Positions 1 through 49,091 of a stretch of DNA of 49,091 nucleotides are shown piece after piece. The translations under genes were made by a program, and so were the position numbers. Source of the stretch: an uncultured euryarchaeote (GTDB taxonomy: Archaea > Thermoplasmatota > Poseidoniia > Poseidoniales > Poseidoniaceae). How positions within the stretch are numbered: the stretch's first letter is position 1; each line of letters starts with the position of its first letter. Below the pieces are notes generated by a model. It made no database searches. It had not been told where the DNA came from and saw nothing but the letters and a program-made list of their open reading frames with translations. The stretch is taken from the NCBI GenBank assembly GCA_937897365.1, contig CALCOP010000126.1:1-49091 (forward strand). The letters run 5' to 3'.

Positions 1-36
1 GGATGAATTAAGAAAGGAGAAAGCTAAGGCCACTTC

Positions 37-699
37 ATGCCTCTTCTTGCACAATGGGTCCGTCAAAGGCCATGGTTGTCCGCAGGAATAGCTGGTGCTG
101 CTGGAGGAGTGGTAGGGCTTGCAAGTGGCGTTGCAGCCGCAGCTTCAGCAGTCGGTGCCTTTGCCATAGGCAGTGTATCTACGAAAGCAAGGTCACATGA
201 ACACCCTTTACGCCAAAGAATTCTCTCGACTCTGGAACACCATCCAGGTTTGTGCTATCGGGAGTTACAATCGGCCCTTAACGCCGCTAACGGAACCCTT
301 CGCCATCACTTGGATGTATTACAGAGTCGTCGCAGTGTGACGGTCTTACCGGTAAATGGGCGAACATGCTATTTTGCTGGAGCCCCGAGTCAAGTCGAAA
401 TTCTCAGGGGTATTTGTGTTGATGAACAACGTGCTGCTTCTGCTCTACCAATCGGGCTATCACTTGTTCAAAAGTTGATTATTGAAGACATCAAAAAAGA
501 AGGTGTTCCCCGTTCACAGGCATCACTTGCCCGACGTATTGGCCGTTCGCGCGCATCGGTTCATTCTGCTGTAAAGGTACTTCGCAGAAGAGGCATACTT
601 CGCGAAGACCGGATTGAGATGATGCCACACATTGACATGGAAATTGAATGGCATGGAACAAAGGGCATCGATTATGATTGGCAAGACGAGAGAAGATAA
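37..699 (+). CDS. Membrane-anchored transcriptional regulator with two winged-helix HTH domains (ArsR/MarR-like)
   Basis: Complete ORF, with an in-frame stop at 4-6 upstream. N-terminal Gly/Ala-rich hydrophobic segment WLSAGIAGAAGGVVGLASGVAAAASAVGAFAIGSV. ArsR-like wHTH RQRILSTLEHHPGLCYRELQSALNAANGTLRHHLDVLQS. Second HTH SQASLARRIGRSRASVHSAVKVLRRRGIL. Confidence 0.6.
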   Translation: MPLLAQWVRQRPWLSAGIAGAAGGVVGLASGVAAAASAVGAFAIGSVSTKARSHEHPLRQRILSTLEHHPGLCYRELQSALNAANGTLRHHLDVLQSRRSVTVLPVNGRTCYFAGAPSQVEILRGICVDEQRAASALPIGLSLVQKLIIEDIKKEGVPRSQASLARRIGRSRASVHSAVKVLRRRGILREDRIEMMPHIDMEIEWHGTKGIDYDWQDERR

Positions 700-778
700 A
701 TTCTCTATTTTTCGGCTCTTGAGAGACAAATAATGCATAGCCTTCAAAGACCTTCGCCAGAAGCAAAAACTGGGTATC

Positions 779-1888
779 ATGTTTAGCGTTCGATTAACCG
801 AGGTAGCCTTACCAACCAGCGAGCGTGAAATCGACAACCTTGTTGGTTGGTTTATCGACACACTGAGCCTTGTTCGCAAACGTGGAGAGGCCACTGCCGA
901 TCAAGGAACTGCCGGCCCAGTTCACCGGTTGTTGAGGGACTATCTTTTCGCTCAACCGGATATCAGTTGGGATGCACAGATGTTAGCAGATGAATTAGCC
1001 TTGACACCTGCTTCTTTGAATCACCACCTCACTCGGCTTGTTGAGGCCGGAATAATCGGTTTTTCCAATGAAGGTAAAGGATGGAGAAGATATTTTCTAA
1101 GAGGGGGGTCGCTGGGAAACGCCGTTGAATTTTTTAGCCTCCAGTGCGAAACAATTGTCAAACAACGAATGACTATGCTCGATTCACTTTGGAATCGAGA
1201 AAATCCAAACCTTGGCAATGAGCCAGTTGTAAGCGATAAACCAGCCCTTTGCATAGGCATTGTTGACCATCGGCCTTTGTTGCCGGGGAGTAAAGAAAAT
1301 CTCCTCTCCCAATGGATGGGCGACTTTGGACTACTTGGTGAAAGGCCTGGGAAAGAGGCAAACGCTGAATCCATCTCGGTACAATTATTTCAATTACTCC
1401 TCAACAGAAACGTACCACTTTCATTAGATGAAGCAAGTGAACTTCTCGGTGAACAAAAACCCCGTCTTGGTAGAATCCTTGAGCGTTTTCGTGCGACGGG
1501 GATGGTTCAACGAGTTCCAAGAATCGACCGATTGAATGTAACACTTTGGACCGCAATGACCACTCAGTATCAACGACGAGGTGAAGACTGGATGTTGAAA
1601 AAAGGTGGTTTTCAAAGAATACTCAACACAAAACAACAATCATCGATACTCTCAAGCTTGAAAAAAGGAAAATTGAAAGTCGAAGATATTGAAAAATATA
1701 CGCAAGGCATTTCAACCGATGAACAAATGCTCTTACTCAATCTGTTAGGAGGACGTCTACCATTAGGCCATCGTATGGCGGGCTACAGTTCAGGAGAAGT
1801 TCACAGAGAGATTGCTGCAAGAATAGACAGAACCCTACGAAGAATGCGAAGAGTTGCTCAGTTACTTGAGCAAGCAATGGTTTCCTAA
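779..1888 (+). CDS. Double winged-helix (ArsR-type) transcriptional regulator
   Basis: ATG ORF of 369 aa. wHTH MLADELALTPASLNHHLTRLVEAGIIGFSNEGKGWRRYFL and second wHTH LSLDEASELLGEQKPRLGRILERFRATGMVQRV. TATA-like AAATAATG at 728-735, about 43 nt upstream. Confidence 0.6.
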   Translation: MFSVRLTEVALPTSEREIDNLVGWFIDTLSLVRKRGEATADQGTAGPVHRLLRDYLFAQPDISWDAQMLADELALTPASLNHHLTRLVEAGIIGFSNEGKGWRRYFLRGGSLGNAVEFFSLQCETIVKQRMTMLDSLWNRENPNLGNEPVVSDKPALCIGIVDHRPLLPGSKENLLSQWMGDFGLLGERPGKEANAESISVQLFQLLLNRNVPLSLDEASELLGEQKPRLGRILERFRATGMVQRVPRIDRLNVTLWTAMTTQYQRRGEDWMLKKGGFQRILNTKQQSSILSSLKKGKLKVEDIEKYTQGISTDEQMLLLNLLGGRLPLGHRMAGYSSGEVHREIAARIDRTLRRMRRVAQLLEQAMVS

Positions 1889-1946
1889 GAGGTCATGAAA
1901 TACAAGGAACAGCCAATCCTTGAAAAACAAAGATTCTGAGGCTTTG

Positions 1947-2984
1947 ATGATGAGCGAACACATCGGGGCAAAACCAGGAGCTTGGGAGGGTGAGGCCCGA
2001 CCGCTTTTCCTTGCACCGATGGCAGGTGTTTCCGACCTACCCTTTCGATTACTGGCCAAAGACTGTGGAGCGGATGTCACCATCACTGAATTTACCAACA
2101 GCACCGCACTTACTCGCGAGGCAGCAATGTCTTGGAGGAAAATGGAGTCGCACGCAACAGAAATTCCGTTCATACCCCAAATCTTTGGCGGGGATGCAGG
2201 AGATATGGCCACGGCCGCAGAGATGTTAGCGCCGAGCGCCGATATTATCGATCTCAATTTTGGTTGCCCGGCACCAAAGGTTACCAAAATCTGTGCGGGT
2301 GCAGCCTTAATGGGTGAACCAGAAAATCTCGTATCGATGGTTGATGGAATAATTCAACGCATTGACATTCCCGTAACCGCAAAGATGCGATTGGGTACGG
2401 GCCAAGGTGCAAACAATGCTCTCGACATTTGCAAAGAACTCGAAAATATTGGAACATCTCGGCTGTGTGTCCATGGGCGCACGCTCCGTCAACGATATTC
2501 TGGGGAAGCAGATTGGAATTCTATACGTGATATCGTCGATGGAGTAGAAGTGCCTGTTGTTGCCAATGGAGATGTTGTAGATTCAAAGAGTGCTCAATTG
2601 TGTTTGGAAACCACAGGTGCTGCAGGGCTCATGATTGGCCGTGGCGCAATAGGACGACCGGCGATATTTGGAGAGATTAAGGTCGGATTGGGATGGATGA
2701 AAGAAGAGGATTTACCTTGGATAAGAGACATGGGTGAGGACTGGTATCAGCGGTCTGAAATCGGTCGTGCTTTTGCAACACGAAAGTGGTGCTGGGACAA
2801 ATACATCGAGTATTCACATATGACAATGGGCCTTCAACCACGCTGGATGCAACGCCATGCGGTAGCCTTCACCAAGGGTTTACCGGGTGCAAAAAAAATT
2901 CGTCACATGATGCACGGAGCACCCACGCCTGAAGATTTTGCACATGGCATATCCGACTATTTATCCGCAAATTCAACTGAATAG
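1947..2984 (+). CDS. tRNA-dihydrouridine synthase (Dus family, FMN TIM barrel)
   Basis: Dus signature LAPMAGVSDLPFRLLAKDCGADVTITEF, plus DLNFGCPAPKV, KMRLG, VHGRT and MIGRGAIGRPAIF. The ORF track starts at TTG 1920. The first ATG pair is at 1947/1950. Confidence 0.85.
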   Translation: MMSEHIGAKPGAWEGEARPLFLAPMAGVSDLPFRLLAKDCGADVTITEFTNSTALTREAAMSWRKMESHATEIPFIPQIFGGDAGDMATAAEMLAPSADIIDLNFGCPAPKVTKICAGAALMGEPENLVSMVDGIIQRIDIPVTAKMRLGTGQGANNALDICKELENIGTSRLCVHGRTLRQRYSGEADWNSIRDIVDGVEVPVVANGDVVDSKSAQLCLETTGAAGLMIGRGAIGRPAIFGEIKVGLGWMKEEDLPWIRDMGEDWYQRSEIGRAFATRKWCWDKYIEYSHMTMGLQPRWMQRHAVAFTKGLPGAKKIRHMMHGAPTPEDFAHGISDYLSANSTE

Positions 2985-2990
2985 ATTCGA

Positions 2991-3884
2991 TTACAGAAGT
3001 TCAAACGGTGAGGAAGCCAGCTTTTTAGCGGCATCAGCACCGTCGATACAAGCGAGATAATCTCCGTTCGGAATTGGCTGGGTGGAATCCTGTTCCATGA
3101 TTTTTCCGTTCAAATCAATAATTTGGTATCCAGAATCAAACAAAATTTGGAAAACTTCTTCGGAAGTTCGTTGAATGGATTTCAAAATAGTTTCTTGCAG
3201 TTCAAATAAAATATAATCAATCTTTTTCTTCTTCAAAATCGAAGATGAGCCCGACAGGACATCTGATTCAAATCCTTCGACATCAATTTTGAGAAAATGA
3301 ATTCGTTCAAGTTTGAGTTCTTCAAAAACAGCATCCATCGTTCGAACATCAACGAGAATCTTATCCACAGTTGGGCTGTTATCTACATCGCCAAGCGAGT
3401 GATGACCGTGAAAACTTTTGACGTATAATTCCATTTGAGTTTCTTCTTTTCCAAGTGCATAGCGATGAAGTGTGATGTTGGGGTTATTTCTTAATTCCAT
3501 CTGAGATTGAATGGTAGAAATGTTCACTGGGTGGGGTTCGAAAGCGTGGACTTGGTGACAGCGTTCAGCAAACCAGTGACAAACAACTCCCATGTTCGCT
3601 CCAACATCAAAGACGATACTTTTCTTATCAATCAGGGGTTGAATCCTATCAAGCCAAGGTACAGCATCACAGGCTTTGCCTGACATCAAACTCCAGTCAA
3701 GGCGTTCACCATAATTCAAAATTCGCATAAGACCACGTTCCTTGTCGTGTACGAACAGTTGTAAATCACTGCTTGCTATTTTTCGATCAAGCATTGGGTA
3801 GAAAACAAAACGATCAAACAGTCGCTTGGGGGTTCGAAGAGCGTAAAGGAACGCTCGAACGGGGAAACTTCGATTTTTTCTCAT
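2991..3884 (-). CDS. FkbM-family SAM-dependent methyltransferase
   Basis: Motifs FDVGANMGVVCHWFAERCHQVHAFEP and FLKIDVEGFESDVLSG are typical of the FkbM family. The ORF track begins at TTG 3893. The first ATG is at 3884 and sits about 20 nt downstream of a TATA-like box. Confidence 0.75.
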   Translation of the reverse strand: MRKNRSFPVRAFLYALRTPKRLFDRFVFYPMLDRKIASSDLQLFVHDKERGLMRILNYGERLDWSLMSGKACDAVPWLDRIQPLIDKKSIVFDVGANMGVVCHWFAERCHQVHAFEPHPVNISTIQSQMELRNNPNITLHRYALGKEETQMELYVKSFHGHHSLGDVDNSPTVDKILVDVRTMDAVFEELKLERIHFLKIDVEGFESDVLSGSSSILKKKKIDYILFELQETILKSIQRTSEEVFQILFDSGYQIIDLNGKIMEQDSTQPIPNGDYLACIDGADAAKKLASSPFELL

Positions 3885-3904
3885 CTTTGACAAAAAAATC
3901 CCCC

Positions 3905-3913
3905 TTAGTATAT
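3905..3913 (-). promoter_or_regulatory. Candidate archaeal TATA box for the FkbM methyltransferase gene (leaderless spacing)
   Basis: The minus strand reads CCATATACTAAGGGGGATTTTTTTGTCAAAGATG. The box ATATACTAA lies at about -29..-21 relative to ATG 3884. Confidence 0.3.
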
Positions 3914-3966
3914 GGCAACGCTTACTTGTTTATCAGTTACATCAACAAAAGCGTTGAACAAAAGTT

Positions 3967-3981
3967 AGAGCAATACGCTCT
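3967..3981 (-). terminator. Stem-loop followed by T-rich tracts downstream of rps2
   Basis: AGAGC-5 nt loop-GCTCT begins 8 nt after the rps2 stop. On the minus strand it is followed by CTTTTGTT...CTTTTGTTG. Confidence 0.3.
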
Positions 3982-3989
3982 GGAGGACT

Positions 3990-4598
3990 TCAAAATGTGG
4001 ATTGCCATTCTTCCAGATCTTGGGAAGCAGCCCAATCTTCATCGGTCATCTTGCCCCGAACCTTGAGAACTTCACGAGCGAGAAGCCAATAAACCAAAGC
4101 AAGGGAACGACGACCTTTGTTATTTGCAGGAAGCGCAACATCGACGTTACGGAGATTGTTATTTGCGTCAACAATACCCACGATTGGCAAACCTGAGTTC
4201 ACTGCTTCACGTAGTGCTTGTTGGTCAGCGGCTGGATCGGTTACGAACAAAACATCAGGCTCGACATAAGAACGAAGAACAGGGTTTGTCAGTGAGCCGG
4301 GAATGAATCTTCCAACAGCCGCATTCGCTCCAATGGCTTCTGAGAAGAGCCGAGCCGGGCGTTGGCCGTATTGACGAGCAGAAACAACCATGATTCGAGC
4401 AGGGTCATACTTGTTGAGGAACTCGGCAATTGAGCGTATTCGAGAGTCAGTCATGTTAACATCCAAGAGATACAATCCATCTTCACGAACACGTTCGATG
4501 AAGCGTGCCATATCGGCACTCTTTTGCTGAGTACCAATGTTGACAGCATTCTCTTCATAGGATTCGAAGGGCAAGAGTAAGTTCATTTCCTCGGACAT
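3990..4598 (-). CDS. rps2: 30S ribosomal protein uS2 (archaeal type)
   Basis: 202 aa. IGTQQKSADMARFIERVREDGLYLLDVNMTDSRI...VSARQYGQRPA...GRFIPGSLTNP...DPAADQQALREA...IPIVGIVDAN matches archaeal S2. ATG at 4598 is preceded by GAGG. Confidence 0.9.
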   Translation of the reverse strand: MSEEMNLLLPFESYEENAVNIGTQQKSADMARFIERVREDGLYLLDVNMTDSRIRSIAEFLNKYDPARIMVVSARQYGQRPARLFSEAIGANAAVGRFIPGSLTNPVLRSYVEPDVLFVTDPAADQQALREAVNSGLPIVGIVDANNNLRNVDVALPANNKGRRSLALVYWLLAREVLKVRGKMTDEDWAASQDLEEWQSTF

Positions 4599-4632
4599 GG
4601 TGTTTCCTCAGCATTCGTCCGACTTGGACTCC

Positions 4633-4640
4633 ATATTAAA
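4633..4640 (-). promoter_or_regulatory. Candidate TATA box for rps2
   Basis: The minus strand reads TTTAATAT, 34 nt upstream of the rps2 ATG, inside the 159-bp divergent intergenic region. Confidence 0.3.
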
Positions 4641-4757
4641 CCGCTTCGTAGAGGAGCGGAATGATTTTTTCTTGATGCTCGAGGTGATTTAGGCGGGCTT
4701 ACCATCAAAGAACTCAAAACCTGAGGCATGCCTGTAGACGCATTGGGGGGGTGAGAT

Positions 4758-5936
4758 ATGGGGTTGGTTTCAAGTGGGGATGCGTTACTGAACGCCACTC
4801 TTTCAGAAGACGGGACCTGGCGTGATGCACAGGGAATCGCACTTCCAGTGAGTGCAAGTGATTTGGAACGCTACGAATATTGTCCACTGTCTTGGTCGTT
4901 ATCACGGCAAGGTAATTCTGGCCAGGGTGAAGCCATCGTCGCAGGAATCAAAAGACATGCTCTCATTCATGAAAAAATGAAAGATTTTCAATTCATTCAA
5001 ACGCAAATGCGCCGTTCAGTTACAATTTGGACATGGTGGTTCTCAGTTATCATCGCCTTGACCGTCGATGCCATCGCTTTCAGTTTCATAGATGAAGTGA
5101 CAACACCGTTACTCATGGCCCGATATCTCGCAATGTGGGGGGTCGCAATGCTTATTGTAGGTTCCATAGCGATTTCAGTACCTTGGCGTTCATGGGTCGG
5201 TTTACGAGAAACAATTCCTCGACAAAAAACTAAATTTTTATCTCAAAACAATGATTTTACTCACTTCTGGGAACCGAAAGGCTTCATTGGAGGATGGTTT
5301 GAGGCTGGGCGAGTTGAAGCAAGTCTACTTTTTGGTTCGATCGTACTCGGATTACACGCAATCGCTCTTGCGGGCGCCGATGATCGCAGTCAAGCAACAT
5401 TCATTCTTTTCATCACTGCGATGGCCTGGACATTGGCAGCCTCATGGCAACTCCAACGAATGTTATTATCCGAAAATGCCCTTAGTTCGATGAAAAGTGA
5501 CGTCGGCTTCGAGGCTGAAGATGAAGTGGCTTATTCCGATGGAGATACGACTTCTGACCTCCTGGTTGATCAAGAACTTGGTCTGCGTGGAAAACCTGAC
5601 CAGATTGTCATTGTCGATGGAGAGTTTATTCCGGTCGAACAAAAGACGGGGCGGGTTCCCAAAAACCCTCATCCATCACATCGAATGCAATTACTCGCCT
5701 ATCTTCATCTTGTTGAAAAAAATACCAACAAAAGCTCGCCATACGGTGTCCTACGTTACGGAGAAAAAGACCTTCACCAAATACCCTGGAACGATGTTGC
5801 AAAACAGGAACTGAGAGGTGCTGTTCAAGAAATTCAACGCTTAATGGTCCAAGGAGGGGCATCTCGAAATCATCATCGCCCAGGCAAGTGCAGAAGCTGT
5901 TCACGACTGTATGCCTGCAGTGACTCTCTTTCTTGA
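4758..5936 (+). CDS. Cas4-family (DUF83) PD-(D/E)XK Fe-S nuclease with a four-helix transmembrane insertion
   Basis: N-terminal LERYEYCPLSW (Cys42) and GIKRHALIHE. Four hydrophobic helices at about aa 88-231. Nuclease core GKPDQIVIV (D281), PVEQKTG (E294, K296) and QLLAY (QxxxY). C-terminal CRSCSRLYAC (C378, C381, C387). GGGGGGTGA sits just upstream of the ATG. Confidence 0.7.
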   Translation: MGLVSSGDALLNATLSEDGTWRDAQGIALPVSASDLERYEYCPLSWSLSRQGNSGQGEAIVAGIKRHALIHEKMKDFQFIQTQMRRSVTIWTWWFSVIIALTVDAIAFSFIDEVTTPLLMARYLAMWGVAMLIVGSIAISVPWRSWVGLRETIPRQKTKFLSQNNDFTHFWEPKGFIGGWFEAGRVEASLLFGSIVLGLHAIALAGADDRSQATFILFITAMAWTLAASWQLQRMLLSENALSSMKSDVGFEAEDEVAYSDGDTTSDLLVDQELGLRGKPDQIVIVDGEFIPVEQKTGRVPKNPHPSHRMQLLAYLHLVEKNTNKSSPYGVLRYGEKDLHQIPWNDVAKQELRGAVQEIQRLMVQGGASRNHHRPGKCRSCSRLYACSDSLS

Positions 5937-6488
5937 TTAGATACAGTCGGTTTCAAGAGGATATTGGATACACGTACGCTTGAGTGTAATATCGATTCGA
6001 ACGAAATCTTGGACGGCAGCGGTTGCGGTTCCTGCACCGCGAGCAGAAATAATGAGATTCCAATTCCCAGTTTCAAATCCTGAAGTATCGGGTAGAATTT
6101 CATTCGTGATAGGGTCTTGTGAAACACACTCATCAATTTCCCAAACCGTCTGTCCACTGGGAGTCTGTAACTCAGCACGGACGTATCGAGTGAAGTTCTC
6201 AAAACAACCCACAGTCTCTGAAGCAGTAAATCTCGTGTGCCGCCACATGATTAATTCCGAAACGGTTTCGTCCACATAAAAAGTGGTTGAGTTTTCGTAT
6301 ACTTCCCATTCAGTTGGGTTGGTGAATACTTTTTCCAGCTTGAGAACGATTGTCTCAGACTTGGGGTCAGGCTGGCCGCGTAAATGTTCAATGCCCTCAC
6401 GGGCTTGAAGAAGCCCCAAACATCCAGGGCTACTGCTGAGAAGAAAAATCATTACCATGAGGATTGGCATACACCAACTCTTCTTCAT
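5937..6488 (-). CDS. Small secreted protein or lipoprotein, unknown function
   Basis: Probable start at MKKSWCMPILMVMIFLLSSSPGC (signal peptide with a Cys). A beta-rich mature part with several Cys follows. The ORF track extends to 6530. Its stop abuts the stop of the Cas4-like gene. Confidence 0.5.
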   Translation of the reverse strand: MKKSWCMPILMVMIFLLSSSPGCLGLLQAREGIEHLRGQPDPKSETIVLKLEKVFTNPTEWEVYENSTTFYVDETVSELIMWRHTRFTASETVGCFENFTRYVRAELQTPSGQTVWEIDECVSQDPITNEILPDTSGFETGNWNLIISARGAGTATAAVQDFVRIDITLKRTCIQYPLETDCI

Positions 6489-6633
6489 GGACAGGCTAAG
6501 TCTCACCCACATATCAATCCAATGTTGCATGATACAAGGGTTTGATACCTTAGAGTCTTAGCGGTGTTTGTCCGAATGACGCTAGCGGTTGCCGAGCAAA
6601 AGCAATGACGAACCCTATGAAAGCCGACGGACA

Positions 6634-9456
6634 TCATTCAAACTTCGCGCCACAGGTTCCACATTCAGTGGCATCAACTGCAAGATCTGCACCACAGGCA
6701 CCGCATTCTGCAACTTCCGGTTTGGGTTCGGATTCAGCAGATTTTCGACGTGCGCTTCGACGGCGCGTTGGTTTGGATTTACCCGGTGTTAATTCGTCAA
6801 TAACGGCAATCGGTGAATCATCGTCCATGACAGTGAAATCAGAGGTTGTTTCAGAAACTTCATTTCCTGCAAAGGCGGAATCGGTGAGTTGCATACCGAC
6901 ATTGACTTTATCGCCAGGCATGATTCCTTCCTCACCAGTAATTTCAAACAATCTTCCTCGGATGTCTGCATCGCTTGCTGAAAGTTCTTTTCCGTCATCC
7001 TTGTGGGCGACAATTTCCCCTTTCGATGCAAGAATTGCATCGATGTCATTGGTCTCATCACCAAGGTCCTTCATGCTCTTTAGCGTTGTAGTAACCGAGT
7101 TTTGATAGGCTTCAAGTTCTTCTTCCGTCATGTCTTCACGGAGCAATTCATCAGCGTTCCTTCGATCGTAGGCTGCTTCGACTTCAGCCTCAGCACTCTC
7201 GATGTTTTCGTCCCATTCCTCTTCCAACTGGTCCTCATCATAGCCAAATTCTTGAACAGCTTCAGCAAAGTTTTCTGTGCCAGTGACAATAGCATCTTCG
7301 TCAATTTCTTCGGGAAGAGCGACAATCTGCTTCTCCACCTTTTCCTTGCGTTGGCGTTGTTCAAAGAATGAGGATACATCTTGTTCAGCCCCACAATATA
7401 CGCAATTATCAAGGAGGTCTGGAATTGATTCACCGCATTCTTCACACTCGTGGAATTGGTTTCGAGCCTTCTTCAAATTGAATGAACAATGTGGGCAGCG
7501 GTTTTCATCACCTTCAAGTTCCCCATCACAGGAAGGACAATACTCAAAGATGTCTCGTTCTACATCATCTTCAGATTCTCTCGTAAGGTATATTGAAACG
7601 GCTAAAACAGCAATGAGGAGAGCTGAACCTATACCGATGAGCGTGAAAGTTCCAAGCTCGGAATTTGATTTCAGGTCTTCAAGGTCTGAATCGCTCATTA
7701 CCGTACTGAAGGTTCGTGTGAAGGTTTGAGAAATGGTAGAATCAGAAGGAACAAGAAGAATAACAGTTGACGGTGCTGATGCATTAAATTGGCATTCAAG
7801 ACTGACCTTGTCTCCGCGGTTAACCACTTCAGCATTGATCGTTGCAAGTATGTCGCCGGCTCCGTCCACGCAATCATACGTCAAATCTCCAGTTTCGACG
7901 CTTGTTAAATCAATTTTAAGCGTATAGGTTTCACCTTGCGTCATTGGTAAAACAACAGCGGAACCATCTGAATCAGTTACCTCAAGCGTCGAAACAGCCC
8001 AAGAAAGTCGTAATTCTGCCTCAACTGATACCATGCCCGAAGCGACATTGTTGCTCGGATCTGCATCCCAACTGTTTGCGGATGCAACCCATTGCGCCTC
8101 AAAAGTTGCATCATGAGCACCGACAACAGTCGTTAAATCGACGCTCCAAGTATAATCATCGCCAGAATCGAGATAGATTATTGGAGATGTTGATTCAACT
8201 CCTTCCCAGGTATAATAGAGCCTTCCTGAAACTTCAATATCACCGGTGTTGAGCATACTCACACTCCATTCAACCGAATCACCAGAGTTTACCGAAGGAG
8301 ACGATGCAATGGCATTTGAGTCCACCAATACATCTGGCACAGGGAATTTTGACAAGCTGCTTGAAATGATATCATTTGAGGTTGATTCTTGGATGAAATC
8401 TGCCGTTCCGAAAGGGTCAATATTCGCTGAAATTGTGTGCGTACCCACCGGCAATGCATCCAATTGAGTTGAGGTGAGAACGTGGCTCCATAACGCTTCA
8501 GCATATCCACTTCCTGTAAGATTAACAGTGAAAGGTGCGGTTGAAACCACTCCACCTGATGGATTTTGTATTTGCAACTGAAGTGGAACTGCCGAGAAAC
8601 CAGAGCCATTTGTTTGCGCAATCCTTCCAGAGACGACCCAAGGTCCCTCAAGAGCGCCTTCTTCGATGCTCACATCCAATTCTCCAACGTGGAAGAAATC
8701 GACTCGAGTGTCAACGGTAAAAGGAACCTCAACCACTTTGTTCATCTCTGAGGACTCATGGACAGCATTTTGATAGTCAGGTGTAACCATCAATGAATGA
8801 GAACCGCTTGCAGGTGCCGTAAAGGTCGTGTTCACCCATTCGGAGGAACCTGCGGCAATAGGCGGTGTTGGAATGTCCAAATCATTGGAGCCAGGAAGAT
8901 CAATGTGGAGTGTACTCGCGCCCGCAGGCTCACTTCCAAGGTTTCTGACCAAGGAGGAGAGATTGACTGTGTCGCCTGAATGGATGCCTGATGAAGGAGA
9001 CAAATGAGTCTCAGTCACCTTGAGGTTAGGCAAGCCAGTTACGGTAAAGTCAACATAAAATTGGGCTTCATTTCCTGAATTGCGGGGATATTCAAAAGTA
9101 ATGTGAACTTCGTGCTCACCTTCCACAAGACCCTGCCACACGGTCGAAACTTCAGCGGTTTCACCTGCATAGATATCAACGGTAGAGGATTCGAGTAATT
9201 TGTTTGGCCCAATTCCATTCCGATAGAAGGCATATTCAACATCAATAGCATCACTGTTCGCGCTGTTGAATAATTGGAGGTTAATGGTGACGGAACCTCC
9301 CGCCTCAGGGTTGGATGGCTGAAGAGCTACCGTGCTCTCAGAGGCTTGAATAGGACCACTCTCTTCAGCGGAATTTGTCATCGGTACCGTCGCGATACAG
9401 AGGAGGAGAATCACAATTGTCGGCTTCCACGCGCTCGCCATGTAGGTATTCGACAT
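6634..9456 (-). CDS. Large cell-surface protein: signal peptide, CARDB-like repeats, one TM helix, 316-aa cytoplasmic tail with three zinc ribbons
   Basis: Start taken at MSNTYMASAWKPTIVILLLCIATVPMTNSAEE (ATG 9456). CARDB-like modules include GGSVTINLQLFNSANSDAIDVEYAFY and SGDTVNLSSLVRNLGSEPAG. TM helix FTLIGIGSALLIAVLAVSIYL. Tail motifs CPSC..CPHC, CEEC..CVYC and CGAC..CGTC. Confidence 0.8.
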   Translation of the reverse strand: MSNTYMASAWKPTIVILLLCIATVPMTNSAEESGPIQASESTVALQPSNPEAGGSVTINLQLFNSANSDAIDVEYAFYRNGIGPNKLLESSTVDIYAGETAEVSTVWQGLVEGEHEVHITFEYPRNSGNEAQFYVDFTVTGLPNLKVTETHLSPSSGIHSGDTVNLSSLVRNLGSEPAGASTLHIDLPGSNDLDIPTPPIAAGSSEWVNTTFTAPASGSHSLMVTPDYQNAVHESSEMNKVVEVPFTVDTRVDFFHVGELDVSIEEGALEGPWVVSGRIAQTNGSGFSAVPLQLQIQNPSGGVVSTAPFTVNLTGSGYAEALWSHVLTSTQLDALPVGTHTISANIDPFGTADFIQESTSNDIISSSLSKFPVPDVLVDSNAIASSPSVNSGDSVEWSVSMLNTGDIEVSGRLYYTWEGVESTSPIIYLDSGDDYTWSVDLTTVVGAHDATFEAQWVASANSWDADPSNNVASGMVSVEAELRLSWAVSTLEVTDSDGSAVVLPMTQGETYTLKIDLTSVETGDLTYDCVDGAGDILATINAEVVNRGDKVSLECQFNASAPSTVILLVPSDSTISQTFTRTFSTVMSDSDLEDLKSNSELGTFTLIGIGSALLIAVLAVSIYLTRESEDDVERDIFEYCPSCDGELEGDENRCPHCSFNLKKARNQFHECEECGESIPDLLDNCVYCGAEQDVSSFFEQRQRKEKVEKQIVALPEEIDEDAIVTGTENFAEAVQEFGYDEDQLEEEWDENIESAEAEVEAAYDRRNADELLREDMTEEELEAYQNSVTTTLKSMKDLGDETNDIDAILASKGEIVAHKDDGKELSASDADIRGRLFEITGEEGIMPGDKVNVGMQLTDSAFAGNEVSETTSDFTVMDDDSPIAVIDELTPGKSKPTRRRSARRKSAESEPKPEVAECGACGADLAVDATECGTCGAKFE

Positions 9457-9635
9457 CTTGTAAAGCACTTGAACCCATCTCCACATGACACGAATTATTA
9501 GCCTCAAGGAGATGTTTTCATCCATTCCACAACTCAACTTTGAGGCAAATCGCCGTAGCTTCATCTTGGAAATATTCAACGAAAAGATAGAGATGAAGGG
9601 GAGCATTGAAGGATAACCGCACCCGTCATGTCTTC

Positions 9636-11441
9636 ATGGGCAGAAGGTGGTCGAGTATTCTTCTCGTTGTTCTTTTGCTCGGTTTGAGTTCTTCACCCTT
9701 GGTAGAAACACCATTAGAAGATATCGAAACGGTCGCTTTTTCCTCTTCGAATCTCGCACTTTCATTCTCCAACGGACCGGATGTAAATGAAGACATCACC
9801 GGTCTTCACAGCCTTACTTTCTCGATGACTGGATATGCAAATGTCTCATCTTTACTTCTTGAAATTTCAAGCGATGGAAATGCTTGGACCACTGTAAAAA
9901 ACATTACCTCTGCTCCTTGGTTGACGTATTTTGATTCCACGGCTTACAGTAACGGATCCTATACCCTCCGAGCGACAGCATGGGACGATGATGTGAATGA
10001 AGCTGTTGTTGCTTCTTCTGGAACCTTCAACATCGTAAATCAAGTTCCTGTCATTACCATTTTCACTGCGCTTAATGCAGCTGTCGGAACCGGCAATTCA
10101 GCAAGCGATCGAGCCTGGTTTGATATCGAGAGTGATGGTAGTTTGGCATACCGGTGGGGTGCGAGTGATGACGACATCAGTTATGCATCAATTTCCAATG
10201 TTCCTGGCCCGGGTGCTCCATCGAACGATGGTCCGAGTAGTCTGTCATACGGATGGGATTGGAGCAGCGGCTCGATGTCAGAAGGAACGTGGAACTCCCG
10301 AATAACAGTGTATGACGATTCAAGCCTCTCAGCATCTCAAACCCTGTTCATTGGTATCGACCGGACAGGGCCAACACTTTCAGGCGTTACAGTTGGCGAC
10401 GGTGCTGCTTGGCAGAAATCATCTCAAGTGACCTTGAGCGGTTTAATCAATAATGCTGATGATGGTCAAGGAAGCGGTGTTTCAGCCACCGAGTACTCAT
10501 TCGATGGAACTACTTGGACTTCAACGACCTCGGATTCCTTAACCCTGACTCTTGCTGAAGGCGTTCACACACTCTCGTTTCGCTCAATCGACCGTGTAGG
10601 AAATATCGGTGCCACAATACAAACCAATGTTCAGGTGGATGAAAGTATTCCAGAGGCCATTGGTTGGACGGTTGATGAACTGACAACAAGCCGTATTGAG
10701 CCTGCAAACGTCAGTTTTAGTGCTGTTGATGATGGCTCGGGTATCGATACTGCAAACTCGTATATTCAGTTTGGTTTTGATTCGAACGGCGTTGGTGAAT
10801 CTCCTGACCTCTCCTCAAATTGGATGCTGGCCAGCTCATCCGGTTTGTCGGGATCTGTTGGATTGGCAAGTTGGGCTACGAAATCTCGCCAATATTTGAT
10901 GTTTAGAGCAGTTGTTGTGGATAATGCTGGAAATGAATACATCTCGAGTCCGAGTTCCTATCAAATCCTACCAGGATTAGATTTGTATTGGAATGCAACC
11001 CAAACAAATCTTGACCGACTCATTGTGCGACCTGGAGAGACTTCGGGTATAGTTACAATTACCAGTCTACTTGAGTCAAATCAAAATTACGGCGGTAGCG
11101 TCGTTGTTCGATTAGAATCAGCCCCTGCTGACCGCACTTCGTCTGTGAGTTGGACTGTTATGGAATCAAGAACATTAGATTCTGGCACTTTATCTGATTC
11201 TCAGGAAGAGTTGATTTGGAATTATACTGTTCCACAAACCGGTCAATTTGATCTACGGCTGGTCATCGATAATGTGAATGTCATCGATGAATACGATGAA
11301 GGAAATAATTTCAATCACATGGTTGTAACCGGTGCGGGTATTGGCTCGCCTGGATTAGTCCCCTCATTCGCACCCTCTGTTGTCCTCATCCTCCTCACAG
11401 GGTTTGCTCTTGCCTTACTTCAACGCAGAACAAGAGATTGA
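9636..11441 (+). CDS. Secreted Ig-like/CARDB surface protein with a C-terminal membrane-anchor or sorting signal
   Basis: ATG 9636 gives MGRRWSSILLVVLLLGLSSSP (signal peptide). Ig-like module DRTGPTLSGVTV...YSFDGTTWTS...GVHTLSFRSIDRVGNIG. CARDB-like end IDEYDEGNNFN. C-terminus SPGLVPSFAPSVVLILLTGFALALLQRRTRD. Confidence 0.75.
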   Translation: MGRRWSSILLVVLLLGLSSSPLVETPLEDIETVAFSSSNLALSFSNGPDVNEDITGLHSLTFSMTGYANVSSLLLEISSDGNAWTTVKNITSAPWLTYFDSTAYSNGSYTLRATAWDDDVNEAVVASSGTFNIVNQVPVITIFTALNAAVGTGNSASDRAWFDIESDGSLAYRWGASDDDISYASISNVPGPGAPSNDGPSSLSYGWDWSSGSMSEGTWNSRITVYDDSSLSASQTLFIGIDRTGPTLSGVTVGDGAAWQKSSQVTLSGLINNADDGQGSGVSATEYSFDGTTWTSTTSDSLTLTLAEGVHTLSFRSIDRVGNIGATIQTNVQVDESIPEAIGWTVDELTTSRIEPANVSFSAVDDGSGIDTANSYIQFGFDSNGVGESPDLSSNWMLASSSGLSGSVGLASWATKSRQYLMFRAVVVDNAGNEYISSPSSYQILPGLDLYWNATQTNLDRLIVRPGETSGIVTITSLLESNQNYGGSVVVRLESAPADRTSSVSWTVMESRTLDSGTLSDSQEELIWNYTVPQTGQFDLRLVIDNVNVIDEYDEGNNFNHMVVTGAGIGSPGLVPSFAPSVVLILLTGFALALLQRRTRD

Positions 11442-11466
11442 AAAGAGACCGGCCATAGGATTAGCC

Positions 11467-12213
11467 ATGCGCCAACCGCTACCAAGGGTCCCTATGAACC
11501 GAATTGCGGTTCTCATTGGTGCAAAGGGAGCAACTGCGAAGTCGCTGAAATCTGCTTCAGGATGTAAGGAATTTAACATCGATTCTGACAGTGGTGATGT
11601 CGAAGTTGTTTGGGGTGAACCCGGAACTTATGACCCTGTCAAAGCGATGAAATTGCCTGATGTGATTAAAGCAATTGGGCGAGGCATGGCACCAAAATCA
11701 GCGATTCGATTACTCGATGATCATAATTTCTTCGAATTGGTTGACATCCGAAAGTTCGTTGGAAAAAGGTCGAATCAGCAGCGTCGTATTCGTGGACGAA
11801 TTATCGGGAGTGACGGGAAAATTCGTAAGTTGATTGAAGGTCTTACCGATACCCAAATTTCAATCTACAACTCAACAGTTGTTTTAGTCGGAGAAGAAGA
11901 AGGATTGGCTGCTGCACGACAGGCTGTTGAAATGATTGCAGGAGGTGCGGAGCATGGAACAGTTCTCAGTTTCCTTGAGCGTGACAGAAAGCGTTCTCGG
12001 CTATCAAATCGGCAACTTGAAACCATTGAAATACGAGACGATGTGGCTGCTCCCCAATCTGGTTTTGAAGAATTAGTGCCTGGGCTCTCTGACCTTTCAC
12101 AACGCCGTTCACGTCGAATGAAAGCATCCCAAGTTGACCCCGCAGATGATGAAGAAGTTGCTCTCATGATGGAACTGGCCGAAGATGAAGAAGTCAGTTG
12201 GGGAGAAGAATAA
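11467..12213 (+). CDS. KH-domain RNA-binding protein (archaeal Dim2/Pno1-like)
   Basis: RIAVLIGAKGATAKSLK and GRIIGSDGKIRKLIEGLTDTQISIY are two KH-type GxxG regions. Acidic C-terminus. The first ATG after the upstream gene ends is 11467. The ORF track start at 11380 overlaps that gene. Confidence 0.75.
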   Translation: MRQPLPRVPMNRIAVLIGAKGATAKSLKSASGCKEFNIDSDSGDVEVVWGEPGTYDPVKAMKLPDVIKAIGRGMAPKSAIRLLDDHNFFELVDIRKFVGKRSNQQRRIRGRIIGSDGKIRKLIEGLTDTQISIYNSTVVLVGEEEGLAAARQAVEMIAGGAEHGTVLSFLERDRKRSRLSNRQLETIEIRDDVAAPQSGFEELVPGLSDLSQRRSRRMKASQVDPADDEEVALMMELAEDEEVSWGEE

Positions 12214-13239
12214 TCATTCTTCTTCTGAAAAAGCAGCCGGTTTAACATGGTCCAAGTTCATGTTGAGAACCTCGTACATTGCTTCAGCAAGGTTTGTTTC
12301 AACGCCGTTTTTCGTAGCCCATTCAACCAAACGAGTCACATCTCGCACTAAGAATTCCTGTGCCTTTGGATGGGTTTGAATGACAGCTTGCCCAACATCA
12401 ATTACAACAGGGCCGTCGTTATGCCAAAGGATGTTGAACGGTGAAAAATCACCATGTACAAGATTTGCCTTTTGCCAGCAAACGGCTAAGAATTCAAGTA
12501 ATTCATCAAAAACCACCTCTGGATTTTCTACAGAAACTTCCCGAAGTTTCGGAGATGCTGATACTTCGGTTCCAAGATATTCCATAACCAAGACATTCTT
12601 GTGGATACCAAGGGGTTGAGGAACATTCAAACCCCAACGCGCTAATCTCGATAAATTGCGATGTTCTTTTCGAACCCAGATATCGACCAAGTCTCGATGC
12701 CGTCGGCGTAAGCCTCCAAATCTACGATCGCCTTCGATGTATTGAATGAGATTTTTGAAAACAGCATTCGATGTATGAAATATCTTAACTGCAACAGTTT
12801 TGCCATCGAGGTCGGTCGCGTGAAAAACATGCGCTTCTTTACCCCGAGCAATTGGGAAATCGAGAGTGTCGATGGTTCCACCTTTCATCAATTTATACAA
12901 CGACATCAATGTCATTCGGTCAAAGACTTGGTCAAAGACACGACGGTCAACCCAATCATATGTTCCAGAACCCATTGCACCTTGGATTTTTGACTCAATA
13001 TCTCGGAACATTCGCTTGTAACGCTCCTCCTTCATCCAATTAAAAGCTCCAGATTTTGCTTCGAGGTTACTTAGAAAATGATCCTCTTCAGTCCTGGCAA
13101 ATTGATCGTCTTTACCTTGTTCAGAGAGTTTATTTTTGGAACCTTTCCGATGCTGACGGTGGCGCTTACGCTGCCGTTTATTGGAACCGAGTTCATCATT
13201 CCAGTCTCTCTTCTTCGCCATACGCCCACCTAGGGTCAT
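12214..13239 (-). CDS. rio1: RIO-type serine protein kinase (Rio1-like) with a basic N-terminal extension
   Basis: RIO fold motifs GKEAHVFHA, AVKIFHTSN, VLVMEYLG, LVHGDFSPFNILW and VIDVGQAV. N-terminus is KRQRKRHRQHRKGSKNK. Sits 12 nt downstream of aIF1A. Confidence 0.85.
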   Translation of the reverse strand: MTLGGRMAKKRDWNDELGSNKRQRKRHRQHRKGSKNKLSEQGKDDQFARTEEDHFLSNLEAKSGAFNWMKEERYKRMFRDIESKIQGAMGSGTYDWVDRRVFDQVFDRMTLMSLYKLMKGGTIDTLDFPIARGKEAHVFHATDLDGKTVAVKIFHTSNAVFKNLIQYIEGDRRFGGLRRRHRDLVDIWVRKEHRNLSRLARWGLNVPQPLGIHKNVLVMEYLGTEVSASPKLREVSVENPEVVFDELLEFLAVCWQKANLVHGDFSPFNILWHNDGPVVIDVGQAVIQTHPKAQEFLVRDVTRLVEWATKNGVETNLAEAMYEVLNMNLDHVKPAAFSEEE

Positions 13240-13251
13240 GCATCAACCGAA

Positions 13252-13920
13252 TCAGCCGAAGAGAGATTCGAGGTCTTCATCATCATCGTCACTGTCATCA
13301 CCTTCACCTTCATCCGGATATTCTTCAACAGGAATATGAGGTGTTTCTTCTTCAACCTCTGTTTCAACCTCTTCTTCAATCTCATCATCAGAGGCAAAAA
13401 GGTCATCATCGTCATCATCATCATCAGAACCGAATACATCGTCGACATCATCATCGGATTCTTCGGTTGATTCACCTTCAATCTCAGGAGCATCAACCTC
13501 ACCAAATGTATCCGAAAATTCGTCATCGTCATCATCGGTTGCTGTATTCATGCCAAAGAAATCGAGCTCTTTGGGCAAAACACCCTTGCGTGAGAGATAC
13601 ATCGCTTGAGTTTTGGAGTAACGATGCTTAACGTCGGCTTTGGAATCTTGAAAATCCCAAGGCCAGACAATGATCAAATCACCGTCACGAACCCATTGAC
13701 GTCGACGCATTTTCCCAGGAATGCGAGCCATACGGGTCTCGCCATCTTCACAAAGAACAGTAACCCGTCGGCCACCAAGAATTTGTTCAGCAAAGGCGAA
13801 CATTTCGTTGATTTTGCGGTTTGGCATTTTCACTCTGATCTTGCCACTGGAAGAATCTTCAGGATTCTCAAGACGAGCAAGCTCTTCTATGTCCACTTTT
13901 TCTTCATAACGTCGACCCAT
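13252..13920 (-). CDS. eif1a: Translation initiation factor aIF1A with a ~100-aa polyacidic C-terminal tail
   Basis: S1/OB core VKMPNRKINEMFAFAEQILGGRRVTVLCEDGETRMARIPGKMRRRQWVRDGDLIIVWPWDFQDSKADVKHRY. GGTGAGG lies 5 nt upstream of the ATG. Tail runs from aa ~124 to 222. Confidence 0.85.
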   Translation of the reverse strand: MGRRYEEKVDIEELARLENPEDSSSGKIRVKMPNRKINEMFAFAEQILGGRRVTVLCEDGETRMARIPGKMRRRQWVRDGDLIIVWPWDFQDSKADVKHRYSKTQAMYLSRKGVLPKELDFFGMNTATDDDDDEFSDTFGEVDAPEIEGESTEESDDDVDDVFGSDDDDDDDDLFASDDEIEEEVETEVEEETPHIPVEEYPDEGEGDDSDDDDEDLESLFG

Positions 13921-13982
13921 TCAGCCTCACCTAATCACTCCAGCAGTCGACCCTTCTTGAATACAGCACCCTAAAAAATGCG

Positions 13983-13988
13983 TTTAAA
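13983..13988 (-). promoter_or_regulatory. Candidate TATA element upstream of aIF1A, with a T-run that could terminate the nuo operon
   Basis: The minus strand reads GCGCCACTTTAAACGCATTTTTTAGGG in the 105-bp gap between the nuoN stop and the aIF1A start. Confidence 0.25.
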
Positions 13989-14025
13989 GTGGCGCAATGA
14001 GGCGTTTTCACATTATGTGTTCGCT

Positions 14026-15822
14026 TTACCAACCATAGTTCAAACTTTGAGCAGCCATCTCACAGATTCGAATCAAAGCGTCCCCTGCTATACCAACAAA
14101 GACTGTTGTTAAGACACAGGCGAGTATAGCGAGGCGAACCTGCCAACCGCTCGGAAGCGGACCTTCACGCCCTTCTTCAGGCTCGTCAAAGAACATCACG
14201 ACAACAACTCGAAGGTAGTAGAAAACAGATATTGCGGAGTTGATGACCATGAGGAATGCAAGCCACCATACCCAGTGCATATCGGCAAGAACAAAGACAC
14301 CACCATCGGCAATTTCAGCACCCATATCACCAACAGCGATACGAACAATCCCCATAATCACCAATAATTTCGACAGGAAACCAGCCATCGGAGGGACACC
14401 GGCAAGTGAAATCATGAAGATGAACATGGCAACTGCGAGGAGTGGTTCTCGCTTTGCCAAGCCTCCAAGCGAAGAAAGTCGAGATGCCCCCCCTTCAGAT
14501 TCGAGAATTGAAAGGACGAGGAATGCTCCAAGTTTGAAGGCGACGAGTACGACCAAATGGAATAGAAGTGCCGTCATCACGGCGACTGCTGCAGCTCCTG
14601 CATCACCTGAAACTGCTGCATCCCAATTCCATGCACCTACTGCAGTCAGAGCAGCCAACATGTAGCCAGCGTGAGCAACGGATGAATAAGCAAGCATTCG
14701 CTTCGGATTATCACTACCGAGCGCTGCGAGATTACCCCACGTCATGGTGATAGCAGCCATAGCCCCTAAACAGGCAAGCCAAACGGCACTGCCATCACTG
14801 GATTCAGGTGCTGCAACAATCAACAGCATCCGAACCAAGCCGAGCATTCCCATCGCTTTACTTGCAGTAGCAAGAACACCAGCAACTGGGCTAATGGCAC
14901 CAGCATATGCATCAGGAGCAGCAAAGTGGAACGGTGCAGCGCTTACTTTGAATCCGAAACCAACCAGAACAAAACCGATTCCAATGAGTGGTAATGCAGT
15001 GGTTCCTGATTCAGCAAAGGCAACTGAGAGTACGCTGAATTGAAGTGACCCTGCCCAGAGATAGAGCATTGAAAGTCCGTAGAGACCGACACCAGAAGCG
15101 ACTGAACCTACGATGAAATACTTCATTCCGGATTCTACACCCACCTTACTTTCCTTAAGGAACGCAACCAAAACATATGTTGAGAAAGACGCAAGTTCAA
15201 GACCGATAAACAAAACAAACAGATCTTGAGCGAGTGCAACAACCGACATGCCCAGAGCACAAGTCACCATGAGAATGTAGAAATCAGCCTGTCGTCGATT
15301 GTTATACAATTCATGTTCTGAGACATGCGCTCCGATGCCTTTCACCTGCAAACGATTCATACTGGAAAAGGCAGCCAAGGCTAATGCACCAAAGAAAATC
15401 ATTTCGAACACTCGGCTAAAACCATTGACAAGAAGCAATTCTTTGCCAGATTCAGAAACGATAACAACACGCTCAAGACCTTGACTAAAAATGTAAACAA
15501 CGTTCAAGAAAGCACTGCCAAGCGTGATTGAAGCAATCCATGCTGGTAGTCTTGGATCACTGGTTATTTTGAAACGGGAACCGCCCAAAAGCCACGGTAC
15601 ACGGATTTGAGTACCTCGTATCCGGAATGTTCCACGACCCAAATTTGGAACGATAATTAACAGTAAAAGTCCTGCAAACAACATCAGTTCAGGACAGAGC
15701 GCACTGATGAATCCGTCACCGAATGCTTCGACTGTAGTGGTTTCTGACACTTCAAGCACCTCCGTTAAATCCGCCGAGGATTGGCAAGATAAGACCCTTG
15801 AAGATTTCAGCAGTCCAATCAT
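14026..15822 (-). CDS. nuoN: NADH-quinone oxidoreductase subunit N (antiporter-like)
   Basis: Polytopic membrane protein with the NuoN/ND2 pattern (LELASFSTYVLVAF, KYFIVGSVASG, APFHFAAPDAYAG, AYSSVAHAGYML). The ORF overlaps nuoM by 71 nt. A GTG at 15750, 1 nt after the nuoM stop, is an alternative start. Confidence 0.85.
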   Translation of the reverse strand: MIGLLKSSRVLSCQSSADLTEVLEVSETTTVEAFGDGFISALCPELMLFAGLLLLIIVPNLGRGTFRIRGTQIRVPWLLGGSRFKITSDPRLPAWIASITLGSAFLNVVYIFSQGLERVVIVSESGKELLLVNGFSRVFEMIFFGALALAAFSSMNRLQVKGIGAHVSEHELYNNRRQADFYILMVTCALGMSVVALAQDLFVLFIGLELASFSTYVLVAFLKESKVGVESGMKYFIVGSVASGVGLYGLSMLYLWAGSLQFSVLSVAFAESGTTALPLIGIGFVLVGFGFKVSAAPFHFAAPDAYAGAISPVAGVLATASKAMGMLGLVRMLLIVAAPESSDGSAVWLACLGAMAAITMTWGNLAALGSDNPKRMLAYSSVAHAGYMLAALTAVGAWNWDAAVSGDAGAAAVAVMTALLFHLVVLVAFKLGAFLVLSILESEGGASRLSSLGGLAKREPLLAVAMFIFMISLAGVPPMAGFLSKLLVIMGIVRIAVGDMGAEIADGGVFVLADMHWVWWLAFLMVINSAISVFYYLRVVVVMFFDEPEEGREGPLPSGWQVRLAILACVLTTVFVGIAGDALIRICEMAAQSLNYGW

Positions 15823-17389
15823 GCATCATGTCCAGAGCAATCCACGGCATAACACCAAACACGATGGTGAACACGGCGAGGATAATCATGGCCAACTTCT
15901 CAGGATTTGTGATATCTGGAACAGGCTCGCCATGCAGTGATTCTGGTGGTTGAGTTTCGTCGCCACCCTCGAAGATGGTTCGTTGCATCGACCAAAGATA
16001 GTAACCGGCTGTGATGGCGAGAACCAAAGCAGGACCAACCATCCAGAATACGCTCCAACCCTCTGCGGCGAGGAAATACCAGAGGGCGATGAGCATCATC
16101 AATTCAGCAACGAATCCTGCTAAGAGCGGTAGGCCAAGCGAGGCCATCCAGGCGAACATCATCGATGTTGCAAGCCATGGTGAATGTTTCGCCATACCAC
16201 GCATGGCACCGATTTCCATACTGTGATAGTGGTGTTTGAATGCACCACAAACCGCGAACAGCATAGGACTGATAATACCGTGAGCGAACATCATGAACAA
16301 TGCTGCTGCCCACCCCATTGGTTGCATAGTAGCAATTCCGATGAGAATGACCCCCATGTGAGACACTGAAGAATAAGCAACCATTTTCTTAAGATTAGTT
16401 TGACCCAAACAGACAACTGCACCCCAAACCAGTGAAACCATACCAATGGCCATCAAAACGAGCTGGAAATACTGTAGAGCATGCGGGAACAGACTGATTG
16501 GGAGCCTAAACATTCCGTAAGCACCCATTTTGAGCATAACACCAGCCAAGAGCATCGAACCGCCAGTCGGTGCCTGAACGTGAGCGTCAGGAAGCCAAGT
16601 ATGGAAAGGAACGGCCGGAAGTTTCACGAGGAAACCAAGCATCAACATGACGAACAATATTTTCTGAATATTGGCACCCAAGTACCAACCCTTACCGTTC
16701 TCATTCAGTGCATGTTGTGTAATCTCACCAATGTCAAACGTCCGGCCCGTTACCGAACCTGAATACTGTAAAGGATTGACAGGATCTTGGAAGAAGTAGA
16801 GGGTAATGAGTCCCAAAAGCATGATTACAGACGCTGTAAATGTATAGATGAAAAACTTCTGAGATGCATATTTTCGATCTTTACCACCCCACTTGAGAAT
16901 CAAGAAAAACATTGGAATTAATGTTAATTCCCAAAACACATAGAACATGAAAAGGTCAAGGGCGACAAAAACGCCAATGAGCGCCCCACCCATGGCCAAG
17001 ACGATTGGGAAGTAGAGTGCGCCATTCTTTTCATTCCATGTCGCAATAATCGTGACCGGAAGCAGGAATGTAGTCAGCCATACCATAGGGAATGAAAGCG
17101 CATCAAGTCCGACAGTCCAATGAATTCCAAGAGATTCAATCCAATTGTATCGATTGATGTAATTGTAGCTGTTAAATGATATTCCTTCCCATGAAAGGCT
17201 TCCGAAGTATTGGAAGAACAGCCCAGTTGTAATGACTAACATCACCAATGAAAAAATGAGAGTTGCCATTCGTATCGGGTTCGATAACCGCTTTCTCATA
17301 GCGTCGTCCGCATTTGAAACAAAAGCAAGCAAGACGATGCTGGCTACCAACGGGAATCCAACGAGCGGCATAGAAATCCAGTCTTGCAT
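15752..17389 (-). CDS. nuoM: NADH-quinone oxidoreductase subunit M
   Basis: NuoM/ND4 motifs FVFWELTLIPMFFLI, KLPAVPFHTWLPDAHVQAPTGGSMLLAGVMLKMG and AYSSVSHMG. Confidence 0.9.
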   Translation of the reverse strand: MQDWISMPLVGFPLVASIVLLAFVSNADDAMRKRLSNPIRMATLIFSLVMLVITTGLFFQYFGSLSWEGISFNSYNYINRYNWIESLGIHWTVGLDALSFPMVWLTTFLLPVTIIATWNEKNGALYFPIVLAMGGALIGVFVALDLFMFYVFWELTLIPMFFLILKWGGKDRKYASQKFFIYTFTASVIMLLGLITLYFFQDPVNPLQYSGSVTGRTFDIGEITQHALNENGKGWYLGANIQKILFVMLMLGFLVKLPAVPFHTWLPDAHVQAPTGGSMLLAGVMLKMGAYGMFRLPISLFPHALQYFQLVLMAIGMVSLVWGAVVCLGQTNLKKMVAYSSVSHMGVILIGIATMQPMGWAAALFMMFAHGIISPMLFAVCGAFKHHYHSMEIGAMRGMAKHSPWLATSMMFAWMASLGLPLLAGFVAELMMLIALWYFLAAEGWSVFWMVGPALVLAITAGYYLWSMQRTIFEGGDETQPPESLHGEPVPDITNPEKLAMIILAVFTIVFGVMPWIALDMMHDWTAEIFKGLILPILGGFNGGA

Positions 17390-19681
17390 TCAAGCCACCC
17401 CCCAAATGAGTAAGAAGAGTGCAAGAGTTCCAACGGCAACCATGAGAATGTAATCTCGAGCCGAACCAGTTGTCATCGAGCGAACGATGGTCGAGAGGGA
17501 TTGCGAACCGCTTTCAATTGCTTTGATTGTGCCATCGATGACTTCTGCATCAGTTTCTGCAACTTTATTGGAAAAGCCTGCAACGATGTTGATCATTGCT
17601 TTGTCGTAGTATTCATCGATGTAAAGTCGATTCTCAAGAGCAGTGGCTAATGTTGATTCTCGAAGTGCAGTGTTATCGAAATGGAAACGATCGTTGAACC
17701 ATGCGCTGAGTGCGATAATGGGTCGCATCCATGGCTTGGCTTCTTCACCTTCTGCGAGTTTACCGCCGTAAAGAGCCATGGCAAGTCCTGGACCGACAAT
17801 TGCACCCATGAAGATGGCAATGTAGGTGAGGATGAAGAAGAAAATATCTGAGTTTGCAAAGGCGTGGTCCATTTCATAGATGATGCCATCAAGTAAGTTC
17901 CTTTCTGAAAGGAAACTGTATTCGGTATCCGATGCCCAGTGGGTAAAGCCCATTCCAGCAAAGATGATTGATGAGAGTGTGACAAAGGTGAGAATAAACA
18001 GCGGCGTCTTAATCCAAGTATTGGTTGGTCCGACGTGTGCAGCAACCTCATTGTTTGGCTTTCCTGCAAAGGTCTTGAACCACATTCTTGACATGTAAAA
18101 GCCAGTCATTGCAGCACCGATGAGAACGCACATAGCGGGGAGAAGGAAGCGGGGGTCATTTTGGGCAACTCGCCAAGCGTTGGCAATGATACCTTCTTTG
18201 GACCAGAATCCACCGATGAGAGGCAATCCCATAATGGAAGCAGAACCAACCAGCATTGCAGTAGCGGTGATCGGCATTTTCGATGCAAGGCCTCCCATAT
18301 TTTCCATAGACTGCGCATCGAAGTGGTCATCGTGGTGATCATCATGGTCATCGTGATGGTCATCGCCGTGGTCGTCATGATGGTCATCATGGTGATGCAG
18401 GTGGTGATGAGCGTGGTGGACTTCGTGAATAACAGAACCACTCGCCATGAACAGCATTCCTTTGGCCATAGCGTGATTAAACAAATGGAACAGTGCAGCA
18501 CCGAAAGCGACAATGACAATGTAATGGTCCTTGTCATTATGATGCCAGTCAAGGGTATTGGCGAGATACATAGCGCAACCCAAGCCGGTGAAAATGTAGG
18601 CGAGTTGACTCATGGTCGAATATGCTAACACTTTCTTCAGATCCATCTGGACAAAAGCAATCGCAGCAGCCATGACCGCAGTAATACCTCCTATGGAGGC
18701 AATGACGAAAGCGAGGTCATCTAAGTCTCCGTGTAAGGATTCCGCACCGAAGAATGGGAACATGCGGGCTACCAGATACAATCCAGCGTTGACCATGGTC
18801 GCAGCGTGAATCAAAGCTGAGACTGGTGTTGGGCCTTCCATTGCGTCTGGCAACCAAACGTGGAGTGGGAATTGAGCAGATTTACCAACCGCACCAATGA
18901 ACATCAAACCAAGTGCCCATTGGAGCGTTCCAGCAGATTCTGCCGCAACTGCATCAATATTTTCTGTTGCAAAGACAACAGCGTAGTCAAGAGAACCGAA
19001 CAGGTCCCAAAGCATAACCAATCCAATCATCAAAAAGACGTCACCAATACGTGTGGTCAGGAATGCTTTCTTTGCAGCGGAGGCTGCACTTGGGCGTTCG
19101 TAATAGAATCCAATCAGCAGATAGGAACAAAGCCCCATAATTTCCCAGAAGATGAAGAGCCAGAGGAACGAATCAGCCAGAACCATTCCGAGCATTCCTG
19201 AACAGAACAAAACAAACTCTGCATAGAATCGATGATTACGATTGTCGTTGATTGGGTCAGTATTCATGTAACCAATACTGAACGTGTTGATGAGCAGACA
19301 CAAGAAGGAGGCAACAAAGAGCAACATTACTGTGATGTGATCAACGTATATTCCAAAACCAAGTGAAACGGGTTCAATCATACTGCCACCGTTCCATACG
19401 CCTGTATTGACCCAAGCGATTTGTTCGAAGATTTGGTCTACTCCGGAATTACCTTTCAAAAACTCAGAAATGAGTAAAAGAGAGAGTACGAGGCTGGCCG
19501 CCATTACAGGTAGGGCAATGAGGCCACCTTCCTTGAGGTTCTTTTTCCAAAACGGGTGCCCATTGAAGATATGTCCAAGGAATAAAATGACCGCAAAGGC
19601 CATCATTGGTAGCAGAATAATCAGTGGCGCGAATTGCATCCATTCTGAATGAACAAGAGGTGCTGATTCTTTACTTGCCAT
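17390..19681 (-). CDS. nuoL: NADH-quinone oxidoreductase subunit L, with a His/Asp-rich loop insertion
   Basis: NuoL/ND5 motifs FIFWEIMGLCSYLLIGF, GKSAQFPLHVWLPDAMEGPTPVSALIHAATMV and AYSTMSQLAY. 763 aa including the 35-aa H/D tract. Confidence 0.9.
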   Translation of the reverse strand: MASKESAPLVHSEWMQFAPLIILLPMMAFAVILFLGHIFNGHPFWKKNLKEGGLIALPVMAASLVLSLLLISEFLKGNSGVDQIFEQIAWVNTGVWNGGSMIEPVSLGFGIYVDHITVMLLFVASFLCLLINTFSIGYMNTDPINDNRNHRFYAEFVLFCSGMLGMVLADSFLWLFIFWEIMGLCSYLLIGFYYERPSAASAAKKAFLTTRIGDVFLMIGLVMLWDLFGSLDYAVVFATENIDAVAAESAGTLQWALGLMFIGAVGKSAQFPLHVWLPDAMEGPTPVSALIHAATMVNAGLYLVARMFPFFGAESLHGDLDDLAFVIASIGGITAVMAAAIAFVQMDLKKVLAYSTMSQLAYIFTGLGCAMYLANTLDWHHNDKDHYIVIVAFGAALFHLFNHAMAKGMLFMASGSVIHEVHHAHHHLHHHDDHHDDHGDDHHDDHDDHHDDHFDAQSMENMGGLASKMPITATAMLVGSASIMGLPLIGGFWSKEGIIANAWRVAQNDPRFLLPAMCVLIGAAMTGFYMSRMWFKTFAGKPNNEVAAHVGPTNTWIKTPLFILTFVTLSSIIFAGMGFTHWASDTEYSFLSERNLLDGIIYEMDHAFANSDIFFFILTYIAIFMGAIVGPGLAMALYGGKLAEGEEAKPWMRPIIALSAWFNDRFHFDNTALRESTLATALENRLYIDEYYDKAMINIVAGFSNKVAETDAEVIDGTIKAIESGSQSLSTIVRSMTTGSARDYILMVAVGTLALFLLIWGVA

Positions 19682-19690
19682 TCAATCACC

Positions 19691-19993
19691 TCAGTTCTTC
19701 AAAACATCGACATCGTCCAAAGATATCGTCTCGTGTTGCCCATAAACGGCAAGGAAAATAGCCAGACCTATCGCAACTTCACTGGCTGCAATTGCAATAG
19801 CAAAAAGAGTGTAAACCCATCCTGTTGTGTCACCATGATGTACTGCTGCTGCTGCAAATTGCATGTTTGCAGCGTTAAGCATCAATTCAATGCACATGAG
19901 GACAATGATGGCGTTTTTTCGAGTGAAGGCGCCACCTAAACCAATGACAAACATCAATGCGGAAAGGCCAGAAACTAATGCTGGATCAATCAT
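19691..19993 (-). CDS. nuoK: NADH-quinone oxidoreductase subunit K
   Basis: 100 aa with three TM helices. IVLMCIELMLNAANMQF and AASEVAIGLAIFLAVY are typical of NuoK/ND4L. Confidence 0.9.
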   Translation of the reverse strand: MIDPALVSGLSALMFVIGLGGAFTRKNAIIVLMCIELMLNAANMQFAAAAVHHGDTTGWVYTLFAIAIAASEVAIGLAIFLAVYGQHETISLDDVDVLKN

Positions 19994-20259
19994 TCTTCTT
20001 CGCCCCCAAATTCCCAGAGAAGATTCTCCATTCGTTCGTCCCGAACAAGATAAGCAGCACCAATCATAGCAAGAGACATCAAGATACCGAGAATGAGTAG
20101 CGGCAAAATCCAGTCTGACAAAAGAGAATCAGCAAGACCACTGGTCGTTGGATACTCATCACTGCCATTCGCCCAAACGCTGTCAGCGCTCAAAACTGAC
20201 ACTAAAATCATGCCAAGGGCAAGTAAACCCATACGAGTGAAGAGTGAAACCAGTTTCAT
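19990..20259 (-). CDS. nuoJ: NADH-quinone oxidoreductase subunit J, C-terminal half (split nuoJ2)
   Basis: 89-aa two-TM protein. ATGA overlap with the upstream nuoJ1 and 4-nt overlap with nuoK. Its position in the operon matches the split nuoJ seen in archaeal operons. Confidence 0.6.
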   Translation of the reverse strand: MKLVSLFTRMGLLALGMILVSVLSADSVWANGSDEYPTTSGLADSLLSDWILPLLILGILMSLAMIGAAYLVRDERMENLLWEFGGEEE

Positions 20260-20531
20260 TCAAAATCCTCCTCTAAGATTTGACGGCGAGTCAACATGAT
20301 ACCGAACAGAACGACCAAACCGACACTTGCAAGATAAACCAAAATTTGAATTGCGGCCAAAAATTCTGCCCCTAATAGAATGAAAATACCAGAGACTGCC
20401 ATGAATGAGAAAATGAGTGAAAGCATCGAGTGAGCCACCCTTTGAGCAAGGACCAAACCGAGAGCACCAAGAATCGCTATTGTGGCGAACAAAAAGAAAA
20501 CGCCAGTTTCAGCGATGCTTGCAATATCCAT
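20256..20531 (-). CDS. nuoJ: NADH-quinone oxidoreductase subunit J, N-terminal half (split nuoJ1)
   Basis: Start taken at MDIASIAETGVFFLFATIAILGALGLVLAQR (ATG 20531, 1 nt after the nuoI stop). LGAEFLAAIQILVYLASVGLVVLFGIML is NuoJ/ND6-like. The ORF-track extension to 20723 overlaps nuoI. Confidence 0.7.
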   Translation of the reverse strand: MDIASIAETGVFFLFATIAILGALGLVLAQRVAHSMLSLIFSFMAVSGIFILLGAEFLAAIQILVYLASVGLVVLFGIMLTRRQILEEDFE

Positions 20532-20532
20532 C

Positions 20533-21519
20533 TCACGCACCTTCTTCTGCTGCAGCCTTTGCAGCCTTCGCTGCTTTCTTCTCGCGCTTGGTGCGTTCTT
20601 TGGTCGCACGCTTAGCAAGTTCAGTATCGACTGCTTCTTGGTGAATAGAGGGGAGTACGCGTGTTCGGCTTGCATCAAACCACAACTCTTGGCGTGAGAA
20701 ACCAGACATTCCATCGTATTCATTGGTCATGAAGAAGGATGTAAAGCCACATGCTTCCATACAAAGTCCGCAGAACATACAGCGACCCAAGTCGATTCGA
20801 CCGGAGACGATTTGGTCATCAGCAACACGAAGGTCAGATTGCTCGATGACTGCTTCTTCTCCAGAATCATTCCATCGGACAGTCGCTGTGCTGCCTGAGA
20901 GGTCGAGAACTTCTGCAAAGCGCCACTCATTTGGCGTATCACTGTGTGCCGTAACGTGATTGAAATCATCGAGAGTTGCTGCAACTTCGGGTAGAAGTGT
21001 AGCAGCATGGCCACCAACTTCCAACTCGCTACCCATCCCACCATGTTCACCATCTGCTCCGTCCAAAACGTCAACGCGCAGTTCTGTAGTCATGTGAAGA
21101 CAGTCATTCGGACATGCTGTAACGCACAATTTGCACGCAGTGCATGTCTCCCAAATTACACCGATTCTTCCGTTATAGTTGCCTGGAACAAAGAGCCAAG
21201 GTTCCATTTCTTCGAGACGTTCGTAAGGATACTGAACTGTTTGAGGTTTCCAGAGTGTCGGAAACAAATCCGATGTAACTCGGTCAGGTGCGAATGTTTG
21301 TACACTGACATCGTTGAACTCAGAGGTCTTTGAAGCGCGTGTTTTACTGCCCGAATCAAGGAATTCCGGGTGTTCAGTGTTGTGATAGCCCCAATCCAAT
21401 TTCTTGCCTAACCACTTTCCGAAAAATGGGAATGTGCGAAGTGCAGTAATCAGTGTAATCTTAAACGGATACCAGAAAAGATTTCTGAAATTCGGTTTTG
21501 CGTGTGGATGCATTGGCAT
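20533..21519 (-). CDS. nuoI: NADH-quinone oxidoreductase subunit I (2x[4Fe-4S] ferredoxin-type), expanded
   Basis: CTACKLCVTACP (C126, C129, C132, C136) and CMFCGLCMEAC (C247, C250, C253, C257). 328 aa, with an N-terminal hydrophobic segment, a long inter-cluster insert and a Lys/Ala-rich tail. Confidence 0.85.
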   Translation of the reverse strand: MPMHPHAKPNFRNLFWYPFKITLITALRTFPFFGKWLGKKLDWGYHNTEHPEFLDSGSKTRASKTSEFNDVSVQTFAPDRVTSDLFPTLWKPQTVQYPYERLEEMEPWLFVPGNYNGRIGVIWETCTACKLCVTACPNDCLHMTTELRVDVLDGADGEHGGMGSELEVGGHAATLLPEVAATLDDFNHVTAHSDTPNEWRFAEVLDLSGSTATVRWNDSGEEAVIEQSDLRVADDQIVSGRIDLGRCMFCGLCMEACGFTSFFMTNEYDGMSGFSRQELWFDASRTRVLPSIHQEAVDTELAKRATKERTKREKKAAKAAKAAAEEGA

Positions 21520-21530
21520 GATAGATCACC

Positions 21531-23051
21531 TCAGTCTTTTCCCGGAGTATGCGTTCCCGCGGGCTGTAATGTGTAAACGTGATACATTCTGTCTGGAGCT
21601 GCGTCCTTATCTTCATCATTGAGAAGAACAAAGAAAACACCGAGCCAGAACACTGTTGTAACCAGTGGGATAAGGAGGGGGATGCCAAAAGCATCCCATG
21701 CATTTCCACCCTCTGGGGTGTAAGACATGTTTTCTGGTTTGAAGAGGTAAAGGCGATACACGGCTGAGAGAACCACCTGAACAACTGAAAGTGGCAACAA
21801 CATTCGCCAACCGAACTCAAGAATCTGGTCGGTTCGAATACGGGCAAGTGAGAAACGAGCCCATACAAAGACGACTAAGAAGACAAGCCATGTCTTGAGG
21901 AGAACGACGACGGCACCTGGAATCAAAACATAGAGCTCCCCAAGCCCTGGACTTATTTGACTAACAGTGCCTTGGAAAGGTAAATGCCATCCACCAAGGA
22001 AAAAGTGTGTAAACAGGAAACAGGCTGCATAGGTTCGAATATATTCCGCCATAAACAGCATTCCAAATCGCATACCTCCGTATTCAGTCCACCATCCTTC
22101 AACCAGTTCAGCCTCAGCTTCTGGCATGTCAAACGGAACACGCTCGACTTCAGCAATCATCGTCACGAGGAATAAAACAGCGCCCAGTGGCATCAAAAAG
22201 AGATTCCATGAACCTGCTGCGTGTTGGAAATGAATGCTGTCAATGATGTTGAAAGTTCCTGAAAGAATTGCAACAGAAAGAAGTGTAAGAAGGAGAGGTA
22301 TCTCATAAGCAGTCAACTGAGCTGCAGAGCGTATTCCACCAATCAAGGTGTATTTGTTGTTTGAAGACCATCCTGCAAAGAAAACTCCAATTGGAGCGAT
22401 ACCAAAAATAGCAATGGCATAAAGGATTGACAAATCAGGATTGGTCGCATAGATCCCGCTGGATAGGGGTATGATTCCGAGAATAAGGAGGGTTGACGAG
22501 ACAATAAGGAAAGGCGAAACCTCGAAGATAAGTTTGTCTGCTCGGCGAGGAACCATGTGTTCTTTGAGCAAAAATTTCATTCCGTCAGCGACATTTTGGA
22601 AGAAACCTGGGAGAATCGAATAACCCATCCATGAGCGGTTGTTCACGCGATCCACCGTTGCAAAATTTTCGTCACGATTTCCAAAGCGCTTGTTGAGGAA
22701 TTTGTTGATTGCGCCCACAATGTTGCCGCCAAAAGGTAGCATCTTCCACCATTCACCTGCAGTCACTCCGTTTTCTCCTACCCAAAGCGAACGTAGGGCA
22801 GTCGTCGCACCCCGGCGGTCGTTCATTCGAGCGACCGCCTTACGCTCAATCCAAAGAATTGCGAATTGACTGAAGAACAGCATAAGGAAAACGATATTGA
22901 CGGCTGCAAAGGTTCCGACTAAGAAGGCTAAATCTGAAGCGCTATCCTCGAGAGGAGTTCCTTCAACTGCAGTGGTAATCAGGGACGAAATGAGACTATC
23001 CTTTCCGAGGAAAAGGCTACGTAAGTCGTATATGTCGTCCATGGCAATCAC
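21531..23051 (-). CDS. nuoH: NADH-quinone oxidoreductase subunit H, expanded
   Basis: NuoH/ND1 motifs WIERKAVARMNDRRG, FFQNVADGMKFLLKE, PFDMPEAEAELVEGWWTEYGGMRFGMLFMAEY and WARFSLARIRTDQ. Starts at GTG 23051 or ATG 23042. Confidence 0.85.
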   Translation of the reverse strand: MIAMDDIYDLRSLFLGKDSLISSLITTAVEGTPLEDSASDLAFLVGTFAAVNIVFLMLFFSQFAILWIERKAVARMNDRRGATTALRSLWVGENGVTAGEWWKMLPFGGNIVGAINKFLNKRFGNRDENFATVDRVNNRSWMGYSILPGFFQNVADGMKFLLKEHMVPRRADKLIFEVSPFLIVSSTLLILGIIPLSSGIYATNPDLSILYAIAIFGIAPIGVFFAGWSSNNKYTLIGGIRSAAQLTAYEIPLLLTLLSVAILSGTFNIIDSIHFQHAAGSWNLFLMPLGAVLFLVTMIAEVERVPFDMPEAEAELVEGWWTEYGGMRFGMLFMAEYIRTYAACFLFTHFFLGGWHLPFQGTVSQISPGLGELYVLIPGAVVVLLKTWLVFLVVFVWARFSLARIRTDQILEFGWRMLLPLSVVQVVLSAVYRLYLFKPENMSYTPEGGNAWDAFGIPLLIPLVTTVFWLGVFFVLLNDEDKDAAPDRMYHVYTLQPAGTHTPGKD

Positions 23052-23052
23052 C

Positions 23053-24192
23053 TTAACGGTCGGTTTCTCCTATACAAGGGTCAAAACTACCCATTATCGC
23101 AGGAATATCTGCAATTTTGTAGCCAATCATCGTTTTTGCAACATAAGGAATCGTGATAAACATTGGAGAGCGAATCGACACTCGGTAAGGATTCTTACCT
23201 CGGCTATCGCCCCCGCCCTGAATATAAAATTGAGATGCTCCTCGAGTACATTCGTAATTGCTGAATCCGGTAGCACCTTCTGGTGCTCGAGTAGGTGCCT
23301 TCGTGAAAATCATCTCATCACCGTTCGCATAGTTCGTGTTCTTGCCACCTGGGATTTTATTCAGTGCATCGAGGACCATTCGGCATGATTGGCGCATTTC
23401 TTCCATGCGTACTCGATAACGGTCGTAACAATCAGCACCTTTGACTGAAGTTGGTTTCTCCACCGCAGGCTCCCAGTCGACTTCATCGTATACTGAATAC
23501 GGGTGAGCCCAACGAACATCATAATTCACGCCCGCAGCACGGACGTTTGGCCCAGATACGCCAGCATCAACCATTGATTCTGCATTCGCATATCCAACTC
23601 CTTGAAGACGAACAAGCCATATCGTCGATTCATCGAGCATCATTTCGTATTCATCTAAACGCTTCTCGAACAATTTTGTCTTCGCAATGACTCGGTCTGC
23701 AAAACCAATAGGCATATCGCGCTTTACTCCACCAATACGTGGATAGTTGTAGTGCATCCGAGAACCACCGAGTTCTTGCAGTAGATCAAGGAACATCTCA
23801 CGGTCACGCATGCACCATGTCATGAGGGTTAAGTTTCCGATATCGGGTCCGAAAGCACCGAGCCACATCAAGTGAGATGCAAGTCGTTGGAGTTCTGCAG
23901 ATATGAGACGAATATATTCCGCTCGAGCGGGTACGTCTGCTTCCAGCAAATCCTCGGCAGCATAAATGTAGGAGTTGGCCCACGTCATTGCGCTTACATA
24001 GCAAAGGCGGTCACAATAAGGCGTGATTTGAGTGAAGTCACGTGCTTCACAGATTTTTTCGACGCCACGATGGATGTATCCCAGTTCAGCCTCAGTATCG
24101 ACGACGGTCTCACCGTCGACTTTGACACGTAATGTCCACAATCCATGGGTCATTGGGTGCTGAGGCCCCATTGTAATCCACATTTGTGCCAT
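23053..24192 (-). CDS. nuoD: NADH-quinone oxidoreductase subunit D (49-kDa/NiFe-hydrogenase large-subunit-like)
   Basis: MGPQHPMTHGLWTLRVKVDGETVV, GYIHRGVEK, RLASHLMWLG and the C-terminal DPCIGETDR are NuoD signatures. Confidence 0.9.
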   Translation of the reverse strand: MAQMWITMGPQHPMTHGLWTLRVKVDGETVVDTEAELGYIHRGVEKICEARDFTQITPYCDRLCYVSAMTWANSYIYAAEDLLEADVPARAEYIRLISAELQRLASHLMWLGAFGPDIGNLTLMTWCMRDREMFLDLLQELGGSRMHYNYPRIGGVKRDMPIGFADRVIAKTKLFEKRLDEYEMMLDESTIWLVRLQGVGYANAESMVDAGVSGPNVRAAGVNYDVRWAHPYSVYDEVDWEPAVEKPTSVKGADCYDRYRVRMEEMRQSCRMVLDALNKIPGGKNTNYANGDEMIFTKAPTRAPEGATGFSNYECTRGASQFYIQGGGDSRGKNPYRVSIRSPMFITIPYVAKTMIGYKIADIPAIMGSFDPCIGETDR

Positions 24193-24201
24193 AACAATTC
24201 C

Positions 24202-24855
24202 TCACTTTACGCGACCCTCGTCGACAGGTTTACGGATGAACCCTTGGGCATCATCATACATCTCGTTATGATCGTGATAGCGGATTTTGTGCTGTTTTTG
24301 CAACGGATGGAATCCTTCAGGGCTATCGTTAGGATTCAATACTCTGTGCATATTATCATGGCCTTCAAATTTGATACCTACCAAATCCCACGTTTCCTTC
24401 TCATTCCAATCCGAACCAACCCAAATGTTCTGTATTGTGGGAACAGTAGGTGAATCGCCTTGAGGGAGTGGTATGAACACTTCAAACTCCATTGGAACCT
24501 CAAGTCCAGAGAGGGCTTCAACATCGTGGACAGTGCACGTGTTTGGCTTCTGGTCTTGAATCGGTTGGCGGAGGAAATGATACGCTACTTCCCATCCTCG
24601 TTCAGGGGAACCTTCAGGGAAATGGGTGCCTGTGACCATAGAACAATAATTGACTCCAAGGTCATATTTCATCCATTTTGCGAGAGCAATCCAATGCTGA
24701 GGTGGGCAAATAATTCGAACAAAAGCATACTTTTTCGCGTTCGAATGATGTTCGACAGTGACATCGATTCCACTGCCGCCAAACCGATCTACAAGGGCGC
24801 CTTTGCATGCTTCAGCAGCTGCTGAATTTTGTTCAGGAGTGATTGATCCTACCAT
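24202..24855 (-). CDS. nuoC: NADH-quinone oxidoreductase subunit C (30-kDa)
   Basis: 217 aa. WNEKETWDLVGIKFEGHDNMHRVLNP is the conserved NuoC core. Sits between nuoB and nuoD. Confidence 0.85.
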   Translation of the reverse strand: MVGSITPEQNSAAAEACKGALVDRFGGSGIDVTVEHHSNAKKYAFVRIICPPQHWIALAKWMKYDLGVNYCSMVTGTHFPEGSPERGWEVAYHFLRQPIQDQKPNTCTVHDVEALSGLEVPMEFEVFIPLPQGDSPTVPTIQNIWVGSDWNEKETWDLVGIKFEGHDNMHRVLNPNDSPEGFHPLQKQHKIRYHDHNEMYDDAQGFIRKPVDEGRVK

Positions 24856-24856
24856 C

Positions 24857-25492
24857 TCAGTCCTCTCCTACAATTACTGGCTTATCGCTGGCACGTTCGA
24901 TACTTGGAGCACCACCAATCCGAATTATTTTCTCACGCAGCAATCCAAAACCATCGATGAGGGCTTCAGGGCGAGGGGGGCAACCGGGAACATAGACATC
25001 CACAGGGATGACTGTGTCAACACCTTCGAGAATGTTGTAAGACTGGAAGTATGGTCCGCCAGAAATTGCACATTCTCCCATGGCGATACAATACTTTGGC
25101 TCAGGCATTTGCTCCCAAAGACGAACTACCTTGTCGGCGAATTTCTTTGAAATAGGGCCATTGATGAGTAAAACGTCAGACTGCCGGGGAGAGGAACGGA
25201 ACAATACTCCAAACCTGTCACCGTCAAACCGCGGTGTCGCTGCCGCAGCCATCTCGATAGCGCAGCATTTGATACCCAAGTGGAGCGTAAAGAGAGATTT
25301 GCGGCCCGCCCAGTTGAAGTAACGGCCAGCGAGAACACTGAGGAACTTCTTGATACGAGTTGCTTTGAGTGCTTCATCGGTAACTCCTCCAACCATTTCG
25401 ACCAGAGCTCGACTGTTGAACGCTGCAAAATTATCGCCTTCCGCCATCATGCCCACCTCAAATGTAAATGCGTCCTCGCTTGCGGAAAACAT
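24857..25492 (-). CDS. nuoB: NADH-quinone oxidoreductase subunit B (20-kDa, N2 cluster)
   Basis: GIKCCAIEMAAA, SPRQSDVLLINGPI, MGECAISGGPY and YVPGCPPRPEAL. ATG 25492 overlaps nuoA by 35 nt. Alternative ATGs lie at 25450 and 25447 (MMAEGDNF). Confidence 0.9.
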   Translation of the reverse strand: MFSASEDAFTFEVGMMAEGDNFAAFNSRALVEMVGGVTDEALKATRIKKFLSVLAGRYFNWAGRKSLFTLHLGIKCCAIEMAAAATPRFDGDRFGVLFRSSPRQSDVLLINGPISKKFADKVVRLWEQMPEPKYCIAMGECAISGGPYFQSYNILEGVDTVIPVDVYVPGCPPRPEALIDGFGLLREKIIRIGGAPSIERASDKPVIVGED

Positions 25493-25943
25493 ACCAAACG
25501 CCTAACGACATAATGGCAAAGAAAAGACCGAGAAGAAGCAGAGCACTCTTCGCTTCATCAACCGCTCCGGCTGCTGCACCTGGAGATGTTGCATCAGATG
25601 CGACCATGCCCCCGAGAACAAGGAACATAAACGCAACATCGAAAACGAGGAAGATGATAGCATACCAGTAATATTGGAAATGGAATTGAATCATTGCATC
25701 CCCTACTGGCTCACTACCGCATTCAAAAGTAGTGAGGCGCCGTGGATAGAGGCTGTGATCGCGTTCATAGCCTTCAAGCAAATAGGAACGGGTGATATGA
25801 GGACGGGCTGGATCAACACGTGGCCGAACGACCCATGTGATAACGAAATTTGTCAACGGCATAATGATTCCAAGAACTGTCAAAAAACCAATTGACAGAT
25901 ACGCACTTGGAACTGATTCAAGCCCCGACATATTTTCACCCAT
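25458..25943 (-). CDS. nuoA: NADH-quinone oxidoreductase subunit A
   Basis: Three-TM protein with FECGSEPVGDAMIQFHFQYYWYAIIFLVFDV (NuoA/ND3 motif). First ATG is at 25943. The ORF track starts at TTG 25949. Confidence 0.8.
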   Translation of the reverse strand: MGENMSGLESVPSAYLSIGFLTVLGIIMPLTNFVITWVVRPRVDPARPHITRSYLLEGYERDHSLYPRRLTTFECGSEPVGDAMIQFHFQYYWYAIIFLVFDVAFMFLVLGGMVASDATSPGAAAGAVDEAKSALLLLGLFFAIMSLGVWYVFRKRGRIYI

Positions 25944-26069
25944 GTGCAAAGCATACGCTCGGCAATCTTTCCGACTTGAAGGTCCCCCATAAGTATTCCC
26001 AAATCATACATTCGAAAGTGAACGATATGAGTATGTGAAAACAAGAGTACTGCAAGGCATCAATTGTTT

Positions 26070-28997
26070 TCAGGAACGGCGTTGGCCGAAGATACTTCGA
26101 GAGGCAAAAACAATCAGTAAAATCACAGCCAAACCTGCTAACCCGTTATACATGGTTTCCTCTTGAATTCCAAGACCGAAGAGTCCTGCAGATACATCAC
26201 CGTTGACCGTAAATTCAATGTTTACTCGGTCCACGACTCCGGTTTCAACTGGCTCTGCAGAGAGTGTGAATTTGTATGTATCAGCAACTTCGGCACCAAC
26301 CGGGGTTCGAATTGTAACCTGAATCTGCAAAGATTGGCCAACTTCGACATCGCAGATAAATTCTGTAATATCTTGTTCGCAGGAATCTTGGCCATTTGGC
26401 TCGTCCAGAACGACGTTCCAACCACGGAAACTTTCCGAGGTGAAGACGAGAACTTCCGCATCGACATTGCCCGTGTTCGTAAGGTTCACAATAAACTCTT
26501 CTTCATTCGAATATTCAACATCAAATTCAGTGGCTGTTTGTTCACGGTCAAATTCAAACTCGTAGATGATTTGAACGTCAAGAGAAATATCAAAATGGCC
26601 AGATCTATTTGCAGCATTCTTCGTGCTCAATACGACCAATTCGAGAAGGCCACCATCACCCGTTGATGCACTTGGATTGACAGTGATTTCAAGTTCAAAA
26701 TACAATTCAAAAGGACGAGCGTCATAACCGCCGGCACAATATCCGAGTGCACACATCTGTGTTTCAGCGGAATCCTTTGTAGCTCCGATCACAGGTTCTC
26801 CGGAGGCGTCAACGAGGAATCGGCTGTTGTTTTGATCCCAAATACCAAAACCAACTGGAACCGTGAACTCACCGTCGACTGTAAGGCCGTAGAGTGTTAT
26901 CTCTCGAGTCGCAAGACCTTCAAGTCCTGAGATATCAAACACCGCTTGGTCCTTTCCATCTCCAGTATTTTGCACCCAGAAGCCGTATGTCTGAGTGCCA
27001 GATGGTGGAAGGAGTGCCGAGCCTGAGCGTTGGTCCAAACCCCCATCAACTAAGCGCACGTCCATCGAAAATACGCGGTCTGATAAAATGGCGAGGAAGA
27101 CAAATTCTCGTTGGTTGTCAGGTAAACCGTCACCGTTTTCGTCGCCCGAATTTGAGGTGTCATCTTTGTTGATTATGCGTACTGTCAGCCTGCTGGACGA
27201 GAGCTCTTCCTCGCCATCAATACTGACGACCATGAAGACTTGAGTTGAACTCTGCGGTGCAATGGCAATTCCTTGTGAAGAGGAAATGATGTTACCATTG
27301 CTGTCTTCACAGTAGACATCCCACTCTGGTGAAGCAGTCTGGTCTTGCTCAATACATCGATAATTATCTTCAATGTTTCCAGTATTTTGAATCGTTATTG
27401 GGAACTTCACAAGAGATCCTGAACGACCTGTTTGTTCGAGTGCAGTTGCTTGCGCTTCAATCCCATGAATCGCCTTTACCGTAACGGTGAGGGTGACTTC
27501 AGCATATGCGACTCCACCTCCAGCAGGTAAGACTGAAAAAGCGATTGATATTTGCTCTGTAGCCAGTGCATTACTTGGAACATTGACGACAAATGCTACA
27601 TTTTCACTCTTTTCCGAACCGTGCTTGGAGCCAACGGAAACGGTGGTTGAGTCGAGTTGCACACTCCAACCCGAAGGTGGTGCTGAAGCGGAAATTCGAA
27701 GGTTATCTACACCGTTCCCTTGGTTTGTAACCGTGAGGGTCGCAGTGCCATTCGAGCCTGGCTCGATGTTTGAGAGCATCGAAGTTGAAAGCGAGAGGCT
27801 TGCCCCGAAAGACTGACCTACAATGACTCTCAGTTCTTGAGAACATTTGACCGTGTTTCCGTCTTTCGCTTGGATTTGAATCACGGATTCATCCCCAGCA
27901 GTGACAGAATCATCGGGAGTAACTACAATATCGAATGATTTCGTACCGTCTCCGTCAGAATACGGTAAGATTCCAGAGGATGCTCCGTCATAGTTCACCC
28001 ATCCCGAACGGCTACCTGCTTTCGCCATTGAAACCGACCAGTCACTGTTTCCTGTATTCGAGAGAGTTGCGGTTAAACTGGCTTCATCATCAGGGTCAAC
28101 AGTCATACTGGTTTTCGATAAAACCATAGAGCATTCATGTAATTCTGGCACGGTTAAATCAAAATCTTCGACATCCGATGCTTCTTGGGAAGGGTCACTG
28201 GTAACCGTTCCAGTAATCTCCCAACAATATTTGTTCGCCTCTTGGCCTGCGGGGACTTCGACTGAGACGGTCACCGTTTCGGTTTCGTTTTGGTCCAGCG
28301 ATACTGTCTCCTCATCCAAGTCGACAGTGAGGTCGTCAGCATTTTGACAACCATTACCTCCTGTCTCATCAACAGAAAGAGCGATTGTTTCATTGGTTTG
28401 GCCCGTATTCTCAACGATGATGTCATACTCAATGACCGATTCACCAGCCCATTGCTGGCTGCGTTGGGATTCTGACGCCATAGACAAGTCAACACCAAAT
28501 ACTGCAGAGCCGGAACCATCGCCAGCTGTTGTTGTCACAATTTTCGTTTCTGTAGCGGGTTGACCAGCAACTTCTGGTGGTGTCGGCGCTTCAGTAGCCT
28601 GTGCGGTAATGGTCGTGTCGCAACTTCCTTCAGCGGTTTGTGTCAACGTTACGTTCATCGTTGTTTCACCGTAATCATTGGATTCAATAACGCCCGGAAT
28701 TTGCTGGATATTTGATGAATATGCGCCACATTCTTGCGTAGCTTCTTCGCTTGAAGAAAGTGAAATAGTGACTGCAGTAGGACCATTGTTGTATATTCTG
28801 ACCGTGTATTCTCCCGCTTCACCAGGGTTCACTTCAAGCCCGTTTGAAGGCGATGTTTGAATCGAAATACTTGCGTCACGACCGCCATCTGCACCGACCG
28901 TCGGTGTAAACATAGGTACAACCGAGAGAATTAGGAGACCGACAAGGAAGATTGCACGTTTTGAGGCGTGCGCGGTGTTTATTTCTCGGGGGTCCAT
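26070..28997 (-). CDS. Large surface protein with NEW3/CARDB-like repeats and a C-terminal TM anchor
   Basis: ATG 28997 gives MDPREINTAHASKRAIFLVGLLILSVVPMFTPTVGADG (signal). Repeated modules of the type NPGEAGEYTVRIYNNGPTAVTISL, PGSNGTATLTVTNQGNGVDNLRISASAPPSGWSV and GSLVKFPITIQNTGNIEDNY. C-terminus GLAGLAVILLIVFASRSIFGQRRS. Confidence 0.75.
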   Translation of the reverse strand: MDPREINTAHASKRAIFLVGLLILSVVPMFTPTVGADGGRDASISIQTSPSNGLEVNPGEAGEYTVRIYNNGPTAVTISLSSSEEATQECGAYSSNIQQIPGVIESNDYGETTMNVTLTQTAEGSCDTTITAQATEAPTPPEVAGQPATETKIVTTTAGDGSGSAVFGVDLSMASESQRSQQWAGESVIEYDIIVENTGQTNETIALSVDETGGNGCQNADDLTVDLDEETVSLDQNETETVTVSVEVPAGQEANKYCWEITGTVTSDPSQEASDVEDFDLTVPELHECSMVLSKTSMTVDPDDEASLTATLSNTGNSDWSVSMAKAGSRSGWVNYDGASSGILPYSDGDGTKSFDIVVTPDDSVTAGDESVIQIQAKDGNTVKCSQELRVIVGQSFGASLSLSTSMLSNIEPGSNGTATLTVTNQGNGVDNLRISASAPPSGWSVQLDSTTVSVGSKHGSEKSENVAFVVNVPSNALATEQISIAFSVLPAGGGVAYAEVTLTVTVKAIHGIEAQATALEQTGRSGSLVKFPITIQNTGNIEDNYRCIEQDQTASPEWDVYCEDSNGNIISSSQGIAIAPQSSTQVFMVVSIDGEEELSSSRLTVRIINKDDTSNSGDENGDGLPDNQREFVFLAILSDRVFSMDVRLVDGGLDQRSGSALLPPSGTQTYGFWVQNTGDGKDQAVFDISGLEGLATREITLYGLTVDGEFTVPVGFGIWDQNNSRFLVDASGEPVIGATKDSAETQMCALGYCAGGYDARPFELYFELEITVNPSASTGDGGLLELVVLSTKNAANRSGHFDISLDVQIIYEFEFDREQTATEFDVEYSNEEEFIVNLTNTGNVDAEVLVFTSESFRGWNVVLDEPNGQDSCEQDITEFICDVEVGQSLQIQVTIRTPVGAEVADTYKFTLSAEPVETGVVDRVNIEFTVNGDVSAGLFGLGIQEETMYNGLAGLAVILLIVFASRSIFGQRRS

Positions 28998-29070
28998 GAC
29001 CCCCGGTGGCGGCCTTACTATCAAAAGACTACCCTTCGATGACTCAAGGAAATCAAACAAGGTTATGAAA

Positions 29071-32000
29071 TCATGCCTCTACGAATGAAGACACATCAGT
29101 TTGACAATTCATGCATTGCGTTAGCGCATTTGAAGAACAAGATGGGTGGTCGGCACGATGGTAACGGGCTCCACAACCAGGGCATCCAAGCATTCCTCCC
29201 GTAATTTCACCTCGACAAGACCAACACAAAGGCCCTTTTTTCGCTGTTTGCTCAAGAGGTGCAATCGGTTTGAGAGAAGGAAGCGCATTGATGCGAGCGG
29301 GGATGTTTGGCATCGGAAGTGGAGGCCGTGTAGCCGATTTCGGTTTTCTTTGAGTGAAAATTACTGTTCCGATCAAAAGGGCGACAAGAACGACGCCCAC
29401 GAGGATACTACCTATCGGTAATGATTGTCCTGAAGTCCCGATGGGTTCTCCCTCCGAGGTGACTTGTAATTCAATCGAGGAATTGATCATGCCATCAGCG
29501 CCTTGTAATCCGAGAGAAAGAATGCCATCACCAGGCAGGTCAGCCCGGACGAGGAGTCGGATTTTCATCGATTCTCCAGGTTCCAAATTCGCAATGTCAT
29601 TTCCGTCGATTTCAGCTTCCCAATTTTTAGATTCTTCAAGGACTAATTTATGCGAAAAGGCAACATTTCCTGCGTTCAGTAAAGTGACTTCCAATTCTTC
29701 TTGAAGGCCAGTGGAAAACGGCGTGTTACGTTCTTGAACCCATGCGGACTCAATCACAGTAGCGACTCGAAGACCAATGTTTTCAGTGTATTCTACACCT
29801 CCACCGTCGAGTTTGAGCACGAAAGAGGGTTCACTCATCGGAGCCATTCCAGTGGATATCAGAATCGTGCACGTTACCGGTGAGACATCGCCGTATCCAA
29901 TCGGCTCAATTGCTGAACAGTCACCAAACAAACCGTTACTCAAAGAGACGGAGGCGGTTGGCTGCCATTCTACATCGGCTTCATTTCCAATCAGCCATGT
30001 AAACATGAGTGGTACACCAGCCGGATGAGAGCCTTCGCCAAACGGCGTATCCCATGATGTTCCGTCTTGCAGTGCGAGGTTCACAAATCCAAGAGTAGGT
30101 TGGGCAAGTGCCTCGACGTTAAATTGCCCTACCCATGTGATTCGTTCAGTTCCACTATCAAGATGAAGTTTCACTTCTCCGGAAGTTCCACTTCCGTCAC
30201 CCGAGATTCCAAACAAGAGATTCTTCGAAGTAGACCACGGAAGGTCAAACGGTTCTATTTCCGAAGTGACTGACCAGCCTGATGGAAGTTCAAATGAGGG
30301 TGTAAAGGACAAGTCAACATTACCCCTGTGTTCCAACGAAAAGAGCATGCTGAAGAATGAATCGGGCCGAAGGACACCGAGGTTCGTCTCTAAATCAACG
30401 TCAACCTGTTTGACCGTTTCAATTTTGATTGGAATATCAAAAATCCACGTTTCGGTGATCTCAGTCTGGGAAATCGCAGTTAAGCGCACCATTCGTTCAG
30501 CACCTGCTGCAGTCATGACCTGAGGGGGTGTGAAAGACATACCAATAACGCGATGACTGTCTTTGACAATCAGACCTGTCGAACCCGAACTTGCGCCGGG
30601 CACACTGGATAAGGTGTCGAAACCAGCATCCCAGCCAGCAGGAGCTTCGAGGAATAAATCATAGCCGATGTCAGCATTTCCGATATTGAAGAGGCGAATG
30701 TCAATACTTGTTGGATCAGTTGGAGACACCGGTACGATTTGATAATCATACTCAAGACGGAGATTTGGAATGTCAGGTACTTCAAGATACAGCATGTAAG
30801 GATAAGAAACACCGTTATCGACATCAATACCAAGTAAATCGACACGATACAAACCGGGTAAAGGTGGAGTGGGGTGAACCAAAGTGACAACAATTTCAGC
30901 TGAATCTTGACCAGAGAGGGTGAAGTTTGATTCATTGGCTCCGACATACCATGATTCGGTCTGACCTGTATCTTCATTCATGACACTCTGAGTAAGCAAA
31001 CTGGCATTGGTAGATACCAACGCCGTATTGGTAAGCGTGAGGTTCCATGATGATGTCGACTGACTGGTGTTGAGCAAGACGAGCGATTGAGGTTCGGCAG
31101 AAAGTTTGACGCCTGGAGCCGTGACGTTCACCGAAATATCGTGACGATTGTTGTTTTCAAGTATCTCCTCGATTTCATCGCTTGGATCTATAATGAAAGA
31201 AACGGTTGACTGCCCTGCAATTTGAGGAGTCCAATACCAGATTTGAGTTTTTGATGAACCGGCGCCAAGATCGATATTCTTACTATCGATTTCAACGCCA
31301 TCCACTTCTAAAACAATATCGAAATAATCTGCACGAACATTGCCCACATTGAACACCTTTGAAGTCAATTGCAGTTGATCTCCAACCTGAGGGATCGTCA
31401 CCGACATGGAAAATTCATCTTCGAGTATTGTTGGGTCTGGGCGCAAATCGTTCACGCCATGACCCATAACTGCAATGGCAAACGGCTGAGCTTTGCTACC
31501 TCCGTGATACGCATCTTTCACTTTCACCGTCCATACTCCAAGTTCCGCATTATCGACCAACACGACTTCGACATTGTTGATGCCGTCAGCACTTCCACCT
31601 GTTGTCGAACGACCGTTTGCAAAATCGTTTCCAAGATATATCTCGCCACTTGGGGTTGTCACCTCGATATCGAGATTATTGACTAACTGTGTACTGGAAA
31701 ACGGTGAGCCTCGTTCGTCAGACCATGCCAGTACTGTTTTGAATCCTGAATTCGCTTGAGAGATGTTAAACGTGTAACTCTTCGAATTACCAGTTCCTGA
31801 GAGTACCGAGCGGTCATCAACCCAAATGCCTTGACCCGAAGTTGGTGCAAGCGTATTTCGTAAATCGACCCTTCCCCAGCCTTCATCATCATTGGGGATA
31901 TTACGAGAACCAATGTCTTGGGCACCGAGAATCAACAGGGCCTTTACCAGCGCTCCTTGGGGTGCAGGTCGTTGTGCAATTTCTTCGAGGTATTCACGAA

Positions 32001-33615
32001 TCATTACCGCAGCACCTGCAGCGTTTGGTGTCGCCATTGAAGTTCCAGTGTATTCAAGATAGTAGGTATTCGACCATGTCGAACTGCCGGTATCCGTTGC
32101 CTCCTGAGCACGACAAGAACGAACGTAACCGCCTGGGGCGAGAATGTCTGGTTTGATTCGGCCGTCATCGGTTGGTCCACGAGATGAACCTGACATGATT
32201 GAATCTGGAGCACCCGAATATCGGTTTTGATGGTTACCAACAGTAATCGTATTTTTCGCAGTTGATGGAGCACCAACAGTACCTGAGTCAGGTCCATCGT
32301 TGCCAGCAGCAAAGAGGATTGTTAAGCCATTGCGCCCGTTGTAGTATCGGTCATAATAATTCGCGCGGTCATCGACATCTTCGCTCTCAGATGTGTATTT
32401 ACCTTGGTCACTTTCAAGTGCGGAACCCCACGAATTTGTGTGCGTATAAGCACCAGCAGAGTAAGCACTATTGAGCAAATAATTGAGAGAAGGTGATTGG
32501 AAATTACCAGTGTTATCATTTTCCATGGCTTGGAAATACAGTTCTGAAGCTGTAGCAACTCCAGAGTATCCGCCTTGCGATCCGTCACCAAGAACAGTAC
32601 ATGCAACATGCGTTCCATGACCGGAGTGTTTGTCAGCCGTAGAACCGTCGCCAATGACGTCATTGTTGGCAACAACTCGGTTGCCAAAGTCGCCATGATC
32701 TGCATCGAGACCTGAGTCTGCAACGGCGACTATTTGGCCAGAACCATCAAGATCGGTGGTAAAATAACTGGTCATCTGGGAGGTTTTCATGTGATTACGT
32801 GCTTGGCTGTTGTCGATACTTATGGTTGGTTCAAAACGAAATGTACGCAGCGAAGGTTGGGATACAATTCCAACAATGTCTTCTGTAGAAAGAACGCCTT
32901 GGTAACGACCGGCATCCCATTGACGGGATTCAGAAAAAGCAAGGGGGAGAAGTTCGGAAACTTTCTGAACGAGTTGAGAGCCGGCTGCATCAACGAATGT
33001 GACCGAGTCCATTGGACCCTCATTATTTCTCCAACCTTCTATTCGCATCGATTGGCCTTGCAATGCTTGCTCCCCGCCGTCAAGGAGTAAAACATCGAGG
33101 ACCGGTTCATCGACGAGAAGCGCTAAAGGGACGGAATGTTGAGCAAGTACGCCTTCAACAGAAACGATACTGGCAAGAGCGAACGGGGTTCCTTGAACCA
33201 GCAGCCCTGAAGGAGCAATCAATTCCCGAACCTCGAGTCCGGGTATATCATCGAGGGCAAAACGCATATCCAACATCAACATCTCGTTTGAGACGAGAAC
33301 TAAACTCAAATCGAGACGAGGCTGTAACCATTCGCTGGGGACCGGACGATTGAGTTGCAAACCATGAATGTCAAAGGTCCCAATACGACTTGAGGCAGTA
33401 TGATCACGAGGTTCACTTGTCGAAGTGAAATCACTGTAACCAACCGCATCTGAATAAACGCCATCTCTCAAATCGAACTGCACCCATTCGATACCACCTG
33501 TATCTTCCATTTCGACGGAATCCACCCCTTTGGGGTGGAGTAAAGGAGACATGCTTTGCAAAACAAAGAGAGAGATGAGGGCGACTGCCCAGAGCATCGA
33601 ACGCTTGACTTGCAC
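29071..33615 (-). CDS. Membrane-anchored subtilisin-like serine protease (peptidase S8) with CARDB/NEW3 repeats and a cytoplasmic zinc-ribbon tail
   Basis: Catalytic triad contexts VAVADSGLDADHGDF (Asp), HSGHGTHVACTV (His) and GTSMATPNAAGAAVMI (Ser). CARDB-like VGDQLQLTSKVFNVGNVRADYFDIVLEVDG...EILENNN. TM helix IGSILVGVVLVALLIGTVIF. Tail CWSC..CPGC..CMNC. GGAGG lies 8 nt upstream of GTG 33615, with an alternative ATG at 33597. Confidence 0.85.
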   Translation of the reverse strand: MQVKRSMLWAVALISLFVLQSMSPLLHPKGVDSVEMEDTGGIEWVQFDLRDGVYSDAVGYSDFTSTSEPRDHTASSRIGTFDIHGLQLNRPVPSEWLQPRLDLSLVLVSNEMLMLDMRFALDDIPGLEVRELIAPSGLLVQGTPFALASIVSVEGVLAQHSVPLALLVDEPVLDVLLLDGGEQALQGQSMRIEGWRNNEGPMDSVTFVDAAGSQLVQKVSELLPLAFSESRQWDAGRYQGVLSTEDIVGIVSQPSLRTFRFEPTISIDNSQARNHMKTSQMTSYFTTDLDGSGQIVAVADSGLDADHGDFGNRVVANNDVIGDGSTADKHSGHGTHVACTVLGDGSQGGYSGVATASELYFQAMENDNTGNFQSPSLNYLLNSAYSAGAYTHTNSWGSALESDQGKYTSESEDVDDRANYYDRYYNGRNGLTILFAAGNDGPDSGTVGAPSTAKNTITVGNHQNRYSGAPDSIMSGSSRGPTDDGRIKPDILAPGGYVRSCRAQEATDTGSSTWSNTYYLEYTGTSMATPNAAGAAVMIREYLEEIAQRPAPQGALVKALLILGAQDIGSRNIPNDDEGWGRVDLRNTLAPTSGQGIWVDDRSVLSGTGNSKSYTFNISQANSGFKTVLAWSDERGSPFSSTQLVNNLDIEVTTPSGEIYLGNDFANGRSTTGGSADGINNVEVVLVDNAELGVWTVKVKDAYHGGSKAQPFAIAVMGHGVNDLRPDPTILEDEFSMSVTIPQVGDQLQLTSKVFNVGNVRADYFDIVLEVDGVEIDSKNIDLGAGSSKTQIWYWTPQIAGQSTVSFIIDPSDEIEEILENNNRHDISVNVTAPGVKLSAEPQSLVLLNTSQSTSSWNLTLTNTALVSTNASLLTQSVMNEDTGQTESWYVGANESNFTLSGQDSAEIVVTLVHPTPPLPGLYRVDLLGIDVDNGVSYPYMLYLEVPDIPNLRLEYDYQIVPVSPTDPTSIDIRLFNIGNADIGYDLFLEAPAGWDAGFDTLSSVPGASSGSTGLIVKDSHRVIGMSFTPPQVMTAAGAERMVRLTAISQTEITETWIFDIPIKIETVKQVDVDLETNLGVLRPDSFFSMLFSLEHRGNVDLSFTPSFELPSGWSVTSEIEPFDLPWSTSKNLLFGISGDGSGTSGEVKLHLDSGTERITWVGQFNVEALAQPTLGFVNLALQDGTSWDTPFGEGSHPAGVPLMFTWLIGNEADVEWQPTASVSLSNGLFGDCSAIEPIGYGDVSPVTCTILISTGMAPMSEPSFVLKLDGGGVEYTENIGLRVATVIESAWVQERNTPFSTGLQEELEVTLLNAGNVAFSHKLVLEESKNWEAEIDGNDIANLEPGESMKIRLLVRADLPGDGILSLGLQGADGMINSSIELQVTSEGEPIGTSGQSLPIGSILVGVVLVALLIGTVIFTQRKPKSATRPPLPMPNIPARINALPSLKPIAPLEQTAKKGPLCWSCRGEITGGMLGCPGCGARYHRADHPSCSSNALTQCMNCQTDVSSFVEA

Positions 33616-33676
33616 ATTTGGTCCTCCCTTCGCCCCGTTTTATCGCTATGGGTATTTTGGGTAGTGAAAAAGCAAT

Positions 33677-34342
33677 TCAAGAAATTGGCCATGTCGTTCT
33701 GTCTGCCTTATCTCTAAAGTATTCATTGCTCCAAACTCCAACAGAATGCGACCACTCTTCGTTCTGAATATTGTTGTTGTAATCTGTGTATTGAAGGTCA
33801 ATAGAAATGATATATTCAGCCCACACAGTATGGCCAATAATCAACATCTCAAGTTTATCACCTGCAAGTGATGAATGCGCATCTATTTCATCGACCGAAA
33901 TAGACATCACGCCAAGAACTTCACCATCAAGGGATTGGAATTCAATTTGCACAGACACATCGGTAATTTCTCGACTACCAACATTGTGTATCTCTGACAT
34001 TAACAAATGTCCGCCTCGTTGAAGATATTGCGTTTCAATATCAACCGCATCTCGTGGTAAAGCCCAGTACCATCCACTGGCCATTACCCCGATGAGAAGA
34101 AGGAATACAATCCCCGCTAAGGCCACCCGACTTGGGCTTACCTCTCGGCGAATCAATTCAATTGCCTTCGACACTTTTTGCATATCTTCATATGTTTCAA
34201 TCCCATCTTCGTCCAGCGAATAACCAAGGGATTCAATTTTTTGTAAACGTGCAACATCAAGTAATCCTACCGACTCAATATCATCTTCATGAACCAACAT
34301 ATCTCCATGTTCGTTGAAGGCAATCTTACTTTCGTCAATCAT
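33677..34342 (-). CDS. Single-pass membrane protein with an acidic N-terminal domain and a CARDB-like ectodomain
   Basis: ATG 34342 (MIDESKIAF...) lies 4 nt after the stop of the 1567-aa gene. TM helix VALAGIVFLLLIGVMASGWYWAL. C-terminal beta domain with IHNVGSREITDVSVQIEF. The ORF-track start at 34444 overlaps the upstream gene. Confidence 0.5.
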   Translation of the reverse strand: MIDESKIAFNEHGDMLVHEDDIESVGLLDVARLQKIESLGYSLDEDGIETYEDMQKVSKAIELIRREVSPSRVALAGIVFLLLIGVMASGWYWALPRDAVDIETQYLQRGGHLLMSEIHNVGSREITDVSVQIEFQSLDGEVLGVMSISVDEIDAHSSLAGDKLEMLIIGHTVWAEYIISIDLQYTDYNNNIQNEEWSHSVGVWSNEYFRDKADRTTWPIS

Positions 34343-34346
34343 TCTA

Positions 34347-37300
34347 TCACCACAAAAGGGCCAAACCACTGGCGATGGCGGTCGTAATCGGTTCCACCAA
34401 GAGGATGTGTCGTGTCTCAACACTGTCTCCAGTAAGTGAACCAATGAGTGAAAGGTCAGTAACCATACCGTTTACTCCGAACGATGAAGCTGTTGGAATT
34501 GGACCGGTAAACTGAGCATCGAGCAAAACTGCACGACCGCTGAACGAAAATCCTTCAAGGAATCCTGTCATGTAATAGGGTTCAACGGTTGCTTCTGAAC
34601 TGGCAACAATACGTCCGTTTGTGATGTCATCAAGAACAATCACTGGATATTGGAATGGACCCATGTAGACATGAATTGTAGCCGATTTAAGGTCCTGTCC
34701 AATCACCTCAATACGATCGATAGTCACACCTGGAGTCGAGGGTAAGTCGGTTTGTTTGATGTAAAGTCGACTTACGCCTTGGCCTGAAGATGCAACTCTC
34801 ATCCCCCAGTCATCTGTGGTCTGAAGAACGAAGGTCGAAGGCAAATCTTCTGCCAACAGCAGCACATCGCCTTTGAAATCTACAGAACGCCCTGTGGCCT
34901 CAAGATACAAATCCATATCATCTGTGTTTGATTTGTAATCCAATTCCATCATTCCTTGGAAAGATATATCTGCGCGGATATCGAAGTTGGAATTGGGTTG
35001 CGCAGCGAGCGCCATTTCACCCGGCAAATCACGCATAAAAACAGTTGCTGGCCACCAAAATCCATCAACATAACGCATTTGCTGAATCATGAGTGATTGT
35101 GCTGAGTGACCATCGATTTGATATTGTGGAGGGACATCAACCTCGATGAGGAAAATATCTCCAACGGTTGATGAAAATGTCATCGCTTGTGGGACGTCAA
35201 CAATGAGCGCCTCTACACGACTTAGGGCACGTCTGTCGATAAAGACTGCATGAACAGAATCCAACTGCGTACCCAAATCATAACTCATATCGATTGACAC
35301 TCGAGGGACAGTGAGGTTATCTTGAGTAGAAAATAAGGTGTTTGCAAACACATTATTTGGTCCACTTGTATCAAGTCCTGCGATGACAATTTCCATGTCT
35401 CTGCCTTCTAAACCGTTCACAATGATGCTCATTTGTTGGCGCTCTGGCGTCCATTGTTCTAAGAAGAGGTCAAACTCATACAATGGAATTCCATCTCTCA
35501 TCCGGAAATCATATTCCAAAAGAATTCTCCCCGGAGGTAAATTCGGTAGCCATGAACGCAAATGCCAAGATCTTCGAAGCTCATAGGTAATACCTTGCTC
35601 CTCCCAAAGACTTCGATTTGCTCCTTCCATTTCTGATTCTAAAATAACACCGTCTTCAAGCGCCAAAAGGAGTTGTGAAATATTGGAAATATTTGCTGCA
35701 TCGGCTTCTTGTAATACCGCCTGATATTCGTCTTTAGAAATCTTGTAATCGGCTAACGCATCATTGACAATTGTCCGGCTCGAAAGAGTGAATGTAGGCA
35801 TTCGAGACAAGTTAAATGTCACCTTTGATGCTTCGAAAACTTCCATCCCAATACCGTGCGACCACTCCGGTTCCTCGAGAATGTTGGTTCCTTTGCGAAC
35901 ATCCATCGTCACATCAAAAGCCTCACCTGTTTGTAAATCAAGACCCAAAGACATGTTTTCATCGCCGGTTTCAATGCCCCCCAAATCAACGATTGTCGAG
36001 TAGACAAAGTCGTTGACTAAGGAACCAAAGTTCACCAAATCTCCAAGGAAAAATGAAAGAGCTTGGACACCATCGCCTTCATCAAATGTGGGTAATTCCA
36101 GACCCGACGAGTCAACTCCGCTCGGATAGGCAACAGTGATGTTGGCAGGTAACGGATCAATGGCGATTCGTCCATTCATGCCCTTGAAAGAGTCGTCATA
36201 TTCTGTTTCATCTTCAAGAAGAATATTCATCGGCGAGGATTGTGAACGAAGTAATTCAATTCGTGAATTTCCTTCCGGTCCATTTGCACCTGGGTCAAGA
36301 GGAGAAAGACGCCGAATGCTTGTTACATCTGAAATTTCTGTGCTTAAACTGGTTTCTCCAGTCGCTTCGTCAACCCAGAAGCGGAAATGGTCACCATCCA
36401 TGGTGAAAGGTTGTGTAGCGTTGGTGAGTTGTACTTCTATCGATTCCATCGGCGTTGCAGCAACATATCCGACGGTATCGCCGAGAATCAGTTGGAACGA
36501 AGAGGGGAGGCCGTTCAATCGAATTGCATTACGTTGGCCGTCACCATCCCCTCCATAGGTAATCGTACCTATCGGACCTGATGCGGCATACGTGAGCGCT
36601 TCAGCAGTTTGTGTCACATTGAAAGTACTCGGACGGTTTGAAAGTGTCGCCGATTGTTGATTTGCAGAAACAATATCACCGTCATCATGTAAGATATGAC
36701 CAATCAAAAATGGACCACTATCAACACCTTGTAATTCCATTTGACGAACATCGTTGATTGGATCATAATCATGGGTGACGCTTGAAATTCCGCCTATTCG
36801 GGCACTCATAGCCACAGGAACCAATGGTTCTTGCAGCCCTCCAATTCGAGAGTTTACTTGCTTAATGTTCGTATCTTCGGAGAGCAAAATGTGATCAATA
36901 TCCGGCAGCCATGGTTGGTCACTGCTTGAAATTGCAATTGAAACAGAACCTATTTCCATGGGTTCACGAACCGAAGTTGGGAGGCTTTGCTTGACTTGAT
37001 TGTAACAATTAAGCCTCACTGCTCCACCTGTCGCACCGGCTGTTCCCACAATCGACTCGGGGAGGCCGTTCACAACATCACCTACATCGAGAATCACCTC
37101 GACAATCGTCAACAGAGCGTTATCGAAGACCTGAGCAATTGTATTGAGATTTGGATTATCATAATTCACGCGACTCAAGCCACTTTCTGGAATTTCAAAA
37201 CTACCCTCGACAATGATCACCTTCGGTACATTCGCAATGCTCAGTTGAATGGATGAAGAATCGCTTGCATAACCACCGCGCATGAATGTTGATTTGTAAT

Positions 37301-39050
37301 CCAGGAAGTCAATCGATTCGGTAGCTACAATCGCCACTAAGGTATTGGGCGGATTGGCAGGGTTGACTGGAAGTGTTGGATCATCAACATTGTTCAAGCT
37401 ATCACCGGAGAAATTTTTGATAGCAATAATCATGGAGAGACGACTGGGAATGTCTCCTGGAAGGTCGGTACCTCCAGGCTCCTCACCAATCATCGTAAAA
37501 ACAGCCGCAATTTCATCAGGATGTAATGTACCCGACGGCAAACCACGAATCCAAGAGCGAGAATCCGTTACATTTCCGAATGGCGAGTCACCTTCTGTAG
37601 TGTTTGAACGATCTTCGAAATAATGAAGATACATATCTGCACCGATATCGGAGAAAATTTCAACAGTATCGAACGTGTTTTGTCCGAGGTTATCATTACG
37701 TAATGTGATGTCAACTTCGTTTGGAATTCGAGTTTCACCGACCTCTGGATGGAAACTCGCGTCGATGTATGCTGTCTCAAGTATCGGGGCTGTAGTACCT
37801 CCACCATAACCATCAAAGCGAATAAATCCAACACCGAGTCCAAAACCACATTTATGGTCGTGGCTGTGTGCTTGATGGTCAAGAATTGGGTCGTAATATG
37901 AAGTTCCGTCGTTACAGTCTGATTGTCGATTTGAACTGTCAGCGTCTGGATTTGAAGCGCGAATAGCGTAAGGCGCTGAAATCGATGTTAAACTGAGTGC
38001 TGAAGCATTGATTTGTCCGGTGGTGAGTGAACTGATGAATTGCAAAACATTCGTGATAACAGCATTGACACTAAAGGTCATTTTCTGAAGACCAACTCCG
38101 AGCGTGAATTGATGAGGAGGTTGGGTGAAACGGGTGTCAATAATAACTGCATACGATTCTGAATCATCAAGAGTGAGATCAAACGCCAAACCTTTCATCA
38201 AACTCACTTCAAGATGAGACATGTTGTTCCACAAGAAGTCGTTTTGATTGAGAGCGGTTACCTTCCACTGGAAAGTCGGTCGTATCCACACCTCTTCGAC
38301 GCATGGAAGGGTTGCAGGGGGGATGCCACAATCACCTAATTCAATGCCAAAGCCATCTCCTTGCGTGATGATTCCTTCGATCGTCAAACCGACCGAAAGA
38401 TCGTCGACTGAGTCGCCATCGATATCGATGTAATTATTGAACAGGACAATTTCAGTGCCAACAAGAAGTTCACCGGTAAAGGTTCCTTCAACCCATGCTT
38501 CATGAGACGGACCGTTATCCCTCGATGAGAAGTTTACATACACGGCATACGTGTTAATTCCAATTCCCAACGGGTTGTTCAGTCCGAGTGATTGAACTGA
38601 AAATAAGGTCTCAAACAAATTGTATGGCCAGCCATCAGGCTGCGTGGAAGCGTCCATGAGAAATTCATACGGGCGAGGGTGGTCGGCGACAAATGGTGAC
38701 GAATCCCTCAATTCCAATCCGTCAAGATAACCGCTTGCTTCCGAGAGCGGGTCTGTTGAATCAATCGGCCTTTGGGCAAGGTCAACGGCATTCAAAGCAT
38801 CGATTGCCCCCTGAGAAGCAACACTCGCCTCGTCATTGTCCGTGCGTTTAGATAATGTATCATCCAATTCATCCAAGACCCCGAAGTCGTTCCGAGAAAC
38901 AGAAAGGTTCGCACTGGCAGGCTGTGTCAGTGATATTAACATCAGAAAAACGAGGAGAACCGCCATTCGGCGCGGGTCAGAATTTTGAGGCAAACCAACG
39001 CGAATTAAGCGCGGTTGACTCTCTACCATGAAAGAAGGATGACCCCCCAC
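34347..39050 (-). CDS. Giant secreted protein (about 1540-1567 aa) with no domain I can recognise
   Basis: An uninterrupted 4.7-kb ORF. Signal-like DPRRMAVLLVFLMLISLTQPASANLS. Possible starts are GTG 39050, ATG 39029 and ATG 38966. Acidic, beta-rich, with recurring xLPxxhxhxh segments. Short hydrophobic C-terminus PITTAIASGLALLW. Confidence 0.7.
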   Translation of the reverse strand: MGGHPSFMVESQPRLIRVGLPQNSDPRRMAVLLVFLMLISLTQPASANLSVSRNDFGVLDELDDTLSKRTDNDEASVASQGAIDALNAVDLAQRPIDSTDPLSEASGYLDGLELRDSSPFVADHPRPYEFLMDASTQPDGWPYNLFETLFSVQSLGLNNPLGIGINTYAVYVNFSSRDNGPSHEAWVEGTFTGELLVGTEIVLFNNYIDIDGDSVDDLSVGLTIEGIITQGDGFGIELGDCGIPPATLPCVEEVWIRPTFQWKVTALNQNDFLWNNMSHLEVSLMKGLAFDLTLDDSESYAVIIDTRFTQPPHQFTLGVGLQKMTFSVNAVITNVLQFISSLTTGQINASALSLTSISAPYAIRASNPDADSSNRQSDCNDGTSYYDPILDHQAHSHDHKCGFGLGVGFIRFDGYGGGTTAPILETAYIDASFHPEVGETRIPNEVDITLRNDNLGQNTFDTVEIFSDIGADMYLHYFEDRSNTTEGDSPFGNVTDSRSWIRGLPSGTLHPDEIAAVFTMIGEEPGGTDLPGDIPSRLSMIIAIKNFSGDSLNNVDDPTLPVNPANPPNTLVAIVATESIDFLDYKSTFMRGGYASDSSSIQLSIANVPKVIIVEGSFEIPESGLSRVNYDNPNLNTIAQVFDNALLTIVEVILDVGDVVNGLPESIVGTAGATGGAVRLNCYNQVKQSLPTSVREPMEIGSVSIAISSSDQPWLPDIDHILLSEDTNIKQVNSRIGGLQEPLVPVAMSARIGGISSVTHDYDPINDVRQMELQGVDSGPFLIGHILHDDGDIVSANQQSATLSNRPSTFNVTQTAEALTYAASGPIGTITYGGDGDGQRNAIRLNGLPSSFQLILGDTVGYVAATPMESIEVQLTNATQPFTMDGDHFRFWVDEATGETSLSTEISDVTSIRRLSPLDPGANGPEGNSRIELLRSQSSPMNILLEDETEYDDSFKGMNGRIAIDPLPANITVAYPSGVDSSGLELPTFDEGDGVQALSFFLGDLVNFGSLVNDFVYSTIVDLGGIETGDENMSLGLDLQTGEAFDVTMDVRKGTNILEEPEWSHGIGMEVFEASKVTFNLSRMPTFTLSSRTIVNDALADYKISKDEYQAVLQEADAANISNISQLLLALEDGVILESEMEGANRSLWEEQGITYELRRSWHLRSWLPNLPPGRILLEYDFRMRDGIPLYEFDLFLEQWTPERQQMSIIVNGLEGRDMEIVIAGLDTSGPNNVFANTLFSTQDNLTVPRVSIDMSYDLGTQLDSVHAVFIDRRALSRVEALIVDVPQAMTFSSTVGDIFLIEVDVPPQYQIDGHSAQSLMIQQMRYVDGFWWPATVFMRDLPGEMALAAQPNSNFDIRADISFQGMMELDYKSNTDDMDLYLEATGRSVDFKGDVLLLAEDLPSTFVLQTTDDWGMRVASSGQGVSRLYIKQTDLPSTPGVTIDRIEVIGQDLKSATIHVYMGPFQYPVIVLDDITNGRIVASSEATVEPYYMTGFLEGFSFSGRAVLLDAQFTGPIPTASSFGVNGMVTDLSLIGSLTGDSVETRHILLVEPITTAIASGLALLW

Positions 39051-39077
39051 TATGAGAACCCATCCCCGTTATGCGTG

Positions 39078-39114
39078 AAAAATCAACTTATTTCGCATAC
39101 CGCCCTACGGGCGG
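39078..39114 (-). terminator. GC-rich hairpin plus T5 run between the PKD-protein gene and the giant ORF
   Basis: CCGCCC-TAC-GGGCGG at 39100-39114, starting 5 nt after the stop at 39120. On the minus strand it is followed by GATTTTTCAC (A-run 39078-39082 on plus). Confidence 0.4.
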
Positions 39115-39119
39115 AATAA

Positions 39120-41582
39120 TCACAACGAAACCGTTGTATCACGTGAACAGGTCGGACAAGCGACAACAATCGCATCTGCGCCCGGTGGGATTTGAACATC
39201 AAAAATAACTCCACAGCCATTGCATGTTACGCTCCGAGTGAGGGGTTCAGGTTGTGTTTCGGATTGGGTGATATCCTGAACGACTTTTGGAGATGTCGCC
39301 TGAACGCCTTCAGGAAGTGAGACGCCCCCACTCTTTACCACAGTTTGCGGTGCAGAAGAAGTGTATGTTTCACCACTCATTTGCGGAGTCTGCATCGTTG
39401 GCTGAGTCAAGGGTACGGGTGTTTCATCGTTAAACAATGCCAGAGCATCAGCAGCAGCGGCTTGACTGCCCTGAGAAATGGTTTGCTGAGTAAATGAAGG
39501 AGGTGCAAAACCGCTGTTCATTTGCGTTTCACTCGGTGTCTGTTCACCATAAATGGCAGCCATCTCCGCAGCCTTCTCTTGCTCAAGTCTCGATGATGAT
39601 GACTGAACTTCACCTGCATCAAGTCCGGCAAGAACAACCGCTGAAGAAAACAGAGGGATTTTGCGAGTGCTCGCAACCGTTGCCATGTGGGCTTCGGCCT
39701 CCAATTCACTCAATCCCCTTCCAATCAACAACTCTTTTGCAATTCCGTTCTGCCAGCGTCGATGTCCAAGTAGAGCAATCCCCATCGTGAGAGTTCCGAT
39801 AAACAGGACCATGAGTAAAATTCCAGCAATACTCCCCTTTTCCGGAGGCGCTTCGATGGTGATGGTAAATGCATGACTATCCGAGTTATTCGATTGATCA
39901 AAAACGGTTACCACCACATCATATTTGCCCGCCTTAGAAAATTCAATTTCCGTTGAAGAACCCGTTTCGTCTGCATCATCTCTTGGATTGCCATTACTAT
40001 CTAAATCAACATCTGGATTAAGGTCCCAATGATAACGTAAAACCGATTCTGAGTCGTAGCTATCGGTTGCTTGAACGACGAAAGTCATGGCGTCACCAAC
40101 CTGGCCAGTTGATGGAAGTTGGTCAAGACTGGGTCGTTCCAGAACAGGTTTTGTCGTGTCAGTGACAAGTAATGTCGTAGAAATACTGTTGGAATTACCA
40201 GAGGCGTCGCTCACCGTTAGCATGACTTCATGAGTTCCGATATCAGCCCATGAGAAAGAAACTGAACTGTTCTGTCCATAAGGGGAGCCGTCTAAGTTCC
40301 ACGCACACATGCTGATGAGATGGTCGTCTGAGCTTCCATCGCAATTGAGGACAAGAGTATCACCAGTGTTAAGTTTCCAACCCCCGGCAATTGGCTGCCC
40401 GTTACCTCCTATGCGTGCGACTGGATTCATTACATCAAGAACAGAAATTACCGAGCTTGTTGATGCTGATGAACCCGTTGGAGAGGACACAGTTAGTGTA
40501 ACTGTGCGGTCACCGGGTGTGTTCCAAATGGCTACCGCATCCCAACCAATCGCATCTTGGTCATTGGTAAAATCGCCGTCTGCGTTCGCATCGACTTCTG
40601 CATCAAAATCCCACGATGCGGACGCAATCTGATTCAATCGGTTCGGCGTTGAATACGCATCGAAAGTCACAGGATTACCAACTGCAGTGGTTGAGTTACT
40701 GTCATCGGAAAGAATGGGATTTAATTGGGGTGCAAGTTCAACACGAACAGTCATCCTCACGTGACTTTCGCCATTCGCTCCACCAACCGGTGTATCGGTA
40801 TTGTCGGCAATGAGAATCAACTCTTCGCCGTCTAATTCATTTGGAACAATCCACGAAAATGAGGAAGAACCGTCAATCGATTGTAGCGATGCCCCTGTGA
40901 TGTAGAGGGAGCCGACGCCTCCGGACGAATAGAGATCGTTCATGGCTCGAGTTTGCAAATAAATGTCACCATTTCCTTCGAGCGACCATGCAGTAACAAC
41001 GACACTGGTTCCCGCATCAAGTTGCAAATCATCTCCCGAAAGCAATGTTTCAGAGGAGGAGTTTTCAATGGCAATAAGGTTGTGAAACGGCGTCCAATAA
41101 GAGTCCGTTAATTTAGAAATCGTCAAACTTGCACGACTGTCAACTCCACCTTGGTCACCCATTCCTTGGTCACCGGAATGCGCTGTATTGTCAAAGACGA
41201 TGTACCATGCTTTGGCATTGATTGAGGCGGGTACTTGCCAGTGGAATTGATAACTTCCGAGGGCAGATTCTGTCGAAGGTATCTGTTCGAACAAATTACG
41301 ATACGACTGTCCAAGGTCGTAAGGTTGTATCGAGTTTTGGTCAAACACCAAGACATCCAACTCATCTTGACTCACGATAATGGAAAGATCGTAGACGTCA
41401 CCGGGCGTTAAAACCCCGAGATTAATTTTGATGCAAGCGCCATCACCGATGACCGTCGCGCTGGAAAATGAACTCGGCGTGTCGTTCAAGCAGCCGGGTT
41501 CAGCACGACCTTGGTCTGCTAAAGTGGATGACGGAATCAGCATCACACAAAGTAGGATTGCGACAAGCACTGAGGAACGCAT
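39120..41582 (-). CDS. PKD-domain surface protein with a TM helix and a 214-aa cytoplasmic tail ending in a zinc ribbon
   Basis: ATG 41582 gives MRSSVLVAILLCVMLIPSSTLA (signal). PKD-type repeats (WDFDAEVDANADGDF...GDRTVTLTVSS; WNLDGSPYG...GTHEVMLTVSDASGN; WDLNPDVDLDSNG...GKYDVVVTVFDQSNN). TM helix IAGILLMVLFIGTLTMGIALLG. C-terminal CNGCG-x18-CPTCS. Confidence 0.8.
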   Translation of the reverse strand: MRSSVLVAILLCVMLIPSSTLADQGRAEPGCLNDTPSSFSSATVIGDGACIKINLGVLTPGDVYDLSIIVSQDELDVLVFDQNSIQPYDLGQSYRNLFEQIPSTESALGSYQFHWQVPASINAKAWYIVFDNTAHSGDQGMGDQGGVDSRASLTISKLTDSYWTPFHNLIAIENSSSETLLSGDDLQLDAGTSVVVTAWSLEGNGDIYLQTRAMNDLYSSGGVGSLYITGASLQSIDGSSSFSWIVPNELDGEELILIADNTDTPVGGANGESHVRMTVRVELAPQLNPILSDDSNSTTAVGNPVTFDAYSTPNRLNQIASASWDFDAEVDANADGDFTNDQDAIGWDAVAIWNTPGDRTVTLTVSSPTGSSASTSSVISVLDVMNPVARIGGNGQPIAGGWKLNTGDTLVLNCDGSSDDHLISMCAWNLDGSPYGQNSSVSFSWADIGTHEVMLTVSDASGNSNSISTTLLVTDTTKPVLERPSLDQLPSTGQVGDAMTFVVQATDSYDSESVLRYHWDLNPDVDLDSNGNPRDDADETGSSTEIEFSKAGKYDVVVTVFDQSNNSDSHAFTITIEAPPEKGSIAGILLMVLFIGTLTMGIALLGHRRWQNGIAKELLIGRGLSELEAEAHMATVASTRKIPLFSSAVVLAGLDAGEVQSSSSRLEQEKAAEMAAIYGEQTPSETQMNSGFAPPSFTQQTISQGSQAAAADALALFNDETPVPLTQPTMQTPQMSGETYTSSAPQTVVKSGGVSLPEGVQATSPKVVQDITQSETQPEPLTRSVTCNGCGVIFDVQIPPGADAIVVACPTCSRDTTVSL

Positions 41583-41627
41583 GCACTGCTGTAAGTCGTT
41601 AACCACTTCAATGATGTGGCCGTTTGC

Positions 41628-42758
41628 TCAAGAAGTCCATCCATCGCCAGCCCATACAAGATGGCTGATATCTCCCGTTTCTGAAATAATTATTCGGTCA
41701 CCATCCATTGCGGCGGAAACGGATATTTCATTGGAACCAAAGACATCTTTTGCTTCAGAAAGAGGGATTTCAGCGTCTTTGAGTCGGGCACTAAAATGGG
41801 TCAGTACAAGGTGACGGGCGTTGCAAGCGAGAGCGGTTCGAGCGGCTCCTGTGCTCGTACTATGAAGAAATTCATCTGCCCATTGCTGAGCCTCATCGAT
41901 GAATGTTGATTCGTGAACCAAGACATCGGTTTGAGATATCGATGTAAGCCCAGTCGCCATTTCAGCAGTATCACCTGAAATGACCATTCGTGTGGCTGGA
42001 CGGTCTTTTCCACGGAAATCTGATGCTTTGAGTGGTGTTCCGTCACTCATCTGAATATCGATTCCCGAAGAAAGCTGAGCTTTCTGTTGGTCGGTTAGTT
42101 TCAGCTCCGCTGCTTTCAACCGATTGAACTTCCCAGCCCCTCCCTTCGATTCCAACATCCAAGCGCACGAGGGAACCGAGTGTAGAGTCGCAAGAGGTTG
42201 AATGCGATTCTTCTTCCAACCATCTGGTTGAGGCATAGAATCAAGCAAAACACATTGGCCATTGCTACCCATTTCCAGCCATCGATTTGCAGGAACATCA
42301 CCCAGAATCCAACGAACTGCATAACCTAAACTTTCAGTGGTAGCGCCGAGTTCTTGCCAACTCTTGATTTGTCGAGCTAATTCTGCACTTGGTGCTGATT
42401 GCGGTATGCCTTTTTTGTCCAACAAAGCGTCAAAAACCTCTGGAGAAGTGGGGCCGATAACCATGATTGGATGTTCTCGTTTATCCAGCGACATAGTATG
42501 CATCCAGGGAAGTACCCCCCAAGTGTGATCTAAATGTCCGTGTGTCAAACAAATGACATGAACACGAGAAGCGCGTAAAGTGTTTCCTTTATCATATGAT
42601 TTCAATCGTTTGCGTTGCATGGCATACCGCGTCTGAAAACCTTCACCTGCATCGACGACCATGATTCCATCGCCGCATTGAACGAGACTTCCACTGACCT
42701 GTCTCCTTCCCGTTGGACGGGCCGAAGAAGTTCCAAGAATGTGTAATTCCATACGCAC
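41628..42758 (-). CDS. rnz: Ribonuclease Z-like metallo-beta-lactamase fold hydrolase
   Basis: MELHILGTSSARPTGRRQVSGSLV...VVDAGEGFQTR, the HxHxDH motif LTHGHLDHTWG, and C-terminal LVHESTF...HLVLTHFSAR. Longer than typical archaeal RNase Z (376 aa). Confidence 0.7.
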   Translation of the reverse strand: MRMELHILGTSSARPTGRRQVSGSLVQCGDGIMVVDAGEGFQTRYAMQRKRLKSYDKGNTLRASRVHVICLTHGHLDHTWGVLPWMHTMSLDKREHPIMVIGPTSPEVFDALLDKKGIPQSAPSAELARQIKSWQELGATTESLGYAVRWILGDVPANRWLEMGSNGQCVLLDSMPQPDGWKKNRIQPLATLHSVPSCAWMLESKGGAGKFNRLKAAELKLTDQQKAQLSSGIDIQMSDGTPLKASDFRGKDRPATRMVISGDTAEMATGLTSISQTDVLVHESTFIDEAQQWADEFLHSTSTGAARTALACNARHLVLTHFSARLKDAEIPLSEAKDVFGSNEISVSAAMDGDRIIISETGDISHLVWAGDGWTS

Positions 42759-42767
42759 AACTACACC

Positions 42768-43127
42768 TCAACTCTGTAGTGGTATTGGAGTTGGAGGAAA
42801 CCAACGTAGCAAAACAATTCGATCTATGGCCCGAACCCAGCGCCAAGGTACTGCGACATGTACTGATCCTTCAACCAAATCCTCTTCTGTATCTCGAACA
42901 AATAAGTGGGTACATGACATTCCGTTGGCATCAATCACTGCATCGTGAACCACGCCTAAGCGTCGACCATCGGGTAAGAAGACCTCAAGTCCAGTGAGAC
43001 GGGAGACAGATTCTTCACCCTCGACCATGATATCCCTTGACGAAGCCACCAGTCGAGGGGCAATAAAAGAACCCCGAGATTTAACCAAATAATGTATATT
43101 GGAATGGTGGGAAAAACATTCGTTCAT
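42768..43127 (-). CDS. PRC-barrel domain protein
   Basis: GLEVFLPDGRRLGVVHDAVIDANGMSCTHLFV resembles the PRC-barrel core. The true start may be the internal MVEGEES. Confidence 0.5.
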   Translation of the reverse strand: MNECFSHHSNIHYLVKSRGSFIAPRLVASSRDIMVEGEESVSRLTGLEVFLPDGRRLGVVHDAVIDANGMSCTHLFVRDTEEDLVEGSVHVAVPWRWVRAIDRIVLLRWFPPTPIPLQS

Positions 43128-43152
43128 ATACTACAATATGTGATTTGACACC

Positions 43153-43383
43153 ATGGCACTCACCTGCAACATCAACGCTGCTGGAAAAGCTGCACGCTTG
43201 AGAGTAGGGATTTTGGCAGTCGCTGGCGGCCTCGGCACGGCTTTGCTCGTAGCTACCGGGGTTTTACCCTCAATAGGCTGGATAGCCGTAGCTGGAAGCA
43301 TTGCAGGTGGTTGTTTTTCGATTTGGGAATCACGCGCTGGATGGTGCGTCGTTCGAGCAATGGGATTCAATACGCGCCTGTAA
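43153..43383 (+). CDS. DUF2892 (YgaP C-terminal-like) small membrane protein
   Basis: 76 aa. NINAAGKAARLRVGILAVAGGLG...two TM helices...GWCVVRAMGFNT matches the DUF2892 layout. Preferred over the overlapping minus-strand ORF 43131-43406. Confidence 0.6.
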   Translation: MALTCNINAAGKAARLRVGILAVAGGLGTALLVATGVLPSIGWIAVAGSIAGGCFSIWESRAGWCVVRAMGFNTRL

Positions 43384-44613
43384 TTACTCTTCCTCAATTC
43401 CTTCACTGAGGTCTCTTGGCACCCGTATCTCTTGTGTGATTACCTCAGGTTCTACAAGCGTCTTCGGTAAGTTCCTTGCCACTTCCAACTCTTCTAATTT
43501 TTTCCCTTGTGGTATGACATTACGCTCCCAAGAACCTACTGCCTTATTGTAGAACTCAGTTGCCTTGTCAAGCCGTTTTCCAACTTCTGCGAAATGATTA
43601 CTCCAAGTCGCCATACGAAGATAAAATTCTTGGGCAACAGATACGACCTCAGCAGCCTCTTCAGCAAAGCGAACTTGTTGCCAATACAGCGCTGCAGTCT
43701 TCAACAATGCAATCATTGATGCAGGACCAGCAATGATGACGCCGCGCTCCATAGCATGAGCATGTAGTTCCGGATCGACTTCAAATGCTGAAGAGATGAG
43801 TGCTTCTGACGGCACGAACATGACGACGAACTCTGCACGACCACTGACACCGCTAAGGTAATCTTTGCGCGTGAGTTCTGTAACGCGCCCACGCAATGCT
43901 TTCGCATGTAACGCAACCTTAGCAGCAGATGCAGCAGCGTCCTGTTCCTCAAGAGATTCAAGATAATGCTTCGCAGTCGTCTTGGCATCAATAGGTATTG
44001 CTCCATCTCCAGGAAGTCGTACGACAAAATCAGGTCGGCCGCCACCTTCGATTCCCTTTTGTTCAAGGAAATCTGTGTTTTTGGTCATACCTGCCATCTC
44101 AAGCAGATTACGAAGGGCGACTTCACCCCAATCTCCTCGGACGCTTGAACTCTTTCGGAGTGCAGTTGAGAGAGAGTTCGCTTCGGTCCCGAGCCGTTCA
44201 GTATTCGCTTCAAGAATTTGCATATGACGTTTCATTCCAGCGTATGCATCAATTCGTTCCTTCTCCATTTTCTTCGACATTTCATCAAGATTTGCAAGGG
44301 ATTCAGTCATTGGTTTTATGATACCCTCCATTTCCTTTTTACGAGCATCATGATCTTTTGCGGCTTCAGATTCCACCTTTCCAAGTCGTTCTTCAGCCAA
44401 GCGAAGGAAGTCTTCTGAGTTTTGACGAGCCACATTTGAAGCGACACTTTGCATTTCTGCCAACATCGACTCCTTGCTTTGAGAGATAGCCGAAACCTGA
44501 GCCTCAGCTCGAATCACGTCACTGCCATAACGATTCTTGGCTAAGAGCCAACCAATTCCAATTCCCAAAGCGGCACCAAGTATCATCAATCCGTATTCAG
44601 CCATTCCCGCCAT
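43384..44613 (-). CDS. rmuC: DNA recombination protein RmuC-like (N-terminal TM, coiled coil, C-terminal nuclease-like domain)
   Basis: TM helix GLMILGAALGIGIGWLLA, a long coiled coil, then GDWGEVALRNLLEMAGM...RPDFVVRLPGDGAIPIDAKT...FVVMFVPSEA, as in RmuC. The ORF track begins at TTG 44673, abutting the rpl15e stop. The first ATGs are at 44613 and 44604. Confidence 0.75.
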   Translation of the reverse strand: MAGMAEYGLMILGAALGIGIGWLLAKNRYGSDVIRAEAQVSAISQSKESMLAEMQSVASNVARQNSEDFLRLAEERLGKVESEAAKDHDARKKEMEGIIKPMTESLANLDEMSKKMEKERIDAYAGMKRHMQILEANTERLGTEANSLSTALRKSSSVRGDWGEVALRNLLEMAGMTKNTDFLEQKGIEGGGRPDFVVRLPGDGAIPIDAKTTAKHYLESLEEQDAAASAAKVALHAKALRGRVTELTRKDYLSGVSGRAEFVVMFVPSEALISSAFEVDPELHAHAMERGVIIAGPASMIALLKTAALYWQQVRFAEEAAEVVSVAQEFYLRMATWSNHFAEVGKRLDKATEFYNKAVGSWERNVIPQGKKLEELEVARNLPKTLVEPEVITQEIRVPRDLSEGIEEE

Positions 44614-44673
44614 GTCATCAACAAAACGTCGACACTTCTTGAAGACATTGGCAGGATTTGAGCGAGGGCCCAA

Positions 44674-45276
44674 TCACTTTCCACGGTTGAGGTTTGCCTT
44701 GAGGGAAGGGCGCAACTTCTCTGCACCCTTACCCTTGTTGTGCAATCCACGGCCTCGCTTTCCAGCTGAGGTTTTTCCACGGTATGCGCGTCCACGGTGG
44801 GACTTGTTTCCATTCGCAGCACTGAACACACCGAGTTGCTTGTCTGCAATGATAGCAGGGTGGTGTGTGTCAATCATGATAACTTCGTAGAACTTGTGCT
44901 TTCCGTCTTGTCCGACCCAATACGAGTTGAGAACTTCCAGGTTCGGGAAATGGCGAGCAACACGCTCTTCAGCCATTCGCTGTGTATTCTTTGCCATGGT
45001 GATTTTCTTGATACCTGCCTTACTTGGCTTACGCTTCATGTGAATCTTACCCTTGCGCAATCCACCACGGCGGATTCGGGTTCGAATGAGAACGACACCT
45101 TGCTTGGCTTTGTAACCCATGCGTCGAGCAGCATCGATTCGAGTAGGACGGTCAATCTTGCAGTTGACCGGTTCGCGACGCCATTGTGCGAGACGTGTCT
45201 GGCGGAACATGTGAGGCAGTGCATCCTTTGGTTGCTTCCAAGTTTCACGAACATGTTGATACAATCCTCGAGCCAT
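44674..45276 (-). CDS. rpl15e: 50S ribosomal protein eL15 (L15e)
   Basis: MARGLYQHVRETWKQPKD...LAQWRREP...RPTRIDAARRMGYKAKQGVVLIRTRIRRGG...NSYWVGQDGKHKFYEVIMID is unmistakably L15e. ATG at 45276. Confidence 0.9.
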   Translation of the reverse strand: MARGLYQHVRETWKQPKDALPHMFRQTRLAQWRREPVNCKIDRPTRIDAARRMGYKAKQGVVLIRTRIRRGGLRKGKIHMKRKPSKAGIKKITMAKNTQRMAEERVARHFPNLEVLNSYWVGQDGKHKFYEVIMIDTHHPAIIADKQLGVFSAANGNKSHRGRAYRGKTSAGKRGRGLHNKGKGAEKLRPSLKANLNRGK

Positions 45277-45400
45277 GATGAACACCTGCGCTTCTCAGCG
45301 TCTTGGCGACTTAACTCCCCTTTATGAGTCTGCCCACGCGTCAACTGCCATCAATCGAGATGTAAAACGCGTGCTGCTGTCGTATTTTCATACGCCAAAA

Positions 45401-45772
45401 TCATTCAATTGGTAAGCCTTCAGATTGTATTCCGCGCCAGCCACCCCACAACGAATATACGTTTACATACCCCATTTCTTGAAGTGATTTTGCTGCAATC
45501 GCACTTCGATAACCGCCGCCGCAATACAGAACGACGGGGGTGTCTTCAGCGATCTCATGTTTCTCAATATCTCGTTCAAGCACGCCTTTTCCAATATGAA
45601 TCGAACCAACCAAATGACCTGCTTCAAATTCATGTCGTTCCCGTACATCCAAGACCACTGGAGGATTTTCGTGACTCATCATTGCCTTAAGTTCGGCTGC
45701 ATCGCATTCAGAAACGGCTGAACGTGCGGCTTCAACAAGAGCTAAAAATTTCGGGCTGTGACTTTTCGCCAT
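45401..45772 (-). CDS. Single-domain rhodanese (sulfurtransferase)
   Basis: VVLDVRERHEFEAGHLVGSIHI and the active-site loop VLYCGGGYRSAIAA. Confidence 0.85.
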   Translation of the reverse strand: MAKSHSPKFLALVEAARSAVSECDAAELKAMMSHENPPVVLDVRERHEFEAGHLVGSIHIGKGVLERDIEKHEIAEDTPVVLYCGGGYRSAIAAKSLQEMGYVNVYSLWGGWRGIQSEGLPIE

Positions 45773-45822
45773 GGTATTGCCAGTGCGGATAGCCTCATGA
45801 GTACTGCGGAACAGGCTCCTTC

Positions 45823-46530
45823 ATGGCAGAGCAGATTACTGGTCGGGATGCCGTACTTGCCGCACTCCTCGCTGAAGAACCGATAGAGATGGTTTTGGTC
45901 GACCGAGAGAAGGATACTTCTGATATTCGAGAACTGTGTAAAAATCAAGATATCCTCTTAGAAGAAGGGTCAACTAATGATCTATGGCGAATGTCCGCAG
46001 ATGGATTTGTTGATGCTTTGGCTATGACTGGACGTATTCCGAATGGTAACCTGAATCAAGTTCTTGAAAGAGGAGGAACGATATGGTTCTTTGATGGGGT
46101 CACGTACTCCACAAATCTTGGTTTTGCAATTCGATGTGCAGAGGTTTCCGGGGCAGATGCTGTCGTTCTCAATGTCGAAAAAACACATGAAGAGCGAAGG
46201 ACGATTCGCCGCTCAAGTATGCGTGCTGACCGATTTATTCCAGTTGTGTACAGTACGACTGAAGAAATACTCAAAGTGGCAAAAGCAAATGGTGTTCGAA
46301 TTATTGCTGTTGAAGATATTGGAACTCACGAACCGTGGAATGAAGATCTCACTGGTGATGTGATGCTTGTTGTCGGAGCAGAAAAAGAAGGGGTGAGTGA
46401 GCAAGTTCTTGCCGCAGCAGATGCTTGCGTGCTTCTTCCAATGGATGGATTTGTACCTTCATACAATCTTCAAGTTGCTGTTAGTGTCGTTGCAGTTGAA
46501 GCATTAAGACAACGTAATCTAAAGAAATGA
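45823..46530 (+). CDS. TrmH/SpoU-family RNA 2'-O-methyltransferase
   Basis: SPOUT C-terminal motifs LVVGAEKEGVSEQVL...LLPMDGFVPSYNLQVAVSVVAVEAL, and NLGFAIRCAEVSGADAV. Confidence 0.8.
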   Translation: MAEQITGRDAVLAALLAEEPIEMVLVDREKDTSDIRELCKNQDILLEEGSTNDLWRMSADGFVDALAMTGRIPNGNLNQVLERGGTIWFFDGVTYSTNLGFAIRCAEVSGADAVVLNVEKTHEERRTIRRSSMRADRFIPVVYSTTEEILKVAKANGVRIIAVEDIGTHEPWNEDLTGDVMLVVGAEKEGVSEQVLAAADACVLLPMDGFVPSYNLQVAVSVVAVEALRQRNLKK

Positions 46531-46545
46531 AGATGAAAATCAATA

Positions 46546-48087
46546 TCATATCTTGTGTTTGGCATTTATTTTCTCAATAGAACGTCGTGCTGAATCTTTA
46601 ACTCCAAATGAAATGTCATGACCGACTTGAACCAAATAAGACAGAGCAGCAATTCGACCAGTTTCACCAAGATATTCTGCAGCATTACGACGAACGTAAC
46701 GCGATTCATGGGTGAGAAGATAAGAACCAATCAGTTCAATGGCTTCAACAGAATGAGTCATTGAGAGAGATTGCAATCCACGAACGATGAGCGTGTTTCG
46801 CTCCCCTTCGATGAGCGATTTAATGAGAGGAGTTTGATTGAATCCGTGAGACCTTCCTAAAGCCTTGACTAAATCAAGTTGCACTTCTCGCATTTCGACC
46901 AACTTTTTCGCATAAGGCTCAAACCACGGACCGAACGATGGAATGCATTGCAGTAAGGCGCGAAGTACGTGGCGATTATCATTTTCGAAGCACTGAATGA
47001 GTGCCTGCTCGGTTTCTTTACAGTCTGAATCACGCAAAGCTCGAATTGCTGAAACAACAAGTTCGGAAGTCTCGCTTTGCAAAAATGGTCCGAGAAGTTC
47101 CAGCTTCTTTGAAACTGGAAGAGAAAGATGTCCAAGATGGTTGATTGCTATCATACATAGAGATGAATCCTCAAGAAGTGGTGAGATATAATCGCCCTTT
47201 TTTTGGTCGGAAAAAGAGAAACTGCGGATGCGCGTGAGAACACGGTTGACGACCACCGAATCCTCATCATACCGCATCGGCAGAAGTCTCTCAAGCGTGA
47301 ATTGTTCAGACCGTTGTGCGTAATGCATCACCGCCCATGAGCGAATAAGTGTGCAGGTATGGGAAAGTGCGTTCTCGATATGAACCATTGAATACAGGTC
47401 TGGGTTTCTGTGCAGTTGCTCATCCGCCCATGTAGATGGTTGAATTGGGTCTTCAATAAGGTGGAAAAGTATCCAGCGAAGCGTGTTTGGTTGTCGATGT
47501 GGGCACAATCGCTTGGCATGATGAAGCCACTGCTCCTCAGGTGCTGCCGTGAAAAATTCACGAGCCTCAAGATCAGTTATCGTGAACATGGCGTCCTCTA
47601 AAGGAGGTTGACGGCCGAATCGACCTGGCTGGACAACAGGAAGGTTTTGTATTTGTTCAGCAGTAAGTATTTGATGAAGAGTATCGGGGACATATGAAGG
47701 AATAAAATCCTCACTTCCGAGAAGTAAAACCATGCTCGCAATCATATCTGTATGCAGTGGAATAGGACGAATATGACGATTAAAACGAACACATGCGTCG
47801 GCCTTGTTGAGTTGAATAGGAAGGTGTTTTGAAAGAAATCGTGACTCAAGACCGAGATCAAGACGCGCTGCCTCAAGTGGGAAAAGCTCCAGCCTTTGTC
47901 CGTTGATTATTTGACATAGAGAAATTCGTTCTCCAATTTTATGAATCGACCAGAGGCTTCCTAAAGCAATCGCTTCGCACCAATCAAGAGCACGAACAAC
48001 CGCATCAACACGTTCTTTCTTGATTCCACTTGGTGGATGCAGTGGGCCAAACGGCGTTTTCAGAATCACACCAGCAGAAGGATTCAA
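46546..48087 (-). CDS. Hypothetical protein with C-terminal HEAT/PBS-lyase-like repeats
   Basis: The C-terminal third has repeated helical pairs (VVSAIRALRDSDCKETEQALI, NDNRHVLRALLQCI, SRYVRRNAAEYLGETG). The N-terminal ~300 aa are unrecognised. Start is uncertain (TTG 48087 or GTG 48069; first ATG far downstream). Confidence 0.5.
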   Translation of the reverse strand: MNPSAGVILKTPFGPLHPPSGIKKERVDAVVRALDWCEAIALGSLWSIHKIGERISLCQIINGQRLELFPLEAARLDLGLESRFLSKHLPIQLNKADACVRFNRHIRPIPLHTDMIASMVLLLGSEDFIPSYVPDTLHQILTAEQIQNLPVVQPGRFGRQPPLEDAMFTITDLEAREFFTAAPEEQWLHHAKRLCPHRQPNTLRWILFHLIEDPIQPSTWADEQLHRNPDLYSMVHIENALSHTCTLIRSWAVMHYAQRSEQFTLERLLPMRYDEDSVVVNRVLTRIRSFSFSDQKKGDYISPLLEDSSLCMIAINHLGHLSLPVSKKLELLGPFLQSETSELVVSAIRALRDSDCKETEQALIQCFENDNRHVLRALLQCIPSFGPWFEPYAKKLVEMREVQLDLVKALGRSHGFNQTPLIKSLIEGERNTLIVRGLQSLSMTHSVEAIELIGSYLLTHESRYVRRNAAEYLGETGRIAALSYLVQVGHDISFGVKDSARRSIEKINAKHKI

Positions 48088-48181
48088 CCCTTAATAAGTC
48101 AAGAAAGTCCAGTAAAATAGAGTTGTCGTGCGGGTGCACGAGATGTAAGAAGCCATAAACTGGAAGCGAGGGGATTCATCC

Positions 48182-48790
48182 ATGTCAAAACCTCATACCC
48201 GACTTGCAAAAGTCATTCATTGGAGTTTTGTCGTTCTCTATGCCTATGGCATATTCAAACAAGTCGACGATTTATCACAATTAGAAGACAGGGGTTTACT
48301 TCTTTTCGAAGTTGCCTTTGCCACTTTATTTCTCGTCATTGTACTCATGAGATACTCCTACATGAGACGATTTGATACATTCCAGGGTGCACGTGAACCC
48401 GTCCCAAAAGTTCACACATATTTTGCTAAGGCAGTTCATTTCTCGATGTATGCATGCTTCATTCTTCTTCCGCTGACTGGACTGGCGATTGCTGGATTGT
48501 ATACGCAAGGATATACGGAAAATGCAACACCTGATGAAGTTGGAAACATCATGGATGTCGTCTTGGATTTGCATGGAACCGCAGCAGACCTCAGTTATTT
48601 CCTCATCGTATTGCATATTTCTGCAGCTCTCTGGTCTCGATTGAAAGGTGAAGGGGTCTGGAGTTCAATGGTGCCAATCTTACAGGAAAAAGAGCCTTCA
48701 AAAAATAAAATAGTTACTAAAATTTCCACATTCGAAGACAAGTTTTACAATCGAGTTGAGAACTTTTTTGCAACAAAAGAGAAGAATTGA
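48182..48790 (+). CDS. Cytochrome b561 / Ni-Fe-hydrogenase b-type cytochrome family membrane protein
   Basis: RLAKVIHWSFVVLYAYG, AKAVHFSMYACFILLPLTG and LHGTAADLSYFLIVLHISAALW form a four-helix layout with conserved His pairs. GAGG lies ~10 nt upstream of the ATG. Confidence 0.65.
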   Translation: MSKPHTRLAKVIHWSFVVLYAYGIFKQVDDLSQLEDRGLLLFEVAFATLFLVIVLMRYSYMRRFDTFQGAREPVPKVHTYFAKAVHFSMYACFILLPLTGLAIAGLYTQGYTENATPDEVGNIMDVVLDLHGTAADLSYFLIVLHISAALWSRLKGEGVWSSMVPILQEKEPSKNKIVTKISTFEDKFYNRVENFFATKEKN

Positions 48791-48823
48791 TGCCGTGGTA
48801 AAGAGATTTGGCGAGTGGAATAG

Positions 48824-48838
48824 CCTCTCAAGGAGAGG
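48824..48838 (+). terminator. Short hairpin downstream of the cytochrome b561 gene
   Basis: CCTCTC-AAG-GAGAGG, 34 nt after the stop, followed by GGGTTTCGG. The T-run is weak. Confidence 0.2.
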
Positions 48839-48892
48839 GGGTTTCGGCAGCACCGGCAAACTACTTATTACCCCTTTGTAGAACGTTCTTTT

Positions 48893-49091
48893 ATGGCGAA
48901 AAGTCAAACTGGTGATGAGGAAATAAACCGTTCTAAAAGTGGCAGTTATGACCCAAAAACACCTGCTATGAAGTCGTGGAAAAAGAGATACCTCGTCAAC
49001 GAAAAACCGAAAATTAAGAAAGAGGCGGAGAAAGAAGTGAAGAAAGAAGTACTTCCTAAAAAAGAAGAACAGACTGCAATCGAACAGTTCA
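48893..49091 (+). CDS. 5' fragment of a Lys/Glu-rich protein (runs off the window)
   Basis: ATG 48893 opens a frame with no stop before the window end (MAKSQTGDEEINRSKSGSYDPKTPAMKSWKKRYLVNEKPKIKKEAEKEVKKEV...). It is not in the ORF track because it is open-ended. No recognisable domain. Confidence 0.3.
   Translation, partial: MAKSQTGDEEINRSKSGSYDPKTPAMKSWKKRYLVNEKPKIKKEAEKEVKKEVLPKKEEQTAIEQF

What the first reader, a model, noticed from the sequence alone, without database searches (positions are those of the whole stretch)
4758..5936. Orphan Cas4-family Fe-S nuclease interrupted by four transmembrane helices
All Cas4/DUF83 hallmarks are present. They are the N-terminal Cys (YEYCPLSW), GxxxH, the catalytic D...ExK (GKPDQIV, PVEQK), QxxxY (QLLAY) and the C-terminal CxxCx5C (CRSCSRLYAC). 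About 145 residues containing four strongly hydrophobic helices (aa ~88-231, nt 5019-5450) are inserted between the first Cys/His region and the nuclease core. An even number of helices keeps both halves on the same side of the membrane, so the 4-Cys cluster could still assemble. The result would be a membrane-tethered DNA exonuclease. There is no CRISPR array, cas1/cas2 or other cas gene in the 49-kb window. Candidate roles include degradation of incoming DNA at the membrane (defence or uptake) or envelope-associated repair. Whether this architecture is already catalogued cannot be determined from here.
Basis: partly seen in the sequence, partly recalled or inferred. Interest (0 to 1): 0.65.

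Follow-up and report, generated by a model that had tools for sequence, protein, structure and literature searches.

The report
Membrane-embedded solo Cas4 nuclease of Poseidoniales
This gene encodes a Cas4-type iron-sulfur DNA nuclease split by four membrane-spanning helices; it is a conserved core gene of abundant marine Group II archaea, unlinked to CRISPR, and belongs to a wider, apparently undescribed family of membrane-anchored Cas4 nucleases.

Summary
ORF 4758-5936 (+) encodes 392 aa with every Cas4 hallmark (C42, H67, D281, E294/K296, Q311/Y315, C378/C381/C387). Four hydrophobic helices lie between the N-terminal Cys/His segment and the nuclease core. Pfam, NCBIfam, PADLOC, PDB profile searches and an AlphaFold model all point to Cas4/Dna2.

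It is not a one-off. More than 1,000 homologs exist, and all 80 retrieved species loci carry it, all Poseidoniales. In 78 it lies divergent from ribosomal protein S2, in a housekeeping neighbourhood with no cas genes.

More distant relatives, named only from uncultured Thermoplasmatota MAGs, keep the same split. They carry 2, 4 or 8 helices, built from a repeated two-helix hairpin. Related ~170-aa forms have a single N-terminal anchor. Charge distribution puts both nuclease halves in the cytoplasm.

Best reading: a vertically inherited solo Cas4 nuclease fixed to the inner face of the membrane. It probably acts on DNA ends at the membrane, while confinement spares the chromosome. The biological role (barrier to incoming DNA, genome maintenance or DNA salvage) is inferred, not shown.

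No description of this architecture was found in the searchable literature. I rate it a new variant of a known kind, of moderately high interest.

The parts
4750..4754 (+). Shine-Dalgarno-like GGTGA, 3 nt upstream of the ATG
   Evidence: Read directly from the sequence. Complementarity to the archaeal 16S 3' end is from general knowledge.
4758..5936 (+). Whole gene: 392-aa membrane-embedded solo Cas4-family nuclease, stop codon included
   Evidence: GC content is 0.465 against 0.466 for the window.
4758..4847 (+). aa 1-30: lineage-specific N-terminal extension, variable at its start, with the conserved motif DG.WRD..G
   Evidence: Alignment A1. Conservation 0.53. Modelled as small beta strands with pLDDT about 90 for aa 11-30.
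4848..5018 (+). aa 31-87: N-terminal piece of the Cas4 fold. It holds the first cluster cysteine C42 (nt 4881-4883) and motif I His67 (nt 4956-4958). Its helix runs straight on into TM1.
   Evidence: Y41, C42, W46, G63 and H67 are invariant in the broad alignment A2. The segment aligns to Cas4 8d3l residues 3-63 and to 4r5q. pLDDT is 85-95.
5019..5087 (+). aa 88-110: TM helix 1 (WTWWF motif; D104 invariant within Poseidoniales)
   Evidence: Hydropathy 1.92. Continuous helix 58-110 in the model. Alignment A1.
5088..5111 (+). aa 111-118: short acidic outer loop
   Evidence: Odd-numbered loops average about 0.9 K+R residues. A Poseidoniaceae variant, P0122, carries about 85 extra residues here.
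5112..5180 (+). aa 119-141: TM helix 2
   Evidence: Hydropathy 2.02. Helix 117-140 in the model.
5181..5309 (+). aa 142-184: basic cytoplasmic loop with the invariant motifs PWR and F.GGW.E.G; modelled with low confidence
   Evidence: Alignment A1 invariants. K+R-rich even-numbered loop. pLDDT below 50 for aa 150-183.
5310..5378 (+). aa 185-207: TM helix 3 (H200 invariant within Poseidoniales)
   Evidence: Hydropathy 1.91. Helix 185-205 in the model. Alignment A1.
5379..5396 (+). aa 208-213: short outer loop
5397..5465 (+). aa 214-236: TM helix 4 (AMxWTLAASxQLQ). It is as conserved as the catalytic core and continues as a helix to aa 249.
   Evidence: Hydropathy 1.42. Helix 210-249 in the model. 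Conservation 0.85 against 0.82 for the core. W224 is nearly invariant family-wide.
5466..5561 (+). aa 237-268: linker helix plus the first core strand (AYSD motif)
5562..5933 (+). aa 269-392: PD-(D/E)XK nuclease core with the C-terminal Fe-S module. Key residues: D281 (nt 5598-5600), E294 (5637-5639), K296 (5643-5645), Q311 (5688-5690), Y315 (5700-5702), C378 (5889-5891), C381 (5898-5900), C387 (5916-5918).
   Evidence: Pfam, NCBIfam and PADLOC matches fall on aa 252-389. D281, K296, Q311, C378, C381 and C387 are invariant in A2, and E294 and Y315 are nearly invariant. Foldseek matches to Cas4 and Dna2.
3990..4598 (-). Divergent neighbour: ribosomal protein S2. This is context, showing a stable core-genome position, and is not part of the element.
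   Evidence: Pfam Ribosomal_S2 1.7e-19. Adjacent in 78 of 80 species loci and in the more distant locus L091.

Best explanation
The gene encodes a solo (non-CRISPR) Cas4-family PD-(D/E)XK nuclease with a predicted [4Fe-4S] cluster. A four-helix membrane module is inserted into its fold, between the motif-I helix (His67) and the first core strand.

Shown or directly supported:
- All catalytic residues (H67, D281, E294, K296, Q311, Y315) and all four cluster cysteines (C42 plus C378/C381/C387) are conserved across the family.
- The predicted fold matches Cas4 and Dna2.
- The module is two copies of a two-helix hairpin. Relatives carry 1, 2 or 4 copies.
- Charge bias places the N-terminal segment, the long middle loop and the core on the cytoplasmic side.
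- The gene is vertically inherited, sits in a fixed housekeeping position in Poseidoniales, and is absent from viral contigs.

Inferred mechanism:
- The two soluble pieces reassemble on the inner membrane face into one Fe-S nuclease.
- The helices of TM1 and TM4 run directly into the domain and hold it rigidly against the membrane.
- Like other Cas4, AddB and Dna2 nucleases, it cuts or resects DNA in a metal-dependent way.
- Because it is fixed to the membrane, it meets only DNA that arrives there. That is most plausibly the linear ends of viral or other incoming DNA.
- The circular chromosome is kept out of reach of an otherwise dangerous nuclease.
- The strongly conserved membrane module probably adds oligomerisation or regulation beyond simple anchoring.

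My confidence is about 0.85 for the molecular description and about 0.35-0.4 for the 'incoming DNA at the membrane' role.
For: Family and fold:
- Profile matches.
- AlphaFold2 model with pLDDT 78.4 and pTM 0.70.
- Top Foldseek hits are Dna2 5eax, type I-C Cas4 8d3l (TM 0.47-0.52 normalised to the target, rmsd about 3.5 A), Cas4-Cas1 7mi5, ACE1, MGME1 and Pcal_0546.
- Catalytic and Cys residues are invariant in a 28-sequence alignment going down to 25% identity.

Membrane module:
- Hydropathy.
- Helix counts of 4 (230 proteins) and 8 (30 proteins) dominate the census.
- 2-TM forms and forms with a single N-terminal TM helix also exist.
- Hairpin 1 against hairpin 2 gives hhalign probability 99%, E 2.7e-18.
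- TM4 is as conserved as the core.

Topology:
- Loops on the N/C side hold 3.3-10 K+R residues; the opposite loops hold about 0.9.
- One 8-TM member has two C-terminal TRAM nucleic-acid-binding domains.

Core-gene status:
- Present in 80 of 80 retrieved Poseidoniales species loci, and adjacent to rpS2 in 78.
- The same synteny is kept at 47% identity.
- GC content equals that of the window.
- No relatives in IMG/VR viral contigs.
- No cas genes in the window or in 11 other loci.

Background from the literature:
- Solo-Cas4 genes evolve vertically and are enriched in lineages that lack CRISPR (PMC5704561).
- M. mazei Solo-Cas4 is a high-order oligomeric dsDNA nuclease, and its overexpression reduces growth (PMC12501428).
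Against: - No biochemical, expression or phenotype data exist. No RNA run holding the gene was found.
- A fixed core-genome position next to ribosomal and other housekeeping genes is unusual for defence genes. It fits genome maintenance at least as well.
- A single helix would be enough for tethering, so the polytopic module hints at a function not captured here.
- TM4 of this particular protein is only moderately hydrophobic.
- TIGR00372 scores just below its equivalog cut-off.
- Whether Poseidoniales genomes carry CRISPR-Cas elsewhere was not tested.
Confidence: 0.5

Rival explanations
1. Housekeeping genome maintenance. The nuclease processes chromosomal DNA ends or intermediates at membrane-associated sites (break resection, replication or segregation intermediates, removal of aberrant structures), acting as a constitutive repair enzyme rather than a barrier to foreign DNA.
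For: - It is found in every retrieved Poseidoniales locus, with strict synteny beside rpS2, Dus, RIO kinase and eIF1A.
- In other lineages its neighbours are gyrase, MetRS, GlmS and RNase HII.
- It is absent from viral contigs.
- Solo-cas4 genes evolve like ordinary cellular genes (PMC5704561).
- The Cas4 fold is shared with the repair nucleases AddB, Dna2, Exo5 and MGME1.
- A CDIN1-like TPD gene lies directly upstream in one lineage. That TPD (PF14811) proteins are PD-(D/E)XK nucleases is from memory, not tested here.
Against: - No known archaeal repair pathway needs a polytopic membrane nuclease.
- No repair partners (helicase, Mre11/Rad50, HerA/NurA) lie next to it in any locus examined.
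- Confinement to the membrane would limit access to most chromosomal lesions.
Confidence: 0.25
2. DNA uptake or salvage. The enzyme degrades or processes DNA imported across the membrane, for nucleotides and phosphorus or for recombination. The membrane module may be part of the conduit.
For: - In two Thermoplasmata loci the gene directly follows, with a 4-nt gap, an 885-aa LTD-PLDc_2-PKD surface protein. This looks like an extracellular nuclease or phosphodiesterase with a C-terminal anchor.
- Large surface proteins flank the gene in several lineages, including this window.
- Poseidoniales are heterotrophs that use high-molecular-weight organic matter (PMC6336850 abstract).
Against: - The association with the PLD-like gene is seen in one lineage only.
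- No recognisable DNA channel or competence genes lie nearby.
- The outer loops of this protein are only 6-8 residues long.
- The idea that the hairpins form a pore is pure speculation.
Confidence: 0.1
3. It is simply the adaptation-module Cas4 of a CRISPR-Cas system located elsewhere in the genome.
For: Public annotations call it 'CRISPR-associated exonuclease Cas4'. The Cas4 profiles match.
Against: - No cas1, cas2 or arrays occur in the 49-kb window or in any of the 91 loci for which neighbours were listed or compared.
- Its position is fixed next to rpS2 across the order.
- The score is below the TIGR00372 equivalog cut-off.
- CRISPR-linked Cas4 moves with its adaptation module (PMC5704561). 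This gene does not.
- None of the solved CRISPR-linked Cas4 structures that matched (about 200-aa chains, or the Cas4-Cas1 fusion) has such a membrane insertion.
Confidence: 0.03
4. The nuclease domain acts on RNA, or serves mainly as an Fe-S redox or membrane-state sensor, rather than as a DNA nuclease.
For: One 8-TM relative carries two TRAM domains, which are typically RNA-binding. The family has its own invariant motifs, SH..Q and (H)RNH, near the cluster. In-membrane polar residues D104 and H200 are invariant in Poseidoniales.
Against: The full DNA-nuclease catalytic set is invariant. All characterised Cas4, AddB and Dna2 relatives cut DNA. The TRAM fusion is a single case.
Confidence: 0.07

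Closest known systems
CRISPR-associated Cas4 (Pfam PF01930 / COG1468; structures 8D3L, 7MI4/7MI5, 4IC1 SSO0001, 4R5Q Pcal_0546)
   Same: It has the same PD-(D/E)XK core with His, Asp, ExK and QxxxY motifs, and the same arrangement of one N-terminal Cys plus a C-terminal CxxCx5C for a [4Fe-4S] cluster. Sequence profiles and the predicted fold both match.
   Different: About 150-200 residues carrying four TM helices are inserted between motif I and motif II. It has no cas1/cas2 neighbours and a fixed core-genome position. It has extra family-specific motifs (P..P..SH..Q, RNH..GKC). It scores just under the TIGR00372 equivalog cut-off.
Archaeal solo-Cas4 (Hudaiberdiev et al. 2017, PMC5704561; M. 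mazei Solo-Cas4, PMC12501428)
   Same: It is encoded away from CRISPR loci, is vertically inherited in order-level clades, and is under ordinary purifying selection. It is presumably a metal-dependent DNA nuclease with an Fe-S cluster.
   Different: Described solo-Cas4 proteins are soluble proteins of about 200 aa. The 2017 survey does not mention transmembrane segments. This lineage is an integral membrane protein with 2, 4 or 8 helices.
Fe-S nuclease domains of Dna2, AddB, Exo5, MGME1 and ACE1
   Same: The fold is shared, and so is the cluster-stapled architecture that links the N- and C-terminal elements. These proteins are among the top structural matches.
   Different: Those domains are parts of helicase-nuclease machines or are soluble enzymes. 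None of them is interrupted by membrane helices.
RmuC (PF02646), of which the window itself holds a copy at 43384-44673
   Same: It looks like a putative nuclease held at the membrane with its catalytic part in the cytoplasm, which makes it a functional analogy. The window's copy has a hydrophobic N-terminal segment. That RmuC is a PD-(D/E)XK-type nuclease is from general knowledge.
   Different: It has a single N-terminal anchor and a coiled coil, no Fe-S module and a different sub-family. It is an analogy only, not homology at the family level.
Membrane-embedded defence complexes such as Kiwa (KwaA, a four-helix membrane protein, plus KwaB; PMC11785009)
   Same: It shows the idea of a polytopic membrane sensor coupled to a DNA-directed effector at the site of phage entry (abstract seen).
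   Different: No sequence relationship exists. PADLOC returned only Cas4-type and DruK-type nuclease hits. Here the sensor and the effector would be one polypeptide. This gene is a core gene, not a mobile defence island.

Membership tests
Cas4 family (Pfam PF01930 / PF12705 PD-(D/E)XK) | Profile score above the curated family threshold | tested here: met
   PF12705 scores 48.4 bits (cut-off 22) and PF01930 scores 37.3 bits (cut-off 22.7), both on aa 256-387. PADLOC Cas4 gives 5.4e-19.
Cas4 family (Pfam PF01930 / PF12705 PD-(D/E)XK) | Catalytic motifs: motif I His, motif II Asp, motif III ExK, and QxxxY | tested here: met
   H67, D281, E294/K296 and Q311/Y315 are present. They are invariant or nearly invariant in alignment A2 and align to the Cas4 structures 8d3l, 4r5q and 4ic1.
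Cas4 family (Pfam PF01930 / PF12705 PD-(D/E)XK) | Four cysteines (one N-terminal plus CxxCx5C) able to bind a [4Fe-4S] cluster | tested here: inconclusive
   C42, C378, C381 and C387 are present and invariant. C42 aligns with the cluster Cys of 8d3l and 4r5q. Cluster binding and Cys-Cys distances could not be measured.
Cas4 family (Pfam PF01930 / PF12705 PD-(D/E)XK) | Cas4 / RecB-like nuclease fold | tested here: met
   AlphaFold2 model with pLDDT 78.4 and pTM 0.70. Foldseek top hits are Dna2, Cas4 8d3l and 7mi5, ACE1, MGME1 and 4r5q, with E values from 8e-5 to 5e-3.
Cas4 family (Pfam PF01930 / PF12705 PD-(D/E)XK) | Metal-dependent DNA exo- or endonuclease activity | not testable with these tools
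   This needs purified protein.
CRISPR-associated Cas4 proper (TIGR00372 equivalog; adaptation module) | Score at or above the equivalog cut-off | tested here: not met
   62.6 bits against a cut-off of 65.
CRISPR-associated Cas4 proper (TIGR00372 equivalog; adaptation module) | Encoded next to cas1/cas2 or a CRISPR array | tested here: not met
   The window has no array and no Rfam match, and no cas families among the ORFs scanned. Neighbours are housekeeping genes in 80 Poseidoniales loci and in 11 further loci. The rest of the genome was not examined.
Solo-Cas4 as described by Hudaiberdiev et al. 2017 | Located outside CRISPR-cas loci, vertically inherited, in lineage-level clades | tested here: met
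   Synteny is kept in 78 of 80 species and at 47% identity. Named relatives are all Poseidoniales or Thermoplasmatota. No relatives in viral contigs.
Solo-Cas4 as described by Hudaiberdiev et al. 2017 | Soluble single-domain protein of about 200 aa | tested here: not met
   The protein is 392 aa with four TM helices inserted in the fold. The survey paper does not mention transmembrane segments.
Known anti-phage defence systems (PADLOC-DB) | Match to a defence-system protein other than generic Cas4, with the partner genes of that system nearby | tested here: not met
   Only Cas4 and Cas4-Cas1 models matched, plus weak hits to the DruK nuclease domain. No partner genes are present in the window.

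The most novel reading that the evidence does not exclude
The hairpin module makes the enzyme assemble into a ring in the membrane, as soluble Cas4 and solo-Cas4 proteins form high-order oligomers. The ring then works as a membrane-integrated DNA gate in one of two ways. It either senses envelope perturbation or DNA entry and shreds injected viral DNA at the point of entry, or it forms part of a conduit that hands imported DNA directly to an Fe-S nuclease. The first case would be a CRISPR-independent innate immunity that has become a core gene in some of the ocean's most abundant archaea. Either way it would be a mechanism with no described counterpart.
Probability: 0.15. Interest if true: 0.85.

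Novelty: new variant of a known kind. Interest (0 to 1): 0.6.

Why it matters
- Cas4 and solo-Cas4 nucleases occur in about 90% of archaeal genomes, yet the role of the solo forms is an open question (PMC5704561).
- A sub-family that is built into the membrane gives a concrete, testable clue: the enzyme's site of action is the inner face of the membrane.
- The gene is present in every Poseidoniales species locus retrieved. These are uncultured archaea that are abundant in surface oceans and are infected by magroviruses. The gene therefore bears on how such cells handle foreign or damaged DNA.
- Splitting an Fe-S-stapled soluble fold with 2, 4 or 8 membrane helices is also an unusual example of domain insertion and repeat expansion.
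- Public databases label these proteins 'CRISPR-associated Cas4', which is misleading for genomes where the gene has no link to CRISPR.

Tried and rejected
- A first AlphaFold run used only close Poseidoniales homologs and gave a poor model (pLDDT 58.9). It was replaced by a run with a broader alignment.
- I tested whether the convergent downstream 197-aa lipoprotein-like gene (5937-6530) is homologous to the lipoprotein-like gene found downstream of relatives in other Thermoplasmata. There is no signal (hhalign probability 1.4%). The 2-TM 'SFTPFEEEML' partner of those lineages is absent from the window and from the Poseidoniales loci.
- The internal repeat within the Poseidoniales protein itself is not detectable (hairpin 1 against hairpin 2, probability 0.3%). 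Only hairpin 2 still resembles the generic hairpin (probability 80-89%).
- No relatives were found in IMG/VR viral contigs.
- No RNA sequencing run holding the gene was found. The transcript tables of a Marine Group II metatranscriptome paper are truncated in the library and did not show the gene.
- Five literature searches for a membrane-bound or transmembrane Cas4 found nothing relevant. The closest item is a Cas4-DEDD fusion in Mycoplasma, which is unrelated in architecture.
- Papers on Poseidoniales did not state whether the order has CRISPR-Cas. That point stays open.
- The reading that this is a CRISPR adaptation Cas4 was considered and rejected on genomic context and on the equivalog score.
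Full report
**1. The observation**

The window holds an ORF at 4758-5936 on the + strand. It encodes 392 aa and starts at the first start codon after an in-frame stop. A GGTGA motif lies three bases upstream.

- YEYCPLSW at aa 39-46
- GIKRH at aa 63-67
- GKPDQIV at aa 278-284
- PVEQK at aa 292-296
- QLLAY at aa 311-315
- CRSCSRLYAC at aa 378-387

A 19-residue Kyte-Doolittle scan gives four hydrophobic peaks at about aa 88-110, 119-141, 185-207 and 214-236. The fourth is weaker than the rest. The gene's G+C content (0.465) equals that of the window (0.466).

The window has no CRISPR-like tandem array, no tRNA and no Rfam match. The ORFs I scanned are housekeeping or surface proteins: Dus, ribosomal protein S2, a KH protein, RIO kinase, eIF1A, RmuC, a metallo-beta-lactamase fold, HEAT repeats, and CARDB/Ig surface proteins. 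The nuo-type operon and the other large surface proteins were judged from their translations only.

**2. Is it a Cas4?**

Pfam matches PDDEXK_1 (1.6e-12) and Cas_Cas4 (3.7e-9), both above their gathering scores, on aa 256-387. PADLOC Cas4 models reach 5.4e-19. NCBIfam TIGR00372 scores 62.6 bits, just under its equivalog cut-off of 65.

The N-terminal piece is too short to score alone. A profile of 28 family members aligns it to residues 3-63 of the type I-C Cas4 structure 8D3L, and aligns the C-terminal half to residues 102-202. The cluster cysteine and the motif-I histidine are in register. The single sequence shows the same split match to Pcal_0546, structure 4R5Q.

An AlphaFold2 model built on that broad alignment has pLDDT 78.4 and pTM 0.70, with confidence of 85-95 in the N-terminal piece and in most of the core. 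Its best Foldseek matches in the PDB are listed here:
- Dna2
- type I-C Cas4 (TM 0.47-0.52 normalised to the target, rmsd about 3.5 A)
- the Cas4-Cas1 fusion
- ACE1
- MGME1
- Pcal_0546

In the model the motif-I helix runs without a break into TM1 (helix 58-110). TM4 continues as a helix to residue 249. The domain would therefore sit on a two-helix stalk close to the membrane. I could not read the coordinates, so the distance between the four cysteines is untested.

**3. It is a conserved family, not an oddity**

A word-indexed search found more than 1,000 homologs. The best 120 are full-length (mostly 390-400 aa) and 58-100% identical. Where they are named, they come from Poseidoniales, the Marine Group II archaea.

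In one genome per GTDB species, 580 stretches encode a relative. The best 80 are all Poseidoniales. In 78 of them the gene lies divergent from ribosomal protein S2. In 78 it is followed by the same convergent small secreted-type protein. The same gene order persists in a homolog only 47% identical. The gene is thus a vertically inherited core gene in a stable, housekeeping-like position, not part of a defence island.

Within the order the membrane module is almost as conserved as the catalytic core. TM4 scores 0.85 against 0.82 for the core. It carries invariant residues, including polar ones inside the helices (D104, H200), and a cytoplasmic-loop motif F.GGW.E.G.

**4. The wider family**

An exhaustive profile search of 1.8 billion cluster representatives found 433 clusters at E<1e-10. 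The more distant full-length members keep the same plan: an N-terminal Cys/His segment, then membrane helices, then the Cas4 core ending in HRNH..GKC..CSRR..CPERL. They carry either four helices (about 325-365 aa) or eight (about 500-600 aa).

Among the full-length proteins fetched, 230 have four helices and 30 have eight. The few counts of 1, 3 or 7 are most simply explained by a weak helix missing the hydropathy threshold. Single-hairpin 2-TM forms of about 255-286 aa also exist.

The first and second hairpins of the 4-TM proteins are homologous to each other (hhalign probability 99%, E 2.7e-18). The module therefore grew by duplication of a two-helix unit of about 60 residues. In the Poseidoniales protein, hairpin 2 still resembles the generic unit (probability 80-89%). 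Hairpin 1 has diverged beyond recognition.

The same sub-family also includes other forms:
- a soluble form of about 198 aa;
- many forms of about 170-180 aa with a single N-terminal helix and no N-terminal Cys segment. One of these is annotated from an Anaerolineaceae bacterium. In them a cysteine just after QxxxY may serve as the fourth ligand.

Where sources name an organism for the 4- and 8-TM forms, it is an uncultured Thermoplasmata/Thermoplasmatota MAG or a MAG with a broader euryarchaeal label. Across a 28-sequence alignment reaching 25% identity, these residues are invariant: Y41, C42, W46, G63, H67, D281, K296, Q311, C378, C381 and C387. E294 and Y315 are nearly invariant. The enzyme is therefore expected to be active.

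**5. Topology**

Loops on the same side as the N- and C-terminal domains hold on average 3.3-10 Lys+Arg residues. The alternate loops hold about 0.9, in both the 4-TM and the 8-TM classes. By the positive-inside rule, the two nuclease pieces and the long middle loop are cytoplasmic. The outer loops of this protein are only 6-8 residues long.

Three further points fit this orientation:
- One 8-TM relative carries two C-terminal TRAM domains.
- A Poseidoniaceae variant tolerates an extra domain of about 85 residues in outer loop 1.
- From general knowledge, Fe-S clusters are assembled in the cytoplasm.

**6. Context in other lineages**

Eleven loci of distant members show no cas genes. Their positions are lineage-specific but stable, and they lie among housekeeping genes: gyrase, MetRS, GlmS, RNase HII and an AlaX-like protein.

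Some neighbours recur:
- An 885-aa LTD-PLDc_2-PKD surface protein lies directly upstream, with a 4-nt gap, in two loci.
- A TPD (PF14811) gene lies directly upstream in two others.
- Large proteins without Pfam domains lie upstream of two 8-TM forms.
- A convergent pair lies downstream in five loci (L083-L086, L088): a 2-TM protein plus a lipoprotein-like protein.

The Poseidoniales downstream gene is not detectably related to that pair. No relative of the family was found in IMG/VR viral contigs.

**7. How it most likely works**

Shown: this is a Cas4-fold protein with an intact catalytic set and an intact Cys set. It is split by an even number of membrane helices. Both halves are predicted to face the cytoplasm. 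It is inherited vertically as a core gene and is unlinked to CRISPR.

Inferred:
- The halves reassemble around a [4Fe-4S] cluster on the inner face of the membrane.
- The enzyme cuts or resects DNA in a metal-dependent way, like its relatives.
- Being fixed to the membrane limits its substrates to DNA that comes to the membrane.
- The most economical role is attack on, or processing of, linear DNA ends entering the cell (viral genomes or other foreign DNA).
- The circular chromosome is spared. This matters because M. mazei Solo-Cas4 is a high-order oligomeric dsDNA nuclease whose overexpression reduces growth (PMC12501428).

The conservation of the polytopic module argues that it does more than anchor the enzyme. 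Bacterial relatives manage with a single helix. The extra function could be oligomerisation, gating or sensing.

The main rival is a genome-maintenance role at the membrane, which the housekeeping context favours. DNA salvage or uptake is a weaker third option, suggested by the PLD-like neighbour in one lineage. A CRISPR-adaptation role is very unlikely.

**8. Comparison with what is known, and novelty**

The protein passes the domain-level tests for the Cas4 family. It fails the tests for CRISPR-associated Cas4 proper: the equivalog score and the cas neighbourhood. It fits the solo-Cas4 category of Hudaiberdiev et al. in location and inheritance. It does not fit in architecture, and that survey does not mention transmembrane segments.

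Five full-text searches found no description of a membrane-embedded Cas4. This is only as good as the open-access library searched. Pfam and NCBIfam have no model for the membrane module. Databases annotate these proteins as 'CRISPR-associated exonuclease Cas4' or 'Dna2/Cas4 domain-containing protein'.

I therefore rate it a new variant of a known kind, of moderately high interest. No expression data could be obtained. All functional statements await biochemistry.

Noticed in passing
window 43384-44673 (-): An RmuC-family protein (PF02646, 5.6e-79) with a hydrophobic N-terminal helix. It is a second putative nuclease that appears to be membrane-anchored in the same 49-kb stretch.
   Followed up: partly
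window 2991-3893 (-): An FkbM-type methyltransferase (PF05050, 2e-22) sits between Dus and rpS2. It is present at this position in only 7 of the 80 Poseidoniales species loci. It is a small variable insertion in an otherwise rigid syntenic block.
   Followed up: partly
window 18323-18427, inside ORF 17390-19681 (-): A tandem 12/21/24-nt repeat encodes a His/Asp-rich run (HHHLHHHDDHHDDHGDDHHDDHDDHHDDH) inside a NuoL-like membrane subunit of the NADH dehydrogenase-type operon.
   Followed up: no
window 6634-9606 (-) and 5937-6530 (-): A 990-aa protein has an extracellular CARDB domain, one TM helix, cytoplasmic double zinc ribbons and an acidic tail. Next to it is a 197-aa lipoprotein-like protein with no Pfam match. 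Both lie convergent to the Cas4 gene and are syntenic in 74-78 of 80 species.
   Followed up: partly
window 26070-41606 (-): A run of four giant predicted surface proteins (996, 1514, 1567 and 828 aa) is interrupted by a 255-aa ORF at 33677-34444. From its sequence, the 1514-aa protein looks like a subtilisin-type peptidase with a C-terminal zinc ribbon. Not scanned against Pfam.
   Followed up: no
L083 9734-10524, L084 8996-9792, L085 1204-2000, L086 8659-9440, L088 7996-8798: In non-Poseidoniales Thermoplasmata, the membrane Cas4 gene is followed by a conserved convergent pair. One is a 2-TM protein of about 110 aa ending in SFTPFEEEML.MR. The other is a lipoprotein-like protein of about 150 aa. 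Neither has a Pfam match.
   Followed up: partly
L084 5339-7996, L088 4339-6996; L081 7200-7976, L090 6201-6962: Lineage-specific upstream partners lie on the same strand. One is an 885-aa LTD-PLDc_2-PKD surface protein with a C-terminal anchor, at a 4-nt gap. The other is a TPD (PF14811) protein of about 255 aa, at a gap of 24-38 nt.
   Followed up: partly
proteins P0241, P0243, P0248-P0252, P0262, P0264, P0269: Cas4-core proteins of about 170-180 aa with a single N-terminal TM helix and no N-terminal Cys segment. A Cys right after QxxxY ('AYC') may replace the missing ligand. One is annotated from an Anaerolineaceae bacterium. This suggests membrane anchoring recurs in this sub-family, beyond archaea.
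   Followed up: partly
proteins P0217 and P0122: Two architectural variants. P0217 is an 8-TM form with two C-terminal TRAM domains. P0122 is a Poseidoniaceae 4-TM form with an extra Cys-containing segment of about 85 residues in the first outer loop.
   Followed up: partly

Follow-up and report, generated by a model that had tools for sequence, protein, structure and literature searches.

The open reading frame (ORF) at positions 13252..13920 of the window, by which we mean the whole stretch of 49,091 nucleotides analysed here, encodes the initiation factor aIF1A, and sequence comparison indicates that this bona fide aIF1A carries a convergent, eukaryote-like acidic tail that ends in a stalk-like tip. 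The coupling between the eIF1A tail and eIF5B is regarded as a eukaryotic invention, and archaeal aIF1A has been stated to have no C-terminal tail (PMC9226500, PMC5009744); our comparisons show that a globally abundant archaeal order carries an independently evolved tail. Poseidoniales thereby offer a natural experiment on the benefit that an A-site factor draws from a disordered acidic tether, and the question arises whether docking motifs of the stalk type can serve away from the ribosome.

The order Poseidoniales is Marine Group II (MGII) and comprises MGIIa and MGIIb; close homologues of the protein carry the source name Candidatus Poseidoniaceae. Full-text searches of the available literature on aIF1A in Poseidoniales or Marine Group II gave no hits, and a literature search for stalk mimics returned toxin and GCN2 work only.

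The aIF1A gene and its core

The gene and the conserved part of its product are as follows.

13252..13920, minus strand: complete aIF1A gene, 222 aa and a TGA stop codon at 13252-13254, single copy in the genome
13585..13833, minus strand: OB-fold core and C-terminal helix, residues 30-112 (AlphaFold2; Pfam/NCBIfam; PDB matches 1jt8 and 5jb3)
13555..13578, minus strand: LPKELDFF, residues 115-122, the equivalent of the ancestral C-terminus, where tail-less relatives end

The ORF product is a bona fide aIF1A. The Pfam family eIF-1a (PF01176) matched residues 38-100 with 67.6 bits against a cut-off of 30.2, the NCBIfam equivalog TIGR00523 matched the aIF1A core with 114.8 bits against a cut-off of 102.9, and six of six aIF1A profiles end within residues 114-119 of the protein. 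It is the sole orthologue, with one match in this genome and likewise one per Poseidoniales genome. An AlphaFold2 single-chain model, built from a 41-sequence alignment, presents the OB fold as five strands and a helix at residues 103-112 (pLDDT 85-95). The location of aIF1A is the A site of the 30S subunit.

The first-pass annotation had put the end of the core near aa 122 and the usual size of archaeal aIF1A at about 100-115 aa. The former is exact, as the nearest tail-less relatives terminate at the residue aligned with F122, and the latter agrees with the solved structures, in which untagged archaeal aIF1A chains have 102-115 aa (one tagged P. abyssi chain has 134 aa). Canonical archaeal aIF1A (TIGR00523/PF01176; M. 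jannaschii 1JT8, P. abyssi 5JB3 and 7ZAG) has the same core, C-terminal helix, single copy and aIF1A-Rio1 pair, but is complete at 102-115 aa, whereas the Poseidoniales protein adds an acidic stretch of 100 residues with conserved motifs. Replacement of a missing initiation factor by the tail was considered and rejected: aIF1, aIF2-beta and aIF5B are all present in the genome, and the tail is therefore no substitute for a lost factor.

Composition, motifs and disorder of the tail

The tail and its recognisable units are listed below.

13255..13554, minus strand: Poseidoniales-specific disordered acidic tail, residues 123-222, 52 D/E and 0 K/R per 100 residues
13501..13521, minus strand: EFSDTFG, residues 134-140, first F-x-x-x-F-G unit, aligned by HMMER to the F-rich stretch in the tail of yeast eIF1A
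13429..13455, minus strand: DDDVDDVFG, residues 156-164, internal polyD plus hydrophobic-F-G unit, one of a type with 2-6 units in MGIIa and species-dependent copy number
13393..13425, minus strand: DDDDDDDDLFA, residues 166-176, internal polyD plus LF[GA] unit, encoded by a run of GAT/GAC triplets
13315..13341, minus strand: PHIPVEEYP, residues 194-202, second conserved island, [FH][IV]PVEEYP in the genus, with a small pLDDT bump nearby
13255..13299, minus strand: conserved tip DDSDDDDEDLESLFG, residues 208-222, in which L217/L220/F221/G222 align with L103/L106/F107/G108 of aP1

The span 13255-13551, to which the tail had been assigned from the letters only, corresponds to residues 124-222 and falls within this feature; the remainder of the protein is mostly D/E as was described, and the motifs DTFG (137-140), DVFG (161-164), DLFA (173-176) and the terminal DLESLFG (216-222) were all found. 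The charge of the tail is about -52, that of the core net +5 to +9. In the AlphaFold2 model, residues 123-222 are coil with pLDDT of about 50-60, apart from a slight rise (65) over 191-200 and one helical turn formed by 217-219.

The motif pattern in the tail exceeds chance. All five Phe residues are followed by G, A or S, an outcome reached in only 3 of 20,000 composition-preserving shuffles. Across 49 Poseidoniales tails, F or W precedes G, A or S in 164 of 218 cases against 45 ± 6 in shuffles, a comparison that is descriptive and not a probability because the sequences are related. This genome (86% complete) has 1651 ORFs with a length of 120 aa or more, and aIF1A has the most acidic C-terminal 60 aa of them all. 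Among ORFs of at least 80 aa, acidic-acidic-(x)-hydrophobic-F-[GAS] motifs occur twice or more in aIF1A only. Profile searches with the tail alone gave zero family matches in Pfam (E <= 10) or NCBIfam.

Distribution and origin of the tail

An aIF1A match was obtained in 58 of 60 sampled genomes of the order, each with a long open frame, and the architecture of the tail was read from 49 translated Poseidoniales sequences of this sample. The tail was found in all Poseidoniales families sampled, in both MGIIa and MGIIb; the core ends in LP-x-x-[VL]-D-x-F-G, and the tail closes with a polyD run and the tip. The core of MGIIa proteins is followed by 2-6 tandem polyD-[LMVI]-F-[GAS] units, the number of which varies among close species, and by a tip of the form [LIV]-[DE]-x-L-F-[GA]; the [FH][IV]PVEEYP island was found in the genus of this genome. 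The MGIIb tip is mostly DDIDSFFG or DIDSLFGPA, with VDDLFE, LDDLFE and DEDLFD in a few genera.

The absence or non-conservation of the tail in close relatives had been named as grounds for abandoning a functional reading; both the tail and its terminal hydrophobic-F-G proved to be conserved. D[LI]E[AS]LFG forms the C-terminal end in 117 of the 120 best homologues, and an acidic-[ILV]-[DE]-x-[LF]-F-[GAED] tip terminates aIF1A in 47 of 49 Poseidoniales genomes. The two exceptions have no canonical tip in any of the frames (...DDDGEA in G005 and ...GLWSSD in G004).

Outside the order the protein stops where the tail would begin. In the sister order and families of the same class, aIF1A has no tail, and the last residues before the stop codon are ...IPESIDVF or IPEILDIY. 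A phylum-level sample of 151 genomes gave a match in about 120 Thermoplasmatota genomes outside the class, and the tail was likewise not found in these; the outside-class matches nearly all end at query positions 117-129, and the few reaching 137-149 read through stop codons. An exhaustive HMMER search of 1.84 billion representatives with the core only gave the same boundary: below about 70% identity, sequences end at the core end, and the closest tail-less ones terminate in ...[IL]P-x-x-[ILV]-D-[IV]-[FY], aligned with LPKELDFF at 115-122.

A maximum-likelihood tree of the cores united all MGII sequences in one clade (97/97), which lies inside a group (99/98) with MGIII and other archaea ending in xDIF, with the eukaryote-type sequences placed elsewhere. 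Since the MGII cores are monophyletic and nested within tail-less archaea, the tail has a single origin, as an addition in the Poseidoniales ancestor to a C-terminus that read ...xD[IV]F, and this origin is separate from that of the eukaryotic eIF1A tail.

Conservation of the tip

The 49 Poseidoniales sequences were aligned at the tip by anchoring on the last aromatic residue. Column entropy falls from about 2.6-3.4 bits at positions -25 to -12 to 0.25-1.9 bits across the last ten positions, and the consensus is D-D-D-D-[DE]-D-[ILV]-[DE]-[SAD]-[LF]-F-[GA]. Codons at the conserved residues vary freely, with five codons in use for Leu, both codons for Phe and four for Gly, so that the constraint is on the peptide and not on the DNA. 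This pattern indicates that the tip is under purifying selection.

Comparison with the ribosomal stalk

The aP1 of this genome ends in ...EEEEEEEEAGGFDGLGSLFG (GLGSLFG) and its aP0 in ...EEEEESFGGLGDLFG (GLGDLFG). Among the 4732 crude ORFs with 60 aa or more, an LFG end occurs in only three, namely aIF1A, aP1 and aP0, and an acidic run precedes it in each. A fourth ORF, ending in ...GVFG, was examined as stalk-like and rejected because no acidic run lies ahead of that end; we take it, from our reading of its sequence, to be formate-tetrahydrofolate ligase, a family in which such an end is presumably normal.

The aIF1A end DDDDEDLESLFG, set against the stalk end EEEAGGFDGLGSLFG of this genome, has the composition of a stalk peptide, that is, an acidic stretch followed by a C-terminal Leu-x-x-Leu-Phe-(Gly). 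The suggested comparison with the aP1 C-terminus thus bore out the likeness: L-x-S-L-F-G is common to the two proteins, and L217, L220, F221 and G222 of aIF1A correspond to L103, L106, F107 and G108 of aP1 in exact C-terminal register. In P. horikoshii aP1 (peptide EALAGLSALFG), L103, L106 and F107 are essential for GTPase binding; G102 is also required for binding of aEF-2, which is abolished by G102S (PMC5887453). Asp216 of aIF1A stands at the position of G102, and D or E is found there in 46 of 49 relatives. The partners of the aP1 C-terminal peptide are aEF1A, aEF2, aIF5B and ABCE1, and the recruitment of translational GTPases including aIF5B by the stalk motif, on which the first-pass annotation drew, is accordingly on record (PMC6791870). 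A crystal entry of aIF5B with aP1 (5yt0) was among the PDB matches.

The stalk peptide of aP1 and aP0 is therefore like the aIF1A tip in having an acidic run that leads into a C-terminal L-x-x-L-F-G, predicted to be helical. The two differ in that the stalk sits on the 50S subunit and has an invariant tip with G102, whereas aIF1A is a small-subunit factor with a genus-variable tip and Asp at that position. Across the order the stalk ends are invariant as F[EGD]GLG[SD]LFG, whereas aIF1A tips vary (LFG, LFA, FFG, LFGPA, LFE and LFD). No covariation between the aIF1A and stalk tips was seen in 20 MGIIb and f2 genomes, and because the stalk ends are invariant none would be readable. A search of the genome with the Ribosomal_60s profile (PF00428) matched aP1 only, and the aIF1A tail alone gave zero match to this family in the Pfam search at E <= 10, so the likeness is one of a short linear motif and not of homology.

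The tail had been interpreted as a multivalent stalk mimic. For the tip this interpretation has partial support, in that the residues essential in aP1 are present in register, with Asp in place of G102. It does not extend fully to the internal DxFG units, in which the stalk motif is incomplete for want of the first Leu.

Comparison with the eukaryotic eIF1A tail and other acidic tails

The end of the eukaryotic eIF1A tail binds domain IV of eIF5B (PMC9226500, PMC5009744), in line with the earlier description of that tail as having an eIF5B-binding end. The MGII tail resembles it in several respects, as both follow the C-terminal helix, are acidic and disordered (52% D/E and pLDDT about 50-60 in the protein described here), contain F-x-x-x-F-G units and end in hydrophobic-x-x-hydrophobic within an acidic context. 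Forty tail residues were aligned by HMMER to the yeast eIF1A tail and its F-rich units (3wbk_C). The MGII tail differs in being about three times the human length, in adding an invariant Phe-Gly at the tip and in its independent origin: common descent is contradicted by the tail-less sister order and other Thermoplasmatota and by the position of the MGII clade apart from the eukaryote-type sequences.

Eukaryote-type representatives end in ELDIDDL or EVDLDDL, with the pattern D-[IL]-D-D-[IL] (P0245, P0258). Compared with D-I-D-D-I, the aIF1A described here ends in D-L-E-S-L-F-G and its relatives in D-I-D-[SA]-L-F-[GA] or V-D-D-L-F-E, with 1-4 extra residues. Most MGII tips consist of D-I-D-x-L plus F-G and thus appear to fit the eukaryotic pattern too. 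The tip seems to resemble the D-I-D-D-I terminus of eukaryotes and the stalk end to about the same degree, which makes stalk mimicry one of two live binding modes, both directed toward aIF5B. To our knowledge there is no scanning in archaea, so that a role for the tail as a scanning enhancer is unlikely.

A comparable architecture is found in bacterial SSB and T7 gp2.5. As in the aIF1A described here, their OB fold continues into an acidic linker without ordered structure, which leads to a C-terminal tip of hydrophobic or aromatic character. Their tails shield the binding face and recruit partners, but they belong to a different family and act in replication, whereas aIF1A acts in translation. 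The eIF1A tail has itself been likened to the acidic tails of SSB and T7 gp2.5 (PMC5009744).

Proposed mechanism

The best explanation of the whole, to which we give a little less than an even chance, is that the tail serves as a flexible tether whose tip would dock in the stalk-type groove of a factor, likeliest aIF5B, which would later be handed over to the stalk. About 100 residues of expanded polyanion extending from aIF1A in the A site could sweep the intersubunit face. The tip, an acidic run with Phi-x-x-Phi-F-G, would become a short helix upon binding and dock in the hydrophobic translation-factor groove that is otherwise used for the tip of the aP1/aP0 stalk. The likeliest partner would be aIF5B, since this factor has to meet aIF1A on the 30S subunit at a stage when the 50S subunit with its stalk is still absent; ABCE1 is the second candidate. 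The C-terminal helix of aIF1A contacts domain IV of aIF5B on the 30S subunit (PMC9226500), and this proximity leaves the tail well placed for either of the candidate aIF5B sites. The internal polyD-Phi-F-[GA] units may provide weaker auxiliary contacts that raise the capture rate, and at subunit joining, competition from the seven tips of the true stalk for this groove could promote the release of aIF1A. The tail would then be a functional analogue, independently evolved, of the eukaryotic eIF1A C-terminal tail; by analogy with eIF1A, shielding by the polyanion in free aIF1A may operate alongside the tether role.

In a more far-reaching version, which is possible but which we hold to be doubtful, the tail would amount to a 'portable stalk' carried by the small subunit. 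Its stalk-type docking motifs, one of them complete and several incomplete, would pre-load aIF5B, and perhaps ABCE1 or aEF1A, on the 30S complex, and the factor would then pass to the 50S stalk through competition for the groove. If true, this would represent a second, convergent origin of the coupling between eIF1A tail and eIF5B that is thought to be eukaryote-specific.

Several observations count against the tether explanation. The aIF1A tips vary while the stalk ends are invariant, with no covariation between them; Asp occupies the G102 position; two of the 49 genomes have no canonical tip; the tail matches no stalk family profile; and the aIF5B of this subclade is strongly diverged, with 43% identity to that of a congener, while the tip has barely changed.

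Alternative explanations

The first alternative retains aIF5B as the partner and changes the site: the tip would bind, in the manner of eIF1A, to the helical subdomain of domain IV and not to the stalk groove. We consider this unlikely, although it would account for the form of most tips, which have D-I-D-[SAD]-L or V-D-D-L ahead of F-x and so amount to the eukaryotic pattern with two extra residues, and for the HMMER alignment of 40 tail residues with the yeast eIF1A tail. The geometry is also suitable, as the C-terminus of aIF1A adjoins domain IV and the D4 helical subdomain exists in archaea; however, A. pernix aIF5B has an extra C-terminal helix that lies on the surface to which the tail of eukaryotic eIF1A binds (PMC5009744). 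Nothing in the eukaryotic tip corresponds to the invariant Phe or the final Gly, and domain IV is the most diverged part of the subclade aIF5B (29% identity) while the tip is nearly unchanged. Loss of the C-terminal segment of aIF5B in tailed lineages was considered and rejected, as the segment is kept in MGII and MGIII alike; it ends in H[FY]WGR in tailed MGII and in [P]FW[GA]R in tail-less MGIII, with equal length and a similar motif, so that no room has visibly been made for the tail. The unchanged aIF5B C-terminus and the diverged domain IV thus lean weakly against this mode.

In a second alternative, which seems to us decidedly unlikely as the main function, the tail acts mainly within its own molecule: while aIF1A is free, the polyanion would shield the basic surface through which the OB fold binds rRNA and thereby raise specificity or solubility, with the tip secondary. 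The opposite charges of core (net +5 to +9) and tail (about -52) are in keeping with such a role, as is the free variation in tail length and internal repeat number, as if bulk charge were what matters. The eIF1A tail offers a precedent, since it contacts its own OB domain and its deletion raises the affinity for the 40S subunit (PMC5009744). Electrostatic shielding nevertheless leaves unexplained why the last 6-7 residues are far more strongly conserved, and all other archaea manage with a tail-less aIF1A. A more basic OB core that would compensate for the tail was looked for and rejected; the MGII core, at +5 to +9, is no more basic than those of the nearest tail-less relatives (+8 to +13), and there is thus no sign of co-evolution between core and tail.

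A third alternative involves the adjacent gene.

12214..13239, minus strand: Rio1-type kinase, 12 nt downstream of aIF1A, with synteny in MGII and MGIII and a basic N-terminal extension

The two genes are probably co-transcribed, and the tail might bind the basic N-terminal extension of Rio1 and so link aIF1A to late maturation of the 30S subunit, an idea that we judge very improbable. Besides the proximity of the genes, it draws on the N-terminal extension of 70-100 aa in Poseidoniales Rio1, which is missing in MGIII, and on the KRQRKRHRQHRK-type cluster in Rio1 of MGIIa and of genus g7. EIF1AD and RIOK1 occur together in human pre-40S particles. Among the PDB matches was EIF1AD (6zxf_j). Yet tail and basic Rio1 extension co-occur only in part, as the MGIIb genera g10 and g11 possess tail and tip without the basic Rio1 cluster; moreover, the aIF1A-Rio1 synteny is older than the tail, and a charge-charge contact needs no hydrophobic C-terminal tip.

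Neutral low-complexity expansion, in which GAT/GAC slippage made a tail of no specific function, is already disfavoured and scarcely credible: the triplet and 12-15-nt tandem repeats in the tail DNA, the differences in unit copy number among close species and the many database gene calls that are frameshifted in the tail region (P0122-P0129) would all be expected of it, but no other ORF of the genome resembles the aIF1A tail, none of the families in this old order has lost the tail, the tip is conserved amid free synonymous change, and the Phe context is strongly non-random.

Divergence and domain structure of aIF5B

The aIF5B gene of G000, the genome from which the window derives, was located on contig C3 (locus L002), together with an insertion in its product.

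L002 1048..3069 (G000:C3), minus strand: aIF5B
L002, aIF5B residues ~385-420, between domains II and III: zinc-knuckle-like Cys-x2-Cys...His...Cys insertion of ~40-50 residues

The aIF5B of G003, a genome of the same genus as G000, shared 72-80% identity with the aIF5B of other genera and 56-57% with that of MGIIb. The identity between the G000 and G003 proteins was only 43%. The divergent form was the sole aIF5B in the subclade carrying the G000-type aIF1A (G026, 84%; G048, 88%; G056, 73%), its most diverged region was domain IV (29%), and its C-terminus read SYGFGWKP in place of H[FY]WGR. On these sequence comparisons, the evolution of this essential factor appears to have been strongly accelerated in the G000-type subclade. 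The Cys/His insertion was found in the Poseidoniaceae genera g1 and g2, and was not found in the g4, MGIIb, MGIII or PDB aIF5B sequences compared.

Genes downstream of aIF1A and aIF1 copies

Two genes downstream of aIF1A were convergent, with abutting stop codons, and two SUI1/aIF1 matches of similar score were detected elsewhere in G000.

Window 12214..13239, minus strand: Rio1 kinase
Window 11380..12213, plus strand: Dim2/Pno1-like KH protein
G000:C167:5-211 and G000:C158:2422-2634: SUI1/aIF1 matches, one at a contig end

The Rio1 N-terminus was 70-100 aa longer than in MGIII, and a very basic cluster within this extension, KRQRKRHRQHRK, was present in MGIIa and genus g7 and absent from genera g10 and g11. 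The C-terminal end of the KH protein (...EDEEVSWGEE) was acidic and contained aromatic residues. The paired aIF1 matches could represent a true duplicate or an assembly split.

Public annotation of the aIF1A tail and similar acidic motifs

In several public gene calls of MGII aIF1A (database representatives P0122-P0126 and P0129), the core was correct and the tail after it was out of frame and rich in Arg, Thr and Met, probably owing to assembly frameshifts within GAT/GAC runs. Tails of this kind are consequently prone to errors in automatic annotation. Acidic hydrophobic-F motifs resembling those found internally in the aIF1A tail were observed in another G000 protein.

G000:C57:7238-8344, minus strand: surface protein of 369 aa with a signal peptide and a single C-terminal transmembrane helix

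These motifs, DDEFDDFF and DEFDDLFDDL, were situated in the cytoplasmic tail of this surface protein.

Follow-up and report, generated by a model that had tools for sequence, protein, structure and literature searches.

Poseidoniales, an order with no cultured member, belong to the most abundant archaea of the surface ocean and presumably live on proteins and lipids. Four described protein systems are closest to the locus analyzed here. In Sulfolobales, the S-layer pair SlaA/SlaB comprises an anchorless, secreted, beta-rich protein of ~1400-1500 aa, whose gene lies directly upstream of that of a smaller membrane-anchored holder. Genes for main S-layer proteins usually have some of the highest transcript levels in a cell. 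In Staphylothermus marinus, tetrabrachion is a surface scaffold of ~1500 aa that carries STABLE, a bound large protease of the subtilisin family. KP-43 and SubHal (1wmd, 5fax) are soluble secreted subtilases of ~430 aa. The Gram-positive proteinases PrtP/CEP, C5a peptidase and SpyCEP are very large cell-anchored S8 enzymes with strings of beta-sandwich domains, which cut external proteins.

The locus lies in a window of 49,091 nucleotides, the whole stretch of DNA that was analyzed, which belongs to an archaeon of the Poseidoniaceae (Marine Group II). A run of five minus-strand genes with short gaps had been predicted at 26070-41606, and the ORF calls bore this out, as did the domains, TM helices and zinc-ribbon tails of the genes, named A to E here. 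The gaps between them range from 4 to ~90-150 nt, a range set by the start that is chosen for B. The single orientation of the five genes is true but unremarkable, because the minus strand carries every gene from 12214 to 45285. The neighbours of the block are a PRC-barrel gene, an MBL gene and the nuo operon. Large surface-protein genes are common in this genome, since two more are present in the window (6634-9606 and 9606-11441). Literature searches on Poseidoniales/MGII gave no S-layer protein and no description of the A-E block. The comparisons described below show that A-E is a real, ancient and order-wide block of surface genes in Poseidoniales, apparently inherited vertically, with a novel B-C core.

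Gene B (34347-39029, minus strand) encodes 1560 aa from the conserved start MVESQ at 39029, and its maximal ORF spans 34347-39050. A conserved box, GGGATGGGTTCTCATAG (39050-39066, minus strand), is located ~21 nt upstream of the MVESQ start codon and is a putative promoter. The protein has a Sec signal peptide and is acidic, non-repetitive, mostly beta and without its own membrane anchor. It contains 16 N-glycosylation sequons and an invariant calcium-loop-like DxDxDG-like motif (NYIDIDGD). Its length was 1534-1574 aa in 119 of the 120 homologues listed, and its identity was 51-52% over a divergence that left A and MBL with 38-41%. Across 26 homologues, most invariant columns were G, P or D, those of the DIDGD loop among them, and none was H, E or C. 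B is a constrained, folded protein of non-enzymatic appearance. One B locus was present in each contig examined, and the gene occurs across Poseidoniales.

The original prediction described B as a giant secreted protein of ~1550 aa without a recognisable domain, and this held: neither Pfam nor NCBIfam gave any match to B, six remote homologues gave none in Pfam, and a B profile gave none among PDB sequences at E up to 10. Two confident AlphaFold2 models (pTM 0.75 and 0.68) were mostly beta, and their longest predicted helices had ~30 residues. The structure search, applied to B only, compared both models with PDB by Foldseek; the best probability was 0.14, and no similarity to a solved S-layer protein or an Ig-like array was found. 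When one model was also compared with BFVD, probabilities across these searches stayed at or below 0.14-0.16, with TM ≤0.1 for long alignments. B and C are a protein pair without known domain, and the predicted fold of B matches nothing in the databases searched.

Several other readings of B were dropped. The Foldseek matches to TonB receptors, LptD, ApoB and teneurin were regarded as noise, that is, generic long-strand beta proteins at low scores, and a lipid-transfer (beta-taco) reading that started from these matches was abandoned with them. No internal repeats were detected in B by hhalign. Tat export was rejected because the 'RR' of the signal peptide varies to RK or RG in relatives. Nor is the C-terminal segment of B an anchor or sortase signal: although conserved, it lacks hydrophobicity in remote homologues and has no basic cluster.

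Gene C (33677-34342, minus strand) encodes a single-pass protein of 221 aa, and its ATG lies 4 nt after the B stop, as predicted. The TM helix (73-91) and an ectodomain of ~125 aa are conserved; they are the only conserved parts, and the acidic cytoplasmic N-terminus is variable and ranges from a few residues to ~100. C had no family match in Pfam/NCBIfam, and neither did the ectodomain alone at E up to 1. A profile search with C matched only hypothetical proteins of Poseidoniales and gave no functional lead.

The spacing of the two genes was closely kept. The C ATG was found 2-9 nt from the B stop or overlapping it in ~75 loci, and the distance in distant lineages was 0-12 nt or a 4-nt overlap, with 28 nt in L090. 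The small ORFs that follow remote B-like genes are homologues of C, and in remote relatives (L084/85, L086) B-C occurs with no S8 protease, E or nuo genes nearby. These observations indicate that B-C is the robust unit of the block and that B and C are translationally coupled. We propose C as the membrane anchor or partner that would bind B. In remote lineages, B-like genes lie near FtsZ or SMC. A link to cell division was considered and set aside; this proximity was judged to be an ancestral neighbourhood rather than a function, because the cytoplasmic part of C is nearly absent there.

Gene D (29071-33615, minus strand) encodes 1514 aa with a signal peptide, an N-terminal region of ~290 aa, an S8 domain, CARDB and Ig-like domains, and a TM helix before its zinc-ribbon tail. 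A TATA-like box, CCCATAGCGATAAAAC (33637-33652, minus strand), was found 21-24 nt upstream of the start codon, at a fixed distance, in 49 of 53 loci. The predicted subtilase with CARDB/NEW3 repeats, TM helix and zinc-ribbon tail was confirmed, with a NEW3 match that is weak in D: Peptidase_S8 (PF00082) scored 9.6e-44 and 150.2 bits against a cutoff of 21.8, CARDB scored 5.1e-12, and further Ig-like domains were present. The TM helix lies at 1401-1419, and the tail has three CxxC motifs. The triad order (D300/H333/S526), the oxyanion Asn (AAGN) and the score above the Pfam cutoff place D in subtilase family S8; the triad residues sit in the motifs VAVADSG (D300), HGTHVA (H333) and GTSMATP (S526). 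In the five orthologues checked, H333, S526 and their motifs were kept in all five, and the exact Asp and Asn patterns in four of five each. D is predicted to be an active membrane-tethered subtilase, as its triad is intact and conserved.

Residues 288-717 of D correspond to the catalytic part and the beta-barrel domain of the KP-43/SubHal type. By sequence comparison only, residues 287-717 aligned with 1wmd_A 17-433 of 434 (3e-74) and 5fax_A 18-432 of 433 (2e-74), so that the near full-length alignment covers both the catalytic and the C-terminal beta-barrel domain and the likeness runs end to end with an intact triad. In contrast to these soluble enzymes, D adds its ~290-aa N-terminal region, ~700 aa of CARDB/Ig-like repeats, a TM helix and a zinc ribbon. 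D also resembles PrtP/CEP, C5a peptidase and SpyCEP in being very large and cell-anchored with strings of beta-sandwich domains, and weak sequence matches to cell-envelope proteinases (7edd, 5xya, 31mr) were found. However, those enzymes belong to another catalytic subfamily, are anchored by LPXTG/sortase and have no neighbour like B-C.

Gene E (26070-28997, minus strand) encodes 975 aa from MDPRE. The prediction of a NEW3-repeat protein with a C-terminal anchor was correct: E has a signal peptide, NEW3/CARDB-like Ig-fold repeats (NEW3 3.9e-9; FixG_C Ig-like fold) and, at the C-terminus, a TM helix followed by a short basic tail. A whole-protein score of 79.4 bits (cutoff 70) over three stretches, of which 321-509 was the best, places it in NCBIfam NF041740 'choice-of-anchor T'. 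A TATA-like box, GTCTTTTGATAGTA (29016-29029, minus strand), was located ~20 nt upstream of the ATG at 28997 in 55 of 58 loci. There is a weak similarity between the repeats of E and those that make up part of D's C-terminal half.

Gene A (39120-41606, minus strand) encodes a type I membrane protein of 828 aa with a signal peptide, PKD domains and a TM helix that precedes a zinc-ribbon tail, in agreement with the prediction. Both Pfam scores exceeded their cutoffs, each over three stretches (PKD_4, 4.7e-15, 55.8 bits, cutoff 27; PKD, 2.4e-12, 47.1 bits, cutoff 23.5), which identifies A as a PKD-domain surface protein. The TM helix (595-613) is followed by a cytoplasmic tail of 215 aa ending in CNGC...CPTC, and this zinc ribbon (CxxC...CPxC) was kept in orthologues from five lineages. 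The real start of A is probably the ATG at 41582. A conserved box at 41603-41618, which overlies the MBL stop region, is placed relative to this likely start as the boxes of B, D and E are to theirs. The original prediction saw a shared cytoplasmic tail logic in two members of the block. Zinc-ribbon tails are indeed present in A and D, but they are not peculiar to it: a TM helix and a zinc-ribbon tail, the latter homologous to that of D, are also present in an unrelated surface protein (6634-9606). The combination is therefore a lineage-wide module and not a mark of the cluster.

The synteny of the five genes was compared across related MAGs. The order A-B-C-D-E and the strand were kept in every locus with enough flank (80 GTDB species, Poseidoniaceae) and also in four more distant Poseidoniales lineages, where the identity of B was 31-41%. 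However, PRC, MBL and nuoA-C are no less fixed in position than A-E, and synteny alone therefore proves little. Gene insertions or losses affect the junctions rpl15e|PRC, PRC|A and A|B, and a fused segment extends E on the side of nuoA. In contrast, B-C-D-E was free of inserted genes in ~90 loci, where the sole change was a D/E deletion in a single MAG (L069). L087 shows that A and B are separable: four genes lie between them, two of them on the opposite strand. After removal of MBL, nuoA, nuoB and PRC, the distance matrices for B, D and E remained correlated (r 0.63-0.75), values that are inflated by phylogeny, were obtained with no unlinked surface-protein control and were graded as a weak signal. 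For C, which is short and only partly aligned, the correlation with B was r 0.08. The proposal of a dedicated apparatus rather than a chance run of surface genes stood in part. The block is order-wide and has a B-C core; on the other side, the flanks are equally syntenic, A is separable, B-C occurs alone and separate boxes precede the genes. One integrated five-gene apparatus is thus partly supported.

The best explanation overall, which we hold tentatively, is that B and C are an obligate pair, which shares its site of action on the surface with D and E. B would be exported via Sec and would fold outside the cell as a large, calcium-stabilised, mostly beta protein without an anchor. C, made from the same mRNA and kept in fixed proportion by translational coupling, would cross the membrane once and hold B at the surface through its small ectodomain. 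Beside this pair, D would be a protease tethered by its own helix, and E and A would be membrane-anchored Ig-fold proteins; in MGIIa, D, E and A apparently have promoters of their own. We infer that B-C, D and E are co-located, either as a tethered site for protein capture and degradation or as a sparse envelope scaffold that carries a protease, although the term 'scaffold' for B is our inference. A bolder version seems unlikely. In it, B-C would be a new archaeal envelope structure, a calcium-stabilised giant ectoprotein whose fold resembles no solved protein, on a dedicated single-pass anchor; it would organise the MGII surface and dock D and E, so that all of them capture and cut dissolved or particulate protein at one fixed station.

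A possible, somewhat less probable explanation is that only B and C belong together. D would then be a general extracellular protease and A and E Ig-fold adhesins, all independent of B-C and beside it by chance in a slowly rearranging, housekeeping-rich region. The equally faithful places of PRC, MBL and nuoA-C fit this explanation, as do the promoter-like boxes before B, D and E with a similar one before the likely start of A, the isolated B-C genes of L084/85 and L086, the split of A from B in L087 and the other large surface-protein genes at 6634-9606 and 9606-11441. The one to four S8 copies of MGII MAGs were read as serving general peptide degradation (PMC6864105), and this is also consistent with an independent D. 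However, simple freezing of gene order does not account well for the uninterrupted B-C-D-E in ~90 loci when changes occurred at rpl15e|PRC, PRC|A and A|B, for the tight packing of all five genes in L089, or for the residual rate covariation of B, D and E.

The block gives concrete candidates for the MGII envelope and for the handling of large substrates, namely B-C, which is order-wide and beyond, and the adjoining tethered protease. If B-C anchors or organises D, this would explain how extracellular digestion is kept at the cell's own surface. Even otherwise, confident models that match nothing known make B a well-behaved target for structure determination.

Whether B-C is the S-layer of Marine Group II, with B as a SlaA-like canopy, C as a SlaB-like anchor and D as an S-layer-associated protease as in tetrabrachion/STABLE, was also considered, and we regard it as quite improbable. 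The gene layout is that of a two-component S-layer, with an anchorless giant secreted B directly upstream of the smaller membrane-anchored C. The acidity of B, its 16 sequons and its calcium-loop-like motif, its order-wide presence at one locus per contig examined, and a literature search that gave no reported S-layer protein for Poseidoniales would also suit this role. However, B differs from SlaA in having no Ig-like array, no repeated domains and no similarity to S-layer proteins in PDB (Foldseek probability at most 0.14, TM ≤0.1), and C differs from SlaB in that its TM helix is near the N-terminus and its ectodomain is small and beta, with no coiled-coil stalk. The evolution of B is also slower than that of the adjoining genes, an unusual trait in an exposed lattice protein. 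The coverage of the B orthologue was 0.13 and 0.10 CPM, compared with 0.15 and 0.20 for nuoA, and it was 3- to 50-fold lower than that of ribosomal protein genes (0.33-6.8 CPM), in two informative samples of one MGIIb MAG (PMC9723583). This average level tends to argue against B as the main S-layer protein, and we do not think that the A-E proteins are the main wall layer. Tetrabrachion/STABLE is similar in that B has a comparable size and lies beside the subtilase D, to which it would bind only hypothetically. D, however, has its own TM anchor and a cytoplasmic zinc ribbon, and the long parallel coiled-coil stalk of tetrabrachion is not seen in the mostly beta models of B, whose helices reach at most ~30 residues.

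With regard to transcription, the conserved TATA-like boxes ~20-24 nt before the starts of B, D and E, together with the similar box of A, suggest separate transcripts for B, D and E in MGIIa. A hairpin (39100-39114) with a T-run is present just past the A stop. A scan for bacterial promoters and terminators gave counts equal to the shuffled expectation, which are uninformative for an archaeon. At 4 nt, B-C fits an operon without internal promoters or terminators. In L089, an MGIIb locus, A and B overlap and the B-C, C-D and D-E gaps are 5-8 nt, so that there is no room for promoters between the five genes. All five were transcribed at similar, average levels in one MGIIb MAG with two informative samples (PMC9723583, supplement 4). 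The A-E block is probably not one operon. Despite the short gaps in the window, the packing of L089 and these similar transcript levels, a single co-transcribed A-E operon that yields one stoichiometric apparatus, as in the original prediction, is very unlikely in view of the fixed-distance boxes in MGIIa, the hairpin and T-run after A, the opposite-strand genes between A and B in L087 and the B-C genes that stand alone in remote lineages. The boxes before each start codon also offer an initial view of putative promoters in Marine Group II.

All five open reading frames of the original prediction, referred to here as A to E, were present on the minus strand of the window. Gene A (39120–41606) encodes a PKD protein: it carries a signal peptide and three PKD domains, crosses the membrane with a TM helix at 595–613, and closes with a 215-residue tail whose end reads CNGC...CPTC. 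The giant secreted protein B, whose signal peptide has an AxA site, begins at a conserved MVESQ start at 39029 (1560 aa; the maximal ORF reaches up to 1567 aa). The 221-aa protein C starts 4 nt past the B stop and has one TM helix at residues 73–91. Neither B nor C matched any family in Pfam or NCBIfam. The subtilase D (1514 aa) contains Peptidase_S8 and CARDB domains and matches NEW3 weakly; its TM helix spans 1401–1419, and its tail has three CxxC motifs. Protein E (975 aa from MDPRE) displayed NEW3 and Ig-like matches, followed by a C-terminal TM helix and a basic tail, and scored above the NCBIfam cutoff for 'choice-of-anchor T'. The neighbours of the block are archaeal housekeeping genes. 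An MBL-fold protein, a PRC-barrel protein, RmuC, and ribosomal protein L15e lie upstream; the nuo operon, from nuoA (25458–25949) through the antiporter-like subunits (14026–19681), lies downstream, followed by eIF-1A and a RIO kinase. The shared orientation of the five genes was confirmed, but it says nothing by itself because every gene from 12214 to 45285 is on the minus strand.

The genomes closest to the window were UBA91 and TMED99 (92–93% identity), and the listed B homologues with an organism name came from Poseidoniales or Poseidoniaceae MAGs. The window therefore derives from a Marine Group IIa (MGIIa) archaeon. More than 300 B homologues were found; among the matches listed, they were unnamed or called 'hypothetical'. 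A GTDB scan with one genome per species detected B relatives in 154 species, and 80 loci were kept and compared with twelve window proteins by tblastn. PRC, MBL, A, B, C, D, E, nuoA, nuoB, and nuoC were located on one strand in the same order at every locus with enough flank, so the expected synteny of the five genes in relatives was upheld wherever flanking sequence sufficed. For the most distant loci of the set, identity to the window was 51–52% for B, 50–53% for D, 47% for C, 46% for E, 38–41% for A, and 38–39% for MBL. Compared with A and MBL, B is thus not a fast-evolving adhesin.

More divergent loci showed different packing. In the MGIIb-like loci (L081–83), A was present, and the gaps were 77 nt (A–B), 0 nt (B–C), 65 nt (C–D), and 54 nt (D–E). 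Here, rpl15e and PRC lay upstream without MBL or RmuC, and nuoA followed E; the same gene order was repeated in the MGIIb MAG SIMO Bin 19-2. L090 carried the complete block plus MBL, with a B–C gap of 28 nt. In L089 (44–14268), the packing is operon-like: B overlaps A by 4 nt (GTGA), the B–C, C–D, and D–E gaps are 8, 8, and 5 nt, and D ends shortly past its TM helix without a zinc ribbon. All five genes were also present on a 3-Mb contig of 68% GC (L087), with nuoA after E and four additional genes, two of them on the opposite strand, between A and B. The remote loci L084/85 and L086 contained a B-like gene with a small gene directly after it, without A, S8, E, or nuo; their neighbours were FtsZ, a Cas4-like nuclease, a zinc-ribbon protein, and SMC.

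The B–C coupling was the most constant feature. The B stop and the C ATG were separated by 2–9 nt or overlapped in practically every one of about 75 loci, and the small genes behind remote B-like genes were homologous to C by alignment and blastp (1e-5 to 1e-41). Since C retains its TM helix and a ~120-residue ectodomain, while the cytoplasmic N-terminus varies from a few to about 100 residues, its conserved job lies in the membrane and outside. The ectodomain carries an 'N.G....V.V' motif, such as CARDB-like sandwiches typically show. The C-terminal segment of B, HILLVEPITTAIASGLALLW, is conserved across the B family; the remote homologues have HYIVPEPITSLLSTLGESL or RYIIIPAPVLSYLLSQY at this place, which is not a membrane helix and indicates that B has no anchor of its own. 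The coupled, membrane-anchored C would be the simplest means of keeping B on the cell. An obligate B–C pair, with C tethering B, is a reading in which we are fairly confident. The arrangement recalls two known kinds, an anchored canopy protein and, together with D, a scaffold with bound protease, but it belongs to neither.

When B residues 30–1229 were searched against 1.84 billion proteins, only 171 cluster representatives matched, including full-length relatives at 31–41% identity and remote ones at 25–26%. All named matches were 'hypothetical protein' from Poseidoniales, Poseidoniia, or Thermoplasmatota, and a Pfam scan of six of these relatives gave no match. Subtilases of the large, anchored type and surface proteins with Ig folds are ordinary. 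The B–C family is undescribed, without domain or fold match; its members are restricted to Poseidoniia and kept throughout an uncultured order of worldwide abundance. One archaeal A–B–C–D block (L066, CALDQY010000067.1) was found in a MAG filed as 'uncultured Rhodobiaceae bacterium', a label that probably reflects binning contamination of the public record.

The original prediction of a dedicated five-gene apparatus was partly supported, most firmly for the B–C pair; A is separable, promoter-like boxes are conserved before the genes, and the part of D and E is less sure. Residues 288–717 of D align with the KP-43 and SubHal subtilases over their entire length (E ~1e-74). All five lineages checked carry its His and Ser motifs; the Asp and oxyanion-Asn patterns were each detected in four. 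The E repeats weakly resemble those in the C-terminal half of D. The zinc-ribbon tail was conserved in A (5/5 lineages) and D (4/5). The shared tail logic of these two proteins was accordingly found, yet it is not special to the block: a large minus-strand surface protein at 6634–9606, which combines CARDB and a TM helix with three zinc ribbons on the cytoplasmic side, has a first ribbon homologous to the D tail (blastp 8e-5), and both tails end in DVSSF(F/V)E. The tail looks like a lineage-wide cytoplasmic module of surface proteins. The adjacent plus-strand gene (9606–11441) encodes another large surface protein, of Big_13 type, with a sorting-signal-like C-terminus.

Rate covariation was analyzed with pairwise distance matrices of 30 taxa after the MBL, nuoA, nuoB, and PRC signal was regressed out. 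Residual correlations were r 0.63–0.75 among B, D, and E, 0.40 for A, and about 0 for C. As a functional sign this is suggestive only, being inflated by shared ancestry and having no unlinked surface-protein control; pressures that large ectodomains have in common may be all that it reflects. That D and E work with the B–C pair rather than merely beside it is a tentative reading, held at slightly less than even confidence, and we are still less sure of A. The main rival is that only B and C belong together, with A, D, and E as chance neighbours in a slowly rearranging region. Remote B–C pairs occur without A, S8, or E; the B–D–E covariation stands on the other side. We regard this rival as possible, though on the doubtful side.

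B is acidic (216 acidic versus 78 basic residues), with 5 cysteines and 16 N-glycosylation sequons. Across 26 homologues, remote ones included, the invariant columns were mostly G, P, and D, with no invariant His, Glu, or Cys, which favours a structural or binding protein rather than an enzyme. These columns include an NYIDIDGD loop resembling a DxDxDG calcium site in sequence. B was modelled with AlphaFold2 as two overlapping parts, residues 20–1060 (mean pLDDT 76.9, pTM 0.75) and 560–1539 (pLDDT 75.8, pTM 0.68). Both are predicted to be mostly beta with long strands, two ~30-residue helices near 609–641 and 967–996, a variable helical insert near 1061–1123, and a short C-terminal helix. Foldseek searches of PDB and BFVD found no credible similarity: the best probability was 0.14–0.16, TM was at most 0.1 for long alignments, and the hits were generic beta meanders. 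A PDB sequence-profile search returned no match at E up to 10, and hhalign detected no internal repeat. Known archaeal S-layer proteins are Ig-like domain arrays, such as a 19-domain protein (bioRxiv 10.64898/2026.08.21.746120); with no fold match and no repeat, B is not built like them. That B–C constitutes an S-layer is improbable. Expression spoke weakly against this reading as well. In SIMO Bin 19-2 (genes 394–398; Damashek et al. 2021, PMC9723583, supplement 4), the two informative samples of this one MAG gave coverages per million reads of 0.17 and 0.11 for A, 0.13 and 0.10 for B, 0 and 0.08 for C, 0.13 and 0.04 for D, and 0.17 and 0.20 for E, compared to 0.15 and 0.20 for nuoA, 1.24 and 0.33 for rpl15e, and 6.8 and 2.1 for rpl44e. 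The A–E levels were similar and ordinary, which counts weakly against B as the principal wall protein.

MGIIa intergenic DNA was divergent except for short minus-strand boxes at fixed distances before start codons. These were found before B (39050–39066, GGGATGGGTTCTCATAG, ~21 nt to start), D (33637–33652, (C/G)(C/G)(G/A)ATA(A/T)A, 23–24 nt in most, 49/53 loci), and E (29016–29029, TT(T/A)TGATA(G/C), ~20 nt, 55/58 loci). A similar box precedes nuoA (25987–25999, 35–40 nt, 50/61 loci), and the box before A (41603–41618) overlaps the MBL stop region, 21–36 nt before the likely ATG at 41582. Such spacing fits archaeal TATA boxes ahead of leaderless or short-leader mRNAs, and the boxes, kept in dozens of species, are candidate Marine Group II promoter elements. 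Because of these boxes and a hairpin and T-run after the A stop, the likely MGIIa units are A, B–C, D, E, and nuo; other lineages may read through, as the L089 packing shows. A single-operon apparatus of A to E, which that packing resembles, is very improbable given the conserved boxes and the separability of A.

Several further arrangements were observed. Remote B-like genes (L084:8841–15798, L088:7532–12134) were divergent from FtsZ and downstream of L11, Spt5, and SecE; FtsZ lay three genes upstream of the B neighbourhood in MGIIb (L081:689–9967), and behind one B–C pair (L086:10001–18473) came SMC and a double zinc-ribbon protein that stands alone. An ancestral neighbourhood is the probable explanation, and no functional link of B-like genes to FtsZ or SMC was found. 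A Cas4-like PD-(D/E)XK nuclease occurred both in the window (4758–5936, plus strand) and directly after a remote B–C pair (L084:15982–16812), probably by coincidence. In one MAG (L069:10007–14193), a ~3.9-kb deletion fused D residues 1 to ~762 with the last 400 residues of E, giving an 819-aa protease without TM helix or zinc tail and leaving B–C intact; this could be natural loss or assembly collapse between related repeats. In L039 (19944–23513), E was extended by a ~215-aa C-terminal multi-helix membrane domain matching DUF4234 (1.8e-5), which filled ~750 nt extra between E and nuoA. Similar spacing was observed in L008, L009, L040, L041, L059, L067, L071, L073, L075, and L080.
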